Source: a candidate division LCP-89 bacterium B3_LCP (lineage in GTDB: Bacteria > Electryoneota > B3-LCP). Taken from it: a stretch of 64,000 nt of DNA. The DNA is taken from positions 1 to 64,000 of the forward strand of contig NJBN01000007.1 in assembly GCA_005223185.1 (NCBI GenBank), read 5' to 3'. Of the stretch, positions 1 to 64,000 are shown one piece after another (positions within the stretch are counted from its first letter, which is position 1; each line of letters starts with the position of its first letter). The translations under genes and the position numbers were made by a program. Below the pieces are notes generated by a model. The model saw nothing but the letters and a program-made list of their open reading frames with translations, ran no database searches and was not told the origin of the DNA.

Positions 1-174
1 ACATAGGGATACCTGATTAAAATTGGCTTGTTTATTATACGATTGAATTTGCCGAAGGCTCCCTATTGTTTTCAAAGAACTTACAAAATATCTATTGTTT
101 TTAATAGAATTATTCTCGGACAGACTCCTTGACCCGGAATCCAGTTGCTTATTGATTTGTCAGAGATTTCGAAA

Positions 175-939
175 ATGTACATAGACACCCACGCTCACCT
201 CGATTTCCCCGAGTTGAAACCGCACTTAGGTTCAGTCTTATCGAACGCCCAGAAAGCGGACGTGCAGAAAATTATCACTATCGGTATCGATGCACCTACC
301 AACCAAAATGCGCTTGCCATTGCCGTTCAAAATGAGGGTATTTACGCCTCAGCCGGCTGGCATCCTCATGAAGCACAGCGCGCTGATGATTCTTTGGAGA
401 GCCACATATCGCTCTTGGCACAATCACCGCAGGTGGTTGCCATCGGTGAAATCGGTTTGGACTTTTATCGCAACCGTTCACCTCACGACGTGCAGCAGCA
501 GGTCTTCAGGCGTATGATAAGAATCGCTGCAGATTTAGACCTTCCGGTTATCGTCCATTGCCGAGATGCTTTCGAAGACACAATCTCCATCCTGAAAACA
601 GAAATATCCGATAATACCAGGGGAGTTTTCCATTGCTTTGCAGGCGATGTGAACGAATTACAACAGGTCCTGGATTTGGGTTTCCACATCTCCTATACTG
701 GCAATATCACCTACAAAAACACCAGCCTCCTCCCCACCGTTATAGCAACTCCCTTGGATCGAGTCATGTTGGAAACGGATTGCCCCTTTCTGACGCCTCA
801 TCCTCACCGGGGTAAACGCAACGAACCTGCCTTCATCCCCTTAATCGCGGAAAGAATAGCTGAAATCAAGAAAATCAGCAAGTCGGAAGTAGCTGAAATA
901 ACGACCGCTACCGCCTGCGAGTTTTTCGGTATTAAATAA
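175..939 (+). CDS. tatD: TatD family metal-dependent hydrolase/DNase
   Basis: N-terminus MYIDTHAHLDF with His-rich TatD motifs; start moved to the Met of MYIDTHAHL inside track ORF 145..939. Confidence 0.85.
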   Translation: MYIDTHAHLDFPELKPHLGSVLSNAQKADVQKIITIGIDAPTNQNALAIAVQNEGIYASAGWHPHEAQRADDSLESHISLLAQSPQVVAIGEIGLDFYRNRSPHDVQQQVFRRMIRIAADLDLPVIVHCRDAFEDTISILKTEISDNTRGVFHCFAGDVNELQQVLDLGFHISYTGNITYKNTSLLPTVIATPLDRVMLETDCPFLTPHPHRGKRNEPAFIPLIAERIAEIKKISKSEVAEITTATACEFFGIK

Positions 940-950
940 CATGTATCTAT

Positions 951-1065
951 AGGGGGGGACAGACATTCTTACCTGTCGGCTTTAACTGCTTATTCTACAG
1001 TCAGGCAGGAATGCCTAACCTCCCCAGTAGCAATGCGGGGAGGACGGACATTCTTGTCTGTCAAC
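951..1065. repeat. G-family tandem palindromic repeat, about 1.3 units of roughly 75 nt (ggaCRgacattcttRYctgtc ... cagtcaggcaggaatgcctaacctcccc ... ggggagg)
   Basis: Direct internal repetition of ggacagacattcttacctgtc and ggacggacattcttgtctgtc; a near-identical permuted copy lies at 41561..41656. Confidence 0.6.
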
Positions 1066-1093
1066 TCTAACATAAAGACATTCAGTTAATATC

Positions 1094-1131
1094 CCCAAAA
1101 AAAGACGCTGATCTTTCGACCAGCGTCTTTT
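1094..1131 (-). terminator. Rho-independent terminator downstream of flagellin
   Basis: Hairpin aagacgctg-atctttcgacc-agcgtctt followed by a T-run on the minus strand. Confidence 0.7.
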
Positions 1132-1173
1132 GCAGGGTTTGCGTGAGTACACGCATCTTTGTGGTATGTGTGC

Positions 1174-2007
1174 TTATCCGACTAAACCCGCAATCATCTG
1201 CGGAATCATATTCGCCTGTGCTAACATTGCAACGCCTGACTGCATTAGTATCTGTGAACGGACAAATTCGGACATTTCTTGAGCAAAGTCAGCATCACGG
1301 ATCTGAGATTCAGAGGCGACAGCTCTCTCTCGTGCCGTCAATAACTGGCTGATGGTCCCTTGCAGCCGATTGACGTAGGATCCAAGGCGGGTGCGTTCGT
1401 TGTCCTTTCTATCTATGGCGATATCTATTGATCCTATGGCGTTCTGTGCACTGGTGGTAGTAGTCAAACCTGTGCCGGTCAGTCCCAGTGATGATATAGT
1501 CATGGAATTGAAATTAACGTAGTAGTAATCCTCGCTCTGGGCGTTGTAGGTTCCTATGTGGAACTTGATACCAGTAGCAGAGAAACTGCCATCAAGCAGG
1601 TACAGACCGTTATAGTTGGTCACCTGTGATATCCTGTTGACCTCTGATAGCAGCTGTTGATATTCAACATCCAGCGCCTGTCGGTCTGAATCGGTTAAAG
1701 ATCCATTCGATGATTCAATCGCCAATGCTCTCATGCGGGTCAAGGTCTCATCAAGGACGGATAAGGCTCCTTCTGCCGTCTGCATGAGGTTGATATTATT
1801 GTTAGCATTACGCTCGGCTTCTTCCATGGAAGCAATCTGCGCACGGAACCGTTCGGAAATAGCTAAACCGGCAGGATCATCCCAGGCGTTGTTAATGCGC
1901 AGTCCGGATGACAGGCGTTGAACCGCTCTATCCAGAACTAACTGTGTTGACCATAAATTCCTCTGAGCAGTCATCGACAGTATGTTATGGTTGATCCGTG
2001 TGCTCAT
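1174..2007 (-). CDS. fliC: Flagellin
   Basis: Conserved flagellin N-terminus (MSTRINHNILSMTAQRNL) and C-terminus (QSGVAMLAQANMIPQ); short central variable domain; 277 aa. Confidence 0.9.
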   Translation of the reverse strand: MSTRINHNILSMTAQRNLWSTQLVLDRAVQRLSSGLRINNAWDDPAGLAISERFRAQIASMEEAERNANNNINLMQTAEGALSVLDETLTRMRALAIESSNGSLTDSDRQALDVEYQQLLSEVNRISQVTNYNGLYLLDGSFSATGIKFHIGTYNAQSEDYYYVNFNSMTISSLGLTGTGLTTTTSAQNAIGSIDIAIDRKDNERTRLGSYVNRLQGTISQLLTARERAVASESQIRDADFAQEMSEFVRSQILMQSGVAMLAQANMIPQMIAGLVG

Positions 2008-2048
2008 TTAAAACCTCTCTTAATGATTCCATTTTGCCTTCAGCTATT

Positions 2049-2078
2049 CTATCGGCTTCTTTATAAAAGAACTTTAAC
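2049..2078 (-). promoter_or_regulatory. sigma-28 (FliA) type promoter for flagellin
   Basis: Minus strand reads TAAAGTT-N16-GCCGATAG about 45 nt upstream of the flagellin start, matching TAAA-N15-GCCGATAA. Confidence 0.55.
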
Positions 2079-2220
2079 CTTTTTTACAAATATTTTCAAA
2101 TAACACGACTATAGTGTTGTTATTGCAACAGTTAAAAACTTATGAATACTTAAAGTATCACCTGAAATAAACTACAACTGCACGTTTAAGTAAAAAATAT
2201 ATCCGCCGTTGGGCGGATTT

Positions 2221-2409
2221 GTTGTCCTGGTTTTTTCCTGACAGCGTCAGGTCACATCCGTCGGCTGACGGACAGGACCTGACGCAACGGGAACTTTTTG
2301 AGCGTCCCACTTGAGTGGGACAGCATAAATTAGCCCGGAAATTTATTTCCGGGCGTTGTGAGGCTGTTTAGACAAATGATTCTCATTCTATCCGAAGGAG
2401 TCCTATGAA
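2221..2409. repeat. Mosaic palindromic repeat, copy 1 (modules A, B, C, D)
   Basis: Hairpins tccgtcggctgacgga (A), gcgtcccacttgagtgggacagc (B) and cccggaaatttatttccggg (C), then motif ccgaaggagtcctatg (D); the same modules recur at 14166, 19590, 34075 and 55240. Confidence 0.7.
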
Positions 2410-2427
2410 CAGAGTGACATTAACAAA

Positions 2428-3132
2428 TCACCCCCCCACGAGAATACTGAACTGGAAGAAGGGCTGTGTCAAATCAAGTGAAGGAGCGTCATAGATATTA
2501 TCGCCGTTTATTGACCAACCAGATGAACTCAGATTTAATATGGGAACGTCAATTGATCCTCCCACTGCCAGCCAATCGAGCAGGTAATATTTCACCCCAA
2601 CCCGAGGCTGGATCATGAAGAAGGAATGGCTCAATTCTGATGAGATGCTATCCCCAGAACCGGTTTGTGAAGTGTAATTATTCCATATTTCACCCCAACT
2701 GACCGGGCTGTCGGTTTTTCTTAAACTTACGGACACGCTGCCCCAGCCCAGTGTGCCACCGGTGAAAAGCTCGAAATTCGACACTTCCAGCATCAGGTAT
2801 TCTATCAATATACCTCCCCAACCCATGCTGAATATGGCTTCGCGGGCGTAGCCGTTCTCGATGTCATTGACGCTCACAGAGCCGCCAAATCCCATACCGC
2901 CAATACGCAGACTGTTGGATACGTAACCGAATCCCTGACCACCATAGAGGAACATGTAGCCATCAAATTGAGGCATCCCCAACGCTTTCAATTCGGTATT
3001 AAGAGGTCCTAAATCAGGTTTAACGATATAGAAGCTGAAACCTCCCGCTCCCCCCTGAAATGAATTCCAGGCTGCTCCGACAGGCGAGCTAATTACTATG
3101 ATTGTCAGAGTAATAATCAGAATCGTTTTCAT
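2428..3132 (-). CDS. Secreted beta-rich protein, possible outer-membrane beta-barrel, unknown function
   Basis: Signal peptide MKTILIITLTIIVISSPVGAA, Gly/aromatic-rich alternating pattern, strong RBS ggagaggagag before this ATG; start moved to the internal Met of track ORF 2428..3171. Confidence 0.5.
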   Translation of the reverse strand: MKTILIITLTIIVISSPVGAAWNSFQGGAGGFSFYIVKPDLGPLNTELKALGMPQFDGYMFLYGGQGFGYVSNSLRIGGMGFGGSVSVNDIENGYAREAIFSMGWGGILIEYLMLEVSNFELFTGGTLGWGSVSVSLRKTDSPVSWGEIWNNYTSQTGSGDSISSELSHSFFMIQPRVGVKYYLLDWLAVGGSIDVPILNLSSSGWSINGDNIYDAPSLDLTQPFFQFSILVGG

Positions 3133-3216
3133 CTCTCCTCTCCCTTTTATAGAAGTCCTATATTGATACACATTTTGTTTAATTGACTCTGCTTTATGTG
3201 GGAAAGTTACAGAATA

Positions 3217-3957
3217 TCAGGAAAGTTCTTCTTTTAAAGCCTTCAATTCATCATCGGTGAGGTCCCTCCATTCACCCGCCTTCAGGTTTTTCAGTATTAA
3301 CCCGGACACGCTTACTCGGTGCAGTTTAGATACGTTAAGGTTTATCGTTTGCAGAGTCCTGCGTATCTGCCGCTTTTTTCCTTCAGTTAATATTACCTTT
3401 ATCTCATTGCTTCCCCGCAGTTCGATTTCCTTGAATTTGCTGGTCCCGTCATCAAGCTGAACTCCACTGCGAAGTTTTACCAGATGTGCCTCTTCGATTG
3501 CTTCATCTGTCTCTACCAGATACTCTTTTTCTTTCTGATAGGATGGGTGAGTCAATTTCTGGGCAAATTCACCATCATTGGTCAATAAAAGCAGCCCGGA
3601 AGTGTCCTTATCAAGTCTGCCAACTGGGAAGACTCTTTCAGGGACTTTCACCAGGTCCAGGATGATTTCCCCCTTTTCTCTGCCCGGGTTACAGGTGCAA
3701 AGCACGCCGGCAGGTTTGTTGAAGATTATGTAGCGTAAAATCTTCGGCGGGGAAACAAATTTCCCGCGTACTTTGACGCGGGAAATCTGTGAATCAATCC
3801 GTGTTTGGGGAGTCAGAACGATCTCCGAGTCAACTGTCACCCATCCGGCTTTGACATACTCCTCGCATTTCCTCCGGGAGGCAACACCGCAACGAGCCAG
3901 GTATTTGGCAATTTTCTCACCATCAGGCTGTTCGCTACGGTCGTCGGATCTTACCAA
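3217..3957 (-). CDS. rluB: Pseudouridine synthase, RsuA/RluB family, with S4 domain
   Basis: S4 motif KYLARCGVASRRKCEEYVKAG and catalytic motif GRLDKDTSGLLLLTNDG. Confidence 0.85.
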   Translation of the reverse strand: MVRSDDRSEQPDGEKIAKYLARCGVASRRKCEEYVKAGWVTVDSEIVLTPQTRIDSQISRVKVRGKFVSPPKILRYIIFNKPAGVLCTCNPGREKGEIILDLVKVPERVFPVGRLDKDTSGLLLLTNDGEFAQKLTHPSYQKEKEYLVETDEAIEEAHLVKLRSGVQLDDGTSKFKEIELRGSNEIKVILTEGKKRQIRRTLQTINLNVSKLHRVSVSGLILKNLKAGEWRDLTDDELKALKEELS

Positions 3958-4707
3958 CTACTTACCTTCCTGGTTCTTCATAAAAACCTGAAAGAGGTCT
4001 ATGGGAACCGGGAATACCACGGTGGAATTATTCTCTGACGCCACTTCTGACAGAGTCTGCAGGAACCTCAGTTGTAAAGCCATGGGGTGATCGCCTATTA
4101 TCGAAGCTGCTTCAGCCAACTTTGTGGAAGCCTGGAACTCACCCTCAGCGTGGATAACTTTGGCACGTCTCTCACGTTCCGCCTCGGCTTGTTTCGCCAT
4201 GGCGCGCTGCATTTCAGCAGGGAGATCCACATGTTTCACTTCCACTAAAGTCACCTTGATTCCCCAGGGGTCAGTATGAGCGTCCACTATTTCCTGCAAC
4301 GTCTTGTTGATCTTCTCCCTTGCAGATAGCAGATCATCGAGTTCGAATTGTCCCAGAACACTTCGCAGAGTCGTTTGTGCTAATTGACCTGTGGCGTACA
4401 GGTAATTTTCAACTTCCACGACAGCTTTGTTCGGTTCCATCACCCTGAAGTTGATAACTGCATTTACTTTGACTGAAACGTTGTCCTTGGTGATGATGTC
4501 CTGCGGGGGTACGTCCGTCACGATGGTTCTCAAGGAAATCTTACGCACACGATCGATGATGGGAATGATGATAATTAAGCCGGGACCTCTTGATCCTATC
4601 AACCTTCCCAATCGAAATATTACCGCACGTTCATATTCATTCAGCACCTTAATCGCTGAAATGAGCAGCAGCACTACCAAACCTATGAGTATAGCGAAAC
4701 CAGGCAT
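3958..4707 (-). CDS. SPFH/band-7 (stomatin-like) membrane protein
   Basis: N-terminal TM helix followed by an SPFH domain (VIFRLGRL ... coiled-coil [11 protein letters not shown]). Confidence 0.85.
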
Positions 4708-4746
4708 ATCTCCTCCATCTGTTTTTGTTTTTATTGCAGATTTATA

Positions 4747-5043
4747 TTAAATGCGTTTATCGATAATCAACCATGCTCCCAGGACTATAAGCGCCGCTGG
4801 CAGAAATGGTACGTTTAGATTGAACCAATCGAAATATTCACCCAATAGTACAAAACCAGCTATGACCAACACTATTCCCCAGAAAGGGGTATCATGCTTC
4901 TTAGTCACTTTAGCTGTAAATTTAGGTCCACTGGAATTCAATGAGGATAACTTTCCTTCAATTTTATCAGACAGCTCCTTGAACCGCTCTTCAACTTTAC
5001 TGCTCAGCTCTTCCAGCTTTTTTTCTAGATCACCCATTGTCAC
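4747..5043 (-). CDS. Small membrane protein with N-terminal coiled-coil, unknown function
   Basis: 98 aa; charged helical N-terminus then two TM helices; sits between the NfeD and stomatin genes. Confidence 0.45.
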   Translation of the reverse strand: MTMGDLEKKLEELSSKVEERFKELSDKIEGKLSSLNSSGPKFTAKVTKKHDTPFWGIVLVIAGFVLLGEYFDWFNLNVPFLPAALIVLGAWLIIDKRI

Positions 5044-5098
5044 GATTATTCTCCACTTAATACAATGACAGAAAGCACTTCATCACTATGAGGCTGTA

Positions 5099-5416
5099 TC
5101 AGGATTTCTTCGCAGCCCGAGCGGCTTTGGCTTTAGCTACACGCCGTTTTCTGTACCATTCACGCTGATATTTCAGGCGAGCTTCCCTGTGAGTCTGGTA
5201 GTAGTTCTTTAGATAGGGACGCCTCTTCTTGTATTGTCGCCGCTGTTTCTTCAGCAACTCTTCACGGTTATCCCAATAGTAGTCCCTGGTGACGGCACGA
5301 TAGCATTCCTTACATCTGGAACGATAAACCATCGATCCAGTTGCGGTTTTCTGAGTGTAGAAATTTCGAACTGGCAGCGTCCTGCCACAGAGATTACAAA
5401 CTTTTTCCTTTTTCAT
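5099..5416 (-). CDS. Highly basic zinc-ribbon protein, putative nucleic-acid binding
   Basis: CNLC-x24-CKEC zinc ribbon followed by a Lys/Arg/Tyr-rich tail (RRQYKKRRPYLKNYY ... KRRVAKAKAARAAKKS). Confidence 0.5.
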   Translation of the reverse strand: MKKEKVCNLCGRTLPVRNFYTQKTATGSMVYRSRCKECYRAVTRDYYWDNREELLKKQRRQYKKRRPYLKNYYQTHREARLKYQREWYRKRRVAKAKAARAAKKS

Positions 5417-5469
5417 GATCGGTACCTTATGCGTTTATTTATATTGATGATCTTCGTTATACGCTTTTC

Positions 5470-6786
5470 TTATTCCTTGAATTCTTCGACAATTAATAAG
5501 TTTCTCTCAGCCTTCTGGACTCTAATCTGAGATCCTTTTGGCAATTTCCCGACAGTTGATTTTGCATTCCATATTTCCCCCCTGACTTTTACTTTCCCCA
5601 CAGGATCAAGTTTCTCGATCACCTCGCCGGTTTCTTCAATCATGCCCTCTAAACCTGTGGTGGGACGCCGCTTCTGTGCTTTTATCGAAAGGGAGATCGC
5701 CACGAGGAAGAAGAGGACTGTGCCGATAACCCCTGGCAGGATGACTCCCCAGGATATCTCCACACCCGGAATTGGTGATTCAATAAGCATAACTGATCCT
5801 AAGATGAGTGATATGGTTCCCCCGATGGCGAGAACTCCGTAACTGACCACTTTTATCTCCAGAAGAAAGAGAATGATTGCCAAAACTATAAGCAATAAGC
5901 CCGCGACATTTATAGGCAGAGTCTGAAAAGCGAAGAAGGCTAAAATTAAGCATATACCACCTATAACGCCCGGCACTACAGTTCCCGGGTTGTACAGTTC
6001 GAAGAATAACCCGTACATGCCCAGCATCATCAGCACGTAAGCGATGTTGGGATCGCTGATTACTTCCAAAAACTGATCGCGCCATGTCCGGGAAATTTCC
6101 TCTAAGACGACGCCTGTTAATTCCAGTTTGCGATTTCCCAGCGGGAGCGCCACTTCACGTCCGTCCAGCATCACCAATAAACTGTCAACTGATGGCGCTA
6201 TCACGTCAATTACGCCTAATTCCAACGCTTCCGTTTCCGTGATGGACGCCGATTCACGCACTGCGCTTTCCGCCCAGTCAGCATTTCTGCCCTGCTTTTC
6301 GGCAATGGAGCGAATAAAAGCCACAGCATCATTGAGGACCTTCTCTTCCATCACTCCAGTTGTGTCATCTTCCTGCCCCATCCCCAGTGATACAGGGTGA
6401 GCAGCACCGATGTTAGTTCCCGGTGCCATAGCCGCAACATGAGCAGAAAGCGTAATAAAAACTCCCGCTGAACCCGCACGGGATCCGGAAGGAGACACAT
6501 AGACGATAACAGGAACGTCACTTGCTAAGATTGATTTGATGATGTCCCGCATCGATTCCATCAAACCTCCGGGTGTATCCAGTTGAATCAGAAGCGCTTC
6601 AGCTTCGCTATCGTTCGCTTCATCGATAGCTCTCTGGATGAACCGGGAACTGGCAGGATGGATAACGCCGTCTATTTCGATGTATTTCACCTGCTTGGCG
6701 CTGACGTCCTGCATAAAGATAATAATGGCAGCGAATAACGCAAGTGAAGATAGTAACTTCCTGCTGATGTTGATCACCATCATCAA
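5470..6786 (-). CDS. NfeD-like membrane-bound ClpP-class serine protease, long form
   Basis: Signal peptide, ClpP-like domain (YIEIDGVIHP ... GSRAGSAGVFI), multi-TM region and a C-terminal OB-fold; classic partner of stomatin. Confidence 0.8.
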   Translation of the reverse strand: MMMVINISRKLLSSLALFAAIIIFMQDVSAKQVKYIEIDGVIHPASSRFIQRAIDEANDSEAEALLIQLDTPGGLMESMRDIIKSILASDVPVIVYVSPSGSRAGSAGVFITLSAHVAAMAPGTNIGAAHPVSLGMGQEDDTTGVMEEKVLNDAVAFIRSIAEKQGRNADWAESAVRESASITETEALELGVIDVIAPSVDSLLVMLDGREVALPLGNRKLELTGVVLEEISRTWRDQFLEVISDPNIAYVLMMLGMYGLFFELYNPGTVVPGVIGGICLILAFFAFQTLPINVAGLLLIVLAIILFLLEIKVVSYGVLAIGGTISLILGSVMLIESPIPGVEISWGVILPGVIGTVLFFLVAISLSIKAQKRRPTTGLEGMIEETGEVIEKLDPVGKVKVRGEIWNAKSTVGKLPKGSQIRVQKAERNLLIVEEFKE

Positions 6787-6874
6787 TTTACTAATGATTA
6801 GCTACAGCGTTAAAATAAGCATAAATTACCTTCAGTTCAAGAATAAAATGAAGAAATTGTCAAGAATATCATCA

Positions 6875-8281
6875 TTAATAAATACGCAATATCTGGCTTA
6901 TTGTGTGAGCAGTTTCGGCAATGTCCTCATCCATAACAGCCTTTACATCCAGAAATAGGTAATCCCGACGCACGTACCCGATTATCGGTAATTCGGCTGT
7001 GCGCAACTCAGCAGCCAATTTTGAAACGGGGATTCCTCTGACCTTAATCTTTAGGGCAGCCGAAGGAAATTCATGCAGAGGTAACGCTCCTGATCCCAAT
7101 TGTCCGGTTGATTCGGTCAACAGAATCCGTACTTTTTCTGACAATTCAACCTGAGAAATTAAATCATATAACTGTTTTGCACGCCTCATCGCTTCACTCT
7201 GATCTTCAGATAACCTTTTCAACACCGGGTGTCTGCTGATAAACTTGTCTGGTTCAAGATAAATTCTCAGGGTTTCTTCCAGCAATGCCAGCGTAAACTT
7301 ATCTGGACGCAGAGCACGCATCATAGGATTCTTGCAGATTTTCCCAATCGTACCCGAATCTCCTACCAAAATACCGCATTGCGGACCACCCAGTACCTTA
7401 TCTCCGCTGAAAGTGGCAACGTGCACTCCACTTTTAACGCTTTCCTGCACAACCGGTTCATGAGGTAAACCTGACTTCTCCAAATCAATCAAGACACCAC
7501 CACCCAGATCGTGAATAACGAAAACACCCCGCTCTCTACACGCGGGTGCAATTTCCTCAATTTCCGCTTCGTGCACAAAACCTTTCACTCTGTAGTTACT
7601 GGAATGAGCTACTAGCACCGCTCTGGTTTTCGGCGTTATCGCTTCTGTATAATCTTCCAAATAGGTCCTGTTCGTTGTCCCCACCTCTACAAGTTTGGTG
7701 CCTGATTTTCGCATTATTTCCGGCAGGCGAAAGGAGCCGCCAATTTCAATCAATTGGCCTCGTGAAACGATGGTCTCCTTGCGGTACGCCAGCGTGTTAA
7801 GTGATAGCATCACCGCAGCGGCGTTATTGTTTACAACTGCAGCAGCATCAGCCCCGGTTAAGAAAGTGATCAGGTCTTCTAAAACGCACTGTCTATCGCC
7901 GCGCTTTCCAGTGAGCATATCAAGTTCGAGCGAACAGGCAGCTTTTACTCTGTCGAAGGCACGCTGATAAATATCTTCAACGAGTGGCGCTCGCCCCAAC
8001 CCTGTATGAAGAATTATACCTGTAGCGTTTATCACCCGCTTCAGGCGTGGTTTTAAGAAGACAGCTACCCGATCCTGCACAGATTGCACAAATTCATCCA
8101 GCGAAGGTGGATCTTCTCCCCTATCAAGAATCGCCTCCCGTGCTGCCTTGATGACGTCATTGCAGCACTTCTTCACTAAATCGTGCGAATACTCTATCGA
8201 GAGGTTCTGTAATGCCTGTGTCTCTAAGAGGCTGCCAACTTGCGGCAAGAATTTTAGTTTTTCATGTTGTTTCTTGTTCAT
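6875..8281 (-). CDS. selA: L-seryl-tRNA(Sec) selenium transferase (selenocysteine synthase)
   Basis: Full-length match to the SelA architecture including ILHTGLGRAPL and a PLP-fold core. Confidence 0.85.
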   Translation of the reverse strand: MNKKQHEKLKFLPQVGSLLETQALQNLSIEYSHDLVKKCCNDVIKAAREAILDRGEDPPSLDEFVQSVQDRVAVFLKPRLKRVINATGIILHTGLGRAPLVEDIYQRAFDRVKAACSLELDMLTGKRGDRQCVLEDLITFLTGADAAAVVNNNAAAVMLSLNTLAYRKETIVSRGQLIEIGGSFRLPEIMRKSGTKLVEVGTTNRTYLEDYTEAITPKTRAVLVAHSSNYRVKGFVHEAEIEEIAPACRERGVFVIHDLGGGVLIDLEKSGLPHEPVVQESVKSGVHVATFSGDKVLGGPQCGILVGDSGTIGKICKNPMMRALRPDKFTLALLEETLRIYLEPDKFISRHPVLKRLSEDQSEAMRRAKQLYDLISQVELSEKVRILLTESTGQLGSGALPLHEFPSAALKIKVRGIPVSKLAAELRTAELPIIGYVRRDYLFLDVKAVMDEDIAETAHTISQILRIY

Positions 8282-8483
8282 CCTGCCTTCAGGATCAAAC
8301 CGACAATTGTTCTAAGATGCATAGTGTAAAATACAACCATCATCAGTAAAAAGCAAGCAATTCAGGAGAGAAATGTTATTGATTGCGCGCATTCAGGCAA
8401 GTAGTACGGCTGTGGTCAAATAATGGAAATACCCGGAGACTATCCGGGCATTTGACTGTCTTGACACAAGTTGCTGCACTTCC

Positions 8484-9680
8484 TCATCTCTTCAGTTCTG
8501 CAATCTGTAAATCCAGGATTTCTATTATATCGGGTCGAAATCCAATATGTTTGTACTGTATGTTTCCGTGCGCATCGATCACATACAAGGTGGGAATCCC
8601 CGCCACACCATAATCCTTACCCGTGCCATTATTGAAAAGCACCGGAAAGGTGTATTCATTTTCAGTGATAAACGGCTCCACCTTATCTTTTTCTTTATCG
8701 GTGGATATTGCCAGAAATTCCACGTCTTCTGACCTCCAGTGTGAGTAAGCTTCCTGCAGATGCGGCAGTTCTTTTCTGCAGGGAGGACACCAGGTAGCCC
8801 AGAAATCCAGAATGACGATCTTTCCATCGTAATCTGAGAGGCTGATTTCACCCCCTGTAAGTGATTCCAATTCGAATATTGGCGCTGGTCTATTGATTTT
8901 TTCCTCTATCAGTTTCTCATATTCGACACTTTTAAGCTGAAGTAGCCTGCCTTCAACGTAATTATCGATATATTTATTACTTCCATGGACTCCTGTGTAG
9001 GACTGGTTGATCAGTTCCTGCAGTTCATCATTAGCTTCACCAGTGAGGTAACGAACTCTTATGGCGTTCTCCAGCGATTTCTCCGCATCGCCAGTTTGTA
9101 AATAGGCTTGGGCCAGGTGCAGGTTTATATCGGGATCTTCAGCTTTTTCACGCGCTTGCAGGAGTATCTCCAGAGCTTTTTCCGGCTCTCCCAACTTCAG
9201 GTGGACGAAGCCGTTGGTATCAAGGTAATATCCCATCAGCATCTGCTGGCGCTCTTTCCAGGCATCTTCGGATTTGTCTGCTGGCGGAGGCAGCATGGTA
9301 TTCTGGCGTTGAGCAGATACAGCCAACTGGCTGAAAAGCAGGGCTTTCTCTAACGATTTATCGTTCTTAGCCAAAGCCCAGGCCATAGTGTTCATGGGGC
9401 TGGCTGGAGGGGGTTTTAACTCCGAGAGATAATCACCTAAAGCCACCATGTCATCGAACCTGTCGTTTTTCGCTAAGAGACTGGCAAACCGTCCGGCAGC
9501 ATCGGGGAAATCCCTATCACTGCGCGCCTCTCTCACGTATTTCCAGTACAGTTCAACAGCTTTTTCCACGTTCTCCTCTGATGAAGCCTTTGTATAGAGA
9601 GGATGCGTATTTCCCCCTTTTTTCTGACAAGCAGAAAGCATCAAGGCGGCCATCACCGCGAAGACTATTATTCTCTTCAT
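8484..9680 (-). CDS. Lipoprotein with TPR repeats and a C-terminal TlpA-like thioredoxin domain
   Basis: Lipobox LSAC; TPR helices; WATWCPPCRKELPHL thiol-disulfide oxidoreductase motif. Confidence 0.75.
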   Translation of the reverse strand: MKRIIVFAVMAALMLSACQKKGGNTHPLYTKASSEENVEKAVELYWKYVREARSDRDFPDAAGRFASLLAKNDRFDDMVALGDYLSELKPPPASPMNTMAWALAKNDKSLEKALLFSQLAVSAQRQNTMLPPPADKSEDAWKERQQMLMGYYLDTNGFVHLKLGEPEKALEILLQAREKAEDPDINLHLAQAYLQTGDAEKSLENAIRVRYLTGEANDELQELINQSYTGVHGSNKYIDNYVEGRLLQLKSVEYEKLIEEKINRPAPIFELESLTGGEISLSDYDGKIVILDFWATWCPPCRKELPHLQEAYSHWRSEDVEFLAISTDKEKDKVEPFITENEYTFPVLFNNGTGKDYGVAGIPTLYVIDAHGNIQYKHIGFRPDIIEILDLQIAELKR

Positions 9681-9700
9681 TGTATTTCTCCAGCTTTATA

Positions 9701-12118
9701 TTATTTCACTTCAATTTGATAAGGCATGAACATCAAAGGTTCACCGTTGTACAATTCCGCCATCAGCGACAGCGGTTCCACTGCGTCTGATAGAACGTCC
9801 GGGAGAGCTTGACCTCGCATGTTGAATAGTTCCTGTGTCATCAGATTGAAGAACGGCTTCCGTTTCGGATAGAATTCCACCTCCAGGGGCACTGTCTCCT
9901 CTAAGCCCAAACGGCTGCGAGTTACGGCTAAAGCCACGTCCATCCCACCGATTAAGTCAACCAGACCTCTTTCCACCGCCTGTCTTCCTGTCCACACTCG
10001 ACCTTCGCCAATAGCATCGACGTCTGCAATATCCATGTCTCTTGACTCAGCAACTCTTTCGACGAAATCCTGGTAAAACTGCTCAACTACCTGCTGAAGC
10101 ATCGCCATCTCTTCATCGCTGAAAGGTCTGGTGGAGGACGTGGCGTCTGCATGTTCACCACGTTTGAATGTATGTGTATTTAAGTAAATCTTCTCGTACA
10201 AACCGGCAAGACAGAATTTTCCCCCTAAAACCCCGATGGAACCAGTAACCGTGCTTTCCTCAGCAATGATGGTGTCCGCTGCGCAGGCTATGTAATAACC
10301 ACCGGAACCCGCCACATTACCCATGGAAACGATGAAGGGCTTCCTGTTTTTCTCATCAGTAACAGATCGCCGCACTTCTCTATATATAGCTTCCGAGGGA
10401 AACGCGGAACCACCGGGCGAGTTCACCCGCATGATTATAGCGTCGATGCTCTTATCTTCGCGAGCGTGCCGGATCGCTTCTGTAATTGTTTTTGAACCGA
10501 TACGCTTGTCACCGAAGAAACTGCTACCACTCTCACCTGAAAATATCGGTCCCTCTGCGTAGATTATAGCCACTCTAGGAATCCGCTGGTCGTGCCACTC
10601 TTCCGCGTAGATTGGTGATCTCCAGTATGCCCCTTCACTCACAGGTCGGAATTGCTGAGCTTTTAAGTTATCCCTTATCTGGTCATAGTAAAGCAGATCG
10701 TCGACCAGGCCGTTGTCTAAAGCACGGTGGCAGTTATACGGTCCACCATCGACAATGGTTTTCACTTCATCCAGTTGCCAGCCTCGCCCTTCGCCAACTT
10801 GCGTGCAAAGCTGATCATAGATATCATCCAGTAGCCAGTTAATCATCTCCGCTTCAGCGTTAGTTGCATCTTCCTGGGTCAGCATATTTGCAGCGGTTTT
10901 GTATTCTCCTGCCTGAACCACCTGGAAGTTGATACCCAATTTATCTAAAGTCCCCTTCCAGTAACCCATCACAGCCGCCAGACCGCGCAGATCCACAAAT
11001 CCCACAGGCATCAGATACAATTCATCGCAAACTGAGGCCAAATAATATTCCTTCTGAGAATAGAACTCAGCGTAACCCACCAACTTCTTCCCGTTTGCTT
11101 TGCATTCTTCCAGAGCGCGCCTGATCTGCTGTGCTTGCGCTAAACCGTATTTCGGCGCTTCGAAGGTAATCAGCAGACCACTGACTTTGGGATCATCGGC
11201 GTATTGAGCAATTTCCTGGCGCAATTGCCGCAGAGTTTTACCCCTCTTCGTAAATGGGAAAACAAATCCAGGATCAGCCTCCAAAATTTCGCCTCCTATC
11301 GTTATCTCCACCATCTGGCGTTTCGGCTCTGTGAAGATATTTCTGTGTTTAGCAGAAGATAGGCTCACATAGGAAACGTTGCTCACCGGTTCACCTGCTT
11401 CGTCCATACTATTGAAATTTCCAACGGTGAGATTTCCCAACGAAAGACCTACCCCAAAACTCAACATAGCACTTTCAGTTCGATATTCACCTAAAAGCCG
11501 AATGCCATCAAATGGTATAGCTTCAAAGCGAATGCGCGGATCCAATTCTTCGCCATAGCTGTGATTGGTGCTTTCCGTTAAGAGGACGTCCCCTGATAAA
11601 GTCCAGCGGTAACCGAAGGGGCGCAATGCTAAGGCAAGATTATAGGAGGCATTCGATCTCATGCCGTTCCAGGTTGGCTCATTAACGTCAAACGCTACTG
11701 CGCCAGCACTCAAAAACGGAAACGGTCGATATCCAATTCCGATGTCCCAGCTTCCCGGGCGGTCGATGGCACGATACCAGTGATGAGCCATACCGGCGTA
11801 TAACCCTCCACCCAAGTCGAATCCATGCGCCAGCGTATAGCGGTTGTACAGTTCGATATCATTCTTCACAAATTCCCCGGCGAAACCTAACTGTCCCAAT
11901 TTAACTAACACAGCACGATCGCGGCTGGTAGTGGCGTCATTGTAAGGCATGAGTGCGGATAATTCCATCCCGGAACGAACACCCAACCAGGCGGGATTGC
12001 TAAAAATGGAAACTGCATTGTCCGTCACTGCAGCTGAATTCGACGGCAGTGTAACACTCTGCCCTGACACACTTACGATCAGAAGCATTATACTTAAGAT
12101 GGTGATTATCTTCTTCAT
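9701..12118 (-). CDS. sppA: Signal peptide peptidase SppA (S49, tandem-domain 67K type) with an extra ~270 aa N-terminal beta-rich domain
   Basis: Second S49 domain has the catalytic Ser motif GNVAGSGGYY plus a Lys dyad; the N-terminal domain has a signal peptide and an IFSNPAWLG motif reminiscent of the PorP/SprF family. Confidence 0.75.
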   Translation of the reverse strand: MKKIITILSIMLLIVSVSGQSVTLPSNSAAVTDNAVSIFSNPAWLGVRSGMELSALMPYNDATTSRDRAVLVKLGQLGFAGEFVKNDIELYNRYTLAHGFDLGGGLYAGMAHHWYRAIDRPGSWDIGIGYRPFPFLSAGAVAFDVNEPTWNGMRSNASYNLALALRPFGYRWTLSGDVLLTESTNHSYGEELDPRIRFEAIPFDGIRLLGEYRTESAMLSFGVGLSLGNLTVGNFNSMDEAGEPVSNVSYVSLSSAKHRNIFTEPKRQMVEITIGGEILEADPGFVFPFTKRGKTLRQLRQEIAQYADDPKVSGLLITFEAPKYGLAQAQQIRRALEECKANGKKLVGYAEFYSQKEYYLASVCDELYLMPVGFVDLRGLAAVMGYWKGTLDKLGINFQVVQAGEYKTAANMLTQEDATNAEAEMINWLLDDIYDQLCTQVGEGRGWQLDEVKTIVDGGPYNCHRALDNGLVDDLLYYDQIRDNLKAQQFRPVSEGAYWRSPIYAEEWHDQRIPRVAIIYAEGPIFSGESGSSFFGDKRIGSKTITEAIRHAREDKSIDAIIMRVNSPGGSAFPSEAIYREVRRSVTDEKNRKPFIVSMGNVAGSGGYYIACAADTIIAEESTVTGSIGVLGGKFCLAGLYEKIYLNTHTFKRGEHADATSSTRPFSDEEMAMLQQVVEQFYQDFVERVAESRDMDIADVDAIGEGRVWTGRQAVERGLVDLIGGMDVALAVTRSRLGLEETVPLEVEFYPKRKPFFNLMTQELFNMRGQALPDVLSDAVEPLSLMAELYNGEPLMFMPYQIEVK

Positions 12119-12150
12119 ATCAACCTCTAGTTCATTTAAAGCTATTGCCG

Positions 12151-13041
12151 TTAGTACAACCGTTTTCGTTTATTTAGATATTCCATTAGAGCGAAATCAA
12201 AAGGTTGGCTAGTATCGAACAACGCATAGTCCACCCTATTCTCCCGGCAGCCACTTTTCAGTTCATCCAGGAACCCCTTCATCTCCTTCTGATAGGCGTC
12301 CTTAAGGTGCCACGGCTGGGAAATTATCCGTTCATCCGTTTCCAAATCCCGGAAACGGGCATCTCGGGGAAAGGCGAAGCTCCTTTCCAGTGGATCGATC
12401 ACCTGCAGCACTATCACTTCATGACCGTCATAGCGGAAGTGCCGCAATCCGGAAATGATCTCTTCAGGTTCGTCCAGCAGGTCAGATATCAGGATCACCA
12501 GACCTCTGCGCTGCATACGTTCAGCTACACGATGGAGAGTTTCGGCTATTCCGGTTTTCCCTGACGGTTCTAAATTCACCAGTTCTGAAAATATCTGGCT
12601 CAAATAGCTGCGTACCGAACGCGGTGGAAGCAGTCTCTTTATCTTCTGATCGAAGATTGCCAGTCCCACCGCATCACGCTGTTCGATCATCAGGTGTGAT
12701 AATGCTGCAGTTAACTGTATTCCATACTGCAACTTGCTGAGACTGCCTGAACCGAACGCCATGGAAGCGGAACTATCCAGCAAAATGTAACCCTTAAGAT
12801 TGGTCTCCTCCTCGAACCGTTTGATCACAAAACGGTCTGTCCGAGCATATACTTTCCAATCGATATTGCGTATGGAATCACCAGGCAAGTAGGGGCGGTG
12901 TTCGGCAAATTCCACCGAAAAACCGTGATAGGGACTCTGGTGCAGACCGGTGATGAATCCTTCCACAACCCGGCGTGCCAGCAATTGCAGATTAGACAGG
13001 CGTGCTAATTCTTGAGGTTTTAGGAGCTGAGCTTGCGGCAT
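12151..13041 (-). CDS. DUF58 (vWA-like) protein, MoxR partner
   Basis: HQSPYHGFSVEFAEHRPYLPGD motif typical of DUF58; immediately downstream of MoxR. Confidence 0.8.
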   Translation of the reverse strand: MPQAQLLKPQELARLSNLQLLARRVVEGFITGLHQSPYHGFSVEFAEHRPYLPGDSIRNIDWKVYARTDRFVIKRFEEETNLKGYILLDSSASMAFGSGSLSKLQYGIQLTAALSHLMIEQRDAVGLAIFDQKIKRLLPPRSVRSYLSQIFSELVNLEPSGKTGIAETLHRVAERMQRRGLVILISDLLDEPEEIISGLRHFRYDGHEVIVLQVIDPLERSFAFPRDARFRDLETDERIISQPWHLKDAYQKEMKGFLDELKSGCRENRVDYALFDTSQPFDFALMEYLNKRKRLY

Positions 13042-13044
13042 CCT

Positions 13045-14046
13045 TTAGCTATCTCCGGCGAGTAATTTGTCTATGACGTCAAAAGCGTCGATGCCTTCAG
13101 CTTCTGCATTGAAGCTTAACACCAGGCGGTGCCTCAAGACCGCTATTGCGGAAGCGTTGACGTCTTCAATGTCCGGCGTGGGTCGCCCGTTTAAAGCGGC
13201 TCGGGCTTTGGCGCCTAAAATGAGATACTGTCCTGCTCTTGGACCGGCTCCCCAACGAATCCACTTCGAGGCAAAGTCTGGTGCATCAGGGTCTTCCGGC
13301 CGGGTCCTGCGAGCTAACTTAACTGCATATTGGACAACGTGATCTGATACCGGCACTCGTCTGATCAAGTCCTGCAGGTGAATTATCTCTTCACCGCGTA
13401 GTACCGGCTCGATACTGGCGACTTCATCGCTGGTGGTAGCCTTCACCATAGTCAGTTCATCCTCTTTGGACGGGTAATCCACCCAGAGGCTGAACATGAA
13501 TCTGTCTAATTGGGCTTCAGGCAGCGGATAGGTTCCTTCCTGTTCTATGGGATTCTGCGTTGCTAAGACAAAGAAAGGTTCTTCCAAATTATGTGTCGTT
13601 CCTCCGGCGGAAACCTGGTGTTCCTGCATAGCTTGCAGGAGTGCCGCTTGCGTCTTGGGTGGCGTTCTGTTGATCTCATCGGCGAGCACTATATTGGCAA
13701 AGACCGGCCCTCGCACGAACTTGAAACCCTTCTGCCCGGTAGCGCGATCCTCTTCGATGATTTCGGTTCCGGTGATGTCGGAAGGCATCAGATCGGGTGT
13801 GAACTGTATGCGCGAAAAAGATAGATCCAGAGCCTGTGCCAGGGTGCTGATCATCAAGGTCTTCGCCAGTCCGGGAACGCCTATCAACAGACAGTGCCCG
13901 CGAGCAAGCAAACTGATTAATAGCCCCTCAATTATTTCCTTCTGCCCAACTATTACCTTCGCAAGCTCACTTTCAATCTTCTGGCGAGCGTCCGTCAGTT
14001 TTTTCAAGGTTTCAATATCGTCAGCCACGTTTTCTCCATTTGACAA
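13045..14046 (-). CDS. MoxR family AAA+ ATPase
   Basis: Walker A GVPGLAKT; MoxR signature over the full length. Confidence 0.9.
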
Positions 14047-14165
14047 ACCTGTATTGTAGTTACTTCATTAAAGAGTAAAAAGTGTTAATTGTTCCACCGA
14101 TTGTCAATAAATTCTCTTGCATTCTTTTTAAAGTTGATCTAAATTTGGTTTCGTAAAGATTATTC

Positions 14166-14430
14166 ACTATTTGGAGAGGTAGCGCGGGGGCTTGCTCCCG
14201 CCATGTAAATTCGTGCCGCTGACTCCCCGCAGTCAGCGGCTATAACAACCGCAGAGTACGGGGACTCTGCGGCACTGGAATAGCCTCTCACCGCCCGGAA
14301 ATGTCCGAAGGACTCCTATGGAGAATTTCCAGGCTAGTCTTATGCTGTCCCGCTAAAGCGGGACGCTTAAAAACCTTTACGTCCGTCAGATGACGGACAG
14401 AAATTGAATAGCCCGGGAATTCATTCCCGG
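14166..14430. repeat. Mosaic palindromic repeat, copy 2 (modules E, D, B, A, C), the most complete copy
   Basis: E hairpins gccgctgact-ccccgc-agtcagcggc and ccgcagagt-acgggg-actctgcgg; D ccgaaggactcctatggagaatttccaggct; B gtcccgctaaagcgggac; A gtccgtcagatgacggac; C cccgggaattcattcccggg. Confidence 0.75.
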
Positions 14431-14566
14431 GTAGGGGATTGGTAACAGAACCTTCAGTCCGGTACTGATTATCGGATGACTCGAGCCCAGGGTATGTTAC
14501 GAAATCACAAGGAGTAATCTAACCATCAACCTGAAAAACCTGAACAAAACCGAACTACAAGACCTG

Positions 14567-15547
14567 ATGGAGAGCTGGGGTGAGAAACGCTTTCACGGCC
14601 GGCAGATATTCGCTGCTCTACACCGGAGGGGTGTGAAATCTGTGGGTGAAATGATGGATCTAACCCTCAAACTCAGAGAGCGCCTGGCAGATTTCGAACC
14701 GCTGGATTCTCTCTTCCCCGTTCAAGAACTAAAAGGTGAGGACGGCACTATCAAGATCCTTTTCCGCCTGAGGGACGGTGAACATATCGAATCTGTCTGG
14801 ATTCCGAAGGGGGACCATGCCACGCTCTGTATTTCCACGCAGGCAGGCTGCCCGTTGGACTGCACCTTCTGTGCTACCGGGAAAATCGCTTTCAAACGCA
14901 ACCTCAGCGTGGCAGAAATTGTTGACCAGGTGATTTATTTCCGTAGATTGAAAAGCGATCTACTGTTGCGCAACCTGGTTTTCATGGGGATGGGTGAACC
15001 GCTGTTGAATTACGATAACTTAGTGCGTTCGATACGGACGTTATACGCCGCTGATGGGTCAGCGATTTCACAGAGGCGCATGACTGTTTCAACTGCTGGT
15101 ATAGTACCCAAAATCGAACAATTAAGGGATGAGGGTCTGAAGATAAAGCTGGCGGTTTCTCTGAATGCTCCGACGGATGAATTGCGTGATCGTATCATGC
15201 CTATAAATAAGAAGTATCCATTGAATGTTCTGTTTAAGGCTTTGGACGAATTTTGCCTGAAATCTGGTGACCGCATCACATTCGAGTATACTCTTATGCC
15301 CGGACTGAATGACACTGATGAGATGATTCATGCTCTGCGGAAGTGGCTGATCAAGATGCCCTGCAAGTTGAACCTGATTCCGCTCAATCCCCTTGATCGG
15401 AGGAGAAGAAAGCAAACTGATTGGGACGGGATATTCGATCGCTTTTATGAGGTTTTCGCAAAGGATAAGATAACACTGACCCTGCGCCGCAGCCGCGGTG
15501 CAGAAATACGAGCTGCCTGCGGGCAGTTAGCTGGGAAAACACTTTAA
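14567..15547 (+). CDS. rlmN: 23S rRNA/tRNA m2A methyltransferase RlmN (radical SAM)
   Basis: CPLDCTFCATGK radical-SAM motif; homology continues about 15 codons upstream of the ATG with no canonical start (see finding). Confidence 0.85.
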   Translation: MESWGEKRFHGRQIFAALHRRGVKSVGEMMDLTLKLRERLADFEPLDSLFPVQELKGEDGTIKILFRLRDGEHIESVWIPKGDHATLCISTQAGCPLDCTFCATGKIAFKRNLSVAEIVDQVIYFRRLKSDLLLRNLVFMGMGEPLLNYDNLVRSIRTLYAADGSAISQRRMTVSTAGIVPKIEQLRDEGLKIKLAVSLNAPTDELRDRIMPINKKYPLNVLFKALDEFCLKSGDRITFEYTLMPGLNDTDEMIHALRKWLIKMPCKLNLIPLNPLDRRRRKQTDWDGIFDRFYEVFAKDKITLTLRRSRGAEIRAACGQLAGKTL

Positions 15548-15565
15548 TGTAAATGTTTTGTTAAA

Positions 15566-15597
15566 TGAAAAAGCCCCCAGTTCGGGGGCTTTTCTAT
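15566..15597. terminator. Bidirectional Rho-independent terminator
   Basis: aaa-agcccccagttcgggggct-tttt sits between convergent rlmN and the T9SS cargo gene. Confidence 0.7.
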
Positions 15598-15615
15598 TTT
15601 CTTTCTGTCAGGGAA

Positions 15616-16953
15616 TTATTTCACCAACAACAGTTTTTGAGTTAACGAACCATGGGTTGAATTGAGGTTCGCAAAGTAGATACCACTGGGAAGATTATGA
15701 GCGTCGAAAGTGGCATCGTAGGTTCCAGCTACCTTATAGCCATCCGCCAATCTTGCGACTTCACAGCCCTGGGTATCATAGATAATCAGCGTTACATAAC
15801 CTTCATCTGGTAGGCTGAAACTCAGGCTGGTTTGTGGATTGAATGGGTTGGGGTAATTCTGCATCAGTTGAAACTTATTAGCAATCCCGATGGTAACTGT
15901 AACCTCATCGGAGTAGGAGGTCGCACCGCTGATGTCAGTTTGCATAAGCTTGTAGGTGTAAGTGCCGTTCCCAACTTCATCCAGATAGCTATAAGATTGA
16001 GGTTCTTCTGTAGTTCCAGCGCCGGGGAGTGTCGCGATTTCAATGTTATTGCGCAGGATAGTCCAACTGTAACATTCGTTTTCGCTGGCAGTATTCCAGG
16101 TTAACAGCACCCCGCTCTCAGCGACGTTAGCATTAAATGCGGTTAATTCTACAGGTGTAGGTGCGCCAAGATCATAGTAGTTCAGGTTTTCATTGTCATA
16201 ATCCACGTTCCAGAGATAACCGCCCTCAACCGTTACTCCAGCGAGCCACGCAGGGACATAGGTAGGTGAGGAGTCCACGATTGTCCCTGTCATGGTGATC
16301 TGGTATAATGTGAATGTTTGTGAATCAGAATAGTACAAATGTCCATCGTAGTAAGTCAGTCCGCTGATATCCTGCGAAGGAACGGAAATTGTACCAACCT
16401 GAGCTCCAGTGTTGGGATCAATTTTGTAAATGGTATGTGAGCCTGGCGAACCTGTGTTCGTTCCGTAGTACAGATACTGACCATCCCAGGCAACTCCAGC
16501 CCAATAGGAAGAGTAGACGATTGGGAATGAAGTAACAACTGCTCCTGTCATCGGATCGACTTTACATATTACCGGTCCGCCAACATAGTCCGTAACCCAC
16601 AAATGACTGCCATCCCAGGTAATACCTCCCGGCCAAAGTGCAGGTGAATTTATGTGACCAACTATATTCCCGGTCATATCAACCTTATAGATGTACGGAT
16701 CACCTACTCCAGCGCTCCATCTCGGTATCCAGAAATATTGACCATCGAAGGCCAACCCCGTTGGATTAGCAATGAGGAGAGGGCAAAATCCTACCCAGGG
16801 CCAATCGCATGGTTGTGGATTAGAGGGTTGTACGACACGTTCTTCCACCGCAAAGTACTGTCCGGCAGGTGGGACGCTAAGATTTTGTGCCAGCGCGCAT
16901 GATGTGAGAAAGATGAGTGTACACAAAATTACTACAAATTTCTTCATTTTCAT
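15616..16953 (-). CDS. Secreted beta-propeller-like protein with T9SS C-terminal sorting domain
   Basis: Signal peptide MKMKKFVVILCTLIFLTSCALA; repeated YY/W blades; C-terminus NYPNPFNPQTSLSF ... KLLLVK. Confidence 0.7.
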   Translation of the reverse strand: MKMKKFVVILCTLIFLTSCALAQNLSVPPAGQYFAVEERVVQPSNPQPCDWPWVGFCPLLIANPTGLAFDGQYFWIPRWSAGVGDPYIYKVDMTGNIVGHINSPALWPGGITWDGSHLWVTDYVGGPVICKVDPMTGAVVTSFPIVYSSYWAGVAWDGQYLYYGTNTGSPGSHTIYKIDPNTGAQVGTISVPSQDISGLTYYDGHLYYSDSQTFTLYQITMTGTIVDSSPTYVPAWLAGVTVEGGYLWNVDYDNENLNYYDLGAPTPVELTAFNANVAESGVLLTWNTASENECYSWTILRNNIEIATLPGAGTTEEPQSYSYLDEVGNGTYTYKLMQTDISGATSYSDEVTVTIGIANKFQLMQNYPNPFNPQTSLSFSLPDEGYVTLIIYDTQGCEVARLADGYKVAGTYDATFDAHNLPSGIYFANLNSTHGSLTQKLLLVK

Positions 16954-17093
16954 ACCTCCGATTTTATTTCTTACCATAAAGATCGTTATCACGCAATATA
17001 TAAAGAATATCGGTAAGAGTCAAGCACTTTTTAAAAAGTCAGTAATTCCTATTATATCAATTACTTATAGCATGATATAAGTAACTCTTTTTA

Positions 17094-17128
17094 TTAAAAA
17101 AGGCTGTCCCCAAAGAGGAACAGCCCCT
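17094..17128 (-). terminator. Rho-independent terminator
   Basis: GC stem ggctgt/acagcc flanked by A/T runs downstream of 17150..18184. Confidence 0.5.
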
Positions 17129-17149
17129 ATTTCTCTATTGACCACAAGG

Positions 17150-18184
17150 TCATTTAACCAATGTAATCTTCTGCGTCTGCTGAACGTTGCCAACGGTTAA
17201 CCTGGCAAAGTAATTACCACTGGAAAGACTGGCAGCATCGAAAGCAGCCCGATAGGAACCAGGCATCATCCAGCCATCCTGCAAATTAGCAATCATACTC
17301 CCCTGAGCATCATAAATTACCAGAGACACATTGCCTGCTTTGGGCAGATCGAAATCGAAGTTCGTATTTGGATTGAAGGGATTGGGATACGCGGGTGCCA
17401 ACGAGATTTCAACTGGCAAATTGATCTGACCTGGCAATTCCTGAATTCCTGTCATACCAGTAGTTCTGTGGAAGTAACCAGTAGTAAAATTGGGATTTGT
17501 CTCATCTATATTAGAGATAAGGAAGACCTGCCCCTCGCCATTCTGTGTGAGATAAATATATTGCCAGGTCTCAAGGGAACTCAATGGAATCCCGCTCACG
17601 ACAGTCCAGCTCATTATATGCATCTGTAGCCTCAGGCAGCTATAGGAGCCCATTGCATCTGTCACTGTGCCCCAGGCATCCACAACCCCCCAAGTTGTGT
17701 CAACTTGAGAATTTCCGGGAATGCCAAAATCGAGTTCGGTAACTCCCCACCACTCATCGTTGTAGGTCATGGGGAAACTATTGGGCAATTCCAGTATTGT
17801 GATATTTACAGCGGTTCCACCAGCTGCACTCCCTAAATATTGGTGATTACTTGCCGTTGTCTCATAATACTGGTAAAAGTCTGGCGTACCAGAATACCAA
17901 GTTGCATGGTTGGCATTAGGATAGCTTGCAGCGTATGGAGTACTGGCTGGTGTGACCCAGTTTTCATCCCATGAGTCGGGAGCTGACATGCTGGTAAAAT
18001 TCCAGCTTTGGTTTGGTCCAGAAGCTCCAGGATCAACCGTAACAGGATTATAAGTGTTTCCTGCCCGGTGAATAGTTGTCCCTGGATCAATTGGCAAATC
18101 TGATGTGTTAACGGTTATCTGTCCCAAAGATACTGATGCAATCAGCAGTGATAGGATGATCGTAATTCTTAAACGATTTAACAT
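17150..18184 (-). CDS. Secreted protein with T9SS C-terminal sorting domain
   Basis: Signal peptide; C-terminus AYPNPFNPNTNFDF ... KITLVK; start set at the ATG after RBS ggaggtgg. Confidence 0.7.
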   Translation of the reverse strand: MLNRLRITIILSLLIASVSLGQITVNTSDLPIDPGTTIHRAGNTYNPVTVDPGASGPNQSWNFTSMSAPDSWDENWVTPASTPYAASYPNANHATWYSGTPDFYQYYETTASNHQYLGSAAGGTAVNITILELPNSFPMTYNDEWWGVTELDFGIPGNSQVDTTWGVVDAWGTVTDAMGSYSCLRLQMHIMSWTVVSGIPLSSLETWQYIYLTQNGEGQVFLISNIDETNPNFTTGYFHRTTGMTGIQELPGQINLPVEISLAPAYPNPFNPNTNFDFDLPKAGNVSLVIYDAQGSMIANLQDGWMMPGSYRAAFDAASLSSGNYFARLTVGNVQQTQKITLVK

Positions 18185-18319
18185 TTCCACCTCCGTGAGT
18201 TGTACGCATTTTCAGTATATTTCATGTATTTAGAAAGCTACATAATAACAATGATAATGTCAAGAGAATTCTATGGGATTCCCTGCAAATGATTTAGCAG
18301 GTTTATTACAACGACTCAA

Positions 18320-19534
18320 TCAGGTTATGCTCAAAGCAGGGATTTTATGCTTTTTACCGATTTCGGCAGCCTCCTCTCCTATATGAACGATAGCTGTGAT
18401 GTCGTTTTTATCGAGTTTATTCAATTCAATATTGCCATGTACACGCCACTCTCTCTCCTTTGTCCAGTCCTGTTTTCCCGAACCAGCCATCTGAAAGAAG
18501 GAGCGGTCGCCTTCACTTAAGGAATCATACTTAGCAATGTCGCCGTATAGCGCTGGTCTAGCGCCCAACGCCTCCAGTCTCGACCTCTTGATGGCTATAC
18601 CATAAGGCTCAAATGTCCAGCGTCTTAAGCCCACTCGCCACCTGATCAATTTCGACAGATCTTCCGGTGGCCTGGCAGTGAAAGGGACCACGGCATATCC
18701 ACCGCGTATCATTCTGGTGGAAGCGCGAATTACTTTTTCTGAAAAGATGCGCATGAGCGTTTCCATTCCTTGATTGTCAGATGGTTTACTCTCCATCATA
18801 CGCCCGAAATGTTCACATCTCTTCTCATCGGGCCAGGGACCTACGCAGGAACGCGTCCAATGGATCAGATACTCCTCTGGCTTGTACCATTCTGGTAACG
18901 CAATTCTCTCAGGTAGTTTAGGCCTTCTGTTTGGAGGGGATTTCTTATATTGAACTTCGAGTTCCCTGGAAATATCAGTTTCTGGCAGTTCCTCATGAGA
19001 AAGATATCTTTCGAAATTGCCCCCCGGTCGTATGGAGTTTTTGATAAGTCGCTGGCTTAAGGCGAAAACCCAGTTATCCCGCAGAGCATTGGTCTCGGTA
19101 TGCTTCATACTTCTCCTTATAACCAAAGGACGAATTGCTAAGGTTTTAGCATCTTCCAGACCTAGACCAATTATAGCTTTGGTGCGCAGAACGTTGAAAT
19201 TCTGAGCACTACCCGGAGGGAATATCAGAATTATGGGAAGACCGATTCTATTTCCCGCCCATGTCAGGAAATCCCAGGAAGTTGTGCCTAAGCTTGTTAC
19301 CAGGACGTTATTGCGCAAATCCTCGCTGCGAAGAGAGTTGAGTGTGTTGGCTATCCACTCATCGTGTTTATTCATGCGCGGTGACTGGCGGGAATTCAAG
19401 ATGGTAAATCGGCTTTTTTTAAGAAGATCAGTGGGACCGCAGAGGACGATAGGTGAGGATTCTTGAAGGAAAAAAGGGTGTGGTATTACAGCAGGGAAGT
19501 CATTCTGACTCATGCAGAACGCAAGCTTGTGCAT
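18320..19534 (-). CDS. Hypothetical protein with a divergent DprA/Smf-like (SLOG superfamily) Rossmann domain and an uncharacterised C-terminal domain
   Basis: Residues ~40-110 (FTILNSRQSP ... NVLVTSLGTTSWDFLTWAGNRIGLPIILIFPPG) follow the DprA strand-helix-strand pattern but lack GxARGID; the C-terminal half (DWTKEREWRVHGNIEL) has no recognisable family. Confidence 0.45.
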   Translation of the reverse strand: MHKLAFCMSQNDFPAVIPHPFFLQESSPIVLCGPTDLLKKSRFTILNSRQSPRMNKHDEWIANTLNSLRSEDLRNNVLVTSLGTTSWDFLTWAGNRIGLPIILIFPPGSAQNFNVLRTKAIIGLGLEDAKTLAIRPLVIRRSMKHTETNALRDNWVFALSQRLIKNSIRPGGNFERYLSHEELPETDISRELEVQYKKSPPNRRPKLPERIALPEWYKPEEYLIHWTRSCVGPWPDEKRCEHFGRMMESKPSDNQGMETLMRIFSEKVIRASTRMIRGGYAVVPFTARPPEDLSKLIRWRVGLRRWTFEPYGIAIKRSRLEALGARPALYGDIAKYDSLSEGDRSFFQMAGSGKQDWTKEREWRVHGNIELNKLDKNDITAIVHIGEEAAEIGKKHKIPALSIT

Positions 19535-19589
19535 GAACTTAGTTTCCTAAGAAAGCAAAATAATGCAGGAAAGTATAGCACCGAAGGTA

Positions 19590-19750
19590 GGTATTTTCAT
19601 TAGTTATGCTGCCAACTCCCTGCAGTTGGCAGCACTGCCTCAGAATCAATTCTGAGGCTTAAACTGATTCAAGAACACTGAAGTGATCTTCTTAGCGTCC
19701 TACTTTAGTGGGACAGCATTTTTATAGCTCGGGAATTCATTCCCATGTCT
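19590..19750. repeat. Mosaic palindromic repeat, copy abutting the tmRNA 3' end (E-like hairpins, B, C)
   Basis: gctgccaactccctgcagttggcagc; gcctcagaatcaattctgaggc; gcgtcctactttagtgggacagc; cgggaattcattccc ends 8 nt from the tmRNA 3' terminus. Confidence 0.65.
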
Positions 19751-19757
19751 AACTTTG

Positions 19758-20114
19758 TGGAGACGGCGGGAATCGAACCCGCGTCCGAAATAGTGACCGA
19801 AGGACCCGCTACAGGCTTAGTCGCTGTTTAGTTCTCGCTAACCATCAAATCCAGCGACAGATCAGATGGGAAGCCAGCCTCGGAATTCTCACGTCAGGCA
19901 TTGAGGCGCTGCTTGACGCCAGCCCATCATTATGACGCCCGCATCCCAACTCGATGGGCAAGAATCGGGTCGGACGTAGCCGCTTCTTTATTAAGCAGCT
20001 AAGGCATAGCCGTGATTATCGGCATTTGTGATTGTGGCGGGTTTATACGGGGTCACGCCATCCCCGACCTGCTGATCCAGCTTCCTCCTATCCCGTCGAA
20101 ACCAAGTCGTCCCC
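19758..20114 (-). ncRNA. ssrA: tmRNA (SsrA)
   Basis: 5' GGGGACGACTTGGTTTCGACGGGAT and 3' GGTTCGATTCCCGCCGTCTCCAC(A); acceptor stem includes the G3-U pair; internal tag reading frame ...ADNHGYALAA then TAA TAA; about 357 nt. Confidence 0.9.
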
Positions 20115-20312
20115 AGATTACTGTATGTTATGTTACGTAGTTATTATAGAAATGTTCCTCTTGCCCCAATTCCAACAATCCTATTGGGTGTAACTTAATT
20201 GCCTTTTTAGTACACAATATTTCTTAAGTTTTTTCTCTCCCCCTATTGCTTTTGATAATATAATTTCTTATATTATAGAAGTCAACCCCTAATAACACTA
20301 AAAGGAGTTACC

Positions 20313-21731
20313 ATGCACATTAGAAACAGAATGATCACAGTGATCATAGGTTGCTGCCTGTTATTGGCAGCGGGGATCCCGTTGCAGACAGGTTACGCTT
20401 ACACCCACACAGTTTTAGTGGAAGAAGCAACTGCTACCTGGTGCGGCTACTGCCCCAGTCATGTATCGGCTCTTGATGAGATGTACTCTTCGGGGCTCTA
20501 TGATTTCTACTATGTTACGCTTGTAACCGACATGAATACTTATGCTTACAATCGAGTTATCGGTGAATTAGGTGTAGGTGGCTATCCGACTTCTTTGGGC
20601 GACGGTGGATACCAGCAGGTCGTCGGTTGGGTACCGAACAGTTCATCCATGATCAACATGGTCAACAATTGTGGCAATCGTGCAGTCGCAGATATCGATC
20701 TTAATCTGGGCGTCACCTGGGATGGAAATGCACAGATCAGTATAGATCTCGATGTGATCAATAACGATCCATCCATGTACTTAGGACATCTGCACGCGTA
20801 TGTAACAGAAAAAGATTCCCGCTGGTACGTCTCAGGCAATCAGTATCACTTTGCCATGATCGGCGATTATGCCTTAAATGAAGATATCTTCGTTGCCGCA
20901 GGCGGCACTGCACAATATTCAACCACCTGGAACGGTAACACCTATGGATTCGGCGATATCGTTCCCGAAAATATCACAGTCATCGTTGCAGTGTTCAGTG
21001 GTGGAAATGTCTGGACAGATGAAACAGTAGCTATGCAGCCCGGTCTTCCGGTTGGCGACGTAACTGTTACTCTGACACCTTACGGCACACCTATCGTAAT
21101 TCCGGCTAACGGTGGTGCTTTCGATTTCAACATTGCGGTAACCAACAATGAAACTTCACCCTGGTCATTTGCAGTCTGGACGGACGTTACTCTGCCAAAC
21201 TCATCCATCTTCGGTCCCATTATCGGGCCGTTGACAATTACCATACCGGCAACAACCACCATCAATCGTGACCGTTCTCAGAGCATTCCTGGTGGAGCTC
21301 CTGCAGGTACTTATTCCTACAACGCCTATGTAGGCAACTACCCGGATGATATCTGGAACTCTGATACCTTCACTTTTGAAAAATCTACTGTTGGCGATGG
21401 GTCTGATTTCATTGGGGAATGGATAACTTCCGGTGATTCATTCACTACTGGAAATGTAGCATCTGTAGAAGATATTACTTTACTACAAAACTACCCCAAT
21501 CCCTTCAACCCAGAAACAACTATCAGCTACATCATACCGGAAGCAACTGATGTAAACCTCACTGTTTATGACGTAAGCGGTCGGCAGGTCGCAGAATTAG
21601 TTAGCGGCTACCGGAATGCCGGTCATCACGACGTAACCTGGGATGCTTCTTCCCTATCGGCTGGTGTTTACATATATCGTCTATCGGCTGGTGAGTTCAA
21701 CGCCAGTGGAAAGATGGTGCTTCTCAAGTAA
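20313..21731 (+). CDS. Secreted protein with N-terminal thioredoxin-like CxxC domain and T9SS C-terminal sorting domain
   Basis: Strong RBS aaaggag; signal peptide; EEATATWCGYCPSH motif; C-terminus QNYPNPFNPETTISY ... KMVLLK. Confidence 0.7.
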   Translation: MHIRNRMITVIIGCCLLLAAGIPLQTGYAYTHTVLVEEATATWCGYCPSHVSALDEMYSSGLYDFYYVTLVTDMNTYAYNRVIGELGVGGYPTSLGDGGYQQVVGWVPNSSSMINMVNNCGNRAVADIDLNLGVTWDGNAQISIDLDVINNDPSMYLGHLHAYVTEKDSRWYVSGNQYHFAMIGDYALNEDIFVAAGGTAQYSTTWNGNTYGFGDIVPENITVIVAVFSGGNVWTDETVAMQPGLPVGDVTVTLTPYGTPIVIPANGGAFDFNIAVTNNETSPWSFAVWTDVTLPNSSIFGPIIGPLTITIPATTTINRDRSQSIPGGAPAGTYSYNAYVGNYPDDIWNSDTFTFEKSTVGDGSDFIGEWITSGDSFTTGNVASVEDITLLQNYPNPFNPETTISYIIPEATDVNLTVYDVSGRQVAELVSGYRNAGHHDVTWDASSLSAGVYIYRLSAGEFNASGKMVLLK

Positions 21732-21758
21732 AAGGGAAAATGTTAAAAAGATAATGTA

Positions 21759-21787
21759 GGGGCGGACCTGTGTGTCCGCCCTTTTTA
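21759..21787 (+). terminator. Rho-independent terminator
   Basis: ggggcggac-ctgtgt-gtccgccc followed by ttttt. Confidence 0.75.
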
Positions 21788-21926
21788 TGTAAAGTCATTC
21801 CGGACAAGACACATGAATAAATTCATGAGCCCAATTTTTAGGTAAAGTCACTGAAGCGACTGGTGAAGTTACAAGATATCAGCATTGGTTTCAACCAATT
21901 AACGCAAAGTTTGGGCATAGGATTTT

Positions 21927-21958
21927 CCCGAAGGGACTCCCATGGAGTAATCCTATGG
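21927..21958. repeat. Solo D-module repeat (cccgaagggactcccatggag)
   Basis: Matches the ccgaaggactcctatgga module seen at 2391, 14303, 49628 (reverse) and 55240. Confidence 0.5.
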
Positions 21959-22005
21959 CAATTGACGCAGTCCACCTTATAATCTGCGGTTCAGCTATTT
22001 TACCC

Positions 22006-22302
22006 TCACATCACAGGCTTAGATAAAGTCTTTATCAGACCGACAATCCAACAGACCGCAGAGGCAATTTCAACTATTCTAAAAATCACAATTGATAGTG
22101 AAGGAAATACCAAGAAGATAATAACATCGAGCAGGTAGATACCTCCCGCTGCACGAAACCAGTCGTTCTCCATGAGTATAGGTTTGGTGGAGGTCGGCCG
22201 GGCACGCATGGTGAAGATGGGTTTACCGGTTATGAGCAAATAGACGGCATATACACCGGTAAGGGCTATAACGCCGCAGGGAAGGACATCTAGTGCTTCC
22301 AT
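22006..22302 (-). CDS. Small integral membrane protein, unknown function
   Basis: 98 aa with three predicted TM helices; starts 8 nt after the ferredoxin-tail remnant. Confidence 0.45.
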   Translation of the reverse strand: MEALDVLPCGVIALTGVYAVYLLITGKPIFTMRARPTSTKPILMENDWFRAAGGIYLLDVIIFLVFPSLSIVIFRIVEIASAVCWIVGLIKTLSKPVM

Positions 22303-22310
22303 TTTTCCTA

Positions 22311-22376
22311 CTATCCCCTCCCCACCATCTCAATCGCTCCTTCCGGGAAGACGTCCACACAAACGCCGCAGCCGCG
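22311..22376 (-). pseudogene. Remnant of a 4Fe-4S ferredoxin-domain gene (3' tail only)
   Basis: Encodes RGCGVCVDVFPEGAIEMVGRG, paralogous to the C-terminus of 23152..23700 (CYGCGVCVDVCPEGAIDMVGR); differences are mostly synonymous apart from Cys-to-Phe and loss of the stop codon. Confidence 0.55.
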
Positions 22377-22387
22377 TTTTCCTTTGC

Positions 22388-23118
22388 CTAATCCTGACAT
22401 TTTCGCACGATAAAGGTTGAATCTGTTCTGCGCCGGATACCAGCAAGGCGCATGAGTGTTCCGATACGTTTCTCTTTAATTCCTCTATCCACTAAGTGGC
22501 ATCGTGTCATGCCAGAGATCATGTCTTCAAGCTGCTCATTCGTGAAATATGATACAACAGGTGCGCCGATGTTATTCCATTTGCCTAGAATCTGGATCCG
22601 GTTGGATGTAACTTTTGTCACGAACCTCTTAACATAAAACACGACTCCCATCATGAAGACAGGATAGAAGACAGGCTCTATAATAATCAGATGACCACCG
22701 GGTTTTAACAAATTCAAGGCATGAGTGACGGCTAATGATGCATTGTCCCGAGATTGCCTTCGCGTTTTACCTACCAAGTGATGGAGAACCGCTGCCAAGA
22801 TGGCAAAATCAAATTTTCAGTAATACTCGCCGCGAAATCATAATCCAGTATGGATCCCCGGAGGGTATGGCACGTGAGTTTTTGTTGCATTATTTCGAGG
22901 TAATTTTCGCTTATGTCGATTCCAGAGAAACACTCCATAGGAGTGTTATCCTTGAAATATTTGAGGATATTACCTGTGCCGCAACCGATATCGATGAGAG
23001 AACTATCCGGCTGGCAGTGTCCATTGATAAATTTGCAAGCGTACTCAAGCCGTTCCACGGAATATTCCGGTGTAAGCACATCGAAATAATTTTTTGAAGC
23101 TCTGTCAAATGTTTCCAT
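22388..23118 (-). pseudogene. Class I SAM-dependent methyltransferase disrupted by a 29-nt insertion (frameshift)
   Basis: N-terminal ORF carries motif I LIDIGCGTGN and DYDF; the C-terminal ORF carries AILAAVLHHL ... LKPGGHLIIIEP in another frame; removing 22803..22831 restores DYDF-AILAAVLHHL in frame. Confidence 0.7.
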
Positions 23119-23151
23119 AAAAATATAACTACTTTATAAGAAGATCGTTTA

Positions 23152-23700
23152 TCACCGCCCCACCATATCAATCGCTCCTTCCGGGCAGACGTCAACGCAG
23201 ACACCGCAGCCGTAACATTCATCTGCAACAACCGTCAACTCTTCTCCATCCCACTCCCGCGCTTTGAAGAAACAGAATTCCTCACATTCGCCGCAATGCG
23301 TACACAATTCCTCATCTGTCCGTTCTATGTACACTCCTTTGTCACAGGGGCTGGGTACATCGTCCGTGAAGAAATCACAGCAGCAGTCACAGCAGAAACA
23401 TATACCTTCCGTAACTGTCTTGATGTCGTTATCTCTGAACGGCCGCGGCACCAGGTGAGTTTCTTCAGATTCCTTCAAAATCTTCAGCACTTCATCTTTG
23501 GATACCGGTCGCAAACCCGTTCCCGTTGCCGCCGTCTTCTCCTTAAACTGAAGGCATAGAAATATTCCCGATCTTTTGCAGGAGCCGCGTTCTTCCCGGC
23601 ATTCACAATTAGAAACCCAGTAAAGATCGTGTCCATCCACAATCTCACGTGCTTCAGCGATAGTGCATACAAAATGGAAGTTTGGCTCTGATGTGGACAT
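23152..23700 (-). CDS. Cysteine-rich Fe-S protein with a C-terminal 2x[4Fe-4S] ferredoxin domain
   Basis: CTHCGECEEFC and CYGCGVCVDVCP ferredoxin motifs plus N-terminal Cys clusters (NCECREERGSC, CFCCDCCCD); start set at MSTSEPN after RBS gaggaa. Confidence 0.65.
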   Translation of the reverse strand: MSTSEPNFHFVCTIAEAREIVDGHDLYWVSNCECREERGSCKRSGIFLCLQFKEKTAATGTGLRPVSKDEVLKILKESEETHLVPRPFRDNDIKTVTEGICFCCDCCCDFFTDDVPSPCDKGVYIERTDEELCTHCGECEEFCFFKAREWDGEELTVVADECYGCGVCVDVCPEGAIDMVGR

Positions 23701-23772
23701 TTTGTTCCTCAAACACAACAGCCGAGGAGTATCCCCCTCGACTGTGCTGGAAAATTAGTATTTTAACTCAGC

Positions 23773-26136
23773 TTATCCACATTTGGTAAAACCACATGAA
23801 CGGCACACCAGACAGCCATCCTCATGCGCGATCGGCCCGCCGCAATCCGGACACTGATCGGGGATTTCCAGCAGGTTAGTATCCTTTTCAAACTTCGGTT
23901 CCTTTACTTTTATGGGAGGCTTATTGTTGGAATTGGCTTCCTGACGCTGTATGTATCGTTCCAGGGCTTTGGCGATGGCATCAGGCGCTGAAGTTATCAG
24001 AGTGCCGTTTTCCCACACGGGATTGGGCCCTGAGATTCCTTTCAACTGTTTTACGATGTTATCTGGTGCGATTCCCGATTTCAGACAGAGTGAAATCAGG
24101 CGGGAAATCGCCTCGGATTGAGCCGCTAAATTTCCCCCCGCTTTACCGATGGAGGTAAACACTTCGCAAGGACCGTGTTCATCCGAATTGATGGTTACGT
24201 AGGAAGGACCATCACCGGTATTGACTCTTTCGGTCATGCCGTAGGTAACTGCCGGTCTCTTCCTCGGTGAAAGTTTCGGTCTGCTGATTTCCTTTTTTGT
24301 TTCCTGTTTTTTAGCGCTATCACCCCTGTGCATGACCTGTTCGCTCCGTGAACCATCCCGATATACGGTCAATCCTTTGCAGCCCAAATCATAAGCCAGC
24401 ATGTAAGCACGCCTGACGTCTGTGGTAGTGGCGTTGTGAGGAAAATTAATTGTTTTGGATACGGCATTGTCAGTATGTTTCTGGAAAGCTCCCTGCATGC
24501 GCACATGCCAATCGGAAGCGATTTCATGCGAGGTTACAAAAGTGCGCTTTAGAGGTTCAGGAATCTCTTCGATTTCTTCCAAGGATTTGCACGCAGATAT
24601 TTTCTTAATCAGTTCTTCGCTGTATATTCCAGCTTTTTGCAACGCCTTCTCGAAATGGTGATTTACGTAGAGTAATTCCTGACCATCCATAACTTTTTTC
24701 ACGTAAACCAGGCTGAACACGGGTTCAACACCTCCGGAACAGTCAGCGATCATGGATAACGTGCCGGTAGGCGCTATCGTGGTGATGGTGGCGTTGCGGA
24801 TGGGCGTATCGTAAATTGATTTATCAAAATTAGGAAAAGTCCCTCTAACTGACGTCAGTTCTTTTGATGCTTCGCGTGCTTTTCCTAAGATGAACTCCAT
24901 TACCTCCTCACCTAACTTGATTCCTTCCGCCGAGTTGTAAGGTATGTCAAGCTGGTAGAGCAGATCTGCGAAACCCATCACCCCCAGTCCAATCTTGCGG
25001 TTGGCTCTGGTTATTTCAGCGATTTCCGGCAAGGGATACTTATTAACTTCAATCACATCATCCAGGAAGCGCACAGACAGCTTAATTATCTGCGCTAACT
25101 TCTCCCAATCGATGGCGTCATCGACTACCAGGTGGTCTAAGTTTATAGAGCCTAAATTGCACGATTCATAAGGCAGCAACGGCTGTTCACCACAGGGATT
25201 GGTGGATTCAATTCTTCCCACCGATGGCGTGGGGTTGTCCCGGTTGATCTGATCTAAAAATACTATCCCCGGTTCGCCGTTACTCCAGGCATTATCCACA
25301 ATTTTATCGAAGAGTTTCTTAGCTGATACATCTCGGACAAATTCACCGGAACGGGGTTCTTTTAGTTTAAATTTCAGGTTATTCTTCACCGCATCCATAA
25401 ACTCATCGGTAACCGCAACAGAAATGTTAAAATTGTTAAGCGAGTGTTCACCTTTTTTGCAGTCAATGAATTCTTCAATATCGGGATGATCTACATGCAG
25501 AATAGCCATATTAGCGCCGCGTCTGGTCCCCCCCTGTTTTATCGTCTCGGTCGCGGCATTGAAGACGGTCATGAATGAAACCGGTCCCGAAGCCGTTCCC
25601 GCCGTGGATTTAACCACGCTGTTTTTCTCACGCAGTTTGGAGAAGGAAAATCCCGTTCCTCCCCCACTTTTGTGAATCAAAGCAGTGTATTTTATGGCGT
25701 TAAAAATGCCCTCCATGCTATCTTCAATAGGCAGGACAAAACAAGCGGAAAGTTGCCCCAGTTCCCGGCCGGCATTCATCAAAGTTGGGGAATTGGGAAT
25801 AAAATCAAGTGAAGCCATGAGGTGGTAAAAGGCATCTTCAATGTCCTGGCAGTCTTTATCACTCAAATTCTTGTTAAATACCTTCTCCGCGGAGGCAACA
25901 TGCTTAGCAACCCTTCTGAACATCTCTTCAGCAGTTTCGATAATCTCGCCTGTATCATTCTTAGCCAGATAACGGCGTTTGAGAACTGCCAGACTGTTAT
26001 CGGAATAGCTGTACTTCTCCTGTCTTTTTATTTTCGGCAGAGTGATTTTATCTGTTTTCTCGTCTTTGCGTTGTACCGTAGAGGACGTGAAAAGATCATT
26101 TTCTCTCTTGCCGACAGAAGACGTTCTGGCTAACAT
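23773..26136 (-). CDS. nrdJ: Class II (adenosylcobalamin-dependent) ribonucleotide reductase
   Basis: NPCGEQPLLPYESCNLGSINL active-site region; C-terminal zinc ribbon CPDCGG ... CLVCRSCG; 787 aa. Confidence 0.9.
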   Translation of the reverse strand: MLARTSSVGKRENDLFTSSTVQRKDEKTDKITLPKIKRQEKYSYSDNSLAVLKRRYLAKNDTGEIIETAEEMFRRVAKHVASAEKVFNKNLSDKDCQDIEDAFYHLMASLDFIPNSPTLMNAGRELGQLSACFVLPIEDSMEGIFNAIKYTALIHKSGGGTGFSFSKLREKNSVVKSTAGTASGPVSFMTVFNAATETIKQGGTRRGANMAILHVDHPDIEEFIDCKKGEHSLNNFNISVAVTDEFMDAVKNNLKFKLKEPRSGEFVRDVSAKKLFDKIVDNAWSNGEPGIVFLDQINRDNPTPSVGRIESTNPCGEQPLLPYESCNLGSINLDHLVVDDAIDWEKLAQIIKLSVRFLDDVIEVNKYPLPEIAEITRANRKIGLGVMGFADLLYQLDIPYNSAEGIKLGEEVMEFILGKAREASKELTSVRGTFPNFDKSIYDTPIRNATITTIAPTGTLSMIADCSGGVEPVFSLVYVKKVMDGQELLYVNHHFEKALQKAGIYSEELIKKISACKSLEEIEEIPEPLKRTFVTSHEIASDWHVRMQGAFQKHTDNAVSKTINFPHNATTTDVRRAYMLAYDLGCKGLTVYRDGSRSEQVMHRGDSAKKQETKKEISRPKLSPRKRPAVTYGMTERVNTGDGPSYVTINSDEHGPCEVFTSIGKAGGNLAAQSEAISRLISLCLKSGIAPDNIVKQLKGISGPNPVWENGTLITSAPDAIAKALERYIQRQEANSNNKPPIKVKEPKFEKDTNLLEIPDQCPDCGGPIAHEDGCLVCRSCGFTKCG

Positions 26137-26239
26137 TTTCGCACCACCTTACTTAAGATTATTTTTGAGTGAAAATTAATATACTGCTTTTCCAAGTTCG
26201 AGTCAAGTACTTTTTAAAACGCTATACATTGATGAATGA

Positions 26240-26259
26240 ACATATGTGTACACAATATA
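26240..26259. promoter_or_regulatory. NrdR-box-like palindrome upstream of nrdJ
   Basis: acatatgtgtacacaatata contains ACACAATATA (NrdR half-site consensus) and the perfect palindrome tgtgtacaca, about 100 nt upstream of the nrdJ start. Confidence 0.3.
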
Positions 26260-26355
26260 AAGCCAATAGGTGCGAAATAAATGTAAAATCTTGTAGCGAA
26301 GCTTTAAGAATTTCTAACCTTTGGTGAAAGATATGACAGGGAGTAATTGTGGTAT

Positions 26356-27096
26356 TTACTCTTCTATAAGTTTAGGGAGAACTTCTCCTGCTTTTTCGTG
26401 AACGATCCATTTCGCTAGATGATCCACTGGCGTGGGATCGACGTTGATGATGGCAAGCTCGGCCCCCGCTTCCACGGCGACCACAGGCGCCTGCGCGGCG
26501 GGATAAACGACCAATGAACTTCCTACAACCAGGAATAAAGAACATTGACGAGCCAGGTCAAAAGCTTTTTCAATCGCGCCTGGCGGGAGCATTTCACCGA
26601 AAAACACAATGTCCGGACGCAAAATACCTCCACAATCTGTGCAGATCGGGGGATTTGCCTTTTCCACAGCTTCCTCAGCTTCAGGTAAGTTATATCCTTT
26701 ACGGCATTTCATGCAGTGAAATGCGCGGGATGATCCGTGCAATTCAATTACATTTTGCGAACCAGCCACTTGATGAAGACCATCGATATTCTGGGTTATG
26801 ACAGCGTTTACCTTGCTCTTCTCTTCAAGTTCTGCCAGAGCAATATGAGCTGAGTTTGGCTTAGCATCATGCAGCAACGGTCCCCGCGTGTCCTTGAAGA
26901 AAGACCAATAGTAAGAAGGATCTTTCTCAAAATATGCTATCGAGGCATACTTATCAGGATCGTATTTTGTCCAGAATCCATCTGTGCCCCGGTAGGTGGG
27001 TATTCCGGATTCTTCGGATACTCCCGCTCCGGTAAAGGCAACTACATTGCCCTTGGCAATAGCTTCACACAAGCCTGATAAATCATCTGATGGCAT
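26356..27096 (-). CDS. cobB: NAD-dependent protein deacylase (sirtuin/CobB)
   Basis: GAGVSEESGIPTYRG and a Zn-binding CxxC ... CxxC module. Confidence 0.85.
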   Translation of the reverse strand: MPSDDLSGLCEAIAKGNVVAFTGAGVSEESGIPTYRGTDGFWTKYDPDKYASIAYFEKDPSYYWSFFKDTRGPLLHDAKPNSAHIALAELEEKSKVNAVITQNIDGLHQVAGSQNVIELHGSSRAFHCMKCRKGYNLPEAEEAVEKANPPICTDCGGILRPDIVFFGEMLPPGAIEKAFDLARQCSLFLVVGSSLVVYPAAQAPVVAVEAGAELAIINVDPTPVDHLAKWIVHEKAGEVLPKLIEE

Positions 27097-27289
27097 TGAT
27101 ATATATGAAGTTATAGTTGTGTTCTATGAGAAATAGTGCTTACTTTGAGTATAAGTAATATTCAATCCAATTACAAGTATTTTTCCTGTTATCCGGTAAA
27201 CATCATTCACTTCTGCGTTCCTCATTTGCACATTAATAGTTGACTTTGTGCAGAAGTAATTTTATCTTATTGTTTTAACATAATTCTAA

Positions 27290-28270
27290 TTGCTGATGTT
27301 CACCAGAATAAAGCCCAAAGTTGGATTAGCCTTAGGCGGCGGCGGAGCCCGGGGATTCGCTCACTTAGGAATTTTGAATATTCTTGAGAAAGAAGGCTTT
27401 CCGGTTGACCTCATCGTGGGCACAAGCATGGGCGCAATCGTCGGTTCACTATACGCTCGCCTGAATTCCGCTAAAGTCGCCACAGAACATTTTCAGCAGA
27501 TTTTAAATGAAAACAAATCTGACGTACACGAACTGAACGTCTATCAGAATGATGGCAAGGGCGATCATCTGTTCGATCATATCGCTCGGGAGATTAAACA
27601 GCGGATCACCATCAACCTGTCAATTTCAAGGCAATCGCTCTTTTCATCTGAGCGATTGCAACGAGCGGTACACTGCCTGTTTGATGACTGCCAGATAGAG
27701 GAATTGCCCATAAAATTCGCTGCTGCCGCTTCAGATCTTATTTCCGGTAAGGGAGTTATAATAAATAAGGGTTCTTTGAGAAATGCCGTGATTGCCAGTT
27801 CTTCTATTCCGGGCTTTTTCCCACCGGTAAGTATTAAGGATTATCTTTTGGTCGATGGTGAGGTAACCGACTTAATTCCAGTGGAAGCATGTTACGCTTT
27901 AGGTGCGGATATGGTAATAGCCGTTGACGTCCGCAGAACATCCCAGACAACGCAAAAGTTTCAGCACACGATCGATATTTTCATGCGTTCCGCTCAGGTA
28001 ACTGGTTACCGCTACACCGACACGTTGTTGAAAAATGCGGATTTTGTCATTCGCCCGACTCTGTTGGACGTCCATTGGTCAGATTTTGATCGCTTCAGAG
28101 AGATGGTTAATTCCGGTGAAGAGGCTGCAGCTAACTGCTTATCAGATTTACAAGCAATATTCACTTCCAGACAAAGCGGTGGTATTCTCAACAAACTAAA
28201 GAAGAAACATAAGAACCGTGATAACGTATCACACTTAGAACATATAGACCTGATCGAATTTCCGCCTTAA
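27290..28270 (+). CDS. Patatin-like phospholipase
   Basis: GGGARG oxyanion motif and GTSMG nucleophile elbow; DGE/DGG motif. Confidence 0.85.
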   Translation: MLMFTRIKPKVGLALGGGGARGFAHLGILNILEKEGFPVDLIVGTSMGAIVGSLYARLNSAKVATEHFQQILNENKSDVHELNVYQNDGKGDHLFDHIAREIKQRITINLSISRQSLFSSERLQRAVHCLFDDCQIEELPIKFAAAASDLISGKGVIINKGSLRNAVIASSSIPGFFPPVSIKDYLLVDGEVTDLIPVEACYALGADMVIAVDVRRTSQTTQKFQHTIDIFMRSAQVTGYRYTDTLLKNADFVIRPTLLDVHWSDFDRFREMVNSGEEAAANCLSDLQAIFTSRQSGGILNKLKKKHKNRDNVSHLEHIDLIEFPP

Positions 28271-28315
28271 TAGGCAGGGAGATCACTAAAGACCCGAATA
28301 GCTTCAGGAATAGCG

Positions 28316-31276
28316 ATGAACATAAAACATCCTAAAGTTCAAATGAACATGACATGTTTCATTTGGATTCTTATAGCCCTATTCACAGTTCTAACCCGAC
28401 CTACGGACGCACAGCCGTCGATCGGTCTTGATGCTATCGAAGCGATAGATGAATTGCCTCTCTACATACAGGGGATAACTGCTGACCAGGTCTCCAGCTC
28501 GGATCAAACCGGCGGAAACAGCGACCGCAGTGGTTACCTCTACCAGAATGATTCGTTGTACGTCATTTTCGATAAAGAAGGACCGGGGTGTATTTACCGG
28601 ATGTGGGTTCGCGGCACTACTACTTCTGCAAACCGAAGGATGGTCTTCTATTTCGATGGTGAAGAAGAACCGACCATAGATGCTACCGTGCAACAGCTTT
28701 TTTCAGGGCTATACAGCCCAATGTTAGAACCTCTGGCTGGCGGGATCAATGTTTCCGAGGGTGGAAACTACTGTTATTATCCGATAAAATATGCAGAACA
28801 TTTAAAGGTCGCATTTATAGATGACGTCGAACCTCACCAGATCTGTTACAAAACCTACCCATCAGCAACAGCTTTGACGTCGTACGATCCTGCCGAATTG
28901 CCCACCAACGTTTTATCGCAGTGGCAGAATACAGGTACAGATCCTAAAGACCCAACCGGTAATAATTATTCCAACGGTTCGCTGACAGTTGGGATCAGTT
29001 CAACTGAGACTATATTTACCTATTCCGGCAGCGGCAGCATAACCGGCATTCATTTCACACCTTCGCCTTTAACTTCCAGCATGCTGGGAAGCCTCAGGCT
29101 GCGTTTTTATTGGGACGACAGTATCGATCCACAGGTGGAATGTAGCTTTGGAAGCTTCTTCGGAAATTCATTGAGTACTTCTAATGTTGACGGTCTGTTA
29201 GTCGGTGTCACCGGCGACGTTTATTACTGCTACTTTCCCATGCCTTTCTGGGATAACGCCCACCTTGACGTATATAATTCTTCCCTGAATCAAGCTGTCG
29301 ATATAGATTATGAGATCTCCTACAAGGCGGATATTCCTCCAGAAGACCATGGTTACTTTACCGCCAAGCTGCTTGAATTCACACAATCTGTTCCCGGGCA
29401 GGATATGTTGTTTGGCGAACTGTTCGGTCATGGTAATTTTGTAGGTATGGTCGTTACAATCAGCTCTTCACAATGGCCGGATTTTTTAGGCGGTGATATG
29501 CGCATCTACCTGGATGGTCAAGCCAGTCCTTTTTTCCAGGGCACCGATTTTGACGGTGATTTCAACGCAGGAGATTATTTCGCTTCAGGGATCTTCTCGC
29601 TGCCCATTCACGGAGCACCAGCTATACAAACTGGTTTTGAAAGAAAGATATGCACCTATCGCTTCATGCTTGGTGATCTGATACCGTACGGCAACTCCAT
29701 TCGCATTCTGGCTGAACACGGTCATGATAATCTGGAATTGATAGAATATGCAGCTACGATTTATTCCTATAACCACAGCGAAGTCGCGCTAATTCTGTCC
29801 GATCATCTGGACGTGGGCGACCCGGCAGAAGAAGCGACACACAGTTATGTTAACCAGGGAACAGTTTCGCAGGAAACGCATTACTACGCCTACCCCGGCA
29901 CCTACGATGATGAGTACTTCAGTGATACTGGATATATTATAGAAGGCGCCGCATCCTTCACCGCAACCATAGATCCTTATAATGAAGGCGTTCGCTTGGT
30001 GCGCAGGAGAGATGCTCTTCATTTCCCGCAATATGCGCAGGTTATAGTAAACGGCGATACTGTCGGCACCTGGTGGGATATGGAGAATAACTACTACAAA
30101 CGTTGGGCTCTATCTTCATTTGAAATACCGCCACAATATACACAGTCCCTTTCTGAGATTGACATTTCTATAGCCTCCGGCGATAGCGCTGACTGGACGG
30201 AATATTTCTACTGGATTTATTCGCATATTCCACCCCGAGAAGACCTGCTACCACCGAATCAGGTAACAAGCGTATCCATCGAGGCACTGGAAAATGGATC
30301 GGAGCTATTCCTGCAGTGGGATATCCCCTTTGATAATTCCGGCGTCTCCGGATATAGAATATATAGGGACGTTACCACCGGAGTACAAGCAACTGAAGAA
30401 TTCTTAGTCGGGCAAACGGTGATGACGACATACACTGACACCGGCTTGATACCTGGAACCCAGTATTTCTACTTAGTGAGCGCTGTTGATTACAGCAGCA
30501 ATGAAGGTGAAGCTTCAGTTATCACAACTCAGATTACCGCAATAAATTTTATTTACGAGGCAGAAGAAATTGAGAGATTCTTGGGGAATTCCGGTGATCC
30601 TTACATTGTCGAAAACATGATGCAATACGGTGAAAACTGGAGTAATCAGCATCAATTGCTCTACTATTCTAACAATGTGGGTGATTACTTCAACATTCCC
30701 ATAGAAGCAGCTACGGCTGACACCTATCTCATCTCAGGCTATTGCACTATGGGATCGTTCTACGGTAATTTCAGACTGTGGGTAAATGAGGAACAAGTCA
30801 GCGACTACATATACCTTTACGACCCAAATACCATACGAAGTCCGCTGATTGAATTCGGATCGCACTATCTTGAAGAAGGTGAAAATGAATTCTCCTTCCA
30901 GGTTACCGGAAAAAACGTTGCCAGCACTGATTATTGCATCGGAGTTGACAACTTATTGATCACGCCATATTCGCTATTATCCGTGCCACCCTCTGCGCCG
31001 AACTCAACTCCTAATGAGTTCGGATTATCGCAGAATTTCCCCAACCCATTCAACGCCAGTACCCGCATCGCCTTCACTCTGCCCGTAGCAGGAAAAGTTC
31101 GCTTGACTATCTATGATATAGGAGGCCGTCTGGTAAGCAGGCTTCTGGATGGACGATTAACAGCAGGACAACAGAACATCACCTGGAATGCACAGGATTT
31201 TGCTTCTGGTATATACTTTGTCAGGTTAGAACAAGAAAGCAGAAAAACCACGCGTAAGATGGTGCTGATGAAATAG
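28316..31276 (+). CDS. Large secreted multidomain protein (beta-sandwich glycosidase-like domain, FN3 domain) with T9SS C-terminal sorting domain
   Basis: Signal peptide; FN3-like segment PPNQVTSVS ... SGYRIYRD; C-terminus QNFPNPFNASTRIAF ... KMVLMK; assignment of the N-terminal domain is tentative. Confidence 0.7.
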   Translation: MNIKHPKVQMNMTCFIWILIALFTVLTRPTDAQPSIGLDAIEAIDELPLYIQGITADQVSSSDQTGGNSDRSGYLYQNDSLYVIFDKEGPGCIYRMWVRGTTTSANRRMVFYFDGEEEPTIDATVQQLFSGLYSPMLEPLAGGINVSEGGNYCYYPIKYAEHLKVAFIDDVEPHQICYKTYPSATALTSYDPAELPTNVLSQWQNTGTDPKDPTGNNYSNGSLTVGISSTETIFTYSGSGSITGIHFTPSPLTSSMLGSLRLRFYWDDSIDPQVECSFGSFFGNSLSTSNVDGLLVGVTGDVYYCYFPMPFWDNAHLDVYNSSLNQAVDIDYEISYKADIPPEDHGYFTAKLLEFTQSVPGQDMLFGELFGHGNFVGMVVTISSSQWPDFLGGDMRIYLDGQASPFFQGTDFDGDFNAGDYFASGIFSLPIHGAPAIQTGFERKICTYRFMLGDLIPYGNSIRILAEHGHDNLELIEYAATIYSYNHSEVALILSDHLDVGDPAEEATHSYVNQGTVSQETHYYAYPGTYDDEYFSDTGYIIEGAASFTATIDPYNEGVRLVRRRDALHFPQYAQVIVNGDTVGTWWDMENNYYKRWALSSFEIPPQYTQSLSEIDISIASGDSADWTEYFYWIYSHIPPREDLLPPNQVTSVSIEALENGSELFLQWDIPFDNSGVSGYRIYRDVTTGVQATEEFLVGQTVMTTYTDTGLIPGTQYFYLVSAVDYSSNEGEASVITTQITAINFIYEAEEIERFLGNSGDPYIVENMMQYGENWSNQHQLLYYSNNVGDYFNIPIEAATADTYLISGYCTMGSFYGNFRLWVNEEQVSDYIYLYDPNTIRSPLIEFGSHYLEEGENEFSFQVTGKNVASTDYCIGVDNLLITPYSLLSVPPSAPNSTPNEFGLSQNFPNPFNASTRIAFTLPVAGKVRLTIYDIGGRLVSRLLDGRLTAGQQNITWNAQDFASGIYFVRLEQESRKTTRKMVLMK

Positions 31277-31302
31277 TATTTTCCATATATGATAAAAGTT
31301 AA

Positions 31303-32706
31303 ATGACTAAACAATCAAAATATGACCTCACTATAATCGGATCAGGACCCGGCGGTTATGTCGCCGCTATCCGCGCTGCGCAATTAGGAATGAAAGTCGC
31401 CGTAATTGAGCGTGAAAAGGTTGGTGGCGTCTGCCTGAACTGGGGCTGCATCCCTACCAAAGCGCTATTAAAATCAGCCGAAGTTGTGCGTATAGCTAAA
31501 AAATCCCGCGAATTCGGCGTGCATTGCGAGAATGTAACGGTGGATTTCCCCGCGGTAATTAAACGCAGCCGCCAGGTGGCTAATCGGCTTTCCAAGGGTG
31601 TAGGATATCTTCTAAAACAGAACAACGTGGAAATTATCCATGGCACCGGATCTTTTTTAGATCCACACGAATTAGCTATCACCGATGCAGCAGGGAAAGA
31701 ACTGCAATCAATTGAATCACAGTATTATCTGATATCGACCGGCGCCCGCCCTCGCAATCTGCCCGGACTTGAACTTGACGAAAAGAAACTGATTTCCTAT
31801 CGCCGCGCCATGACGCTGGAAGAAATGCCATCTTCCATGATAATTATCGGCGCGGGCGCAATAGGCGTTGAATTTGCCTATTTTTATAACTCAATGGGTA
31901 CGGACGTTACCCTGATAGAAATGCTTCCGCAAATATTACCCTTAGAAGATGCGGAAATCGTCGAACCTCTGCATAGAGCTTTAAAAAAGTCAGGCCTTAA
32001 GATCGCTGTAGATACCAGGATCGAAAAAGTTGATAGATTGGCTGCAGGCGTTACAGTTCATGGTACTACACCTGATGGCGAACAGAAATGGCAGGCGGAA
32101 GTCTGTCTGGTTGCCGTAGGCGTTCAGGCTAATTCTGACGGAATGGGCCTGGAAACTTTGGGAATTCAAACGGAAAATGGATTTATTATAACGGACGACG
32201 CTTATCGCACCTCTGTCCCCCATATCAGTGCTATAGGCGATGTCATTGGTGCGCCCATGTTAGCGCACGCAGCCTCCCATGAAGGAATCGCAGCAGTAGA
32301 AGCCATGGCAGGTTCACATGTGCATAGGATCGAACCGGATAGGATACCATCCTGTACTTACTGCCACCCCCAGGTTGCTTCTATCGGTTTGACTGAAAGC
32401 CAGGCGGTAGAAAAGGGCTACGAGGTGAATATCGGCAGGTTTCCCTTTGTGGCAGCCGGCAAGGCGGTCGCTTATGGCGAGAGAGATGGTTTGGTGAAGC
32501 TTATCTTCAACAAGGAAGACCAAAAACTATTGGGAGCTCACATCGTCGGTCTTGAAGCAACCGAACTGATAGCTGAGTTAGGTTTGGCACAGGCAATGGG
32601 GGCTTCTCCCGAAAGCATCGCCTGGGCTGTGCATGCGCATCCCACATTATCAGAAGCAGTATCCGAAGCAGCGCTGGATGCGCTGGGACGAGCTATACAT
32701 AAATAG
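31303..32706 (+). CDS. lpdA: Dihydrolipoyl dehydrogenase
   Basis: GSGPGGYVAAIRAAQLG FAD motif and redox disulfide GGVCLNWGCIPTKALL. Confidence 0.9.
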   Translation: MTKQSKYDLTIIGSGPGGYVAAIRAAQLGMKVAVIEREKVGGVCLNWGCIPTKALLKSAEVVRIAKKSREFGVHCENVTVDFPAVIKRSRQVANRLSKGVGYLLKQNNVEIIHGTGSFLDPHELAITDAAGKELQSIESQYYLISTGARPRNLPGLELDEKKLISYRRAMTLEEMPSSMIIIGAGAIGVEFAYFYNSMGTDVTLIEMLPQILPLEDAEIVEPLHRALKKSGLKIAVDTRIEKVDRLAAGVTVHGTTPDGEQKWQAEVCLVAVGVQANSDGMGLETLGIQTENGFIITDDAYRTSVPHISAIGDVIGAPMLAHAASHEGIAAVEAMAGSHVHRIEPDRIPSCTYCHPQVASIGLTESQAVEKGYEVNIGRFPFVAAGKAVAYGERDGLVKLIFNKEDQKLLGAHIVGLEATELIAELGLAQAMGASPESIAWAVHAHPTLSEAVSEAALDALGRAIHK

Positions 32707-32712
32707 GAATTC

Positions 32713-33051
32713 ATGAAAACAGATCGACCCAACAAATCCGAAGAGAGTAAATCCCAATACACCTGGCCGGTTATTGCGGTTTTATCAGTACTGCCCCCGC
32801 TGCTCTTCTGGCTTACCATCAAATCCGGTTTCTCAGGAGGGATTGATCTCATATTCCGCTTCTGGCAATACCTGCCTGACTTTCTTCTTAACGTTATAAT
32901 AGTTCTCCTGCCAATTCCCCCTTTATTACTGGGTGTATATTCTCTTTGGCAGATATGGAAACGGAAGGCTAAGGGCATCTATTTCGGGTTGCTGAGCATC
33001 ATCGCCAGCGTTTTATTGATAATCTTCTGCACTATGACAATTATCCGATGA
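32713..33051 (+). CDS. Small membrane protein, unknown function
   Basis: 112 aa with 3-4 predicted TM helices; starts 7 nt after lpdA. Confidence 0.45.
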   Translation: MKTDRPNKSEESKSQYTWPVIAVLSVLPPLLFWLTIKSGFSGGIDLIFRFWQYLPDFLLNVIIVLLPIPPLLLGVYSLWQIWKRKAKGIYFGLLSIIASVLLIIFCTMTIIR

Positions 33052-33098
33052 TGCGGTGCGTATTTCTAAATATTGAGATTGCTGTAGGAGTCCCCTCT

Positions 33099-33746
33099 TC
33101 ACCAAATAAACCTGTACCCAATCCTGAACGTACCCAAAGTCTGTCCCGGTTTGCCCAGTTCAAGCACAGAGTTACCGGGATAAAACCACTGCTTATATCC
33201 TACCACGAAATTACCAATACCGATTAGCACACCTGGCGTTAAATATAAGTCGGTTCTGTACTTGTTTGTTGAACGCGACGTGTACTGTAACATGTCAATA
33301 ATATTATCCTGCGCATCCACCTCAAACTGAGTGATGTAAACAATACCAGAGCTCGATTGGATAATAACGCCACTGTTTAAAGTTAACCATCCCTTCCAAT
33401 GTGCATCCTCAGAATGCCCGAAGAACTTCAAGCGACCTTCCAAAAAGAAATCGAAGTTCACCAATTCAACTAACCTCTCCTCAAATTCCCACCAATCACT
33501 AAAACCGGGGATCGAATCAGCCGGAGTGGTCTCGTAATTGAACCTGTTGGATATGTTCAAAGCCAGCCCCGCGCCCAGGGAAAGCCATTTCCCCTCTAAG
33601 TATTCAGGTGTGAACGATCCGCAGAATCCCGGCGCCAGTCTGTCATATGGATCTATAAATCCAATGCTTATCTCACCCGTGATCTCGTGCGCCGAAGCGC
33701 TGTACGCTATTACAAACAGTGATAGTAGTATAATTGCTTTCTTCAT
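33099..33746 (-). CDS. Secreted beta-rich protein, possible outer-membrane beta-barrel
   Basis: Signal peptide MKKAIILLSLFVIAYSASA; alternating hydrophobic pattern; C-terminal aromatic residues. Confidence 0.5.
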   Translation of the reverse strand: MKKAIILLSLFVIAYSASAHEITGEISIGFIDPYDRLAPGFCGSFTPEYLEGKWLSLGAGLALNISNRFNYETTPADSIPGFSDWWEFEERLVELVNFDFFLEGRLKFFGHSEDAHWKGWLTLNSGVIIQSSSGIVYITQFEVDAQDNIIDMLQYTSRSTNKYRTDLYLTPGVLIGIGNFVVGYKQWFYPGNSVLELGKPGQTLGTFRIGYRFIW

Positions 33747-33854
33747 CTGTCCTGTACCTCATTTTCAGGTTATACGCTACAAAGTAAAGCTATTCTCCTT
33801 AAAAGTCAAGCGCAATTTATTCATAAGCAAAACCCGTTCCTCTTCGGTTAACTT

Positions 33855-33935
33855 CGTTTTTTGTGCTGCTGACTCCCTGTAGTCAGTAGCTAATATCGCA
33901 GCCGAGTGCAGGGACTCTACGGCACGGATAGTAAC
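33855..33935. repeat. E-module repeat (two hairpins with complementary loops)
   Basis: gctgctgact-ccctgt-agtcagtagc and ccgagt-gcaggg-actctacgg; paralog of 14216..14282. Confidence 0.6.
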
Positions 33936-34074
33936 AAAAAAGACTCTCATTGACTTTAGTCAATTGAATTTAAAGCGTGAGCACTGGAACTTCAGTCCAG
34001 TGCCGAAAGCGCAGAGTTCTCCCCCAATCTCATTTTCATTCATGAAGCGTTGCTTTGAAAGAAGAGATTTCGTA

Positions 34075-34192
34075 GATTGTAAGGGTAAACAGATTTTTAC
34101 GGAGCAGTCCGTCGGCTGACGGACGAAAACTCATTAAGCGTCCCACTTCAGTGGGACAGCATTAATTAGCGAGGAAATTCATTTCCTCGCGG
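34075..34192. repeat. Mosaic palindromic repeat, copy 3 (modules A, B, C)
   Basis: gtccgtcggctgacggac; gcgtcccacttcagtgggacagc; cgaggaaattcatttcctcg. Confidence 0.7.
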
Positions 34193-34216
34193 TATAAGAT
34201 TACTATAATCTACACC

Positions 34217-37084
34217 ATGACCAATCCACCTTTTTCCGACTCCATAGTAATCAAGGGCGCTCGAGAGCATAACCTGAAAAACATAGATCTGACTCTCCCC
34301 CGTAATAAGCTGATAGTTATTACCGGCATTTCCGGTTCAGGGAAGTCGTCGTTAGCCTTTGATACTCTATACGCCGAAGGTCAACGCCGCTACGTGGAAT
34401 CGCTATCCGCCTATGCCCGCCAATTCTTAGGTCTAATGGAAAAACCGGACGTAGATTTCATAGAGGGTCTTTCACCTGCTATTTCCATAGAACAGAAATC
34501 CACTCACAGAAATCCCCGTTCCACAGTAGCAACCGTTACGGAAATTTATGACTATTTGCGTCTTCTCTATGCTCGTATAGGCAAAGCATACTGCTACGAG
34601 TGCGGTCGCCCTATAGAGAAACAATCCGTACAAAACATCGTTGATCGAGTGTTAGAATTGGAATCCGGTACTCGTTTCGTAGTATTGGCTCCCATAGTTC
34701 GAGGGAGAAAAGGCGAATATCGCGAAATTTTAAGCGGGCTGAAGCGGGACGGTTACTTAAGGGTACGGATTGATGGTAAAACTCGTTCGCTGGATGAAAC
34801 GATCTCTCTGGACAAAAACAAGAAGCATAATATAGATGTAGTGATTGACCGCCTGGCAGTAGAGGGCGATCTGCGCATACGCTTGACCGATTCAGTGGAA
34901 ACCGCTCTTCGCCTGTCGTCAGGATTGGTTATCGTGGACGTCCAGGGGGGTTCAGAAATACTATTTTCCGAGCATTACAACTGCCCTGATTGCGGCATCA
35001 GTTATGAAGAATTAGAACCCCGCAGTTTCTCTTTCAACAGCCCCTATGGCGCTTGTTCCACCTGTTCCGGTTTGGGATTTACCCTGGAAATTGATCCCCA
35101 GAGGATTGTTCCCGATCCTTTCATCTCGGTCAGAAATGGAGCTATCGCTACTTTAAGCAACTGGAACGAAACCATGTGGCTCCGCATGCTGGAAACCGTA
35201 GCGGATCATTTCAACTTCTCACTGAGCGGTCCTTTTTCTAAGCTTGCCAAAAAAGATCAGGATATCTGTCTTTACGGTTCCGGAAAAGAAGAGATACGTT
35301 TTAAACTGATACACAAAGGCGGACGCGGTTCCTGGGAACACACAGGCGTGTGGGAAGGGGTTATTCCTAACCTGAAAAGGCGCTACCGCCAGACAACTTC
35401 CACCGGCATTCGGGAATGGATAGAAGGCTTCATGAGCGCTCTCCCCTGCCCTGGATGCAAAGGCGGGCGTCTGAAACCCGAAGCCCTCTCTGTGAAGGTC
35501 GCTGATTATAATATCTCAAACCTTACTGAACTCTCCATAAAGGATTCATTACGCTTTTTCCAGAACATAAAGCTTAGTTCAATAGAGCAGAAGATCTCCC
35601 AGCAGATTTTAAAAGAGATCAACGCCCGCTTGCAGTTCTTAGTTGACGTCGGTTTGGATTATTTAACCTTGGACCGTTCCGCTGGCACGATTTCCGGTGG
35701 AGAAGCACAGCGCATTCGTTTAGCCACTCAAATCGGTTCACAACTAGTCGGTGTGCTATACATCTTAGATGAGCCATCCATCGGCTTGCACCAGCGTGAT
35801 AACAAGCGCCTGATCGAAACTCTGAAACATCTTCGCGATCAGGGTAATACCATCATCGTGGTGGAACACGACCACGAAATGATTAATTCCGCGGATATTA
35901 TCGTTGACTTAGGACCAGGCGCTGGCAGACATGGTGGACAAGTGGTATCTTTCGGAAGACCCTCAGAGGTAGCAGCAGATGACAAATCCATAACAGGGCG
36001 CTTTCTATCAGGAAAGGAACAGATAGAGATCCCACCAAAACGCCGCAAGGGAAATAAGAAGAGGCTTTCCCTGTTCGGAGCAACCGGAAATAACCTGAAA
36101 TCCGTGAATCTGCATCTATCTTTGGGCAGTTTCGTATGCGTCACCGGTGTCTCCGGGTCAGGGAAGTCCACACTACTGAACGAAACGTTGTACAAAGCCC
36201 TCTGTCGAAATATATATAAATCCAAGGATAAACCGCTGCCTTTCAAACGCCTGACTGGCGTGGAATTCGTTGATAAGGTGATCAACATTGACCAATCACC
36301 CATCGGGCGTACCCCTCGTTCTAACCCTGCAACTTACACCGGCCTCTTCACTCCTATCCGAGACCTCTTTTCAGAGTTGAAAGAATCCAAAAAACGCGGT
36401 TATAAACCCGGACGGTTCAGCTTCAATGTTAAAGGTGGTCGCTGCGAAGCCTGCCATGGTGACGGTATCATAAAGATTGAAATGCACTTCTTGCCCGATG
36501 TGTACATCCCCTGTGAAGTATGCAAAAGCAAGCGCTACAACCGCGAAACTCTAGAGATTAAATATCGCGGCAAATCCATCGCCGACGTCCTGGATATGAC
36601 GGCGGAAGAGGCGCTGGAGTTCTTCCATGCTCATCCGGTCATACGAAGGAAATTAGAGACTATCGTCAGAGTGGGTCTGGGGTACATTCATTTAGGTCAG
36701 CAGGCAACGACTTTATCTGGCGGTGAGGCTCAGCGGGTCAAATTGTCAACTGAGCTATCAAAAATCCAGACCGGCAACACGCTCTACCTGCTGGACGAAC
36801 CGACAACCGGTCTCCACTTTGCTGATATAAGACTTCTGTTGTCAGTCCTCCATGAATTGGTGGAAAAGGGTAATACCGTATTAGTGATAGAACACAACTT
36901 AGATGTGATAAAGACTGCTGATTATATCGTAGATCTGGGTCCGGAAGGTGGCGATGAAGGTGGTCGTATAATTGCACGGGGAACGCCTGAAAGTTTAGCT
37001 AAGTCTGAGCTTTCATATACGGGCAGGTTCCTTCGTCAGCAGCTTCACATTGGAAAACCTGCTGAAGAGGAATTGATAAATTAA
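34217..37084 (+). CDS. uvrA: Excinuclease ABC subunit A
   Basis: Two ABC ATPase modules ([23 protein letters not shown]), zinc fingers, 955 aa. Confidence 0.95.
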
Positions 37085-37298
37085 TAAACACGGCAATTAA
37101 CGCTATTTGAAAAGAGCTTTTCATCGTATTTGAAACAGGCTAACCGACTGAATTTACTATATATTTAAATATCAGTGAGTTATAAATAATAAAATTCTGT
37201 AAATACTGAAATTTTTACTTGCATAAAATAATTGCCTTGGCTATATTACCCGCCAAAGCCAACAAAAAACACTAATTTCGACACAGGAGGTACGAATT

Positions 37299-37454
37299 AT
37301 GGCCGACGGTACAACAGGTTATTGTGTTAAATGCAAAGCCAAGGTCGAGCTGAAAGACGCACAGAAAATCACTATGAAGAACGGACGTCCTGCCATGAAG
37401 GGCAAGTGCTCCACATGTGGCACATCTGTTTTTCGCATTCTCCCCAGTAAGTAG
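37299..37454 (+). CDS. Small zinc-ribbon protein (51 aa), unknown function; not in the ORF track
   Basis: Strong RBS aggagg 8 nt upstream; MADGTTGYCVKCKAKVELKDAQKITMKNGRPAMKGKCSTCGTSVFRILPSK; CxxC-x25-CxxC. Confidence 0.55.
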   Translation: MADGTTGYCVKCKAKVELKDAQKITMKNGRPAMKGKCSTCGTSVFRILPSK

Positions 37455-37498
37455 AATCAGCGAAATTCTAAAGAAGCACTTAGCAGCTTAAATGACAT

Positions 37499-37537
37499 TA
37501 GTGTCTCATACTCACCTGAGTATTGAGGCACTTTTTT
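37499..37537 (+). terminator. Putative Rho-independent terminator
   Basis: Imperfect hairpin gtgtctcatactc ... agtattgaggcac followed by tttttt. Confidence 0.5.
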
Positions 37538-37642
37538 ATGGAACCGTTCTTGCATTAACGAAGACAATGCGGCTTCATGGAAACTTTTGCTCACCGAAAT
37601 ATCTTTAAATAAAGACCGGGGTTTAATTCCCATTACTGAATA

Positions 37643-40090
37643 ATGATTTCAACAAGATACATACGTTTTCTGTTCCTTGCTCTCACTTTTACGGTTGGGA
37701 TGATCAGCATAATCGCTGTTTTTGACGGTATGACCTCCAAACCGACCGACGGTCTGATCTGGCGTTTAGGCCTCGACCATGTAATTGTAGAATCGATAGT
37801 TACCGCCGGTCCCGGGGAAAAAGCCGGCTTAAAAGTGGGAGACCAGATATTAGGAATAAACCACGTTCTGGTCAGGAACCCCGGGGAAGCCGCTTCCATC
37901 TTGATGGGACTCCAGATTGGATTCAGAATTCCCTACCTGATTCAGCGCGGTGATGAGATTATCACTTTAGAATTAACGCCGCATCCTTACCGCACGGGTG
38001 ACAACACCCTGCTCTACAGTGCCTTAGTCGGCTTTGTTTTCTTGGGTGTCGGCTTGTACACCTGCCTGAAGCAGCCAAATTCCCCGCCTGCGCGCATATT
38101 CCTGTTGATGAATCTCTGCTTTCTGCTGGTTCTCACCTGTAGTTTCCGAGGCAGCCCTTACTACTGGATCGATCTCTTGGTACAGAATGCAGCAAGTTGG
38201 GGGTTAACATTTTTAGGACCCCTGTTTCTTCATTTCTTTCTATTGTTTCCCAAGCGTAAACCGATTTTAAACCGCTTCAAGGCACTGATTCCAGCGCTGT
38301 ATCTGATCCCCTGGATCAGGCATTTTGCCTATACGCTATCACAATATTTTGGTGGCGGTCTCTGGGAACAGGAACTGTTCGGCGTTCAGATTGAATTATG
38401 GGCAATTTTAGGGATCTATCTGATAGCTGGTTTGTGGGCGTTAATGCACTCCTACTTAAGTACAACCGATCCCTTGGAACGCAGGCAGATCAAGCTTGTT
38501 CTCTGGGGTACCTTCATCGGCTTGTCTCCTTTCATGATATTCTCAGTCTTAGGCGCTGGCATTTTCGAACAGCGCAATCTGTTCTCTATAGGGGTGGTTC
38601 CTCTGGCTGTAATTCCACTTTCGTTTGCTTACTCTATCATTCGTTATAGATTGTTGCGAATACAGGTAATAATCAAACGAAGCATCCTCTATTCTCTGCT
38701 GACGGGCTTATTCATCGGCGTTTATATGGTTATAGTCCACGTTTTGGGTGGCTGGGTGGAACGGGTTACTCCCTTTGGTGGCGGTTTCTTCGGAGTATTA
38801 TTCGTGCTGGTATTCGCCATAAGTTTCGAACCGGTTCGTTCGCGCTTACAACAGGTAATCAACCGCCTCTTCTTTCGCTCGGATTATCACCGTCAGAGTA
38901 CTCTGGATAAATTATCCAGATCATTCCGCAATATCGAGGAAATGGGCAAACTGGCTCGTGCCACACTCCATGCAGTTGATGAGATATTCCAACCGGAAAA
39001 ATCGAGTCTTTCCATCATTACAGACCGCCCTGGCGCCATCGAAGTCAATCAGTTCACACTGCAGAAGGGTAAAACCGACGAGAGGATCTACAAGCTGAAT
39101 GAAGATGAACCCGTAGATTTCGCCGCTGAATTTATCCAGTGCAACGGTAAAAATATAACCACTGATAACATTCATATTGGCGGTGTTCAGGGCGTGCAGT
39201 TAGAGCGTTCACCCGACCATCTGAAGCTCCCCATATTCAGCCATGACAAAATTGTCGGACTCCTGTCTTTAGACGCCAAACGATCCGGCGAGAAGTACGC
39301 AATCAACGAACTTGAAGCACTTGAAGCTTTCTGCGGACAGGCTGGTTTAGCTATAGAGAACATACAGTTACTAAAGTCAATCTTTGAAGCAAACCAAAGG
39401 CTTTTTGAGGCTGAGAAGCTGGTGAGTTTAGGGCAATTGGCGAGCGGCGTAGCGCATGAAATTCGCAACCCTCTCTCTTCCATTAAGCTTAACATTCAGG
39501 GATTGGCGCGCAACATGCGACCTGATCAGATGAATAAACGCAGGTTGGATATTATCCAGCGGGAGATAGATCATCTTGATCATATCGTCCATGACGTGCT
39601 GATCTATGCCCGACCATCCGGCTTGAAAATAGAACCGGTACAACCGGAAGAGGTGATCTACCGAACGGCAGAGTTGTTATCACCTGACTTAAAGGCAGCC
39701 GAGCATAAGATTGTTTTAAATTTCCCGGAGAACTTTCCTAAGGTCGCCGCTGACCGTGAAAAGCTCCACCAAATTTGCAAAAATCTGATTGTGAATGCAG
39801 CAGATGCGATGGGGACAAAGGGGCGGCTGGAAATCACGGGAAGAGTCTTTTCAGGGAAAGTTGATCTGATTTTCAACGATAACGGCCCGGGCATTGCTGA
39901 AGAGGACGTAAGTTCCATATTCAATCCCTTCTTCACTACCAAGGCAGATGGAACTGGCCTGGGTCTTGCGAATGCTCAGAAGTTCATCCAGGAGATGAAT
40001 GGTGAAATTACGGTGAAGTCCACTCTGAAGGAGGGAGCTGAATTCACCATCACGTTGCCTGTTTATCAAGAGAAGAAACTGGAGAAATAG
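37643..40090 (+). CDS. Sensor histidine kinase with periplasmic PDZ domain, polytopic TM region and GAF domain
   Basis: PDZ GEKAGLKVGDQILGIN; multiple TM helices; HisKA VAHEIRNPLSSI; HATPase NLIVNAADAM ... DNGPGI; stop overlaps the start of the response regulator. Confidence 0.85.
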   Translation: MISTRYIRFLFLALTFTVGMISIIAVFDGMTSKPTDGLIWRLGLDHVIVESIVTAGPGEKAGLKVGDQILGINHVLVRNPGEAASILMGLQIGFRIPYLIQRGDEIITLELTPHPYRTGDNTLLYSALVGFVFLGVGLYTCLKQPNSPPARIFLLMNLCFLLVLTCSFRGSPYYWIDLLVQNAASWGLTFLGPLFLHFFLLFPKRKPILNRFKALIPALYLIPWIRHFAYTLSQYFGGGLWEQELFGVQIELWAILGIYLIAGLWALMHSYLSTTDPLERRQIKLVLWGTFIGLSPFMIFSVLGAGIFEQRNLFSIGVVPLAVIPLSFAYSIIRYRLLRIQVIIKRSILYSLLTGLFIGVYMVIVHVLGGWVERVTPFGGGFFGVLFVLVFAISFEPVRSRLQQVINRLFFRSDYHRQSTLDKLSRSFRNIEEMGKLARATLHAVDEIFQPEKSSLSIITDRPGAIEVNQFTLQKGKTDERIYKLNEDEPVDFAAEFIQCNGKNITTDNIHIGGVQGVQLERSPDHLKLPIFSHDKIVGLLSLDAKRSGEKYAINELEALEAFCGQAGLAIENIQLLKSIFEANQRLFEAEKLVSLGQLASGVAHEIRNPLSSIKLNIQGLARNMRPDQMNKRRLDIIQREIDHLDHIVHDVLIYARPSGLKIEPVQPEEVIYRTAELLSPDLKAAEHKIVLNFPENFPKVAADREKLHQICKNLIVNAADAMGTKGRLEITGRVFSGKVDLIFNDNGPGIAEEDVSSIFNPFFTTKADGTGLGLANAQKFIQEMNGEITVKSTLKEGAEFTITLPVYQEKKLEK

Positions 40091-41458
40091 ATGAAGCAGA
40101 TATTAATAGTAGATGACGACGCTTCCAGCCGAGAATCCATTATGCTGAACTTGCACAGGGATGGCTGGCAATTCTCAGAAGCCGCTGACGGGCAGGAAGC
40201 TCTAAATATCGTCAATGCTGAACATCCGGATTTAGTGATCTGTGACATCCGCATGCCCCGCATGGACGGCCTGGAATTCCTGAAACTTGCCAGAAAGCAG
40301 AATCCCGACCTCCAGGTAATCATGATCACTGCTTATGATGATATGCAGACTACGGTTAAAGCCATTCAATCGGGCGCTTATGAATACGTGCGCAAACCGA
40401 TCGATCTGATCGATCTTGAGATCACCATACAGCGAGCGCTCGAGACACAGGATATGAGCAGACGCCTCGATGGATTTGCCAATACGATCGGCAAGGATTT
40501 TCGTATCGACAACATAATCGGTAAATCATCCGGTATGCTGGAAGTCTTCAAAATAATCGGCGCAGTGTCCAAATCTAATGTAACAGTATTAATCAGGGGA
40601 GATTCCGGCACTGGAAAAGAGCTGATCGCTAAAGCCATCCATTATAACAGCCCCTACAGAGATCATCCCTTTATCCCTATCAACTGCACGGCTATCCCGG
40701 AAAACCTGATTGAATCGGAACTTTTCGGACATGAGAAAGGATCATTCACCGGAGCGGTAACACAGAGCAAAGGAAAATTTGAGTTGGCTGGTGAAGGAAC
40801 CATCTTTTTAGATGAAATCGGTGATATGCCCCTGCAGCTACAAACCAAGCTGTTACGAGTTATCCAGGAAAGGACCTTCGAACGTGTCGGCGGCAACCGT
40901 TTACTACGTTCTGAAGCACGAATTATAGCGGCTACACATCAGGATTTGGAGAGACTTCTCGAATTGGAAAATTTCCGGGAAGATCTGTACTACCGCCTCC
41001 GTGTGGTTGAATTAAACGTTCCACCGCTACGAAACCGACGGGAGGATATTCCCCTATTGATTGAATACTTAATTGAGAAGATCAACAGGGATTTGGGCAC
41101 CAACGTGCGCAAAGTATCGCCTAGCTTAATCAACATGCTGACCGGTATGACCTGGAGAGGCAACGTACGGGAACTCGAAAACCGGCTGCGCCGAGCGATC
41201 GTCCTGTGCAGAGGAGAAGTTCTCATACCGGACGATTTTGAAGAAACTGCTGAGACCGCCGCCACACCCTCTGATACTGTATCCCTCATGCCGTTTAGCA
41301 CTCTGGCTGAAGCAGAACGCGATTACATTCTCAAGGTCTTGCAACACAATAACTGGAATAAGAAGAGAACCTGCGAAGTCTTAAGCATAGCCCGCACTAC
41401 CCTCGACAGAAAGATAGAACAATATCAGCTTAAAGCGGAAAACAAATCGGAAGAATGA
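40091..41458 (+). CDS. Sigma-54-dependent response regulator (NtrC family)
   Basis: REC domain (D at DIRMP), AAA+ sigma-54 interaction domain with GSFTGA, C-terminal Fis-type HTH. Confidence 0.9.
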   Translation: MKQILIVDDDASSRESIMLNLHRDGWQFSEAADGQEALNIVNAEHPDLVICDIRMPRMDGLEFLKLARKQNPDLQVIMITAYDDMQTTVKAIQSGAYEYVRKPIDLIDLEITIQRALETQDMSRRLDGFANTIGKDFRIDNIIGKSSGMLEVFKIIGAVSKSNVTVLIRGDSGTGKELIAKAIHYNSPYRDHPFIPINCTAIPENLIESELFGHEKGSFTGAVTQSKGKFELAGEGTIFLDEIGDMPLQLQTKLLRVIQERTFERVGGNRLLRSEARIIAATHQDLERLLELENFREDLYYRLRVVELNVPPLRNRREDIPLLIEYLIEKINRDLGTNVRKVSPSLINMLTGMTWRGNVRELENRLRRAIVLCRGEVLIPDDFEETAETAATPSDTVSLMPFSTLAEAERDYILKVLQHNNWNKKRTCEVLSIARTTLDRKIEQYQLKAENKSEE

Positions 41459-41560
41459 TTGTTGCTAAATGCTACTCATTCTCATAAATCTGTAGCAAAT
41501 TGAACAGGGTGGAAAGAAAATCTCTCTTACATCGAGCTAACCCGAGTGCCCTACAACTAA

Positions 41561-41656
41561 AATGGGGAGACAGGGGATGGCGGACATCCTTGTCTGTCTA
41601 TTAAGCCACCTGTCAGATAGGAATATCTGACCTCCCCGTATGTATCTTGACAGACG
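41561..41656. repeat. G-family tandem palindromic repeat, second locus
   Basis: ggcggacatccttgtctgtc ... ctgtcagataggaatatctgacctcccc; a permuted match to 951..1065. Confidence 0.6.
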
Positions 41657-41750
41657 TTGTAATACCTTTTTCTAATAACTCCTCCATTCTGGCACCTATC
41701 TTGCGATAACATCCCTTGATTATCCCCTAATTTAAGGTAATTCTACTCTT

Positions 41751-43301
41751 ATGAGAGTAAAAGTGATCATTGGTCTGCTGGCGCTGATAGTGATAATCTC
41801 TCTGGCGCTATCATTACAGACCGACCGTAAGGTAACGACCAAATCCGATCAAGCCTATAATTACTTCTTAGCTGGCATCGAGGACGCCAACCGCCTCTAC
41901 AACAACGAGGCGCTGGAGAACTTAGAAGCGGCTGTAATGCTGGATAGCTCTTTCGCTTCCGCCTGGGCTTACCTGAGTAAGTACTATGCGATATTAGGGC
42001 AAAAGGAAGAAGCCTCAATCGCCGCTGATTTAGCCTTCGACTTATCACAAGACCTGCCTGAAAGAGAACGCCTGAATATTCACCTGGTCACCTGTGGATT
42101 GCGCGATGATTGCGACAATTTCGACGAAATCCTGGACTATATGCTAAAGGAATTTCCGGAAGAATTAGACCCTCATCTATATAAAGCTGGCATCTATTGG
42201 AAGGAAAACAAGATTGTTGAGGCGATTGAAGAATACGAGACCGCCTATCAAATCAACCCCAACTATGCTTTAATTTACAATGAGTTGGGTTATCTGCATG
42301 CTACCATTGGGGATCTAAAAAAAGCCATTGAATACATGAAGAAATACGTATTCATTGCACCCGATCAGGCAAATCCTCATGATTCTTTGGGCGACATTCT
42401 CATCAGAGTGGGTCGCTATAGAGAGGCGATCGATCACCTTCGCAGCGCTCTCTCCGTAAAACCGAATTTAGCGGCAGAACCTAACAACTTAGGACACGCT
42501 ATTTATCTGCACCTGGCTACAGCTAATCTACGATTGGGTCGCTTAAAACAAACTGAACAGCATTTAAATCGTGCCATTGAATTAGCTCCGAATGAATGGA
42601 TGAAGAATCAGGTAATAACGGCAACGACAGAACTGTTCAGAACGCAAAGAAAATATGCAGAAGGCATAGAATCATTGAAGCGCGTTCACAGTCCGGAGAA
42701 GTTTTACAAGAACATGGTTCTCGAACATTTGGCCTATCTATATTCGGATATCAACAGGGACGCTGAGATCATGGAATTGATTGACAAACTTGAAAGATAT
42801 CTCTTTGAGATTATCCGGGAAGCTGGTGGGGATTCTATTGAAGTAACGTCTGAGAACTATAAAGAGTATATTAGCATGTCCTGCAAGAGCGAAGGAATCA
42901 ATCGTAGATTGGAGATGCTTCGAGTTTTCCACGATCGTGCCAGTGGAAAACTTATCCAGGCAAAAGAGCAAACTGCTGCCCTTATCGAACATGAAAAGAA
43001 CTTCGAAGCGAAGATGTTCTGGACATTTTTCAAGGCGGGTTTGGAACATGATCTGGGGGATTATCAGGCCGCCTTGCTGACATTGGAACCATTCATAGAA
43101 ACGAATCCCAACGATCCTGACGTTACCATTCTTCAGGCAAAAGTCTTAATGAAAAGCGATCAGTATGACCAGGCGAAGGATCTGCTAAAAGCATTTCTAA
43201 TATCTACTGATGGCGCTGATGAAGATTGGATCCCAGCCCACGAAGCCAGGGAGTTGCTAAAACGTCTAGAAGAGACAACTTTAACACTTACTGATCATTA
43301 G
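41751..43301 (+). CDS. Membrane-anchored TPR-repeat protein
   Basis: N-terminal TM helix; multiple TPR-like helical repeats (AYNYFLAG ... YNELGYLHA ...). Confidence 0.7.
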   Translation: MRVKVIIGLLALIVIISLALSLQTDRKVTTKSDQAYNYFLAGIEDANRLYNNEALENLEAAVMLDSSFASAWAYLSKYYAILGQKEEASIAADLAFDLSQDLPERERLNIHLVTCGLRDDCDNFDEILDYMLKEFPEELDPHLYKAGIYWKENKIVEAIEEYETAYQINPNYALIYNELGYLHATIGDLKKAIEYMKKYVFIAPDQANPHDSLGDILIRVGRYREAIDHLRSALSVKPNLAAEPNNLGHAIYLHLATANLRLGRLKQTEQHLNRAIELAPNEWMKNQVITATTELFRTQRKYAEGIESLKRVHSPEKFYKNMVLEHLAYLYSDINRDAEIMELIDKLERYLFEIIREAGGDSIEVTSENYKEYISMSCKSEGINRRLEMLRVFHDRASGKLIQAKEQTAALIEHEKNFEAKMFWTFFKAGLEHDLGDYQAALLTLEPFIETNPNDPDVTILQAKVLMKSDQYDQAKDLLKAFLISTDGADEDWIPAHEARELLKRLEETTLTLTDH

Positions 43302-43390
43302 TTAATATAGAATTGCGGAGACCGGCCGGTGTAACTGCCGGACAGATGGGGTGGTTGCAGTCTGCCCACGGTCGGTAATTCCGCTTGATC

Positions 43391-43430
43391 ACCCCCGCCC
43401 TGAAGGGCGGGGGTTCTCTGTTATTATACT
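43391..43430 (+). terminator. Rho-independent terminator
   Basis: acccccgccc-tgaa-gggcgggggt followed by a T-rich tract. Confidence 0.75.
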
Positions 43431-43576
43431 TGATTTTGCTCGTATATATTATTACATTAATGCAGTTATTTATAGCAATACGATAAAGTGAGTTCACTAT
43501 TACTACAATAATAGAAAAACCTGACGAGCAGTCGTTCTTAAGTGGACATGCCAACCGCTTTTTCCGCTTTGGCATA

Positions 43577-43945
43577 GTGGGACTAATTGGCGTCCTCGTC
43601 AATCTGGGATTCTATACTCTCCTGCACGACGTTGTCGGTATCTATGATATTATAGCTGGCGCCATCGCTATCGAACTGTCCATTCTCAATAATTTCATTT
43701 TGAACGATCGCTGGACTTTCAGAGATCGCTCGACGGGTGGTCGAAAGCAGTGGTTCAAACGATTCTTAGCTTTCCACCTATCCAGTGGACTGGTAGCCAT
43801 GCTGGCGCAATTGTTGATGCTGTTTGTTTTAACAAGGTTTATGGGCTTCTGGGATAAATTGGCTTACGCAATCGGTATCGGTTTCGGTGCTCTGGCTAAC
43901 TATCTAATCTGTAACCTCTGGATATTTAAAGCATCTAATAAATAA
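43577..43945 (+). CDS. GtrA-family membrane protein
   Basis: GtrA-like four-TM pattern (LNNFILNDRWTF); GTG start directly after an in-frame TAG. Confidence 0.7.
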   Translation: MGLIGVLVNLGFYTLLHDVVGIYDIIAGAIAIELSILNNFILNDRWTFRDRSTGGRKQWFKRFLAFHLSSGLVAMLAQLLMLFVLTRFMGFWDKLAYAIGIGFGALANYLICNLWIFKASNK

Positions 43946-44079
43946 GTCGCCCAACTTCACTTTATTTTTATCCTGAATCGAAAATCCTACAGAAAAAGTT
44001 TCATTATCCTGCAATTTAATGGCAGTATTCTTGCTACCATCTTTATAAATCTGTGAATTAAAACCTCGAGGTAAACAAA

Positions 44080-47000
44080 ATGTGTATCCCCCGTATGACC
44101 TTCCTTCATATCGTTGTAGCAGTTGTTACCTGCAGTTTTCTAACATCAGTTTCAAACGCTCTGGTGCCGATCCCCAAAGAAATGGTTGAGATGCGTATCA
44201 GCGGCAACCCAGCAAACGGTTCCATCATCCATCTGGATTTTGCAGAATACTGGCAATCTGCCGGTGAAATTACCGGTGATGAAGCGCTCAGTTTCTGGGT
44301 GACACTGCCCGACCTGGGTCAACCTTCGGCCAAAGTACGTGTTTTTACTTCTGATGGCATTTTACATACAATTTCAGAGTGCGCCCAAATAGGGGAACCT
44401 GCAATCATTCGGGGAGTCCGCGTTGCCTCTGTGACGATACACCCCGTCATACAGGGAGATTCCGGTTCAGAAGCAGTCGAAGAAATGGATATAATGATAT
44501 CCGCTTCCGGCACCGGAATAAACGAAGTTTATCAGGATAGACGATCACAGGCTTTCGATGGAATAATCAGCTCCTTTGTAGTGAATCCACCAGGTGTAAA
44601 CGCCACGGATGATTTTGAACAGGAACACATGCTGATAATATGCCCGGATTTTGCCCAGGAGATAATCACGCCTTTCGCAGAATGGAAGCGCCGCAAGGGG
44701 CTGGAAGTAACGCTCTCGACATTGACGGAAATTGGCATCACAGCCGACGATTTTGAAGGGATGAAGGATTACATCCAGGAAGCGTACGACACCTGGCTAA
44801 ACCCACCCGATTTCGTCCTGCTTGCGGGCGATGAAACCGTACTCCCAGTCAGAGCGGACTGGACTGACGATCCCCACACGATGTTTTCAACCGCTTCCGT
44901 TCCGGGTACCTACTTAGATGATAACTACTTCGCCTGCGTTGATGGATCGGATTTCTTCCCGGATATTATCTTAGCGCGTTGGCCTTTACCCAATGAAGGC
45001 TATTCCTATGCCTATGTGTCCGCAAAGACTATGCGTTATGAAATGGCTCCAACTTTGGACCAAACAGATTGGTATCAGCACTCTGCGGTTACTGCTCAGG
45101 GCCCACTATATGATCCCACAAACCTGACTCAACGTGAAACTAAACTTTACACTAAGGATCTTATGTTGAACTTCGGATTTGCCGAGGTCGATACGCTCTT
45201 CGATCCTTATTCACCAGACCAACTTGTGCAGTGGGTAAATGACGGTTTGAGTTATGTTAACCACCGCGGCGCAGGTTGGAGTTTCGGTTGGGCTGGGAAT
45301 AATTTCTATATAGATCATGTACTGGAATTACAGAATTCCTTCATGCTTCCCGTTGTGACCGGTATCGGTTGTGGTGTGGGACTCTTCGGTGATCCCGGCA
45401 TCTGCTTCGGAGAAGCCTGGATGTGGGTTGTTGGCACTATGACCAACCATCGCGGTGCTATTGCGTTTATAGGTCCAGGTTGGAACACGCATACCTTTTA
45501 CAATGATTCCCTTGATATTGGACTCTATGAATCGATCTTCGTAGAATCAGAACCACGAATAGGAGCATCCCTAATTGACAGCAAGCTGTTCATGTATGAT
45601 GCCTTCGATGATTACATTCCTCTTGATCCGGACATAGAGGAAATACTGCGAGTGGCATTCAACCAGTATTATCTCTTCTCCGATCCAGAACTGAAACCCT
45701 ACAACAACGTCCCTGCTGGATTGCAGACAGCAGAAACAATTCCCGTAGCACTGGGACAGGGTAGCTTTTCCCTGACTTTTACCATTCAAGACGGCGCTGG
45801 CTTGCCCTTTGAAGGTGCCCAGGTCTGCCTCTACCACCCGGAAGATTTTCAATCTGTTGATCTCACCGATGCCAACGGCGAGGTAGAGCTGGATTGGGAT
45901 ACCAACACTGAATCTTCCTTCGTTTATTTCACGGTTACTGCACACAATCACGCCCCTATAGTTGATAGCATAGCAGTAATAGGTGATCAGGCTTATGTGC
46001 TACACTATGACTTCGAACTTGATGATTCTATGGGTGGAAACGGAGATGGAGGCATATCCCCGGGCGAATCAGCCGACTGGATCGAGACAGTTAGAAACTG
46101 GGGATTGAATGATGCATCAGAAGTTAATGCCATCTTGACCAGCCTGAGTCCGACAGCAATCGTAATACAGAACAGCTCATACTTCGGTGACATTCCTGCA
46201 GAAGCCACCATGATGGGAACTCCGAATTTCGTAATTTCAGTCGATCCGGAAAACTATACAGTTGGGGATTCTCTGGAGTTCCAGATAGACGTCTCCGATG
46301 CATTGGATTCCTGCTGGACCTCTTATGTGGACGTACCCCTGGTAACACCTATATTAAGCTACATTTATGCAGCGCCTGACATTTATACCAATGGACTGAT
46401 AGACCGAGGTGAAACTTGCGAAATGTTCATCGGTGTTTATAACAACGGTTTCGTTGACATAGATGATGCCGTCCTAGAACTTCACACTGATGATCCTTAC
46501 ATCGAAATAATAGACGGCACGATTGACATAGGTCCTTTTAATGCGGGTTCAATGTACCTGAGCTACTATGCTTCTCCGCAGGATTCCTTCATAGTGAGTG
46601 CCAGCTTGTACGCGCCTATGTACTATGAGGCTGAATTCTGGATGAAGATCAGTTCAGAACAGGCAACCTACTTCTATGAAGATTCGGTTTCCTTTGTTCT
46701 TCCCATAGGGCAAATCTTTGAAGGCGACCCCACATTCGATTCCCTGGAAACCTACTTCGGTTATGAATCGCTGGATACCTTATACGAAGAATGCCCAACC
46801 TACGAATGGTTCGAGATCGATCCTGATTCGGGTGGTCCGGGATATGTCCTCCCATTCTCCTATGAAACACAAACATTGAAGATCGAACTTCCCTTCACGT
46901 TCACGTATTGGGGTGAAGATTTCGATAGCTTGACTGTGAGCGCCGACGGTTGGATCATGCCGGGGGTAACATCTGCAGTCGCACCTGATTACCAGCACTT

Positions 47001-47718
47001 TCCCTATGAGGATGAAATTACAGGAATAATCGCTCCTATGTGGCTTGATTTATGGAATCCCACATCAGAAACCGGGAAGATATGCAGTTATTACGATGAT
47101 GTTAATGGAAAGCTCTACATAGAATATAACGGTGTCTCAAATGACTTCTCGCCCATCTTCAAGGAAACGTTCCAGATTGTACTCTTCGACCCAACAGAAC
47201 AACCAACCCTGACCGGCGATAGTGAATTCATGTTCTACTATCGAAGTCTATCCATCTTTGGCCTTCAGTACTGTTCTGTTGGTCTAGAGAGTCCAGATCA
47301 AAACATTGGCATCGAGTACTCATATGGTATGACTTTCGCATTCACAGTAAATGGGATTGAAGACAGCTTAGCCATCAAGTGGACCACCGATCCACCACCC
47401 AGTTTCCTGTACGTACCACCGCTACCTGATCCCGGAACGGTGATGCAGATACCTGATGAGTTCACCTTCGCAGAGCCTTACCCCAATCCGTTCAATCCAA
47501 CAACAATGCTGAGGTTCGCTATTCCGGTTGCAGGAAAGGTGGAACTGGAGATATTCAACGTCAGGGGACAGCGCGTAGCAGAACTTTACAGCGGTAAAGT
47601 AAACGCTGGCTGGCACCGCTTCGAATTTGACGGATCAAACCTGGGATCCGGAATCTACTTCGCCCGTTTAATTTATCAGGATCAACCCACGGTGCATAAA
47701 TTACTCCTGGTCAAGTAA
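44080..47718 (+). CDS. Peptidase C25 (gingipain-like) family protein with T9SS C-terminal sorting domain
   Basis: C25 catalytic-domain pattern (DFVLLAGDETVLP ... YVNHRGAGWSFGW ... TGIGCGVGLF); C-terminus PYPNPFNPTTMLRF ... KLLLVK; 1212 aa. Confidence 0.75.
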   Translation: MCIPRMTFLHIVVAVVTCSFLTSVSNALVPIPKEMVEMRISGNPANGSIIHLDFAEYWQSAGEITGDEALSFWVTLPDLGQPSAKVRVFTSDGILHTISECAQIGEPAIIRGVRVASVTIHPVIQGDSGSEAVEEMDIMISASGTGINEVYQDRRSQAFDGIISSFVVNPPGVNATDDFEQEHMLIICPDFAQEIITPFAEWKRRKGLEVTLSTLTEIGITADDFEGMKDYIQEAYDTWLNPPDFVLLAGDETVLPVRADWTDDPHTMFSTASVPGTYLDDNYFACVDGSDFFPDIILARWPLPNEGYSYAYVSAKTMRYEMAPTLDQTDWYQHSAVTAQGPLYDPTNLTQRETKLYTKDLMLNFGFAEVDTLFDPYSPDQLVQWVNDGLSYVNHRGAGWSFGWAGNNFYIDHVLELQNSFMLPVVTGIGCGVGLFGDPGICFGEAWMWVVGTMTNHRGAIAFIGPGWNTHTFYNDSLDIGLYESIFVESEPRIGASLIDSKLFMYDAFDDYIPLDPDIEEILRVAFNQYYLFSDPELKPYNNVPAGLQTAETIPVALGQGSFSLTFTIQDGAGLPFEGAQVCLYHPEDFQSVDLTDANGEVELDWDTNTESSFVYFTVTAHNHAPIVDSIAVIGDQAYVLHYDFELDDSMGGNGDGGISPGESADWIETVRNWGLNDASEVNAILTSLSPTAIVIQNSSYFGDIPAEATMMGTPNFVISVDPENYTVGDSLEFQIDVSDALDSCWTSYVDVPLVTPILSYIYAAPDIYTNGLIDRGETCEMFIGVYNNGFVDIDDAVLELHTDDPYIEIIDGTIDIGPFNAGSMYLSYYASPQDSFIVSASLYAPMYYEAEFWMKISSEQATYFYEDSVSFVLPIGQIFEGDPTFDSLETYFGYESLDTLYEECPTYEWFEIDPDSGGPGYVLPFSYETQTLKIELPFTFTYWGEDFDSLTVSADGWIMPGVTSAVAPDYQHFPYEDEITGIIAPMWLDLWNPTSETGKICSYYDDVNGKLYIEYNGVSNDFSPIFKETFQIVLFDPTEQPTLTGDSEFMFYYRSLSIFGLQYCSVGLESPDQNIGIEYSYGMTFAFTVNGIEDSLAIKWTTDPPPSFLYVPPLPDPGTVMQIPDEFTFAEPYPNPFNPTTMLRFAIPVAGKVELEIFNVRGQRVAELYSGKVNAGWHRFEFDGSNLGSGIYFARLIYQDQPTVHKLLLVK

Positions 47719-47734
47719 ACGAAACGAAGGGATT

Positions 47735-49561
47735 TTGAAACACGCAACCGGACACACCAGGTATTCTCACGGAAGAAGATCAACCGCATCTGCGGATAGT
47801 GAACCCCATGACAACTGGACAATTCGGGACACTATCCGCAGACTTATTCCCTATATGAAGCCCTACCGGAAAGGATATTCGGTAGGGTTTCTCTGTATCG
47901 TCTTCACCAATCTCTTTGCAGTGATCACACCTCTGGTGCTGAAGTTCGGAATCGAAGACTTGCAGCAGGGCGTAACCGCCTCCAAGATTGCCTATTATTC
48001 AGGTATCATAGTAATTATCGCTCTTTTTGCGGGAATATTTCGTTATTTCATGCGCCGCGTAATCGTTTCCGTTTCCCGCAGAATTGAGTTCGACATGCGC
48101 ATCCGCTACTTTGCCCACCTGCAGGTACTATCACCGTCCTTTTACAATCGCCAGCAGACTGGCGACTTGATGACACGCGCTACCTCTGACATAGAAGCTG
48201 TTCGCATGGTGTTCGGTCCCGCCGTCATGTATTCGGTCGATACCTTGCTGACTGCGGCATTTGCCTTGAGCGTGATGTTTGCGCTGTCCGTCCCGCTTAC
48301 TTTAACGGTACTGACGCTAGCACCCATTTTGTCCACTCTAATATACTTTTTAGCCAAGAATATTCTTCGGTTTTCCCTGCAAGTCCAGGAACGTTACAGC
48401 GATTTAAATGCCATGATTCAAGAGCATTTATCCGGCGTCAGAGTAGTACGCAGCTACTGCCAGGAAGACCCGGAGAAGGAGCTTTTTCACAGCTTGAATA
48501 ACAAGTATTTCAAAGCTAACATGAAACTGGTCAAGATTCAGGCTATGCTGTTCCCGTTGTTCTATTCTATTTTCGGAGTGGGTATGGCTCTGATTTTATA
48601 CATGGGCGGGCGTGCCATCATATCTGGAACGATATCATTAGGCGATTTTGTGGCTTACAGCGCCTACGTATCCATGTTAGCCTGGCCCGTGATGGCTATC
48701 GGATGGATACTGAATATGATTCAACGCGGGTCAGCTTCCATGCGTAGAATCGTTCGTATTATGGATATAAAGCCGGAAATATCTGATCAGGTTGCAGGTG
48801 GACAATTGCGGGATATTATTGGCAATATACGCTTTGAAAACGTCACTTTTTCCTATCCCGACACCGATACTGACGTGCTTGAGAAAATAGACCTGGATAT
48901 ACCAGCAGGATCTTCTCTGGGCATTGTTGGCTATGTGGGTTCAGGTAAAACAACTCTGCTGTCTTTGATACCACGGCTCTATGAAGTATCATCGGGCAAA
49001 ATCTTGATAGATGACGTTCCGGTAGAAGAGATCCCGCTGGACGTTCTGAGAAAAGAGCTCGCCATAGTTCCTCAGGACAGCTTCCTGTTCAGTGATAAAC
49101 TGGAAAGGAACGTTCTCTTCGCTGATAGAGAGTATGAAGAAGGCGATCTGCTGAAATATGCATCAGCTTCCGGTATCGATGAAGACGTGAAGGAATTTCC
49201 CGACGGTTACGACGTCTGGGTGGGTGAAAGAGGCATCACGCTCTCCGGAGGTCAGAAACAGCGCACCAGTCTAGCGCGAGCATTGTCAGCTGAACCGAAA
49301 ATACTCCTGTTAGATGACTGTTTTTCAGCGGTTGACACCAGCACGGAAGCTGACGTCATCAACAACATCTCAAGCCTCCTGAAGGGCAAGACGATCCTTA
49401 TCGTCGCTCACCGGATTTCCACCTTGCAATGGGCGGATCAAATTATCGTGCTTCATGAAGGGAAAATAACGGAAAGAGGCAACCATGATAAGTTGCTGAA
49501 GATAAAAGGTAAGTACGCTGAACTTTACCACAAGCAACTTTTAGAAGCGGAACTAAGGTGA
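47735..49561 (+). CDS. ABC transporter, fused permease/ATPase (MsbA-like exporter)
   Basis: Six-TM domain followed by an NBD with Walker A GYVGSGKTT, signature LSGGQKQR and Walker B ILLLDD. Confidence 0.9.
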   Translation: MKHATGHTRYSHGRRSTASADSEPHDNWTIRDTIRRLIPYMKPYRKGYSVGFLCIVFTNLFAVITPLVLKFGIEDLQQGVTASKIAYYSGIIVIIALFAGIFRYFMRRVIVSVSRRIEFDMRIRYFAHLQVLSPSFYNRQQTGDLMTRATSDIEAVRMVFGPAVMYSVDTLLTAAFALSVMFALSVPLTLTVLTLAPILSTLIYFLAKNILRFSLQVQERYSDLNAMIQEHLSGVRVVRSYCQEDPEKELFHSLNNKYFKANMKLVKIQAMLFPLFYSIFGVGMALILYMGGRAIISGTISLGDFVAYSAYVSMLAWPVMAIGWILNMIQRGSASMRRIVRIMDIKPEISDQVAGGQLRDIIGNIRFENVTFSYPDTDTDVLEKIDLDIPAGSSLGIVGYVGSGKTTLLSLIPRLYEVSSGKILIDDVPVEEIPLDVLRKELAIVPQDSFLFSDKLERNVLFADREYEEGDLLKYASASGIDEDVKEFPDGYDVWVGERGITLSGGQKQRTSLARALSAEPKILLLDDCFSAVDTSTEADVINNISSLLKGKTILIVAHRISTLQWADQIIVLHEGKITERGNHDKLLKIKGKYAELYHKQLLEAELR

Positions 49562-49627
49562 CTGAATAGTTGATCGAATAGGTCAATCAAAAAGGGGGCT
49601 GTCCCAAAAATCGACTAGTCATCCTGT

Positions 49628-49740
49628 CCATAGGACTCCTTCGGAGAGCTCGCTGAAAGCGAAGCGAAGAATCTCTTGTTCTTCTGTGAATCCCGTAGTC
49701 GGGGTCGCCTGCGACCATGGTGTCCCTGACCCCGACGAGA
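49628..49740. repeat. Composite repeat: D module (reverse) plus F element with left inverted repeat
   Basis: ccataggactccttcgg; gcgaagcgaagaatctc; core ccgtagtcggggtcgcctgcgaccatggtgtccctgaccccgac. Confidence 0.7.
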
Positions 49741-49753
49741 TACATTCCAGTAC

Positions 49754-49786
49754 AAAAAAAAGCACCCTTCTCTGGGCGCTTTTTTT
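49754..49786. terminator. Bidirectional Rho-independent terminator
   Basis: aaaaaaaa-gcaccc-ttctct-gggcgc-ttttttt sits between the convergent ABC exporter and tonB. Confidence 0.7.
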
Positions 49787-49804
49787 ATAAAAGTATCTTT
49801 ATCC

Positions 49805-50461
49805 TTAGTAATTCTTCACTTCAAATCGGATTACCTGCTGCATAGGGACTTTCACGAAACGGTCGCGCTGGCGCCCCGGCTTAAATTTCATGGCTGATAT
49901 GGCTTTAGTACCTGCTTCACCGAAGCCTAACCCCTGCGGTCTTTCCTGAAAGACCTTGATGTTGGTCGGCTTACCAGTTTCATCGACTATGAACTGAATG
50001 ATACACACTCCACCAACACCAGCATTAGCAGCCATTTCAGGAAATAGATTATTCCTCTGGATGTAATCGTAGATAGCTTGCGAACCACCGATTAACTCCG
50101 GTTTCTGTTCCACCGCGAAGAAATCAACAATATCGCCACCTTCTGGCGGCGGTGGTGGCGGTTCATCGCCCAGGTCCCAGTCGGTGTCATCGATGGTCAT
50201 ATCATCTTCAATGTCCGCATCATCGGACTCAATGGGTATGGTCGGTCTGGCAGGAGGCGGTGGTCGCTTTATCTGGTGGGTGATGGGTATGTCTTCTACT
50301 TTGATGATTACTTCTTCGACTTTTGCCTTTTTGGCCGTAATCGCCATCTGTTTGGATGATATGAATGTCAGCGTCATCAGCAGGAGGACAACAACTAAAG
50401 ACGCCTCTATGATCTTGGGATACTGCAGACGCAGATCCACTTGCGGATATTTCTTTACCAT
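49805..50461 (-). CDS. tonB: TonB family energy transducer
   Basis: N-terminal TM anchor, Pro-rich spacer (PPPPARPTIP ... EPPPPPPEGG), C-terminal TonB domain. Confidence 0.8.
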   Translation of the reverse strand: MVKKYPQVDLRLQYPKIIEASLVVVLLLMTLTFISSKQMAITAKKAKVEEVIIKVEDIPITHQIKRPPPPARPTIPIESDDADIEDDMTIDDTDWDLGDEPPPPPPEGGDIVDFFAVEQKPELIGGSQAIYDYIQRNNLFPEMAANAGVGGVCIIQFIVDETGKPTNIKVFQERPQGLGFGEAGTKAISAMKFKPGRQRDRFVKVPMQQVIRFEVKNY

Positions 50462-50470
50462 TTCTTCGCG

Positions 50471-50875
50471 TTATTTGAAGCGAGTTGAATAGTTAATACG
50501 GAGTGCGTACGCGTCTCGTAACTGCTCCTGTATGTCGCTGACCAGCCCCATTTTCACTTCCTTATCTATCTTCAATGAGACGATCAGCCGCAGGTTAGCC
50601 GCGTATTTCTCACCGACGATCTGCGAGATGGAACTGACCGGCACGATCTTATCATCAATGGAAATACGGCTGTTCTTATCCGTCCAAACGTATGTGATGT
50701 TGCGTTTGGCTTCTACTTTTTCCGTGGATCGAGCCGCTGGAGTAAGTATGGGAAGACCGCGGAATTCCTTGAATACCGTTGTGACCATGAAGAAGATAAT
50801 CAGCATGAAGATGATATCCGGCATCGAAGCGGTCGGAATAGAAGCGTCGGCTCCTTGTTTCTTTTCGAATTTCAT
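50471..50875 (-). CDS. exbD: ExbD/TolR biopolymer transport protein
   Basis: Single N-terminal TM helix (IIFMLIIFFMVTTVF) plus a periplasmic domain. Confidence 0.85.
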   Translation of the reverse strand: MKFEKKQGADASIPTASMPDIIFMLIIFFMVTTVFKEFRGLPILTPAARSTEKVEAKRNITYVWTDKNSRISIDDKIVPVSSISQIVGEKYAANLRLIVSLKIDKEVKMGLVSDIQEQLRDAYALRINYSTRFK

Positions 50876-50881
50876 AACTGA

Positions 50882-51307
50882 TTACTTCTCCGGTTCAGCA
50901 ATGGATATCTTGGTGGCACCAGCAACCTTTACGTTATCCAGAACCTGTATATAGGTATTGTAATCTGTATCGCGAGCAGTCTGTATGGAAACAATCAATA
51001 TCGGTTTGCCATCCTTGTCATAACCCTTCTCTTCGATCTTCTGCTTAATTAGCTCCTGGATCTGGGTAACGTCAATGGGCTCATTGTCGAGTAAAATCTG
51101 ACCTGCAGCGTTTACTAACAGGTTGGCAATGTTGCCTTTCTTGATCTTCACCTGTTCTCCGCCCTTCTCCGGCAGAGTCAGGTTTATACCTTTATCCATG
51201 TCTATTGTCGTCGTCACGAGAAAGAAGATCATCAAGAGGAAAGCAATATCCGCCATCGATGAGGTGAAGATTTCGGTAGTACCTTTTTTTCTTTTTTTAA
51301 TCAGCAT
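50882..51307 (-). CDS. exbD: ExbD/TolR biopolymer transport protein (second copy)
   Basis: IAFLLMIFFLVTTTI TM helix plus a periplasmic domain. Confidence 0.85.
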   Translation of the reverse strand: MLIKKRKKGTTEIFTSSMADIAFLLMIFFLVTTTIDMDKGINLTLPEKGGEQVKIKKGNIANLLVNAAGQILLDNEPIDVTQIQELIKQKIEEKGYDKDGKPILIVSIQTARDTDYNTYIQVLDNVKVAGATKISIAEPEK

Positions 51308-51339
51308 GCTTTTTTTCGATTTGCACGGATTATTTCTAA

Positions 51340-51972
51340 TTAGCCGGCATTTGCCTGAGTGTCGCCGCGTTGCGTCTCATCAATGTAATCAACCAATTCG
51401 ACAGTAGCTTCTTCCATATCAATGACGAGCTTGTCAACACGCGAGACGAAGTAGTTGTGGAATACCTGGATAATCATCGCCACAATCAGACCGAAAAGCG
51501 TAGTCAACAAGGCTTCGGAAATGCCGCTCGCCACGATGGACGGGGATATGTCATTGGCTTTAGCGATGTCTTCGAAAGATTTGATCATCCCGGAAACTGT
51601 ACCGGTAAACCCTAACATAGGTGCAATGGCGATGACCGTGGAGAGCCAAACTAGATTTTTCTCCAGAAACGCCATTTCTATAGAACCTGAAGTCATTATC
51701 GCCTTTTCGACGTGGTCCAGACCGCGATCAAACCTCATTAGTCCAGCGTGCAATACCGAAGCTACCGGTCCACGAGTGTTGGCGCAGACCTCCAATGCAG
51801 CATCAACTCCGCCATCAGTCATGGCTTGACGAATATTGAGCACGAACTTGCGTGTATTGACAGTTGCCCTGGTCAAAGTCCACAATCTTTCCAATGTGAA
51901 CATCAGACCAAAAATAAAGAGAGCGAGAATGGGCCACATAAATGGACCACCATTTAGGAAAAGCTCAACCAT
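51340..51972 (-). CDS. exbB: ExbB/TolQ/MotA proton-channel protein
   Basis: Three-TM MotA/TolQ/ExbB topology. Confidence 0.85.
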   Translation of the reverse strand: MVELFLNGGPFMWPILALFIFGLMFTLERLWTLTRATVNTRKFVLNIRQAMTDGGVDAALEVCANTRGPVASVLHAGLMRFDRGLDHVEKAIMTSGSIEMAFLEKNLVWLSTVIAIAPMLGFTGTVSGMIKSFEDIAKANDISPSIVASGISEALLTTLFGLIVAMIIQVFHNYFVSRVDKLVIDMEEATVELVDYIDETQRGDTQANAG

Positions 51973-52104
51973 GTTATACCCTTCCTCCTTATATTTCGAC
52001 TTGTGGGAAATTTATAATTCAGACCCTAACTTAACAAATTTTCACCTTATTGTCAAATTCTTTTTTGAAGAGTTTCGTTGATCACTTCAGCGCCAAATTA
52101 GCCG

Positions 52105-53676
52105 CTAGAGCCCGGCAACTTCCCTGGCCTGGTCAAATAAATTCAAGGACGTCTGAATCTGTTTGTCATTCAGAGCGCGCACCCGATAGTAGTAAACTCG
52201 GTTATTCCAGTAGATCTGAGCCATCTCCGCTTTTAACAAGAGAGCTAAAAACTGCCGATCCCTGTTGAATCCATCTTCATCGTACTCTATTTCGTGCTCA
52301 GCACCTTTAGCAATCAAGCCCTGAAGCATCTCTTCTGTAGGTTGGTAATCTTTTAGAAAATCTTCAAAATCCCCGTTGATTTCAGGGTGCTCTGCGCAAT
52401 ATTCGTTGGCGTATTCGAAGAATATACGCTGCCTCATCAATCGCCCGCCATAAGCGCTGAAATAATCAGTTGACGCCTTCACATCCGGAGTTATTCCTCC
52501 CCCGCCATAGACATTTCTGCCCTTGGAAGTAACAAAAACTTCTTTCAGGCTATCCGGCTGTTCGTTAGGATCTTCTTCGTCATAGGCATCTGAAATGTAT
52601 TCAGCAAGTCCGTCTTCGTAAGCTCGCTGTATTAATCTACCGCTGGGAGTATAATAGCGTTCGGTAGTTATGCGCACTACCGCACCGTCGCCCAGTGGGA
52701 ACCCCTGCTGAACCAGTCCCTTTCCGAAGGTGGTCTGCCCCACTACTAAACCCCTGTCCAAATCCTGCACGGCGCCTGCCACAATTTCCGAAGCTGAAGC
52801 GCTTCCGTGACTAACCAGAACAATTAAGGGCAGATCGTAAAACGGCGCTTCTTCTGGCGCGAAGAACGATCGCTCGGAATCACTCTCCCGACCCATCGTG
52901 TAGACTAACCTCTGCTTATCACCAATAAATTCCCCTAAAACTGCTATCGCCTGCTGTAGATATCCTCCGGCGTTATTGCGCAGGTCGAACAGAAGCTGCT
53001 TCATGCCGTTTTGGTACATGTTTTCCAGCGCCTGCTTTATCTCCTCGTTGGTCGTGGAAGTAAACTGGTTTAAAAGGATATAACCAGTTTCAGCGTCCAG
53101 CATGAACGAGGTTTCCACGCTGTTGATGGGGATTTTATCGCGGGTAATTGTATAATCAAGAGTTTCTTTCATGCCGGGACGCCGCACGGTAACGTCCACC
53201 TGCGTTCCCTTGGGCCCACGTAGTTTTTCGAAGACCCCTTCGTTGGTGATTCCGAAAGTGGATACGTCATTTATCTTGATTATCTGGTCTCCTGAACGAA
53301 TGCCCAAAAGATCCGCCGGTGTACCGGGTATGGGACTAATTACCGTCAGGATGCTGTTCTGTATGTCAAAGCGGATGCCGATGCCCTCAAATTCACCGGC
53401 GAACTGCTCTGCAATCCGCTGCTGGTCTTCAGGACTGATGTAAACCGAATGAGGATCCAATGAAGCTAACATGCCGTCTATGGCGCCTTCCAATAAAACG
53501 TTCATGTCCGGCTCTTCCACGTAATGGTCGCGAATCAACTGCATGACGTAGTTGAAGCGGCTTATCTGTTCATAGACGCTCTCACCCGCCGCCCAGAGGT
53601 TCTCGGTAAACTTCATCCCGCCAATAAAGGCGATAATTATCACCAGGGAACCCATCACAAACATTTTCTTTTTCAC
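52105..53676 (-). CDS. ctpA: S41 family C-terminal processing peptidase with PDZ domain
   Basis: PDZ GIRSGDQIIKINDV and S41 catalytic region (TFGKGLVQ). Confidence 0.85.
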   Translation of the reverse strand: MKKKMFVMGSLVIIIAFIGGMKFTENLWAAGESVYEQISRFNYVMQLIRDHYVEEPDMNVLLEGAIDGMLASLDPHSVYISPEDQQRIAEQFAGEFEGIGIRFDIQNSILTVISPIPGTPADLLGIRSGDQIIKINDVSTFGITNEGVFEKLRGPKGTQVDVTVRRPGMKETLDYTITRDKIPINSVETSFMLDAETGYILLNQFTSTTNEEIKQALENMYQNGMKQLLFDLRNNAGGYLQQAIAVLGEFIGDKQRLVYTMGRESDSERSFFAPEEAPFYDLPLIVLVSHGSASASEIVAGAVQDLDRGLVVGQTTFGKGLVQQGFPLGDGAVVRITTERYYTPSGRLIQRAYEDGLAEYISDAYDEEDPNEQPDSLKEVFVTSKGRNVYGGGGITPDVKASTDYFSAYGGRLMRQRIFFEYANEYCAEHPEINGDFEDFLKDYQPTEEMLQGLIAKGAEHEIEYDEDGFNRDRQFLALLLKAEMAQIYWNNRVYYYRVRALNDKQIQTSLNLFDQAREVAGL

Positions 53677-53699
53677 TATAACACCGTAATTCGTTTGAT

Positions 53700-55004
53700 T
53701 TATGACGTCCTATTCTCGTGAATCCAGGTCAATATTTTTATTTCCCCATCAGTCAATTCCTTCTGGCGGCGCCTCATCACGGATCGAGCGGTCTCCAGAG
53801 TTGGTTTTAAGGGATACTTAGTGAGTTTTTCCGCGCCGCCCCAGTTGAATGAAGGCACGTAACGAGGCGGAAAACCGGCTCCGAATATCATGCTTCCCAC
53901 ACCCATTACAGTTCCTGTATTGAAGACAGACCCGATGGCGCTCTTGGAATGATCCCCCATCATCAAACCAACGAAAAGCTGTCCGGTATCCACTAACTTA
54001 GATCCTACCTGAACTTTGACGGGAGTATAATTGTTTTTAAGGTTGGACGTTTCCGTTCCCGACCCCAAATTGCACCAGGATCCTATATACGAATGCCCTA
54101 AAAAGCCACCGTGCTGTTTGTTGGAATAATCCTGTATTATCGAAACCGACACTTCGCCGCCCATGCGGCTCTGTTCGCCGAAGCAGCTACCCCTGATGTG
54201 CGACAGCGGTTTCACCTGAGATCCTGCACCTAAATACACGGGACCTTCTATAATTGAGTTATAACCAATGATGACTCCTTCATCCGCTACAATCGGCCCG
54301 TTTGAGGCGTCAAGCACCACGCCGGACATTATATCTGATCCATCAGCTAAATAGATGTCTTCTTCGGAAACCAGCGATGCATTCTTATGAACATTTCCGT
54401 CTAATTGCCCCAGCGAGCGCAATTCACGAGCTTCAATATCGATCTGCTCGTTCATTGCACCGATGGCCTCCCAGATGTAGGTTACCAAAACACCAATATT
54501 GGTCAGCGCTTCCGTAGTCGGGGTCGCCTGCACGCCTGGTGTCCCTGACCCAGACAGTTTCACTGCCTCTATTGAATTAAACTCATGCAGATCAAGTGCC
54601 GTTCCTGCTTCCCATCCTGAAGGTGGATTACCACAGAAAGCGATAACTCTACCGTCAGAAACTAACGCATCACCTGGCGCGAGATCGAGAACACGCTTGA
54701 AATTCACACCCGGTATCAAACAGCCGTTAATCCATAGCAGATCTATTCCTTTTTCAGGAGAAGGCTTCGCACCGGGATAATTCCCGGAAAGATACGGCCT
54801 GGTAAAATGATACTCTGCCGCCTGTGGAAAATACGCCAGTATTTTTTCCCGCAGAGTACGAATACCACAACGCAAATCCCATACCGGCCGTGTCAATGAT
54901 AGCGGCTCGGTGGTTATGGCAGCTTGATCTTCAAATAAGACGATAGCTCCAGGTGATTTCACCAAAGTTGATCCTTGAATTGTATATGATCGTGTAATTG
55001 TCAT
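53700..55004 (-). CDS. Putative sugar nucleotidyltransferase-like protein with C-terminal left-handed beta-helix (hexapeptide repeats)
   Basis: N-terminus AIVLFEDQ ... LTRPVWDLRCGIRTLREK; C-terminal hexapeptide repeats; carries an in-frame copy of the F repeat core (SGSGTPGVQATPTT); first ATG used (track ORF starts at TTG 55016). Confidence 0.7.
   Translation of the reverse strand: MTITRSYTIQGSTLVKSPGAIVLFEDQAAITTEPLSLTRPVWDLRCGIRTLREKILAYFPQAAEYHFTRPYLSGNYPGAKPSPEKGIDLLWINGCLIPGVNFKRVLDLAPGDALVSDGRVIAFCGNPPSGWEAGTALDLHEFNSIEAVKLSGSGTPGVQATPTTEALTNIGVLVTYIWEAIGAMNEQIDIEARELRSLGQLDGNVHKNASLVSEEDIYLADGSDIMSGVVLDASNGPIVADEGVIIGYNSIIEGPVYLGAGSQVKPLSHIRGSCFGEQSRMGGEVSVSIIQDYSNKQHGGFLGHSYIGSWCNLGSGTETSNLKNNYTPVKVQVGSKLVDTGQLFVGLMMGDHSKSAIGSVFNTGTVMGVGSMIFGAGFPPRYVPSFNWGGAEKLTKYPLKPTLETARSVMRRRQKELTDGEIKILTWIHENRTS
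54512..54555. repeat. F repeat core inserted in-frame within a CDS
   Basis: ccgtagtcggggtcgcctgcacgcctggtgtccctgacccagac; about 90% identical to the intergenic cores at 49693..49736 and 55054..55097. Confidence 0.65.
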
Positions 55005-55028
55005 TCTGAGCCCCAATTTATTGGGGTG

Positions 55029-55372
55029 AAGAATCTCTTTCTATCACGCGAATCCCGTAGTCGGGGTCGCCTGCGCCTATGGTGCCCCTGACCCCGATAT
55101 GAGACTCTTCGCTTCGCTCAGAGTGACACTCTCTGCATATACTCATATTGCCCTTTTTTTCAAGGGGGAGTAAGAGGGATAAGAATAATCCCCTAAAAAC
55201 CAACCACTACGAATAATATGAAAGACACCGCCCGAAAATGTCCGATGGACTCCTATGGAAAATTTCCAGGCTAATTTTATGCTGTCCCGCAAAGCGGGAC
55301 GAAAATAACTTGGAGCGTTCTACTTCAGTAGGACTGCATTGCATTAGTCCGGGAATTTATTCCCGGATGACA
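55029..55372. repeat. Composite repeat: F element with terminal inverted repeats (MITE-like) plus D, B and C modules
   Basis: gaagaatctc ... core ccgtagtcggggtcgcctgcgcctatggtgcccctgaccccgat ... gagactcttcgcttcgc; then tccgatggactcctatggaaaatttccaggct, gtcccgcaaagcgggac, tccgggaatttattcccgga. Confidence 0.7.
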
Positions 55373-55375
55373 CCC

Positions 55376-56524
55376 CTACGCCAACAACTTAGCCAACAGA
55401 CTCATTTCCTGATAGATAGCACCATCCTGACAGACTTCATCACAGCAGCCGCATTTTATGCACTTATCGTAGTCTATCCGCGGTATTTCATGATTCATTT
55501 CCATGGCTTTTTCAGGACAGTTATCTACACAAAGCTCACAAGCGGTGCATAATTTGGGTTCTGCTTTGGGTCTGATCCATACCAATCGGCTCAGGCTCTT
55601 CTGCACGAATTTCGGCAGTCTCTCAATGCGGCTGACGTCCGGCTGAACAAAGTCATCGATAGTAAAATCGGATAACTCACCTCCAATAAAAAGATTATCT
55701 TCAGCGCCATCCCAGAGTCCAGCCTCTTCCGCTGCTTGAAAGATCGGCAGGTCAGACTTATTCATGTTCATAATTCTGGCGGCAGCGTTATCTATCGCAA
55801 AGGCATCTTGCGATACCAATATGGTACCTACATGCTTTGGTTTCCCTGCTGAGGGACCGTTGCCTTCCATGCCGATAACTGCATCCATAATATTAAGATC
55901 AGGCTTAACATGCTGATAAACTGCAACGATATATCTTGAGAACGGCAACGCTGCCGGAGCTAAACTGTGAATGTGCCCCTTGCGGAATCCAGGTACCGTT
56001 CCGAACATGTTCTTCACCGCGCCGGTCATTCTGGTCAGCGTATGAGTTTTCAATTTCGGCAAATTAATGATCCCATCCGCTTCCAAAGCAATGCAGGAAA
56101 TATTAACATGGCCTGCCAAAGTTGAAAAGCTTTTAGTCCTCCCCGATTCGAATGATACCAGCTCTATTCCTAAGCGCTTTGCTGCTTCTGCCATGCCGGT
56201 TTTCTGCCAGTATTTTTCGAGACTTTTGGGTTGTCCAGCCGGACTATCCCCTAAAATCACCTTGCCGCCGCAATCTAAGACGATTTCCCCCACGGCAGTA
56301 ATAACTTCTGGATGGGTCGTTACTGCCTTTTCCGGCTCCTTGGCAGAAAGCATGTTTGGCTTCAGCAGGATTCTATCGCCTGACTTAATGAATTGCTCCG
56401 GGTGTCCCGCCAGTTCCAAAGCCTGCCGGATGGCACTGCGAACGTTTGCAGGATCATAATCCTGGCAACGAACCAGGGCAGTTCCATGCCGCGAAGTCGA
56501 AGATATATGTTCGGATACAGCCAA
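55376..56524 (-). CDS. DUF362 domain protein with C-terminal 2x[4Fe-4S] ferredoxin domain
   Basis: DUF362 N-terminal pattern (GDRILLKPNM); C-terminal CTACELCVDNCP and CIKCGCCDEVCQ. Confidence 0.8.
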   Translation of the reverse strand: MAVSEHISSTSRHGTALVRCQDYDPANVRSAIRQALELAGHPEQFIKSGDRILLKPNMLSAKEPEKAVTTHPEVITAVGEIVLDCGGKVILGDSPAGQPKSLEKYWQKTGMAEAAKRLGIELVSFESGRTKSFSTLAGHVNISCIALEADGIINLPKLKTHTLTRMTGAVKNMFGTVPGFRKGHIHSLAPAALPFSRYIVAVYQHVKPDLNIMDAVIGMEGNGPSAGKPKHVGTILVSQDAFAIDNAAARIMNMNKSDLPIFQAAEEAGLWDGAEDNLFIGGELSDFTIDDFVQPDVSRIERLPKFVQKSLSRLVWIRPKAEPKLCTACELCVDNCPEKAMEMNHEIPRIDYDKCIKCGCCDEVCQDGAIYQEMSLLAKLLA

Positions 56525-56545
56525 GTTAGAGATTATAAAGTAACG

Positions 56546-57697
56546 TCAGTTTTTCTTGATAGCAAACATTTTACCGGGTAGTTGAACCACCCAGCCTTTC
56601 ATTTCCAATCCTAAAAGGTCAGCCAGAACGGAATTAACCGGTATATCCATCTCTCTGGTCAACTGATCTATATGAATCGGATCAAACGATAGATACTTCG
56701 CAACTGCTTCTTCAGATGCGTTCAACTTAGGCAGCGGTGTAGAGACGTCCTTCCCTGCTTCACCGATGGCGGAAAGATTTATCTCCTGCAGGATATCATC
56801 TGCGCAGGTGACCAGACCGGCTCCCTCTTTTATCAACATGTGCGGTCCCACCGAACGCCTGTCTTCGACGTTTCCCGGCAGAGCGAAAACGTCCCGGTTC
56901 TGATCCAGTGCAAATTTTGCCGTAATCAAAGCCCCGGAATCCCTTCCGCCCTGAACCACTAACACAGCCTCACTTAAACCACTGATGATTCGGTTTCTTC
57001 GGGGAAAGAAGCGCGCATCCGGCTTGACGCCGGGTAGAAATTCAGAAATTAAAGCGCCGTTTGATTCGATTTTTTCTGCAAGCGATTTATTTTCAGTGGG
57101 GTATATGCGGTCAATGCCGCAACCGAACACTGCATAGGTTCTGCCGTTTGCCTGAAGTGCGCCCCCATGCGCTGAAGAATCGATTCCCCTTGCCATGCCA
57201 CTGACTACACCCACTCCACGTGCCGCTAACTGTTCCGCTATGCTATGCCCCTGAGAAATGCCGTAAGCGGTGGGAGTTCTGGTCCCCACTATGGCAATGC
57301 ACTTTTCGGCAACATCCGGTAGACTACCCCGTACGAAAAGCAGCGCTGGCGGGTCATGTATCTCCTTGAGACGATGAGGATACCGTTCATCCCAGATGGA
57401 CACCACGGAAGCGCCACAGGATTGCAGCTTCTCCAGCAGTTTTTCTCCAGTTCCATCTGGTGAAGTTTGTGAAATCGCAGCGGCCGTGTTGGTATCGACT
57501 CCAGGCACGCTGCAAATAGATTTCTCTGTGGCTTTAAAAACATCAACAGGACCGCCAAAGGCTTTCAGCAGAGCCCGAAAACGAGCTGATCCAACTCCTT
57601 CAACGCTCCATAGAGCCAAAGTTCCCGGAAGATCTTCTTCAATCGCCTTACCCGGGGAGACCCCATGACTGAAGAGTGAAGATTGATCTCTACTCAT
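56546..57697 (-). CDS. dprA: DNA processing protein A (DprA/Smf)
   Basis: IVGTRTPTAYG ... VVSGMARGIDSSAHGGAL ... RNRIISGLS Rossmann domain. Confidence 0.85.
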   Translation of the reverse strand: MSRDQSSLFSHGVSPGKAIEEDLPGTLALWSVEGVGSARFRALLKAFGGPVDVFKATEKSICSVPGVDTNTAAAISQTSPDGTGEKLLEKLQSCGASVVSIWDERYPHRLKEIHDPPALLFVRGSLPDVAEKCIAIVGTRTPTAYGISQGHSIAEQLAARGVGVVSGMARGIDSSAHGGALQANGRTYAVFGCGIDRIYPTENKSLAEKIESNGALISEFLPGVKPDARFFPRRNRIISGLSEAVLVVQGGRDSGALITAKFALDQNRDVFALPGNVEDRRSVGPHMLIKEGAGLVTCADDILQEINLSAIGEAGKDVSTPLPKLNASEEAVAKYLSFDPIHIDQLTREMDIPVNSVLADLLGLEMKGWVVQLPGKMFAIKKN

Positions 57698-58662
57698 TCC
57701 GGCAGTTCCTGGAGTTTATTCCAGAGGTCATTTATCAGTTCTGTAATGCCTTCCCCGGTCACTGAAGATATTTTGCAATCATAATCGAGTTTCTCTGAAT
57801 CAATATCCACCTTTAGGTCCGACTTAGATAGCGCCACGACGCGAGGACGGCGCAGTAAATCAGAATTAAACTGGGCCAACTCATCTTCTAAAGTTTGTAC
57901 AGCATCCGCTGTCTCTGGGATGCTTGAATCTATCAGGAAAAGCAGGATTCTGGTTCTCTCGATATGCTTCAGAAATCTGTGTCCTAAACCCTTTCCCTGG
58001 TGAGCGCCCTCGATTAAACCGGGCAAGTCAGCCATGACGAAACTGCGGTATTCACCGGCAGATACAATTCCTAAGTATGGTTCCAAAGTGGTAAAGGGGT
58101 AATCGGCTATCTTCGGCCGGGCGTTGGATACGCGGGAAAGCAAAGTGGATTTACCGGCATTAGGCAGGCCTACAAGACCCACATCCGCGATCAGTTTTAA
58201 TTCCAGCTCGACCTTTAATTCGTCCCCGGGTTTTCCAGTCTCAAATTTGCGCGGAGCGCGATTAGTCGAAGTTGCAAAACGCGCATTTCCGCGACCGCCG
58301 CGTCCCCCTTCTGCGACCAGGAAAATCTGACCATCATCCACAAGGTCAGCCAGGATCTTCCCAGAATCAAGTTGCTTGACGATAGTCCCCGGTGGCACGG
58401 GGATGTAGAGGTCTTCCCCACTCCTGCCGGTTTTGTTGGAACCCAGACCGTGCCGTCCGCTTTGTCCCTTGAAGTGCTGGCGATAGCGAAAATCCATCAA
58501 AGTATGCACAGAGGGATCTACCCTGAAATAGATACAACCACCATGCCCGCCATCACCGCCATCCGGTCCACCCTTGGGAACGAACTTCTCCCTCCGGAAA
58601 CTCAGAGCTCCAGCGCCCCCGTCTCCAGCCTTCAAATAGATTTTAACCTGGTCGATAAACAT
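57694..58662 (-). CDS. obg: GTPase Obg/CgtA
   Basis: Obg-fold N-terminus (KAGDGGAGALSFRREKFVPKGGPDGGDGG), G-domain GLPNAGKST; start overlaps the dprA stop (ATGA). Confidence 0.9.
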   Translation of the reverse strand: MFIDQVKIYLKAGDGGAGALSFRREKFVPKGGPDGGDGGHGGCIYFRVDPSVHTLMDFRYRQHFKGQSGRHGLGSNKTGRSGEDLYIPVPPGTIVKQLDSGKILADLVDDGQIFLVAEGGRGGRGNARFATSTNRAPRKFETGKPGDELKVELELKLIADVGLVGLPNAGKSTLLSRVSNARPKIADYPFTTLEPYLGIVSAGEYRSFVMADLPGLIEGAHQGKGLGHRFLKHIERTRILLFLIDSSIPETADAVQTLEDELAQFNSDLLRRPRVVALSKSDLKVDIDSEKLDYDCKISSVTGEGITELINDLWNKLQELPE

Positions 58663-58820
58663 ATCTATTAACAGCGCAGTAATCCAACCATAAAATATAC
58701 ATGAAAAAATGATTTAAAGCAACGCATTTTAGCTGTAATACCAACAAATACCGACAACGGAACTTGACATTTGCCGTAATATTGCTTAACTTAATAGTGT
58801 ATAGTTTTCTGGAATAGAAT

Positions 58821-59288
58821 ATGCTCTCAGAAGAAATCAACATCGTCCTCCATAAGGAAGTGGTGAAGTTTACCCTTCACGACGTCCCCGACCGACCCGG
58901 CATGGCTGCTGAAATATTCGACAGCCTGAGCCGAAAAGACATTAATGTGGAGCTAGTGGTTCAAACCGCACGTGAAGGTGGTACAGCGGATATCTGCCTG
59001 GCTGTCTCCTGGGATGATGCCCAAAAAACTCTCGCCGAGTTAAAAATAGTTGAAGCGCAAAACCGAGCAGAAGGAATATCACAGGAAGAAGACATTGCAA
59101 TAATTACCATCGCTAAACAGGGTTTATCGCGGACACCGGGGCTGGCAGCAGGAATGTTTCGTGCTCTGGCGTGCAGTGGTATAAATATTGATCTAATATC
59201 GACCAGTCTCAACAGCATAACCTGCCTTATCAATCGCGAGAATGCAGATACTGCCCGCGAAGCAATAATCACTGAATTTGAGAAATAA
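58821..59288 (+). CDS. Tandem ACT domain protein (aspartokinase regulatory-domain-like)
   Basis: Two ACT-like beta-alpha-beta-beta-alpha-beta units (PDRPGMAAEIF ..., TPGLAAGMFRAL ...). Confidence 0.65.
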   Translation: MLSEEINIVLHKEVVKFTLHDVPDRPGMAAEIFDSLSRKDINVELVVQTAREGGTADICLAVSWDDAQKTLAELKIVEAQNRAEGISQEEDIAIITIAKQGLSRTPGLAAGMFRALACSGINIDLISTSLNSITCLINRENADTAREAIITEFEK

Positions 59289-59437
59289 TCACATCTGCAA
59301 CTATTCCTACCGAAGAAGTTCCACGACCTGACTTTCCATTTCACCCCTTCAACCCTCAAATTATCATTTATCACTTTAAGATTTCAGGATAATGTGACGA
59401 TAAGAGAAACGGTAAACTGTTATCTTCAGGTTGTTCT

Positions 59438-60847
59438 ATGCGCCGTGCGCGAATCTTAATAGTAGATGACGAAGCGGATATTTGCATTCTCTTAGCAGAA
59501 GCATTAGCTTCAGAGGAATGGATAGTTGAGTGGACCACGCGTCCTCTGCAAGCTTTGGACAGCATAAAATCCGAGCCCTTCGATCTCGTACTATTGGACA
59601 TCAAAATGCCGGAGATTTCCGGTCTGGAACTACTCCCACAGATTAAACAGGCTTCTCCTGAAACTGCGGTTACAATGATGAGCGCCTACGGCAATGTCGC
59701 CATGGCAGTGGAAGCCATGAAGGAAGGTGCTGAAGATTATTTAGAGAAGCCTTTTCAGGATTTCGAACAAGTGCGTTTAGCCATCAGCAGATTGGTAGCG
59801 ACTGCCAGAATGCGCATGGAAAACCGCATTCTCAAACAGCAGCTAGAAGAGAAATTCAGCCTGGATGGATTAGTAAGCGCCAGCCCCAGGATGCAGGAAG
59901 TTTTCGCTTTAGTGCGCAAAGTTGCGCCCATAAACACTACAACCCTTATATACGGTGAAACAGGCACCGGAAAAGAACTCATAGCCAGGACGCTGCACAG
60001 AAACAGCAAACGTTCCGAAGGTCCATTTGTCAGCGTAAACTGCGGAGGGTTACCAGAAGGACTTTTAGAATCACTGCTTTTTGGTCACGAAAAGGGTGCT
60101 TTTACCGGCGCCATAAGACGATCCAGAGGCTATTTCGAAGAGGCTGAAGGAGGTACATTATTTTTAGATGAAGTTGGCGAGACTCCTGCCTCTCTACAAG
60201 TTAAGCTTTTGCGTGTACTGCAGGAAAGAACATTCCAGCGGGTTGGTGGCGCCGAAGAGATCACCGCAGAAGTCCGCCTCATAGCTGCAACTAACAAAGA
60301 TTTAGAAAGTGAAGTAGTGAACAACAAATTCAGACAGGATCTGTTTTATAGATTAAATGTAATAACAATCGCCTTACCATCCCTTCGTGAGAGAAAGGAA
60401 GACATTCCCTTTCTGACGAAGTTCTTCATAGATAAGTATGCCAAGGCTTTCGAACGATCGGTGCATAATATCACTTCAAAAGCGGTTCATCACCTTTGTT
60501 CTTTCGACTGGCCCGGAAACGTAAGACAGTTAGAAAATACCATAGAGAGAGCCGTTGCGTTATCAGATAGTGAACAACTCGATCTTTCTGATCTGACAGC
60601 CGAATTGCAGGATCAAACCGGAGATTGGATTTCAGCTATCATCAACCTGCCTTTAAAACAGGCAAAACAAGAATTTGAACGGCGCTATCTGATTGAAAAC
60701 CTGAGACTCCACAACGGTAGAGTCACAGATGCGGCGCGGACTGCCGGTCTGCCCCGCCAGAACTACCACAGAAAGATGAAACAATTGGGTTTACCTTCCT
60801 CACGTGAGCTCGCCGATATGGCAAATCTTCAATTAGAACACTCTTGA
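59438..60847 (+). CDS. Sigma-54-dependent response regulator (NtrC/PilR-like), orphan
   Basis: REC domain, AAA+ domain with GAFTGA, C-terminal HTH; no cognate histidine kinase is adjacent. Confidence 0.85.
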   Translation: MRRARILIVDDEADICILLAEALASEEWIVEWTTRPLQALDSIKSEPFDLVLLDIKMPEISGLELLPQIKQASPETAVTMMSAYGNVAMAVEAMKEGAEDYLEKPFQDFEQVRLAISRLVATARMRMENRILKQQLEEKFSLDGLVSASPRMQEVFALVRKVAPINTTTLIYGETGTGKELIARTLHRNSKRSEGPFVSVNCGGLPEGLLESLLFGHEKGAFTGAIRRSRGYFEEAEGGTLFLDEVGETPASLQVKLLRVLQERTFQRVGGAEEITAEVRLIAATNKDLESEVVNNKFRQDLFYRLNVITIALPSLRERKEDIPFLTKFFIDKYAKAFERSVHNITSKAVHHLCSFDWPGNVRQLENTIERAVALSDSEQLDLSDLTAELQDQTGDWISAIINLPLKQAKQEFERRYLIENLRLHNGRVTDAARTAGLPRQNYHRKMKQLGLPSSRELADMANLQLEHS

Positions 60848-60870
60848 ATTTCATTCCAACTGCCACTAAA

Positions 60871-60975
60871 TGCGCATAATTGCGACATCAGCACAATTTT
60901 ATGACAAGTACGTAACACTTGAATTATTAAGTACTAACTATTACTTTATGGGATTTATCGTCGCATTAATGCGAC
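60871..60975. promoter_or_regulatory. Pair of palindromic candidate enhancer (UAS) sites for a sigma-54 activator
   Basis: TGCGCAtaatTGCGAC (60871..60886) and the perfect palindrome GTCGCAttaaTGCGAC (60960..60975), about 90 bp apart and 110-200 bp upstream of the -24/-12 element. Confidence 0.4.
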
Positions 60976-61066
60976 ACTTTTATCCCATTTTCGCATTTTG
61001 ACTTCTGTTTCTTTGAGAAGCATAAAAATGATATTCTATGATCTTTATTATCATAATGTTACAAAA

Positions 61067-61083
61067 TTGGCATAATGATTGTT
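61067..61083 (+). promoter_or_regulatory. Sigma-54 (-24/-12) promoter
   Basis: tTGGCATaatgaTTGTt matches TGGCAC-N5-TTGCW with correct GG-to-GC spacing; about 80 nt upstream of the pilin-like gene. Confidence 0.55.
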
Positions 61084-61159
61084 TATTACAGTAAAAATTT
61101 CGAACTCAGACAAACAAATCAATAACTAATCAATCCAATTCAATGCTTAAGGAGGTATC

Positions 61160-61573
61160 ATGGGTCAGCAACAACTCCTACTCATCGTTCTATCTGTAAT
61201 CATCGTTGGAATCGCGGTAATAGTAGGTATCAACATGTTCGCCGATCAGGCAGCTTCATCGAATCTTGATGCGGTCACTGCCGATCTTATTAACCTGGCT
61301 TCACGTGCACAGCAGCATTTTCGCCGCCCCACAGCTATGGGTGGTGGTGGTGGCACATTCACTCTCTTGTCTGCTGATGCCGCAGGGATGGCATATCTCA
61401 CCTCTCAGCCCACCAATGAGAACGGAGCTTATACGATTACCTCTGCAGGAAATGGCACAAGCGTTTCAGTCAAAGGAATTGGCTCAGAAGATGGTGACAA
61501 GGACGGAACCAACTGTACGGCGACTATTCAGGTTTGGTCAGACAGCATAGCGGTTGTAATTTCGAACCGTTAG
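61160..61573 (+). CDS. Pilin-like protein with a non-canonical N-terminus (putative major pilus subunit)
   Basis: Strong RBS aaggagg; MG-QQQLLLIVLSVIIVGIAVIVG hydrophobic N-terminal helix but no G/FTLIE prepilin motif; lies between the sigma-54 promoter and a strong terminator, upstream of pilC and pilB. Confidence 0.45.
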   Translation: MGQQQLLLIVLSVIIVGIAVIVGINMFADQAASSNLDAVTADLINLASRAQQHFRRPTAMGGGGGTFTLLSADAAGMAYLTSQPTNENGAYTITSAGNGTSVSVKGIGSEDGDKDGTNCTATIQVWSDSIAVVISNR

Positions 61574-61628
61574 GTTCAACAATGAAAACTATCACGGACT
61601 TTCAGCCTCTACCGACGTCCGTTGATAG

Positions 61629-61675
61629 CAGCCGGCGGATCATTACAACGATCCGCCGGCTGGTGAATATTTTTT
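61629..61675 (+). terminator. Rho-independent terminator after the pilin-like gene
   Basis: cagccggcggatc-attacaac-gatccgccggctg followed by a T-run. Confidence 0.65.
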
Positions 61676-61815
61676 AGTACAATAACCGGTAGAATTATTT
61701 CTACAAACAATAATCAAGGTCAGAAATATTCAATTAAGGATTTTATGTCATAAGCAAAGTTCACTAAATAGTAAGATCTACTATCTGATTGGTGTATCTA
61801 CAGGACGGGTTTACC

Positions 61816-63159
61816 ATGGCGGAATTTCGTTACCAGGGGATTGGGTTATCCGGTCGTATGATCCAGGGGATCATTTCGGCGAATAACAAACGTGATGCCA
61901 ACAGACGAGCTGAAGAGATAGCGCAAAGCAGGCGGTTCAAGCTTAGAAACCTGAATCGCAAAGCCACTTTTTTATACAAAGTAAGAAAAGGTCGTGAGGC
62001 TGCAATAAGTGGTCAGCAGAAGGCATTCAGTTCTGATGAAGTTCGCCGCGCTCTGGAAAAAATGGGCTATACGGTAGTTACCATTCAGAAGAAGCTAATT
62101 GACCTCAAATTAAAACCGCCCACCAAAGATGTAGTTATGTTCATCCGGCTTTCAGCCGACCTTCTGCGAGAAAAACTTCCCTACGATGAAATATTAAATC
62201 TTCTGTCCAACGATATGGACAACAAAAGCCTCAAGCAGACTCTGAAGGAAATTCATCAGGATCTGAAAGACGGCAAGGATGGCGTGGAAGTTTTCGGGAA
62301 ACAAGCTGATGCTATCGGAAAGTTCCCTGCCCACATGTTGGGAGTCGCTTCAAAATCAGGAAACATGGTCGAAATATACGAAGCGACAGCTAAGGTTTTA
62401 GAACGCAACGAAGAATTCAAGAAGAACTTGAAGAGCGCTCTGATTATGCCCAGTGTAGTGGTGCTGGCTTTGTTAGGCGCAGTCCTCTTCTACGTAGCCT
62501 ACATCTTTCCGGAAACTGCCAACATGTTCTTAAAGTTCGATATCGAGCTGCCCCCCATGACAGCAGCTACATTGCAAATGTCTGAATGGCTGCAAGACAA
62601 AGCTCTGCTTATTTTAGGAACGATTGTAGGCGCTGGAATATTTTTAGGTAGATTCTTTACAACACAAAAAGGACGTTTCTTCCTTTCAAGATACTTGATA
62701 AAAGTCCCGGTAATAGGAACTTTGATGCATAAGACGTCCATTGAAATATGGTGTCGAGTGTTCTATTCGCTCTATTCAGGATCTGGTGAAAATGTGGAAG
62801 CCATCAGAGTAGCGGCAGAAGCGTGCAGGAGCCCCTATATGGAACACAGGATAAAGGCAGTCGCTTTACCTTTAATGCTGAAGGAAGGGCAGGGGTTGGT
62901 CGAGGCGCTCGAAAAGACGGGAGTTTTTACGAAAAACGCTCTCTCCAGGTTGCATTCCGGCGCCGAAACCGGCACTATCAGGGAAACAGCCCTTCAAGTA
63001 GCAAATTACTACGAGAAAGAAACAACGCACAAACTCAGAAACATTATAGATTTAATTCAAGTTTTCATTGCCATGGCAATCATGATAGTCATGACAGCAA
63101 TAACCATAATAAGTTCAGAAACTGCCGTGATAAAGCCAAAAATGCCGGGTGTAGGTTAG
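61816..63159 (+). CDS. pilC: Type IV pilus/T2SS platform protein (PilC/GspF family)
   Basis: Two T2SS-F repeats, three TM helices; start set at MAEFRYQGIGLSG (the track ORF begins nine codons upstream). Confidence 0.85.
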   Translation: MAEFRYQGIGLSGRMIQGIISANNKRDANRRAEEIAQSRRFKLRNLNRKATFLYKVRKGREAAISGQQKAFSSDEVRRALEKMGYTVVTIQKKLIDLKLKPPTKDVVMFIRLSADLLREKLPYDEILNLLSNDMDNKSLKQTLKEIHQDLKDGKDGVEVFGKQADAIGKFPAHMLGVASKSGNMVEIYEATAKVLERNEEFKKNLKSALIMPSVVVLALLGAVLFYVAYIFPETANMFLKFDIELPPMTAATLQMSEWLQDKALLILGTIVGAGIFLGRFFTTQKGRFFLSRYLIKVPVIGTLMHKTSIEIWCRVFYSLYSGSGENVEAIRVAAEACRSPYMEHRIKAVALPLMLKEGQGLVEALEKTGVFTKNALSRLHSGAETGTIRETALQVANYYEKETTHKLRNIIDLIQVFIAMAIMIVMTAITIISSETAVIKPKMPGVG

Positions 63160-63162
63160 TTG

Positions 63163-64000
63163 ATGGCTGTAAAGGAAGACATAAAAAGAGGTACTCGCAG
63201 CGGCGAACTCCTGATAGATAGCGGTGTTATTGATCAGGACCTGTTGGATAAGGCGATTCTGATTCAATTGGCGGAAACCGGTTCTCACAGGAAATTAGGC
63301 GAGATACTTATAGAAGATCTTAACTGTGACCGGCATGAGATCTACAGAGAGTTGGCGCGAATATATGCATTTTCGGAAGTAGATTTAGAGAGGGAAGAAT
63401 TAACAGATCAGCGGAGTCAGTGGATTAAGAACATCTATGAGTCCGTTGATAAGGAACATCGAGATAAGTTAATAAATAACAATATACTTCCGTTCCGTTT
63501 AGATGGTAAAGAAAAAAATACCTTACTGATACTTACAGATGACCCTACTGATCGCGAACGTTTCAAAATAGCACAGAAGATCGGTTTTCGCCGCCTGGAG
63601 CTGGCTTACGCACGCAAGGAACTTGTTAAAAAGTGGATAGAGACAATCTATCCAACGACGAATGAATTTCTGCGGATCATTGAAGAGGTTTCTGGAACAG
63701 TTGAAAATCTTGATGACGGTGGTGGAGAAGAATGTGTTGATGAAGATGTTTTAGATCAGGAGATCAATCAATCATTACTTACAAATTTAATAGAGGGGTG
63801 TCTCGTTGAAGCAGTGCGAAGAGGGGTGTCGGATATTCACATAGTCCCTGGTGCAGGTGGATCTTCAGATTTTCTCTTTCGCGTAGATGGTAAACTGGAA
63901 AAATGGCATACTCAGGATAGCATTAAACCGGAAGCCATCTCAGCAGTTGTCAAGGACCGTTCCAGAAACGTGGATCGTTTTGAGAGAGAGGCTGCTCAGG
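63163..64000 (+). CDS. pilB: Type IV pilus/T2SS assembly ATPase (PilB/GspE family), 5' partial (runs off the window)
   Basis: GspE N-terminal domains; no stop codon before the window end; starts 3 nt after pilC. Confidence 0.8.
   Translation, partial: MAVKEDIKRGTRSGELLIDSGVIDQDLLDKAILIQLAETGSHRKLGEILIEDLNCDRHEIYRELARIYAFSEVDLEREELTDQRSQWIKNIYESVDKEHRDKLINNNILPFRLDGKEKNTLLILTDDPTDRERFKIAQKIGFRRLELAYARKELVKKWIETIYPTTNEFLRIIEEVSGTVENLDDGGGEECVDEDVLDQEINQSLLTNLIEGCLVEAVRRGVSDIHIVPGAGGSSDFLFRVDGKLEKWHTQDSIKPEAISAVVKDRSRNVDRFEREAAQ

Follow-up and report, generated by a model that had tools for sequence, protein, structure and literature searches.

Bacterial miniature inverted-repeat transposable elements (MITEs), such as the Correia elements, make target-site duplications and derive from insertion sequences (IS) of the DDE type. 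The Rickettsia palindromic elements (RPE) are palindromic repeats that lie in-frame within conserved genes, to which they add a short tolerated peptide. The repeats of the GTAG REP super-family are defined by an unpaired GTAG tag at the end of a palindrome, with stems of 6-13 bp (Di Nocera et al., 2013; PMC3733652). In the NIMEs, dRS3 inverted repeats flank RS elements of 50-150 bp, and these composites have been reported as specific to Neisseria, in long arrays (Bentley et al., 2007; PMC1797815). The dRS3 repeat is the palindromic heart of NTS (CGTCATTCCCGCGMAVGCGGGAATCYRG), a hairpin repeat that has been related to the Ssn family, that is, GIY-YIG nucleases acting on single-stranded DNA (ssDNA), which were described together with their hairpin repeats in 2025 (Chenal et al., Nat Commun; PMC11893778). 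The repeats of this class, known as SRM, are oriented hairpins, 20-50 nt long, whose palindrome is immediately preceded by a conserved GTC and followed by a conserved C, and they flank, often on both sides, the ssnA genes, which encode single-domain GIY-YIG proteins (cd10448) of about 94 amino acids (PMC11893778). SsnA binds ssDNA only, and not RNA, in a strand-specific manner and cuts upstream of the motif; in Neisseria, both cutting and binding depend critically on the GTC and the C that flank the palindrome, and the arrangement NTS-ssnA-NTS resembles an IS (PMC11893778).

The DNA analysed here is a stretch of 64,000 nt (the window) from a candidate division LCP-89 bacterium. A first-pass annotation had flagged in it an inverted repeat at 55029-55110, which it described as a MITE-like structure or a large structured RNA of 80-90 nt. 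All the strings quoted in that annotation are found in the window, and gaagaatctc (55028-55037) and gagactcttcgcttcgc (55101-55117) are indeed reverse complements with one mismatch. The size given for the unit was too small: the inverted repeat is contained in a nested palindrome of 130 nt (module C, 54999-55128, plus strand), with TGTCATTCTGAGC at 54999-55011 pairing with GCTCAGAGTGACA at 55116-55128. Module C, located between a DUF362/Fer4 gene and an alt-GlmU gene, comprises inverted 27-nt hairpin arms (TGTCAYTCTGAGCGAAGCGAAGARTCTC) around a GC-rich unit of 57-60 nt, the F unit, which consists of GTAG followed by a stem of 8-9 bp. The left arm (54999-55037, plus strand) is an SRM-like hairpin motif, (T)GTCATTCTGAGC...GAAGAATCTC, in which a small hairpin, CCCAATTTATTGGGG, takes the place of the GCGAAGC tip. 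Its two halves match a profile made from 238 arms found in other metagenomes, with E values of 0.02 (54998-55011) and 0.87 (55027-55038). Arms with a replaced tip are also found elsewhere, at loci L169 and L087 and in the right arm of L251. After a 7-nt spacer comes the F unit (55045-55104, plus strand, 65% GC), with GTAG at 55057-55060, the stem TCGGGGTC (55061-55068) and GACCCCGA (55090-55097), and a 21-nt loop that includes an inner 5-bp stem. The right arm (55101-55128, minus strand; reverse complement TGTCACTCTGAGCGAAGCGAAGAGTCTC) is complete, carries a compensatory change in its stem, ACTCT/AGAGT for ATTCT/AGAAT, and matches the arm profile over 55128-55100 with an E value of 1.4e-9 (33.8 bits). 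The centre between both arms is about 63 nt long.

A decayed version of the same composite, copy A, is found at 49659-49742 on the plus strand, between convergent ABC-transporter and TonB-like genes, and is 86% identical to module C over 70 nt. Its F unit (49683-49742) has GTAG at 49695-49698 and a palindrome, GTCGGGGTC/GACCCCGAC (49698-49706 and 49728-49736), of 9 bp, whereas that of the flagged copy, C, has 8 bp. The extended left arm that had been attributed to this second copy, gcgaagcgaagaatctc, is present at 49659-49675. This segment (GCGAAGCGAAGAATCTC; arm profile E value 2.9e-5) is the 3′ half of the arm and is certain, while the right arm is reduced to a remnant of 5-8 nt, GAGAT... 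The distance from the arm to GTAG is 19 nt in both A and C, which indicates that the composite was copied as a unit. As for the 5′ half of the left arm of copy A, a candidate at 49618-49658 (plus strand), with GTCATCCTG at 49618-49626, is uncertain: the similarity of 49618-49626 to the arm profile is not significant alone (E value 49), and an insert of 32 nt, holding a near-palindrome (TCCATAGGACTCCTTCGGA) common to another repeat family, would separate the two halves.

The window contains a third copy of the core (copy B, 54504-54560), which had been overlooked by the first-pass annotation. The 18-mer GTAGTCGGGGTCGCCTGC occurs three times in the window and not once in 100 shuffled versions, and a profile of the F unit gives exactly three matches, with E values from 1e-15 to 3e-18, the next best having an E value of 2.8. 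The GC content of the copies is 62-65%, against 46% for the window, and an examination of the ORFs found the unit to be small and without coding capacity. So far the core has been found only in this genome. A search for the core 18-mer in 185,579 species genomes, among which the genome of the window is evidently not included, gave 66 single matches, none of which extends; at most 16 of 31 flanking positions agree, and these matches were discarded as due to chance. The same holds for two viral matches. The pattern of the full core gave no matches in metagenomes, and a literature search by sequence strings found nothing. Likewise, the small ORFs across A and C have no match in the protein collection, and a concatenated query of the F-encoded peptides, which are too short for such a search, gave no match with E values up to 10 among 5.8 billion sequences.

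Copy B is an F unit alone, of 57 nt and without arms (plus strand; profile E value 1.2e-15), with GTAG at 54514-54517 and a stem, TCGGGGTC/GACCCAGA, with one mismatch. It lies antisense and in-frame within a gene of the minus strand (53700-55016) for an alt-GlmU-type sugar nucleotidyltransferase/acetyltransferase (TIGR03991, E value 3.8e-109), whose product is identical, over the 415 residues compared, to protein TKJ39722.1 (P0001) of candidate division LCP-89 bacterium B3_LCP. In that gene, copy B encodes 19 residues, KLSGSGTPGVQATPTTEAL (130-148 in the 415-residue translation of 53700-54947), that are absent in 18 of 18 aligned homologues and that, in the AlphaFold model, form a coil with pLDDT below 50 flanked by confident strands. 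Only a stop-free insertion with a length multiple of three would have survived there, as a surface loop. The core being present in the gene and open in its frame, A and C might be thought to derive from the GlmU-like gene, as pieces of it duplicated between genes, the gene being the source and not the recipient. This origin is extremely improbable: in the alignment of 19 proteins, the segment shared with A and C is exactly the 57 nt missing in the homologues and the similarity ends at the edges of the unique insertion, which tells against a gene fragment; its GC content is that of the repeat and not of the window; and the segment is a palindrome without a role in the conserved fold. The annotated ATG of the gene (55004-55002) falls within the left arm of module C, and this start codon, as deposited for the GlmU-like protein, is probably wrong.

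The insertion is best appreciated by comparison with relatives. The gene row around module C is Obg-DprA-DUF362-GlmU-CtpB, and three relatives (L234, L235/L236, and L237) have the same gene order as the window, their proteins being 59-67% identical to those of the window. In these relatives the spacer between the DUF362 and GlmU genes is 27, 13, and 42 nt long, respectively, against about 430 nt in the window, where it also holds two other repeat families. None of the repeat families of the window was found in the relatives' loci, and the 57 nt of copy B are missing in all three. Sites empty of the element, which had been proposed as a check, do exist in this sense, although at such protein identities they do not represent a strain-level polymorphism. 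The F element, a non-coding repeat, is real and was inserted recently, and the window gives evidence of its insertion relative to syntenic relatives.

The arms belong to a family that is widely distributed in other genomes. The exact arm 21-mer is found in at least 120 metagenome contigs and at least 45 viral contigs, and the arm can be written as (T)GTC-ATTCT-GAGCGAAGCGA-AGAAT-C(TC), a 27-nt oriented hairpin. Of 38 variant arms, 27 keep its 5-bp stem fully paired, where 9.6 would be expected, the ACTCT/AGAGT arm of the window being one of the fully paired variants. Adjacent arms face each other in 37 cases, whereas each of the other two arrangements is found 3 times; the centres between facing arms vary in length (13-109 nt), and single arms are common. 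In one arm module from another metagenome (L100), the centre also consists of GTAG plus a palindrome. The flanks of 37 arm-bounded modules in other genomes share nothing in 31 cases, 2 nt in five, and 4 nt in one, which is not above a control with partner-shuffled flanks, and no target-site duplication is found at module C either. Such arm modules, in short, carry no target-site duplications at their borders, where the first-pass annotation had proposed to look for them.

These data bear directly on the MITE-like character that had been proposed for the element. The terminal inverted repeats do exist, and they exceed the length that was noted; like the Correia elements, the F element is small, non-coding, and present in dispersed copies; the relatives lack it at their syntenic sites, and longer units with the same termini that contain a gene exist elsewhere, as autonomous-looking counterparts. 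All this would be compatible with a deletion derivative of a DDE-type IS moved by cut-and-paste via its 27-nt inverted termini. However, neither the target-site duplication nor the origin from a DDE-type IS holds for the F element. The gene inside the longer units encodes a GIY-YIG nuclease of about 100 amino acids and no IS-family transposase; each terminus is a self-folding, covarying hairpin, unlike the ends of DDE transposons; single arms abound; and the core also occurs alone. The F element is MITE-like in shape and is not a classical MITE, an explanation that is very improbable here, the DDE type being largely refuted by the duplication test.

The relation of the arms to GIY-YIG genes came from small gene clusters close to the arms, no gene family being dominant near them. 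Genes with a PF01541 domain are found between arms at five loci detected by their arms (L224, L156, L090, L070, and L084) and at six detected by the protein (L238, L244, and L251-L254). The bracketed genes encode 93-116 amino acids with PF01541 as the only domain; each stands between two arms, the right one inverted, that often have no mismatches, and the resulting units of about 420 bp have the same ends as the gene-less modules. The proteins form at least three groups (one set at 71% identity or more, plus L070 and L084 at 50%) and have no match in NCBIfam or the PDB; the arm-linked protein used as the query has, by an eye count on its sequence, Y17 and E64 at the positions mutated in Neisseria SsnA. 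The RNase E/G-RodA-PBP2-MreDCB gene row adjoins the units at all four of L251-L254, and the L254 arrangement is also found at L244/L245. On these grounds at most two of the places found by protein are independent, and the arm-bracketed genes at L251-L254 and L244/L245 look, from their sequence context, vertically inherited rather than hopping. In the 64-kb window, no Ssn-like gene was found by tblastn.

Judging from their sequences, the arms are inverted copies of the hairpin motif GTC-ATTCT-GAGCGAAGCGA-AGAAT-C, a variant of the Ssn-related motifs. Both sequences can be aligned in the same frame, NTS as C-GTCATTCC-CGCG-MAV-GCG-GGAATC-YRG and the arm as T-GTCATTCT-GAGCG-AAG-CGA-AGAATC-TC. As in NTS, the repeat is an oriented hairpin of about 27 nt, the GTC and the C that flank the palindrome are kept, and the arms elsewhere flank on both sides, in inverted orientation, single-domain GIY-YIG genes for proteins of about 100 amino acids. 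Nonetheless, the stem and loop of the arm are AT-richer, with a GCGAAGC tip. The published degenerate string, HGTCWYN(0-2)YYVSBRHN(0-5)WNVSBRGN(0-2)RNCYNB, has no match in the window, while the Neisseria NTS used as a control does match; the canonical arm does not fit the string, which requires a GC-rich stem. There are other differences: the host belongs to a candidate phylum, LCP-89, of the FCB group; the window is devoid of an ssn gene; and the arms enclose a defined GTAG hairpin, rich in GC, which is also found by itself. With regard to the NIMEs, module C similarly consists of short inverted palindromic repeats around a family-specific sequence, clustered with other repeats in a spacer. 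This likeness is functional only, NIMEs being defined in Neisseria; the repeats here are isolated units and a small three-family mosaic rather than long arrays, and the GC pattern is reversed, with a GC-rich centre and AT-richer arms.

The core itself has much in common with the GTAG REPs and REPINs (Di Nocera et al., 2013; PMC3733652), and it is possible, if rather doubtful, that the F unit is a GTAG-tagged REP moved by a RAYT (IS200/IS605-like) encoded elsewhere in the genome, the arms being unrelated to it or a preferred landing place. This explanation concerns the core only and so overlaps in part with the one that we prefer. GTAG stands directly 5′ of an 8-9-bp palindrome in the three copies (TCGGGGTC...GACCCCGA type stem), within the range of stems known in the super-family, although a GTAG at a single position does not by itself say much. 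Copy A has convergent neighbours, copy C has unidirectional ones, and copy B is intragenic; REPs are known at all three kinds of site, and the lack of target duplication is likewise shared. Intragenic REPs encoding about 20-30 residues have been documented, and copy B shows movement without arms. The GTAG-plus-palindrome centre of the L100 module points in the same direction. On the contrary, the F-unit loop of 21 nt, with its weak inner stem, differs from the 2-4 nt of most REPs, even though loops of 9-27 nt are known in some of the GTAG families (PMC3733652). No ORF similar to a Y1 transposase, and hence no RAYT, was seen among the 16 long ORFs of the window that were scanned. The three F units, moreover, are all in the same orientation and none of them forms the REP dimer of a REPIN. 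The arms may be to the Ssn-like gene what REPINs are to RAYT, in that one resident enzyme gene has its own repeats on either side; the arm-associated enzyme, however, is a GIY-YIG nuclease and not a Y1 HUH transposase. Copy B also resembles the RPE in that 19 residues are added in-frame to a conserved gene, but sequence family and host are unrelated, the intragenic copy is a single one, and the units of RPE-1 are longer.

The other proposal of the first-pass annotation, a large structured RNA, has fared worse. As an RNA, module C has a predicted folding energy of -65.8 kcal/mol, with z values of -9.0 for the plus strand and -6.1 for the minus strand, which are very stable folds, and the inner stem of the core contains G-T pairs. 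The module lies in a row of co-oriented genes, directly before the GlmU-like start, and is therefore probably transcribed; it might be a 5′ leader of that gene, a site for mRNA stabilisation or processing, or a small RNA. This is nevertheless quite unlikely. Both strands fold about equally well, as would those of any DNA palindrome. The region 54900-55420 matches no Rfam family at the gathering thresholds or with E values up to 10, and a known RNA family was rejected on this ground; in the whole window, only tmRNA is above its gathering threshold. The relatives keep the same gene row with their short spacers and no such element, and the three copies are in unrelated contexts, one of them antisense within a coding sequence. 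Scans for promoter-like and terminator-like sites around A and C found none, and the characterised protein partner of this class of motifs does not bind RNA (PMC11893778). Module C is probably co-transcribed within the Obg-DprA-DUF362-GlmU-CtpB row and may affect mRNA processing, as a side effect and not as the reason for its presence.

Taking everything into account, we favour, with somewhat more confidence than doubt, the explanation that the F element is a composite, non-coding repeat that acts at the DNA level, of the NTS/SRM (NIME-like) kind, with arms nicked by an Ssn-type nuclease and modules copied in consequence. The arms would fold on transiently single-stranded DNA in this genome and would be recognised by a nuclease that we assume to be encoded outside the window; nicking beside the arms, followed by repair or recombination, would then place copies of entire modules at other sites, with no target duplication. 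Ssn nucleases are not known to mobilise anything. The role of the F unit between the arms would be comparable to that of the RS elements between dRS3 repeats in Neisseria. Such an arm-dependent spread does not account for copy B, because this copy has no arms, and the F unit may also have been copied alone by a separate route, possibly similar to that of REPs and RAYTs.

For genome annotation, ORFs that run across modules of this type are to be regarded as repeat-derived and not as protein-coding, and copy B illustrates how a conserved enzyme of cell-envelope precursors can tolerate a palindromic unit in-frame. The arm is a variant missed by the published SRM string, yet few short DNA motifs are as widespread in environmental metagenomes and in the contigs that are classed as viral. 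It may even be suggested, tentatively and as a rather unlikely extension, that the arm-ssn-arm units and the gene-less arm-centre-arm units derived from them form an undescribed class of mobile DNA, driven by GIY-YIG nucleases via hairpin ends, making no target-site duplications and carrying cargo such as the F unit. If this were true, the empty sites of the relatives and the duplicated composite would be direct traces of its movement, in a phylum far from Neisseria.

The F element is built from a GC-rich core and two hairpin arms that enclose it, and its fullest copy is the composite at 54999-55128 (module C). The 18-mer GTAGTCGGGGTCGCCTGC of the core occurs three times in the window, always on the + strand (49695, 54514 and 55057), and never in 100 shuffles; a profile of the three core units, here called F units, picks out the same three sites (E 1e-15 to 3e-18) and no other, the next match having E 2.8. 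Module C is bounded by an outer inverted repeat in which TGTCATTCTGAGC (54999-55011) pairs with GCTCAGAGTGACA (55116-55128). Its right arm is complete (55128-55101, - strand; reverse complement TGTCACTCTGAGCGAAGCGAAGAGTCTC), while in its left arm (54999-55037) the GCGAAGC tip of the motif is swapped for a small hairpin, CCCAATTTATTGGGG. The whole, comprising an arm, a 7-nt spacer, a 57-60-nt GC-rich unit and an arm, forms a 130-nt nested palindrome. Every string quoted in the first-pass annotation is present in the window, and the inverted-repeat unit it described at this copy exists, although the size given, 80-90 nt, was too small. In the F unit, GTAG precedes an 8-9-bp stem (TCGGGGTC/GACCCCGA) that closes a 21-nt loop; the GC content of the unit is 62-65% against 46% in the window. 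For the + strand of module C the predicted fold is at -65.8 kcal/mol (z -9.0); for the - strand, z is -6.1. The other class proposed at first, a large structured RNA, finds no specific support: both strands fold, the element has no Rfam match, and promoter and terminator scans around copies A and C found none. Over 70 nt, copy A, a decayed composite at 49659-49742, has 86% identity to module C. The left arm of A is interrupted; its 3′ half is present, with an arm-to-GTAG distance of 19 nt, as in C, and the right arm is cut down to GAGAT.... Because they share the arm half, this spacing and the sequence identity, A and C are two copies of the whole composite and not of the core alone.

The third F unit (copy B, 54485-54554), found by repeat search, lies within a 438-codon ORF (53700-55016, - strand) whose TIGR03991 match (E 3.8e-109) makes it a sugar nucleotidyltransferase gene of the alt-GlmU type. 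In the 415 residues that were compared, its product does not differ from TKJ39722.1 (candidate division LCP-89 bacterium B3_LCP). Alignment with 18 homologues (40-67% identity) reveals a 19-residue insertion, KLSGSGTPGVQATPTTEAL, only in the window protein; its 57 nt (54504-54560) are exactly the stretch that resembles A and C, and the similarity ends at both insertion boundaries. Since the two sets of limits coincide and the insertion is unique among the homologues, the alt-GlmU gene is the recipient of an F unit, and the core has inserted here independently of the arms. The gene as donor was rejected, given that the homologues do not have the 57 nt and the similarity is confined to the insertion. 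Four of the six frames of the F unit are open; that of the alt-GlmU gene is interrupted by a stop in copy C and is stop-free in copy B. Survival of copy B may be owed to its 19-codon length and its freedom from stops. The 19 inserted residues (130-148 of the 415-residue query) are modelled by AlphaFold as coil with pLDDT < 50, flanked by confident strands, a picture that fits a surface loop tolerated by the protein. The start ATG of TKJ39722.1 (434 aa) as deposited lies at 55002-55004 (- strand), inside the left arm of C, whose GTCAT reads ATGAC on the opposite strand; homologues start 6-12 residues ahead of IVLFED. Judged from the sequence, the native start looks like the TTG/GTG behind AAGGA at about 54951-54956. 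On account of this candidate start and the start positions of the homologues, the annotated N-terminus is probably repeat-derived.

The closest homologues of this protein (P0002, P0007 and P0003) were compared over loci of 10-21 kb. Their contigs have in common the gene order Obg, DprA, DUF362/Fer4, GlmU-like, CtpB, ExbB, ExbD, ExbD, TonB, with an ABC transporter convergent to the row. The DUF362-GlmU spacer measures 27, 13 and 42 nt, respectively, versus about 430 nt in the window (54947-55376), where it holds module C and two other repeat families and looks like a BIME/NIME-like mosaic within an apparent single co-oriented gene row. None of the window's repeat families was found in the three loci. 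The sites, for which the first-pass annotation had called for empty counterparts, are empty in these syntenic relatives; as the relatives are distant (59-67% protein identity), the comparison demonstrates insertion since divergence and not strain-level polymorphism.

Other repeats accompany the element. A second, unrelated family (2296-2350, 14395-14428, 19689-19744, 34132-34186 and 55309-55364) consists of a hairpin, AGCGTCCCACTTnAGTGGGACAGCA, and a second one adjacent to it on the 3′ side, TAGCCCGGGAATTyATTCCCGGG, and shows compensatory substitutions between aligned copies in both stems; one copy adjoins the tmRNA gene (19755-20114, - strand). Two copies (14280-14440 and 55215-55375) are extended on the 5′ side by a module of about 70 nt that is 91% identical between them, CACCGCCCGrAAATGTCCGAwGGACTCCTATGGAraATTTCCAGGC.... 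Its 19-nt near-palindrome recurs, inverted, at 49627-49645 inside the left arm of copy A, so the families are nested in one another. The repeated coding segments YPNPFNP... (21492-21545, 31037-31090 and 47479-47532), unrelated to the F element, encode C-terminal tails of the Por_Secre_tail kind, which serve secreted proteins as sorting signals in type IX secretion; they fit an FCB-group organism.

The arms belong to a widespread family. The arm 21-mer ATTCTGAGCGAAGCGAAGAAT is found in at least 120 metagenome contigs and 45 viral contigs, nearly always within tGTCATTCTGAGCGAAGCGAAGAATCtc. Among the 238 arms in the arm-carrying loci listed, adjacent arms form 37 facing pairs versus 3 and 3 in the other two arrangements, around centres of 13-109 nt that differ from locus to locus. 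A profile of these foreign arms recognises the window right arm (E 1.4e-9), the half arm of A (E 2.9e-5) and the split left arm of C; tip-replaced or tip-extended arms, as in the latter, also occur at other loci. The arm is a hairpin of ATTCT/AGAAT, tandem G-A and then GCGAAGC. Compensatory change keeps its 5-bp stem in 27 of 38 variant arms (9.6 expected), the window ACTCT/AGAGT arm among them. At four metagenome or viral loci (L085, L132, L136 and L206), the half-arm GTCATTCTGAGC plus 9-14 nt forms 2-3 tandem repeats directly upstream of a full arm. Some of the 45 IMG/VR contigs classed as viral (L187-L231) carry the 21-mer beside portal or capsid-like genes.

These arms are linked to genes for GIY-YIG proteins. 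In five arm-found loci, a GIY-YIG ORF of about 90 aa has a left arm on one side and the right arm, inverted, on the other. Used as query, the protein has 3597 homologues, with PF01541 only; the 120 listed are of 86-174 aa, mostly on short contigs. In all six protein-found loci fetched, arms bracket the gene, often with 0 mismatches, in a unit of about 420 bp. L251-L254 all adjoin one gene row, RNase E/G-RodA-PBP2-MreDCB, and L244/L245 have the L254 arrangement; hence at most two of these places are independent, and the setting suggests that the arm-flanked gene is resident and vertically inherited. At these loci, which come from several related genomes, the arms are perfectly conserved, whereas the identity of the listed proteins to the query is no more than 76-82%; constraint looks stronger on the arms than on the gene between them. 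The arm-linked proteins fall into at least three groups by similarity: the L224 set (at least 71% identity), L070 and L084 (each 50% to the query). A 2025 paper described this layout for Ssn nucleases (PMC11893778), 94-aa single-domain GIY-YIG proteins whose genes are flanked by SRM (Ssn-related motif) repeats. SsnA binds one strand of its hairpin, as ssDNA only, and makes its cut a few nt upstream; GTC ahead of the palindrome and C behind it are critical, and NTS-ssnA-NTS was likened to an insertion sequence and also to RAYT and REP (PMC11893778). The Neisseria NTS, CGTCATTCCCGCGMAVGCGGGAATCYRG, includes dRS3 (PMC11893778) and shares with the window arm the frame GTCATTC...GAATC, but the window arm does not match the degenerate SRM search string, which demands a GC-rich stem. 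Neisseria NIME share the arm-centre-arm layout: in them, RS elements of 50-150 bp lie between dRS3 inverted repeats (PMC1797815).

The core was not found outside the window. In 185,579 species genomes (B3_LCP not among them), its 18-mer gave 66 single matches at chance level, none extending; the full core pattern had 0 matches in metagenome collections without the B3_LCP genome itself, and two in viral contigs, both chance. REPs of the GTAG super-family, which also have intragenic copies, are recognised by GTAG followed by a 6-13-bp stem (PMC3733652). The F unit has this tag and such a stem, but its 21-nt loop is atypical for a REP, and no transposase-like ORF was seen among the window ORFs scanned; 'REP-like' is therefore kept as a rather doubtful rival for the core and not as an assignment. 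In another metagenome, an arm module (L100, 1695-1853) has a 109-nt centre with GTAG and then a 10-bp palindrome, GGGGCGTAGC...GCTACGCCCC, so that SRM-type arms around a GTAG hairpin centre are not unique to the window.

In the mechanism we propose, the arms would be recognised as ssDNA hairpins by an Ssn-type nuclease encoded outside the window in the B3_LCP genome, and nicking would stimulate recombinational copying. The initial description as MITE-like holds for the shape, with its inverted termini, and fails for the class, since no target-site duplication was found at the arm modules. The F element is instead of the NTS/SRM-NIME kind, here in a candidate phylum, and its in-frame intragenic copy is unusual.

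Follow-up and report, generated by a model that had tools for sequence, protein, structure and literature searches.

A putative sigma-54 control region with three symmetric sites between an orphan activator gene and a pilin-like gene in a candidate division LCP-89 bacterium

The DNA analyzed here (the window, a stretch of 64 kb) comes from the uncultured candidate division LCP-89 bacterium B3_LCP, a sediment bacterium; the pilin-like protein encoded in it shows 100% identity to a protein from that genome. A gap of 312 bp (60848–61159) separates a gene for a sigma-54 activator from a gene for a pilin-like protein, and the features within and around this gap are listed in table 1. Upstream of the activator gene lies an ACT-domain gene, followed by the genes for Obg and DprA on the opposite strand (identified with Pfam). 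The stop codon of the activator gene is located 23 nt ahead of the first of three dyad sites, in agreement with a preliminary description of the locus, made from the sequence of the window, which had the gene end just upstream of the putative control region. Genes of the T2SSF and T2SSE types follow directly downstream of the pilin gene, both in the window and in all orthologous loci that were compared, and the PilB/GspE-type reading frame that begins at 63163 is open up to the end of the window.

Table 1. Coordinates of the features at the activator–pilin locus (positions within the window).
Feature	Position	Strand	Basis
Orphan sigma-54 activator (bEBP), 469 aa; REC, AAA+ (GAFTGA loop) and Fis-type HTH	59438..60847	+	Pfam
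Dyad A1, TGCGCataattGCGAC (quoted as TGCGCAtaatTGCGAC in the preliminary description)	60871..60886	.	Ortholog consensus GTCGC-N6-GCGAC; left half degenerate in the window
Dyad A2, AGCACaattttATGAC, consensus rTCAy-N6-rTGAC, 3 nt past A1	60890..60905	.	11-locus alignment
Dyad B, perfect 16-bp palindrome GTCGCattaatGCGAC (quoted as GTCGCAttaaTGCGAC in the preliminary description)	60960..60975	.	Zero-mismatch site
AT-rich spacer (73% A+T) from site B to the promoter	60976..61067	.	Weak IHF-like match TATCATAATGTTA at 61049-61061
Putative sigma-54 -24/-12 element TGGCATaatgaTTGT (TGGCAT-N5-TTGT)	61068..61082	+	Invariant columns in 11/11 orthologs
Predicted transcription start, ~12 nt past the -12 element	61093..61095	+	Standard sigma-54 geometry
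Shine-Dalgarno sequence AGGAGG	61150..61155	+	GGAG invariant in the 11-locus alignment
Pilin-like protein, 137 aa, N-terminus MGQQQLLL; gene proposed to be regulated	61160..61573	+	AF2 model and PDB match
13-bp GC-rich hairpin past the pilin stop codon, T6 run 8 nt further	61629..61662	+	RNA folding
PilC/GspF-type platform protein	61789..63159	+	Two Pfam T2SSF matches; NCBIfam GspF and PilC below cut-offs
PilB/GspE-type assembly ATPase, N-terminal part within the window	63163..64000	+	Synteny: MshEN and T2SSE in orthologous loci

The activator matches the Pfam families Response_reg, Sigma54_activat, AAA_lid_14 and HTH_8, all above their cut-offs, and its GAFTGA loop, the codons of which start near position 60095, is intact. 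The phospho-acceptor residues (DD/D54/S/K) and the GAFTGA loop are also kept in the activators of 10 orthologs. Judged from its sequence, the protein is apparently a complete and functional enhancer-binding protein. Its best NCBIfam matches all fall below the respective cut-offs (AtoC reaches 446 bits, the cut-off being 714, and NtrC scores 424 against 559), so that the activator can only be called a generic member of the family; there is no PilR model among these matches. The nearest solved structures are those of NtrC4 and NtrC1 from Aquifex (4l4u and 1ny5). An exact database look-up of the protein found it not to be on record, and the matches listed by a scan of genome contigs with the activator sequence, a list taken up by the generic AAA+ motif, consisted of paralogs with 38–46% identity from many phyla, with no ortholog among them. 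A screening of the flanking DNA revealed no histidine kinase within 3.5–10 kb of the activator gene in any of the 11 syntenic loci described below, where the upstream neighbors encode an ACT-domain protein or Obg.

The downstream gene had been described as pilin-like, a label that holds for its predicted structure. An AF2 model based on 22 homologs (pLDDT 90) consists of a 54-residue N-terminal helix (residues 2–55) on a four-stranded sheet, and its top match in the PDB is the full-length PAK pilin (1oqw; probability 0.99, TM 0.62, E = 0.048). Together with the PilC- and PilB-type genes downstream, this fold justifies the label. The protein has 3117 homologs and matches no family in Pfam or NCBIfam. 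As a type IV pilin, however, the protein is non-canonical. The class III signal peptide of such pilins has a positively charged leader, Gly-1, Phe/Met+1 and Glu+5 (N_methyl motif). Here the N-terminus reads MGQQQLLLIV with a stop codon located four codons 5' of the ATG, and neither a leader peptide nor Glu5 is present; the first eight residues (MGQQQLLL) are invariant across 22 homologs.

Loci for comparison were gathered by scanning metagenomes with aligned pilin homologs and by exact look-ups of individual homologs, resulting in a total of 90 loci. Among these, 11 non-redundant loci (including the window) form a syntenic set with the gene order Obg, sometimes an ACT-domain gene, activator, a gap of 306–344 bp, pilin, PilC and PilB, in which the activators are 59–60% identical to the activator in the window where this was measured. 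The alignment of the 11 gaps has a mean column identity of 53% and contains only five conserved islands: A1, A2, B, the promoter element TGGCAy-N5-TTG(T/A) and the ribosome-binding site. The remaining intergenic DNA is scrambled. The elements of the putative control region thus exist in these loci, where their sequence, position and spacing are conserved and where they are found together with the activator gene next to them.

The preliminary description reported two palindromic sites about 90 bp apart. Both are found at the positions quoted there, 89 bp apart from start to start, but the number of sites is three, A2 having been missed. The left half of A1 reads TGCGC in the window (two mismatches); at the aligned position, a perfect GTCGC-N6-GCGAC is present in five loci (L082, L083, L085, L166, and L169) and a version with one or two mismatches in three further loci (L161, L162, and L168). 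The left half of A2 is degenerate in the window as well, and T60900 and the TGAC at 60902–60905 are invariant in the 11 loci and represent the best-conserved bases of the whole upstream region; in L166 the A2 position is occupied by GTCATTAAAATGTGAC. Site B is the sole zero-mismatch GTCGC-N6-GCGAC in the 64-kb window, where 0.035 are expected. A perfect site stands at the position aligned to B in L161, L162, and L167, the other loci carry variants of the type GTC-N10-GAC, and the ortholog-level form of the site is tGTCGC-N6-GCGACa. Overall, the ~70 kb of the 11 loci contain nine zero-mismatch copies of GTCGC-N6-GCGAC compared with ~0.04 expected, and all nine are located at A or B. The distance from A1 to B is 87–89 bp across the loci, and the distances to the TGGCA of the promoter are −197 to −200 for A1 and −108 to −112 for B in every locus, a regularity to be expected if an enhancer is constrained to one face of the helix.

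Based on these comparisons, the motif is best written as GTCRY-N6-RYGAC with the core GTCGC-N6-GCGAC, present as three two-fold-symmetric sites. The earlier proposal that the palindromes give the binding motif of the orphan activator is probably correct with respect to the sites, whereas the motif itself is better described in this form. A search for further targets, which covered the window and 20 kb of L171, found no other zero-mismatch site, so that these sequences offer no regulon for cross-validation of the motif; the matches with one mismatch comprise two in the window (51361 and 58302, both within long reading frames) and two in L171. An additional TCGCA half-site had been noted near 60990. 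The sequence TTCGCA is present at 60990–60995, yet none of the orthologs has kept it, and the half-site was dropped as it lies in unconserved sequence of the 11-locus alignment.

Site B is also flagged by a terminator scan (6-bp stem, 4-nt loop, and the tail ACTTTTATCC), which raises the question of whether the palindrome at 60960–60975 serves the activator gene as an intrinsic terminator instead of binding a protein. The orthologs make this explanation highly improbable. The T-rich tail is present in this genome only, whereas the sequence after the site is A-rich or mixed in the orthologs (AAAAACAGCG, AAAAAGTCCC, AGAAGCATGT, and others), and several of the orthologous B sites cannot form a hairpin at all (e.g., GTCGCTTTTCAATGTC and GTATCCATAGCGCGAC). 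Conservation at site B concerns the half-sites and their distance from the promoter, not the pairing of a stem, no compensatory changes that preserve base pairs were seen, and the motif recurs 89 bp upstream without a tail. A terminator at site B was therefore rejected on the grounds that neither the T-tail nor the stem pairing is conserved across the orthologs. In this genome alone, site B may have an additional minor role as a terminator.

The −24/−12 element was read as tTGGCATaatgaTTGTt at 61067–61083 in the preliminary description, and the element is found as quoted. The GG at 61069–61070 has the correct GG-N10 spacing and the −12 dinucleotide is GT, not the GC of the canonical TGGCAC-N5-TTGC. 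By score alone the match is unexceptional (9th of ~128,000 positions in the window, using a PWM learned from distant relatives), and it is conservation that decides: the TGGCA and TTG columns of the intergenic alignment are invariant in 11/11 orthologs, which backs the interpretation as a sigma-54 promoter. Within the window, TGGCA-N6-TTGY occurs four times compared with 1.1 expected. The concern raised in the preliminary description, a −24/−12 score at background level, is therefore justified for the single sequence. The pattern extends to the wider family, where 40 out of 80 loci carry TGGCA-N6-TTG on the coding strand, 40–140 nt upstream of the first pilin gene (~0.1 expected). These 40 promoters, consisting of 36 distinct sequences plus that of the window, account for the majority of the 66 matches to TGGCA-N6-TTG on both strands of the 353 kb scanned. 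The base that follows TTG is variable; it is T in nine, A in two and C in none of the 11 aligned loci, and A in 16, T in 12, C in 11 and G in one of the 40 family promoters.

The absence of the −12 C and the unexceptional score are arguments for the possibility that TGGCAT-N5-TTGT is not used by sigma-54 and that a housekeeping-type promoter in the spacer serves instead, for example TTGAGA-18-TATGAT at 61013–61042. Sigma-70-like matches do occur in the AT-rich spacer, but they are not enriched (5 compared with 3.3 ± 2.1 in shuffled sequence) and the stretch that contains them is not conserved across the 11 loci. In contrast, TGGCA and TTG stand at the exact −24/−12 spacing in all 11 orthologs and in half of the family loci, and an intact enhancer-binding-protein gene adjoins the promoter. 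A housekeeping promoter in place of the sigma-54 element is thus quite unlikely, and a weak one may be present in the spacer in addition to it. No RpoN box was found within the 64-kb window; the presence of sigma-54 in the genome is deduced from the two enhancer-binding-protein genes encoded there.

The other parts of the intergenic region and the 3' end of the pilin gene were also analyzed. An IHF site in the spacer is not claimed: the IHF-like match is weak, and WATCAANNNNTTR with up to one mismatch is found at a common offset (−19 from TGGCA) in only five of the 11 loci. The leader of ~66 nt that would result from the predicted start folds no better than shuffled sequence, and the intergenic region and leader match no meaningful Rfam family. 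The hairpin at 61629–61662 has a z-score of −6.2, with none of 200 shuffled sequences folding equally well, and, in its position before pilC and pilB, is probably a terminator, an attenuator or a 3' stabilizer of the pilin transcript.

The distribution of the dyad was compared with that of the activator gene. The dyad (with up to one mismatch) is present in 10 out of the 11 loci with an adjacent activator ortholog; all of the 23 distinct distant loci in which the sigma-54 promoter is retained lack it. No activator ortholog was detected 5' of the pilin gene in these 23 distant loci, several of which have an upstream flank of <1 kb. A different dyad, GGTAA-N3-TTACC at −96/−76 from TGGCA, is found in 14 of the 23 distant loci and is absent from the 11. 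The co-occurrence of dyad and activator is consistent with a conserved protein–DNA pair and is at the same time confounded by phylogeny, the 11 loci representing a single clade. On the protein side, the recognition helix AGLPRQN[YF]HRKMKxLG is invariant across 10 activator orthologs, and within the 11 loci the identity of the HTH domain is 74%, similar to that of the ATPase core, while the linker has dropped to 33% and the tail to 12%. An invariant recognition helix in an HTH domain that is conserved while its flanks drift fits a conserved DNA target.

The restriction of this co-occurrence to one clade also accommodates a scenario in which the dyads are regulatory but bound by some other protein, such as another enhancer-binding protein, a repressor or the REC/cNMP-binding protein of the pilus cluster, and the cluster in L171 does encode a further REC-cNMP_binding regulator. 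However, Pfam recognizes no DNA-binding domain in the REC/cNMP-binding protein, and the dyads are located 110–200 bp 5' of a sigma-54 promoter with fixed spacing, the usual position of enhancers. Sigma-54 promoters depend on proteins of the enhancer-binding type, and each of the 11 loci encodes such a protein, with a dimeric Fis-type HTH and the invariant recognition helix, at a distance of 23 nt. Binding by a different protein is therefore regarded as unlikely, and the adjacent enhancer-binding protein would be the economical candidate. Overall, the 312-bp gap is interpreted, with a probability of roughly 75%, as a complete sigma-54 control region for the pilin gene, which the adjacent orphan activator would drive through the three dyads.

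The preliminary description expected the palindrome to recur at other sigma-54 promoters. Two further sigma-54-like promoters are present in the window, and both lack the GTCGC dyad. The first, at 41690 (TGGCACCTATCTTGC), follows a gene pair for a kinase and an enhancer-binding protein (37643–41458) and has a dyad of its own, GTCAGATAggaaTATCTGAC at 41611–41630; the second, at 44020, precedes the gene for a C25-peptidase/T9SS protein. A regulator dedicated to its local target predicts that the palindrome is absent elsewhere, so that its absence from these two promoters does not refute the finding, and recurrence at other promoters is too strict an expectation for such a regulator.

The proposed control of the pilin gene would proceed in several steps. 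RNA polymerase containing sigma-54 would bind TGGCAT-N5-TTGT (61068–61082) as a closed complex, and dimers of the activator, rather than of another protein, would occupy A1, A2, and B, the centers of which are located ~215, 196, and 126 bp 5' of the predicted start. Phosphorylation of the receiver domain by a kinase would put the activator under signal control and be followed by its assembly into an AAA+ ring; speculatively, three dyads would supply six protomers, which is enough for one such ring. Looping of the AT-rich spacer would bring the activator into contact with the polymerase, and the activator would then use ATP and the GAFTGA loop to open the promoter. Transcription from a start near 61094 would yield a pilin mRNA whose leader is unstructured and which carries a strong ribosome-binding site and the 3' hairpin.

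Several known systems resemble the arrangement described here. NtrC dimers bind two-fold-symmetric sites (TGCACC-N5-GGTGCA) 100–200 bp upstream of the promoter and then form a ring. NtrC at glnAp2 and the Aquifex proteins NtrC4 and NtrC1 share the domain architecture of the LCP-89 activator but differ in the half-site sequence and in the spacer, and glnAp2 has two adjacent strong sites and another target gene, compared with three sites and an 89-bp gap at the pilin locus. In Geobacter and Myxococcus, the regulator gene is located directly 5' of the pilin gene. Control of pilin genes by sigma-54 and a response-regulator activator with upstream sites is known from Pseudomonas, Geobacter, and Myxococcus (PMC6058289; PMC3333781).

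In the PilR–pilA system, an NtrC-family regulator (REC, AAA+, and HTH) activates the major pilin gene from a sigma-54 promoter by way of several upstream sites, an arrangement that the LCP-89 locus would share. The differences concern the kinase, the motif, the pilin and the host: none of the 11 loci has a PilS-type kinase beside the regulator; the PilR site of Pseudomonas aeruginosa is characterized by TGT-N11-AGA plus GTCT (PMC6058289) in place of GTCRY-N6-RYGAC; the pilin in LCP-89 is without a leader peptide and without Glu5; and the host belongs to an FCB-type candidate phylum (LCP-89) and not to the Proteobacteria. The comparison with PilR-dependent promoters made in the preliminary description stands as a functional analogy. 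The comparisons do not place the activator within PilR itself: the locus lacks a partner kinase, the model matches stay below ortholog level and the motif differs, so that the protein cannot be filed under that name.

In commensal Neisseria, transcription of pilE involves RpoN, a promoter of the GG-N10-GC type and an upstream activator sequence bound by the response regulator Npa, with an IHF bend between the two (PMC6528607). The GG-N10 spacing and the presence of upstream sites, at the LCP-89 locus probably for a response regulator, are shared; Npa, in contrast, has a partner kinase (Nps) in its own operon while the LCP-89 regulator is an orphan, the −12 dinucleotide is of the GC type in pilE and GT or GA here, and the IHF match is weak and restricted to five of 11 loci. 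In Desulfovibrio vulgaris, DVU2114 is a sigma-54 response regulator of Flp/Tad pilin genes with a small target set that contains only pilus genes, and conservation of its motif is limited to those few species in which regulator and target have both been retained (PMC3333781). That regulator serves a Tad/Flp pilus in a different phylum with a different motif, whereas the LCP-89 locus encodes a PilB/PilC-type system. A literature search found no paper that combines sigma-54, type IV pili and Zixibacteria, and the papers on LCP-89 that it returned are surveys. Comparative evidence gives good support to the view that the locus probably represents a familiar mode of pilus-gene control in a new lineage and with a new binding motif.

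Three aspects beside the main finding are less ordinary: the leaderless pilin family, the swap of the enhancer while the promoter stays in place, and the −12 base, which is mostly non-canonical. A tentative and rather doubtful extension would combine them. The sigma-54 promoter might be an ancestral and defining feature of a family of >3000 leaderless pilin-like proteins without Glu5 (found in LCP-89, in Zixibacteria- and Calditrichota-type lineages and in related uncultured lineages), perhaps assembled without prepilin peptidase, in which individual clades have swapped the enhancer and the activator (the GTCGC dyad with an adjacent orphan activator in one case, GGTAA-N3-TTACC dyads in another) while the promoter, mostly with a non-canonical −12 base, has been kept.

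The regulatory principle is that of textbooks, and the result fills in the map without changing it. For an orphan regulator from a phylum without cultured members, it offers a concrete and testable motif (GTCRY-N6-RYGAC in three sites with fixed spacing), and the comparison of loci represents a clean natural example of an enhancer that was replaced while the promoter was kept. The link between sigma-54 and pilin genes would be extended well beyond the Proteobacteria, and for the sediment bacteria that carry this locus the proposed control region would predict when their main surface filament is made.

Most sigma-54 promoters of the pilin loci deviate from the canonical -12 element, in which TTG is followed by C. 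This C is absent from all 11 orthologs (syntenic loci including the window, where the base lies at position 61082). Of the 40 family promoters, defined by a TGGCA-N6-TTG ahead of the first pilin gene, 16 have an A directly 3' of TTG, 12 a T, 11 a C and a single one a G. The two other sigma-54-like sites of the window do have TTGC, and the deviation seems to be both specific to the pilin promoter and conserved. One of these sites belongs to a second sigma-54 module (37643-41760, table), made up of the kinase, the GSFTGA activator, the dyad, the promoter element and the TPR protein, and the other precedes a peptidase gene. A further match on the minus strand is most likely a chance match. Many of the loci L083-L160 contain two or three tandem pilin paralogs (e.g., L084, L087, L092, L115, L146, and L151), with the sigma-54 element found only ahead of the first copy.

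The distant pilin loci (L092-L158) retain the sigma-54 promoter and lack the GTCGC dyad, the putative activator site upstream of the pilin promoter. In the region 60-100 nt upstream of TGGCA, 14 out of 23 of these loci contain dyads of the type GGTAA-N3-TTACC, at -96 and -76 from TGGCA, and no cognate activator adjoins the loci with these dyads. The enhancer seems to have been swapped beneath a kept sigma-54 promoter. The two-ACT-domain gene next to the orphan activator could be co-transcribed with this regulator; it is also found upstream of the activator in the homologous loci L161, L162, L164, and L167 and is missing in L166, L168, and L169.

Features of the window and of the ortholog locus L171
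Feature	Position	Description
PDZ-HisKA-HATPase kinase	37643-40090	
REC-AAA+-HTH activator	40091-41458	with GSFTGA
Dyad	41611-41630	GTCAGATAggaaTATCTGAC
Sigma-54-like element	41690-41704	TGGCACCTATCTTGC, canonical
TPR protein	41751-43301	516 aa, weak similarity to PilW/Tgl
Third sigma-54-like element	44020-44034	TGGCAGTATTCTTGC, 46 nt upstream of 44080-47718
C25-peptidase protein	44080-47718	1212 aa, T9SS sorting tail
Two-ACT-domain protein gene	58821-59288	same orientation as activator, directly upstream
Tandem 11-nt repeats	61113-61134	AACAAATCAAT + AACTAATCAAT, two copies, within predicted leader
GC-rich hairpin	61629-61662	13 bp, very stable (z = -6.2), 56 nt 3' of pilin stop codon
Sigma-54-like match	61886-61900 (- strand)	TGGCATCACGTTTGT, antisense within PilC gene
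Extended cluster	L171:10001-20414	pilin, PilC, PilB, 170-aa unknown, REC+cNMP-binding protein, 183-aa unknown, then DUF4900, Big_1/invasin-like protein, second T2SSE ATPase, TPR protein

The predicted pilin leader is A/C-rich and without structure; the ortholog leaders are likewise A/C-rich, and the 11-nt repeat is not conserved among them. The hairpin downstream of the pilin gene is followed after 8 nt by a T6 run; it probably acts as a terminator or attenuator and in this way sets the pilin : PilC/PilB ratio.

The extended pilus cluster was read in L171, where neither a prepilin peptidase gene nor PilMNOPQ genes were found within 10 kb. The pilin-like protein (61160-61573) begins with MGQQQLLLIV without a leader peptide (four codons 5' of the ATG there is a stop codon) and lacks both Phe/Met+1 and Glu5 at its N-terminus, which is unchanged across 22 homologs with 55-85% identity (protein alignment A1). 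The family comprises 3117 members, has no model in Pfam or NCBIfam, and may represent a pilin class that is independent of prepilin peptidase.

Follow-up and report, generated by a model that had tools for sequence, protein, structure and literature searches.

Near the end of the 64,000-nt stretch of DNA analyzed here (the window), candidate division LCP-89 bacterium B3_LCP carries a short gene whose product is identical in sequence to the record TKJ39728.1 (CEE37_10640). LCP-89 is a candidate phylum of the FCB group. The gene is preceded by a gene for a sigma-54-dependent response regulator and a candidate promoter, and is followed by a hairpin and by pilC and pilB (Table 1). A sequence-only reading of the locus had listed a sigma-54-like promoter, a strong ribosome binding site, a strong hairpin behind the gene and pilC-pilB downstream, and every one of these features is present. 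It had also remarked on the absence of the G-F-T-L-I-E motif and of Glu5 from the product, which we confirmed, and it had left the choice between a major pilin of a new class and a membrane-anchored protein co-opted at this locus.

Table 1 Features of the pilin locus, with positions in the window
Feature	Position	Strand	Details
Sigma-54-dependent response regulator	59438-60847	+	Receiver, AAA+ sigma-54 activator and HTH_8 domains; NCBIfam NtrC/AtoC-type matches ~1e-130
Two related palindromes	60871-60886 (TGCGCATAATTGCGAC); 60960-60975 (GTCGCATTAATGCGAC)	unstranded	Repeat families D2 and I1
Candidate sigma-54-type -24/-12 promoter	61068-61083	+	TGGCAT-N5-TTGTT; 92 nt 5' of the pilin ATG
Shine-Dalgarno sequence	61149-61155	+	AAGGAGG; 4 nt 5' of the pilin ATG; overlaps the in-frame TAA
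Gene of the putative major pilin	61160-61573	+	137 aa; N-terminus MGQQQLLLIVLSVIIVGIAV
Intrinsic-terminator-like hairpin and U-run	61629-61676	+	13-bp G+C-rich stem and 8-nt loop (61629-61662); U-run at 61671-61676
pilC, inner-membrane platform	61816-63159	+	447 aa from ATG 61816; Pfam T2SSF 1.2e-28
pilB, extension ATPase, 5' part	63163-64000	+	N-terminal 279 aa; gene runs past the window end

An in-frame TAA at positions 61148-61150, 12 nt upstream of the pilin ATG, makes a longer leader impossible. The leader is thus limited to Met-Gly at most and has no basic residue, in place of a basic leader ending in Gly(-1). Position 5 counted from Met is Gln instead of the Glu at +5 of prepilins, and no acidic residue occurs within residues 1-28. 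The protein did not match the N_methyl models (PF07963 and TIGR02532) or any other prepilin model, with Pfam searched up to E = 10 and NCBIfam up to E = 1. The matches to these databases amounted to sub-threshold noise (RicinB_lectin_2, ComP_DUS and SCO2583), among which ComP_DUS (E = 0.035) was the sole pilin-related one. A mis-called start of a longer reading frame was considered and rejected, given the TAA 12 nt upstream, the strong Shine-Dalgarno sequence and the same situation in the homologous genes: among the copies in 79 related loci, the longest possible reading frame started exactly at the MG..Q sequence in 106 of 115, and a Shine-Dalgarno-like motif preceded the MG start in 91 of 112. 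The short N-terminus is hence genuine rather than a product of faulty annotation, and the recurrence of MGQQQLLL-type N-termini across thousands of homologues rules out chance.

In its -12 part, the candidate promoter reads TTGT instead of the consensus TTGC (GT in place of GC). The pattern TGGCAY-N5-TTGT, in its TGGCAC form, was found 74-113 nt upstream of the pilin orthologues in the three closest loci (L001, L002 and L003), and a relaxed sigma-54 motif lay upstream of 15 of 112 pilin copies, compared with a background of 0.0057 per 300 nt. Genes of sigma-54 activators directly 5' of the pilin gene are likewise found in L001-L003 and, overall, in 11 loci. The activator in the window is PilR-like by its position, and no histidine kinase (PilS-like) gene adjoins it. 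The two palindromes upstream of the promoter might, speculatively, be binding sites of this activator; the entire window contains four matches to them with up to four substitutions, two of which are the copies at 60871 and 60960. Their sequence was not conserved in L001-L003, and for this reason we dropped them as conserved activator sites. The hairpin downstream of the pilin gene has a folding energy of -32.5 kcal/mol (z = -5.97, with none of 200 shuffled sequences being as stable) and was missed by a simple terminator scan because the U-run does not adjoin the stem. It probably sets a surplus of pilin transcript over pilC-pilB transcript. A search of positions 60700-61900 against Rfam gave no credible match, the only one being a chance match to Ms1 with 17.6 bits, compared with a gathering score of 162.

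The structure of the window pilin was predicted with AlphaFold2, using 129 family members as input, and the resulting model had a mean pLDDT of 87.4. It consists of one unbroken helix alpha1 (residues 2-55), a loop with a conserved P57 and G61-G63, and a four-stranded antiparallel sheet. This is the long N-terminal helix with a beta-sheet head which the sequence-only reading had proposed to look for, and not a fold unrelated to pilins. The predicted architecture is that of pilins, with approximately 20 hydrophobic residues that open an alpha1 of about 50 residues, followed by an alpha-beta roll with the four-stranded sheet. The best Foldseek match of the model was the full-length PAK pilin (1oqw_A; TM 0.63, probability 0.97, with a weak E-value of 0.07), and the structural neighbours of the predicted fold are pilins. 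When the family profile was compared with the PDB, nothing significant was detected, and no solved structure of any family member was found there. The best match in this search was the N-terminal helix of Geobacter PilA (E = 0.33); in the gapless register of this weak match, G17, N25 and F27 fall on G14, P22 and F24 of the Geobacter protein, and Gly2 and Gln3 are set at -1 and +1, respectively.

Sequence conservation of the pilin was 90% in residues 1-11, 80% in residues 1-27, 58% in residues 28-56, and 40% in the head (residues 69-137). This gradient from the N-terminal helix to the head is the pattern of pilins. With conservation at its highest in the N-terminus, a signal peptide of the ordinary, disposable kind is ruled out; the N-terminal segment also has no basic n-region, so that it has the features of neither a Sec signal nor a signal anchor. 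The window pilin contains one Cys, which makes a disulfide loop impossible, and 223 of 241 family members contain none or one.

The pilC product matched the NCBIfam models for GspF (9e-42) and PilC (4e-39), in neither case reaching the equivalog cut-off. The pilB fragment was 66% identical over 279 aa to a 598-aa protein with MshEN and T2SSE domains encoded in L001, which is the closest relative with long flanks and was taken as the syntenic reference. By scanning one genome per species we confirmed at least 500 related loci, 78 of which were kept. They derive from Ignavibacteriota, Bacteroidota (Chitinophagales and Cytophagia), Calditrichota, KSB1, Zixibacteria, Kryptonia and unclassified MAGs as well as from the cultured Stygiobacter electus. 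A few loci are labelled as CPR or Actinomycetota and may be binning errors. Both pilC and pilB were present in 56 related loci, with pilC following the pilin gene, and the genes for the platform and the extension ATPase are thus adjacent to it.

Clustering of all reading frames in 79 loci revealed a recurrent operon with the order pilin (one to four tandem copies), pilC, pilB, c4, c5, c6, a second T2SSE gene, c3, c8 and a secretin gene. Product sizes are ~170 aa for c4, ~210 aa for c5, ~420 aa for c6 (with a DUF4900 domain) and ~407 aa for the second T2SSE protein, which is PilT-sized. The c3 (~520 aa) and c8 (~297 aa) products occupy the position of PilM/N/O and have no Pfam match, and the Secretin-domain protein of the relatives (Pfam 1e-22) is small, with ~420 aa. 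The genes of PilT type, for the secretin and with likeness to PilMNO are known from the operons of these relatives, as the window ends within pilB. In L001 the order is pilin, pilC, pilB, c4, a cNMP-binding response regulator, c5, c6, a Big_1-like gene and, 9 kb downstream, another T2SSE gene. By synteny, this gene order must continue beyond the window end in the LCP-89 genome, where CEE37_10665, five locus tags past the pilin gene, is the genome's own c5 orthologue. The complete genome of Melioribacter roseus P3M-2 also carries the operon, with two pilin paralogues, pilC, pilB, a PilT-like ATPase, c3, c8 and the secretin. One of its pilins, MROS_0599, is 88% identical to the pilin of S. electus. 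Together, the predicted pilin fold, the place of the gene as the first and often duplicated one of its operon and the pilin-like conservation gradient bear out the proposal of a major pilin of a new class, and the alternative of a co-opted membrane-anchored protein found no support.

The family to which the window pilin belongs is very large and apparently undescribed in the literature that we covered (open-access papers and bioRxiv), in which we found no account of an MGQQQLLL pilin family or of leaderless type IV pilins. A word-indexed search with the window pilin retrieved 3,118 clusters at 90% identity, and the Stygiobacter pilin as query retrieved 5,800. At 50% identity, an exhaustive HMMER scan of the representatives yielded 1,562 clusters with E ≤ 1e-3 and 615 with E ≤ 1e-10. 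Besides LCP-89, the family occurs in Ignavibacteriota, Bacteroidota, Calditrichota, KSB1, Zixibacteria and Kryptonia. The N-terminus MGQQQLLL recurs nearly throughout the family. All 121 diverse full-length representatives have Met at position 1; Gly2 is found in 116, Gln5 in 120, and Leu-Leu-Leu at positions 6-8 in at least 108 of them. Only two columns, Q5 and G62, are invariant in the alignment of 129 family sequences. Family members are labelled "hypothetical" by NCBI and, in some cases, "Tfp pilus assembly protein PilE" by JGI, and the names they bear in UniProt are assigned by rule, as PilS-N or PilX-N "domain-containing" proteins.

Three further products of the operon resemble minor pilins and, like the major pilin, have unusual N-termini; a set of the GspH/I/J/K or FimU/PilVWX class is thus present. 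The c5 protein starts with M-[S/G/A/T...]-x-x-[L/I]-D-[L/M/I]-[V/I]-G-S, in which Asp6 is invariant and position 2 shows no requirement for Gly, most members having S, A, T, V, Q or N there. Its predicted fold is GspJ-like, and its profile sets Asp6 on Glu5 in the N-terminal helix of the Thermus pilin TTHA1219 with a weak E-value of 0.46. Based on the structure prediction, c5 is beyond reasonable doubt a minor pilin of the GspJ/PilW class. Because Asp6 aligns with Glu5 and no Gly rule applies, the only possible leader of c5 is the Met itself, whose excision would put the Asp at +5. A profile comparison of c5 with the major pilin was uninformative (hhalign probability 3.7%). Among the c4 proteins, 21 of 28 begin with M-x-x-G-Q and five of 28 with M-G-x-R-E, where the E falls in the same column. 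For most members this Q/E column is the fifth residue counted from Met; it aligns with Q5 of the major pilin (hhalign probability 60%), and the distance of the G-Q pair from Met is variable (MxxGQ or MxNTGQ). The c6 proteins start with M-(x)-G-[K/R], with the G at position 2 or 3, and continue with a hydrophobic stretch. Counted from Met, the polar residue is hence at position 5 in the major pilin, at 5-6 in c4 and at 6 in c5.

Prepilin peptidase genes were sought within 10 kb on either side of the related pilin genes and in the 64-kb window. The clustered reading frames of the 79 loci contained no conserved peptidase gene, and no conserved gene at all beyond those of the operon. In the window, Peptidase_A24 was absent from the 31 reading frames that were covered either by family searches, which included Pfam searches of 20 of them, or by the annotation of a syntenic counterpart. 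A phmmer search with E. coli GspO, a single distant query of low sensitivity, detected nothing in the window and, up to E = 10, nothing in the 1.3 Mb that the related loci comprise. No reading frame with a canonical G|[FM]T[LI][IV]E motif was present in the same 1.3 Mb, where the pattern had four spurious matches only. At the level of whole genomes, the information on A24 peptidases comes from the annotation statement of one paper, in which both pilA and pilD of the complete M. roseus genome are reported as "not found" (PMC3534657). In Bacteroidota, A24 peptidases such as CHU_3197 and others occur in another type IV filament cluster (PMC5553014), and these enzymes could act in trans on the pilins described here.

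The system shares many properties with type IVa pili. Like the type IVa major pilins of PAK (1OQW), Thermus thermophilus (PilA4, 6XXD) and Geobacter (PilA-N, 2M7G), the window pilin is small, has a predicted lollipop fold with an alpha1 of ~54 residues and a four-stranded antiparallel sheet, and shows a conserved hydrophobic N-terminal half of alpha1, in which G17 and F27 correspond to G14 and F24. As in type IVa systems, the pilin gene lies beside pilB and pilC, and the relatives' operons contain pilT-like, pilMNO-like and secretin genes. The pilA genes of Pseudomonas, Myxococcus and Geobacter are under sigma-54/PilR-type control, which the candidate promoter and the adjacent activator gene suggest for the present gene too. 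In contrast to type IVa pilins, however, the protein lacks both a basic leader with Gly at its end and the sequence Phe/Met(+1)-Thr-Leu-Ile-Glu, has Gln5 instead of Glu5, and does not match the N_methyl and prepilin models. The hydrophobic segment in front of the Gly landmark is about three residues longer than in Geobacter PilA. The window pilin also differs by lacking a C-terminal disulfide loop and by having a GGG loop after alpha1, and the cluster differs from type IVa systems by the absence of pilD. By predicted fold, machine and probable regulation the system resembles the type IVa pilus, and three hallmarks by which prepilins are defined in sequence are missing from it. The c5 protein departs from its own class in a similar manner: compared with the GspJ/PilW proteins TTHA1219 (5G23), XcpW (3NJE), EpsJ (2RET) and GspJ (3CI0), it starts with Met-[S/G/A/T]-x-x-L-Asp and has no leader and no Gly(-1).

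Pilins in which Gln follows the cleavage site are known from archaea. In the EppA-processed pilin EpdE of Methanococcus maripaludis and other DUF361 pilins, the Gln stands right after the cleavage Gly, as Gln3 follows Gly2 here; it is perhaps converted to pyroglutamate and may make Glu5 unnecessary. The leader of these substrates, however, is a normal basic one of at least ~10 residues, and EppA is an A24-type peptidase dedicated to them. The machinery described here, on the other hand, includes a secretin and belongs to the bacterial T4aP type, and no sequence relationship to the archaeal pilins was detected. Within the same superphylum, the clusters CHU_3191-3201 of Cytophaga hutchinsonii and Fjoh_0611-0622 of Flavobacterium johnsoniae similarly encode a divergent type IV filament system, whose platform, ATPase, secretin and PilMNOP-like genes are poorly recognized by standard models (PMC6668835, PMC5553014). 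The Cytophaga cluster has the order D-E-O-G-F, with the Peptidase_A24 gene CHU_3197 beside that of the major pseudopilin, and no PilT-like ATPase is listed for it (PMC5553014). Because of its own A24 peptidase, its other gene order and the lack of a listed PilT-like ATPase we consider it a separate system; that the "T2SS" of Cytophaga is the same system as ours was excluded on the grounds of gene order and peptidase.

These observations make it highly probable that the gene encodes a filament-forming type IV pilin. Our favoured interpretation, to which we assign a probability of about 0.5, is that the protein is the main building block of a pilus which resembles type IVa, is probably retractile and is common in the FCB superphylum, and whose pilins have no cleavable leader. 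The pilin would enter the inner membrane via its N-terminal hydrophobic helix and would then be extracted and polymerized by the PilC platform and the PilB ATPase. Assembly may be primed by a tip complex of the three non-canonical minor pilins, one of them GspJ/PilW-like, while a PilM/N/O-like alignment complex and the secretin would complete the machine and the PilT-like ATPase would retract the fibre. Transcription of the pilin gene would start at the sigma-54 promoter, driven by the adjacent activator of the NtrC/PilR type, and the hairpin behind the gene would let pilin mRNA outnumber pilC-pilB mRNA.

We further infer that the pilins are made essentially mature: the initiator Met, alone or together with Gly, would be all that corresponds to a leader, processing would go no further than removal of this Met, and no prepilin peptidase would be needed. 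The invariant Gln5 would stand in for Glu5 in the filament core, with Q/E5 or D6 in this role in the minor pilins, and a neutral Gln would suit an N-terminus without the canonical charge neutralization. The absence of a Gly rule in c5, the place of the polar residue at 5-6 from Met in all three classes, the lack of A24 genes near the operons and the report of pilD as "not found" in M. roseus suggest such leaderless processing, with about even odds that the pilin can do without endoproteolytic removal of a leader. We are slightly less confident that a whole, very widespread FCB lineage of type IV pili works without prepilin peptidase, with its major and minor pilins translated in the mature form and Gln in the place of Glu5.

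The most serious alternative, which we regard as less probable, is a prepilin with a leader of two residues. An enzyme of the prepilin peptidase type, be it an A24 enzyme encoded elsewhere or one that has escaped recognition, would cut Met-Gly from Gln, and the Gln exposed in this way may form pyroglutamate, similar to the archaeal EpdE. Such a cleavage is suggested by the Gly2 found in 116 of the 121 diverse representatives. Gly2 conservation, given as 97%, exceeds what Met excision alone would need, and together with the G-Q pair of c4 at its variable distance from Met and the G in the M-(x)-G-[K/R] start of c6 it looks like a G(-1) rule. The gapless Geobacter PilA register, with G2 at -1 and Q3 at +1, is in line with such a cleavage, as is the existence of A24 peptidases in Bacteroidota, albeit within a separate cluster. 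The minor pilins, in contrast, do not follow the rule uniformly, as position 2 of the GspJ-like c5 is mostly S, A, T, V, Q or N. With cleavage, moreover, the polar residue would come to lie at +3 (major pilin) and at +1 or +3 (c4), and in c5 it would have no consistent place. Cleavage would also require an enzyme for which no A24 gene was found in the 79 loci and whose gene pilD is reported as missing from the complete M. roseus genome. To our knowledge, there is no precedent for a two-residue leader without a basic residue. Both leaderless processing and cleavage after Gly2 depart from every characterized pilin.

It is considerably less probable that the operon builds a short periplasmic pseudopilus, with the protein as major pseudopilin of a T2SS-like secretion device derived from T4aP. 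The same option was raised by Denise et al. 2019 for a different divergent cluster, which is found in Bacteroidetes and branches with T4aP (PMC6668835); in Cytophaga this cluster has effects on the use of cellulose and on the protein profile of the outer membrane (PMC5553014). The small size of the secretin (~420 aa) would also fit a pseudopilus. However, the Cytophaga cluster is a different system with another gene order and its own A24 peptidase, and most of our loci encode the second, PilT-sized T2SSE ATPase (~407 aa). Retractile T4aP typically have such an ATPase, which is not known from T2SS. The frequent presence of two to four divergent tandem pilin copies, together with the gene's own candidate promoter and terminator-like hairpin, fits an abundant and varied surface fibre better than a pseudopilus. 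That the protein is no filament subunit at all, being a bitopic membrane protein or a secreted protein with an ordinary removable Sec signal peptide, is very improbable: the lack of a class III signal peptide and of a Pfam pilin match, and the few distant relatives in which a Sec or lipoprotein signal peptide precedes the head domain (P0146, P0211, P0259 and P0261), are outweighed by the conservation of residues 1-11 (90%, compared with 40% in the head, the reverse of what a disposable signal would show), the continuous helix 2-55 with a pilin head in the model, the pilins as structural neighbours and the place of the gene at the head of a pil operon.

In the textbook view, four parts are common to all type IV filaments: pilins with class III signal peptides, the peptidase acting on prepilins, the ATPase for assembly and the platform protein. 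Glu5 is treated as near-essential for filament assembly. The family described here, which is thousands strong, keeps the fold and the machine but has given up the leader and Glu5, and the peptidase is probably missing too. If the lineage is indeed peptidase-free, the prepilin peptidase would not be a universal core part of the type IV filament superfamily, and these pili would have been overlooked as a rule by genome surveys in which PilD or a class III signal peptide is a requirement. Since the family escapes annotation, pilus gene sets appear "incomplete" in genome papers, as for M. roseus (PMC3534657). Twitching, adhesion to polymers, DNA uptake and other traits that depend on pili are probably under-called in abundant lineages of sediments, soils and wastewater. 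Carriers of the family are available in culture with Melioribacter roseus, Stygiobacter electus and Rosettibacter firmus, and the family makes it possible to ask which purposes the leader, N-methylation and Glu5 actually serve.

The head domain of the pilin contains a DxDxDG-like loop (residues 110–118, EDGDKDGTN; window 61487–61513), which resembles a calcium-binding motif. This loop was found in 118 of the 241 members of the pilin family, and the AlphaFold2 model of the pilin has its lowest confidence in the same block (pLDDT 78). A second loop, P-x-x-x-G-G-G-G-x-x-F, follows helix alpha1 (residues 57–67; window 61328–61360). Within the family Pro57, G61-G62-G63 and F67 are nearly invariant and G62 is invariant, and to our knowledge this loop has no counterpart in characterised pilins.

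The head domain is reused outside pilins, since among the family-search matches P0122, P0146, P0211, P0255, P0259 and P0261 it was found behind Sec or lipoprotein-type signal peptides (e.g., MNKTRWILILTSLLIGCS) and also as three to five tandem copies in proteins of 376–581 aa. A few family members are located on contigs binned to phyla outside the FCB group, namely Kerfeldbacteria (locus L005, where no pilC adjoins the pilin gene), Actinomycetota (locus L006), Nitrospira (match P0038) and Patescibacteria (match P0049). These contigs were probably mis-binned; alternatively, the pilin genes on them may have been acquired by horizontal transfer.

In locus L082, from the Melioribacter roseus type strain (CP003557.1), the secretin gene of the pil operon is split into two ORFs of 74 aa (locus positions 17333–17557) and 338 aa (17560–18576), and it is unbroken (414 aa; 17331–18575) in L081, a nearly identical metagenome contig. 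The type strain may carry a frameshifted gene or a pseudogene, or its sequence may contain an error at this point. Inside the pil operons of L001 (14343–15251), L002, L003, L007, L011 and L043, all from an LCP-89/Zixibacteria-like clade, one gene encodes a response-regulator receiver joined to a cyclic-nucleotide-binding domain. This gene lies between the minor pilin genes c4 and c5 in L001–L003, which are the loci closest to the window, and after pilB in the other three.

Two palindromes of related sequence, spaced 89 nt apart, lie 92–200 nt upstream of the −24 element of the pilin promoter. They are possible binding sites of the adjoining sigma-54 activator, and their sequences were not conserved in L001–L003. 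Matches to the sigma-54-like pattern TGGCAY-N5-TTGC numbered eight in the whole window versus 4.5 expected, and three one-mismatch matches are located just 5′ of other ORFs.

Palindromes, further sigma-54-like sites and other genes in the window
Feature	Position	Strand	Remark
16-nt palindrome TGCGCATAATTGCGAC	60871–60886		
16-nt palindrome GTCGCATTAATGCGAC	60960–60975		
TGGCAY-N5-TTGC, one mismatch	37539–37554		PDZ/GAF histidine kinase with sigma-54 response regulator, ORF 37643–41458
TGGCAY-N5-TTGC, one mismatch	41690–41705		TPR protein, ORF 41751–43301
TGGCAY-N5-TTGC, one mismatch	44020–44035		Peptidase_C25 protein, ORF 44080–47718
dprA (DNA_processg_A)	56546–57697	−	a few genes upstream of pilin, on the opposite strand
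Flagellin (Flagellin_N/C)	1174–2007	−	
MoxR AAA_3 and DUF58/VWA pair	12151–14046	−	
TonB and two ExbD proteins	49805–51972	−	identified among the scanned ORFs; the range also takes in an adjoining 210-aa ORF, 51340–51972

The gene dprA belongs to a block (obg-dprA-DUF362-NTP_transf-S41 protease) whose synteny is shared with L001–L004, and a link of dprA to DNA uptake via the pilus is only suggestive. The Peptidase_C25 protein carries a T9SS C-terminal sorting domain. Because flagellin and the other components are encoded in the same window, the organism appears, judging from its gene content, to possess flagella and T9SS cargo as well as the pilus encoded by the pilin gene.
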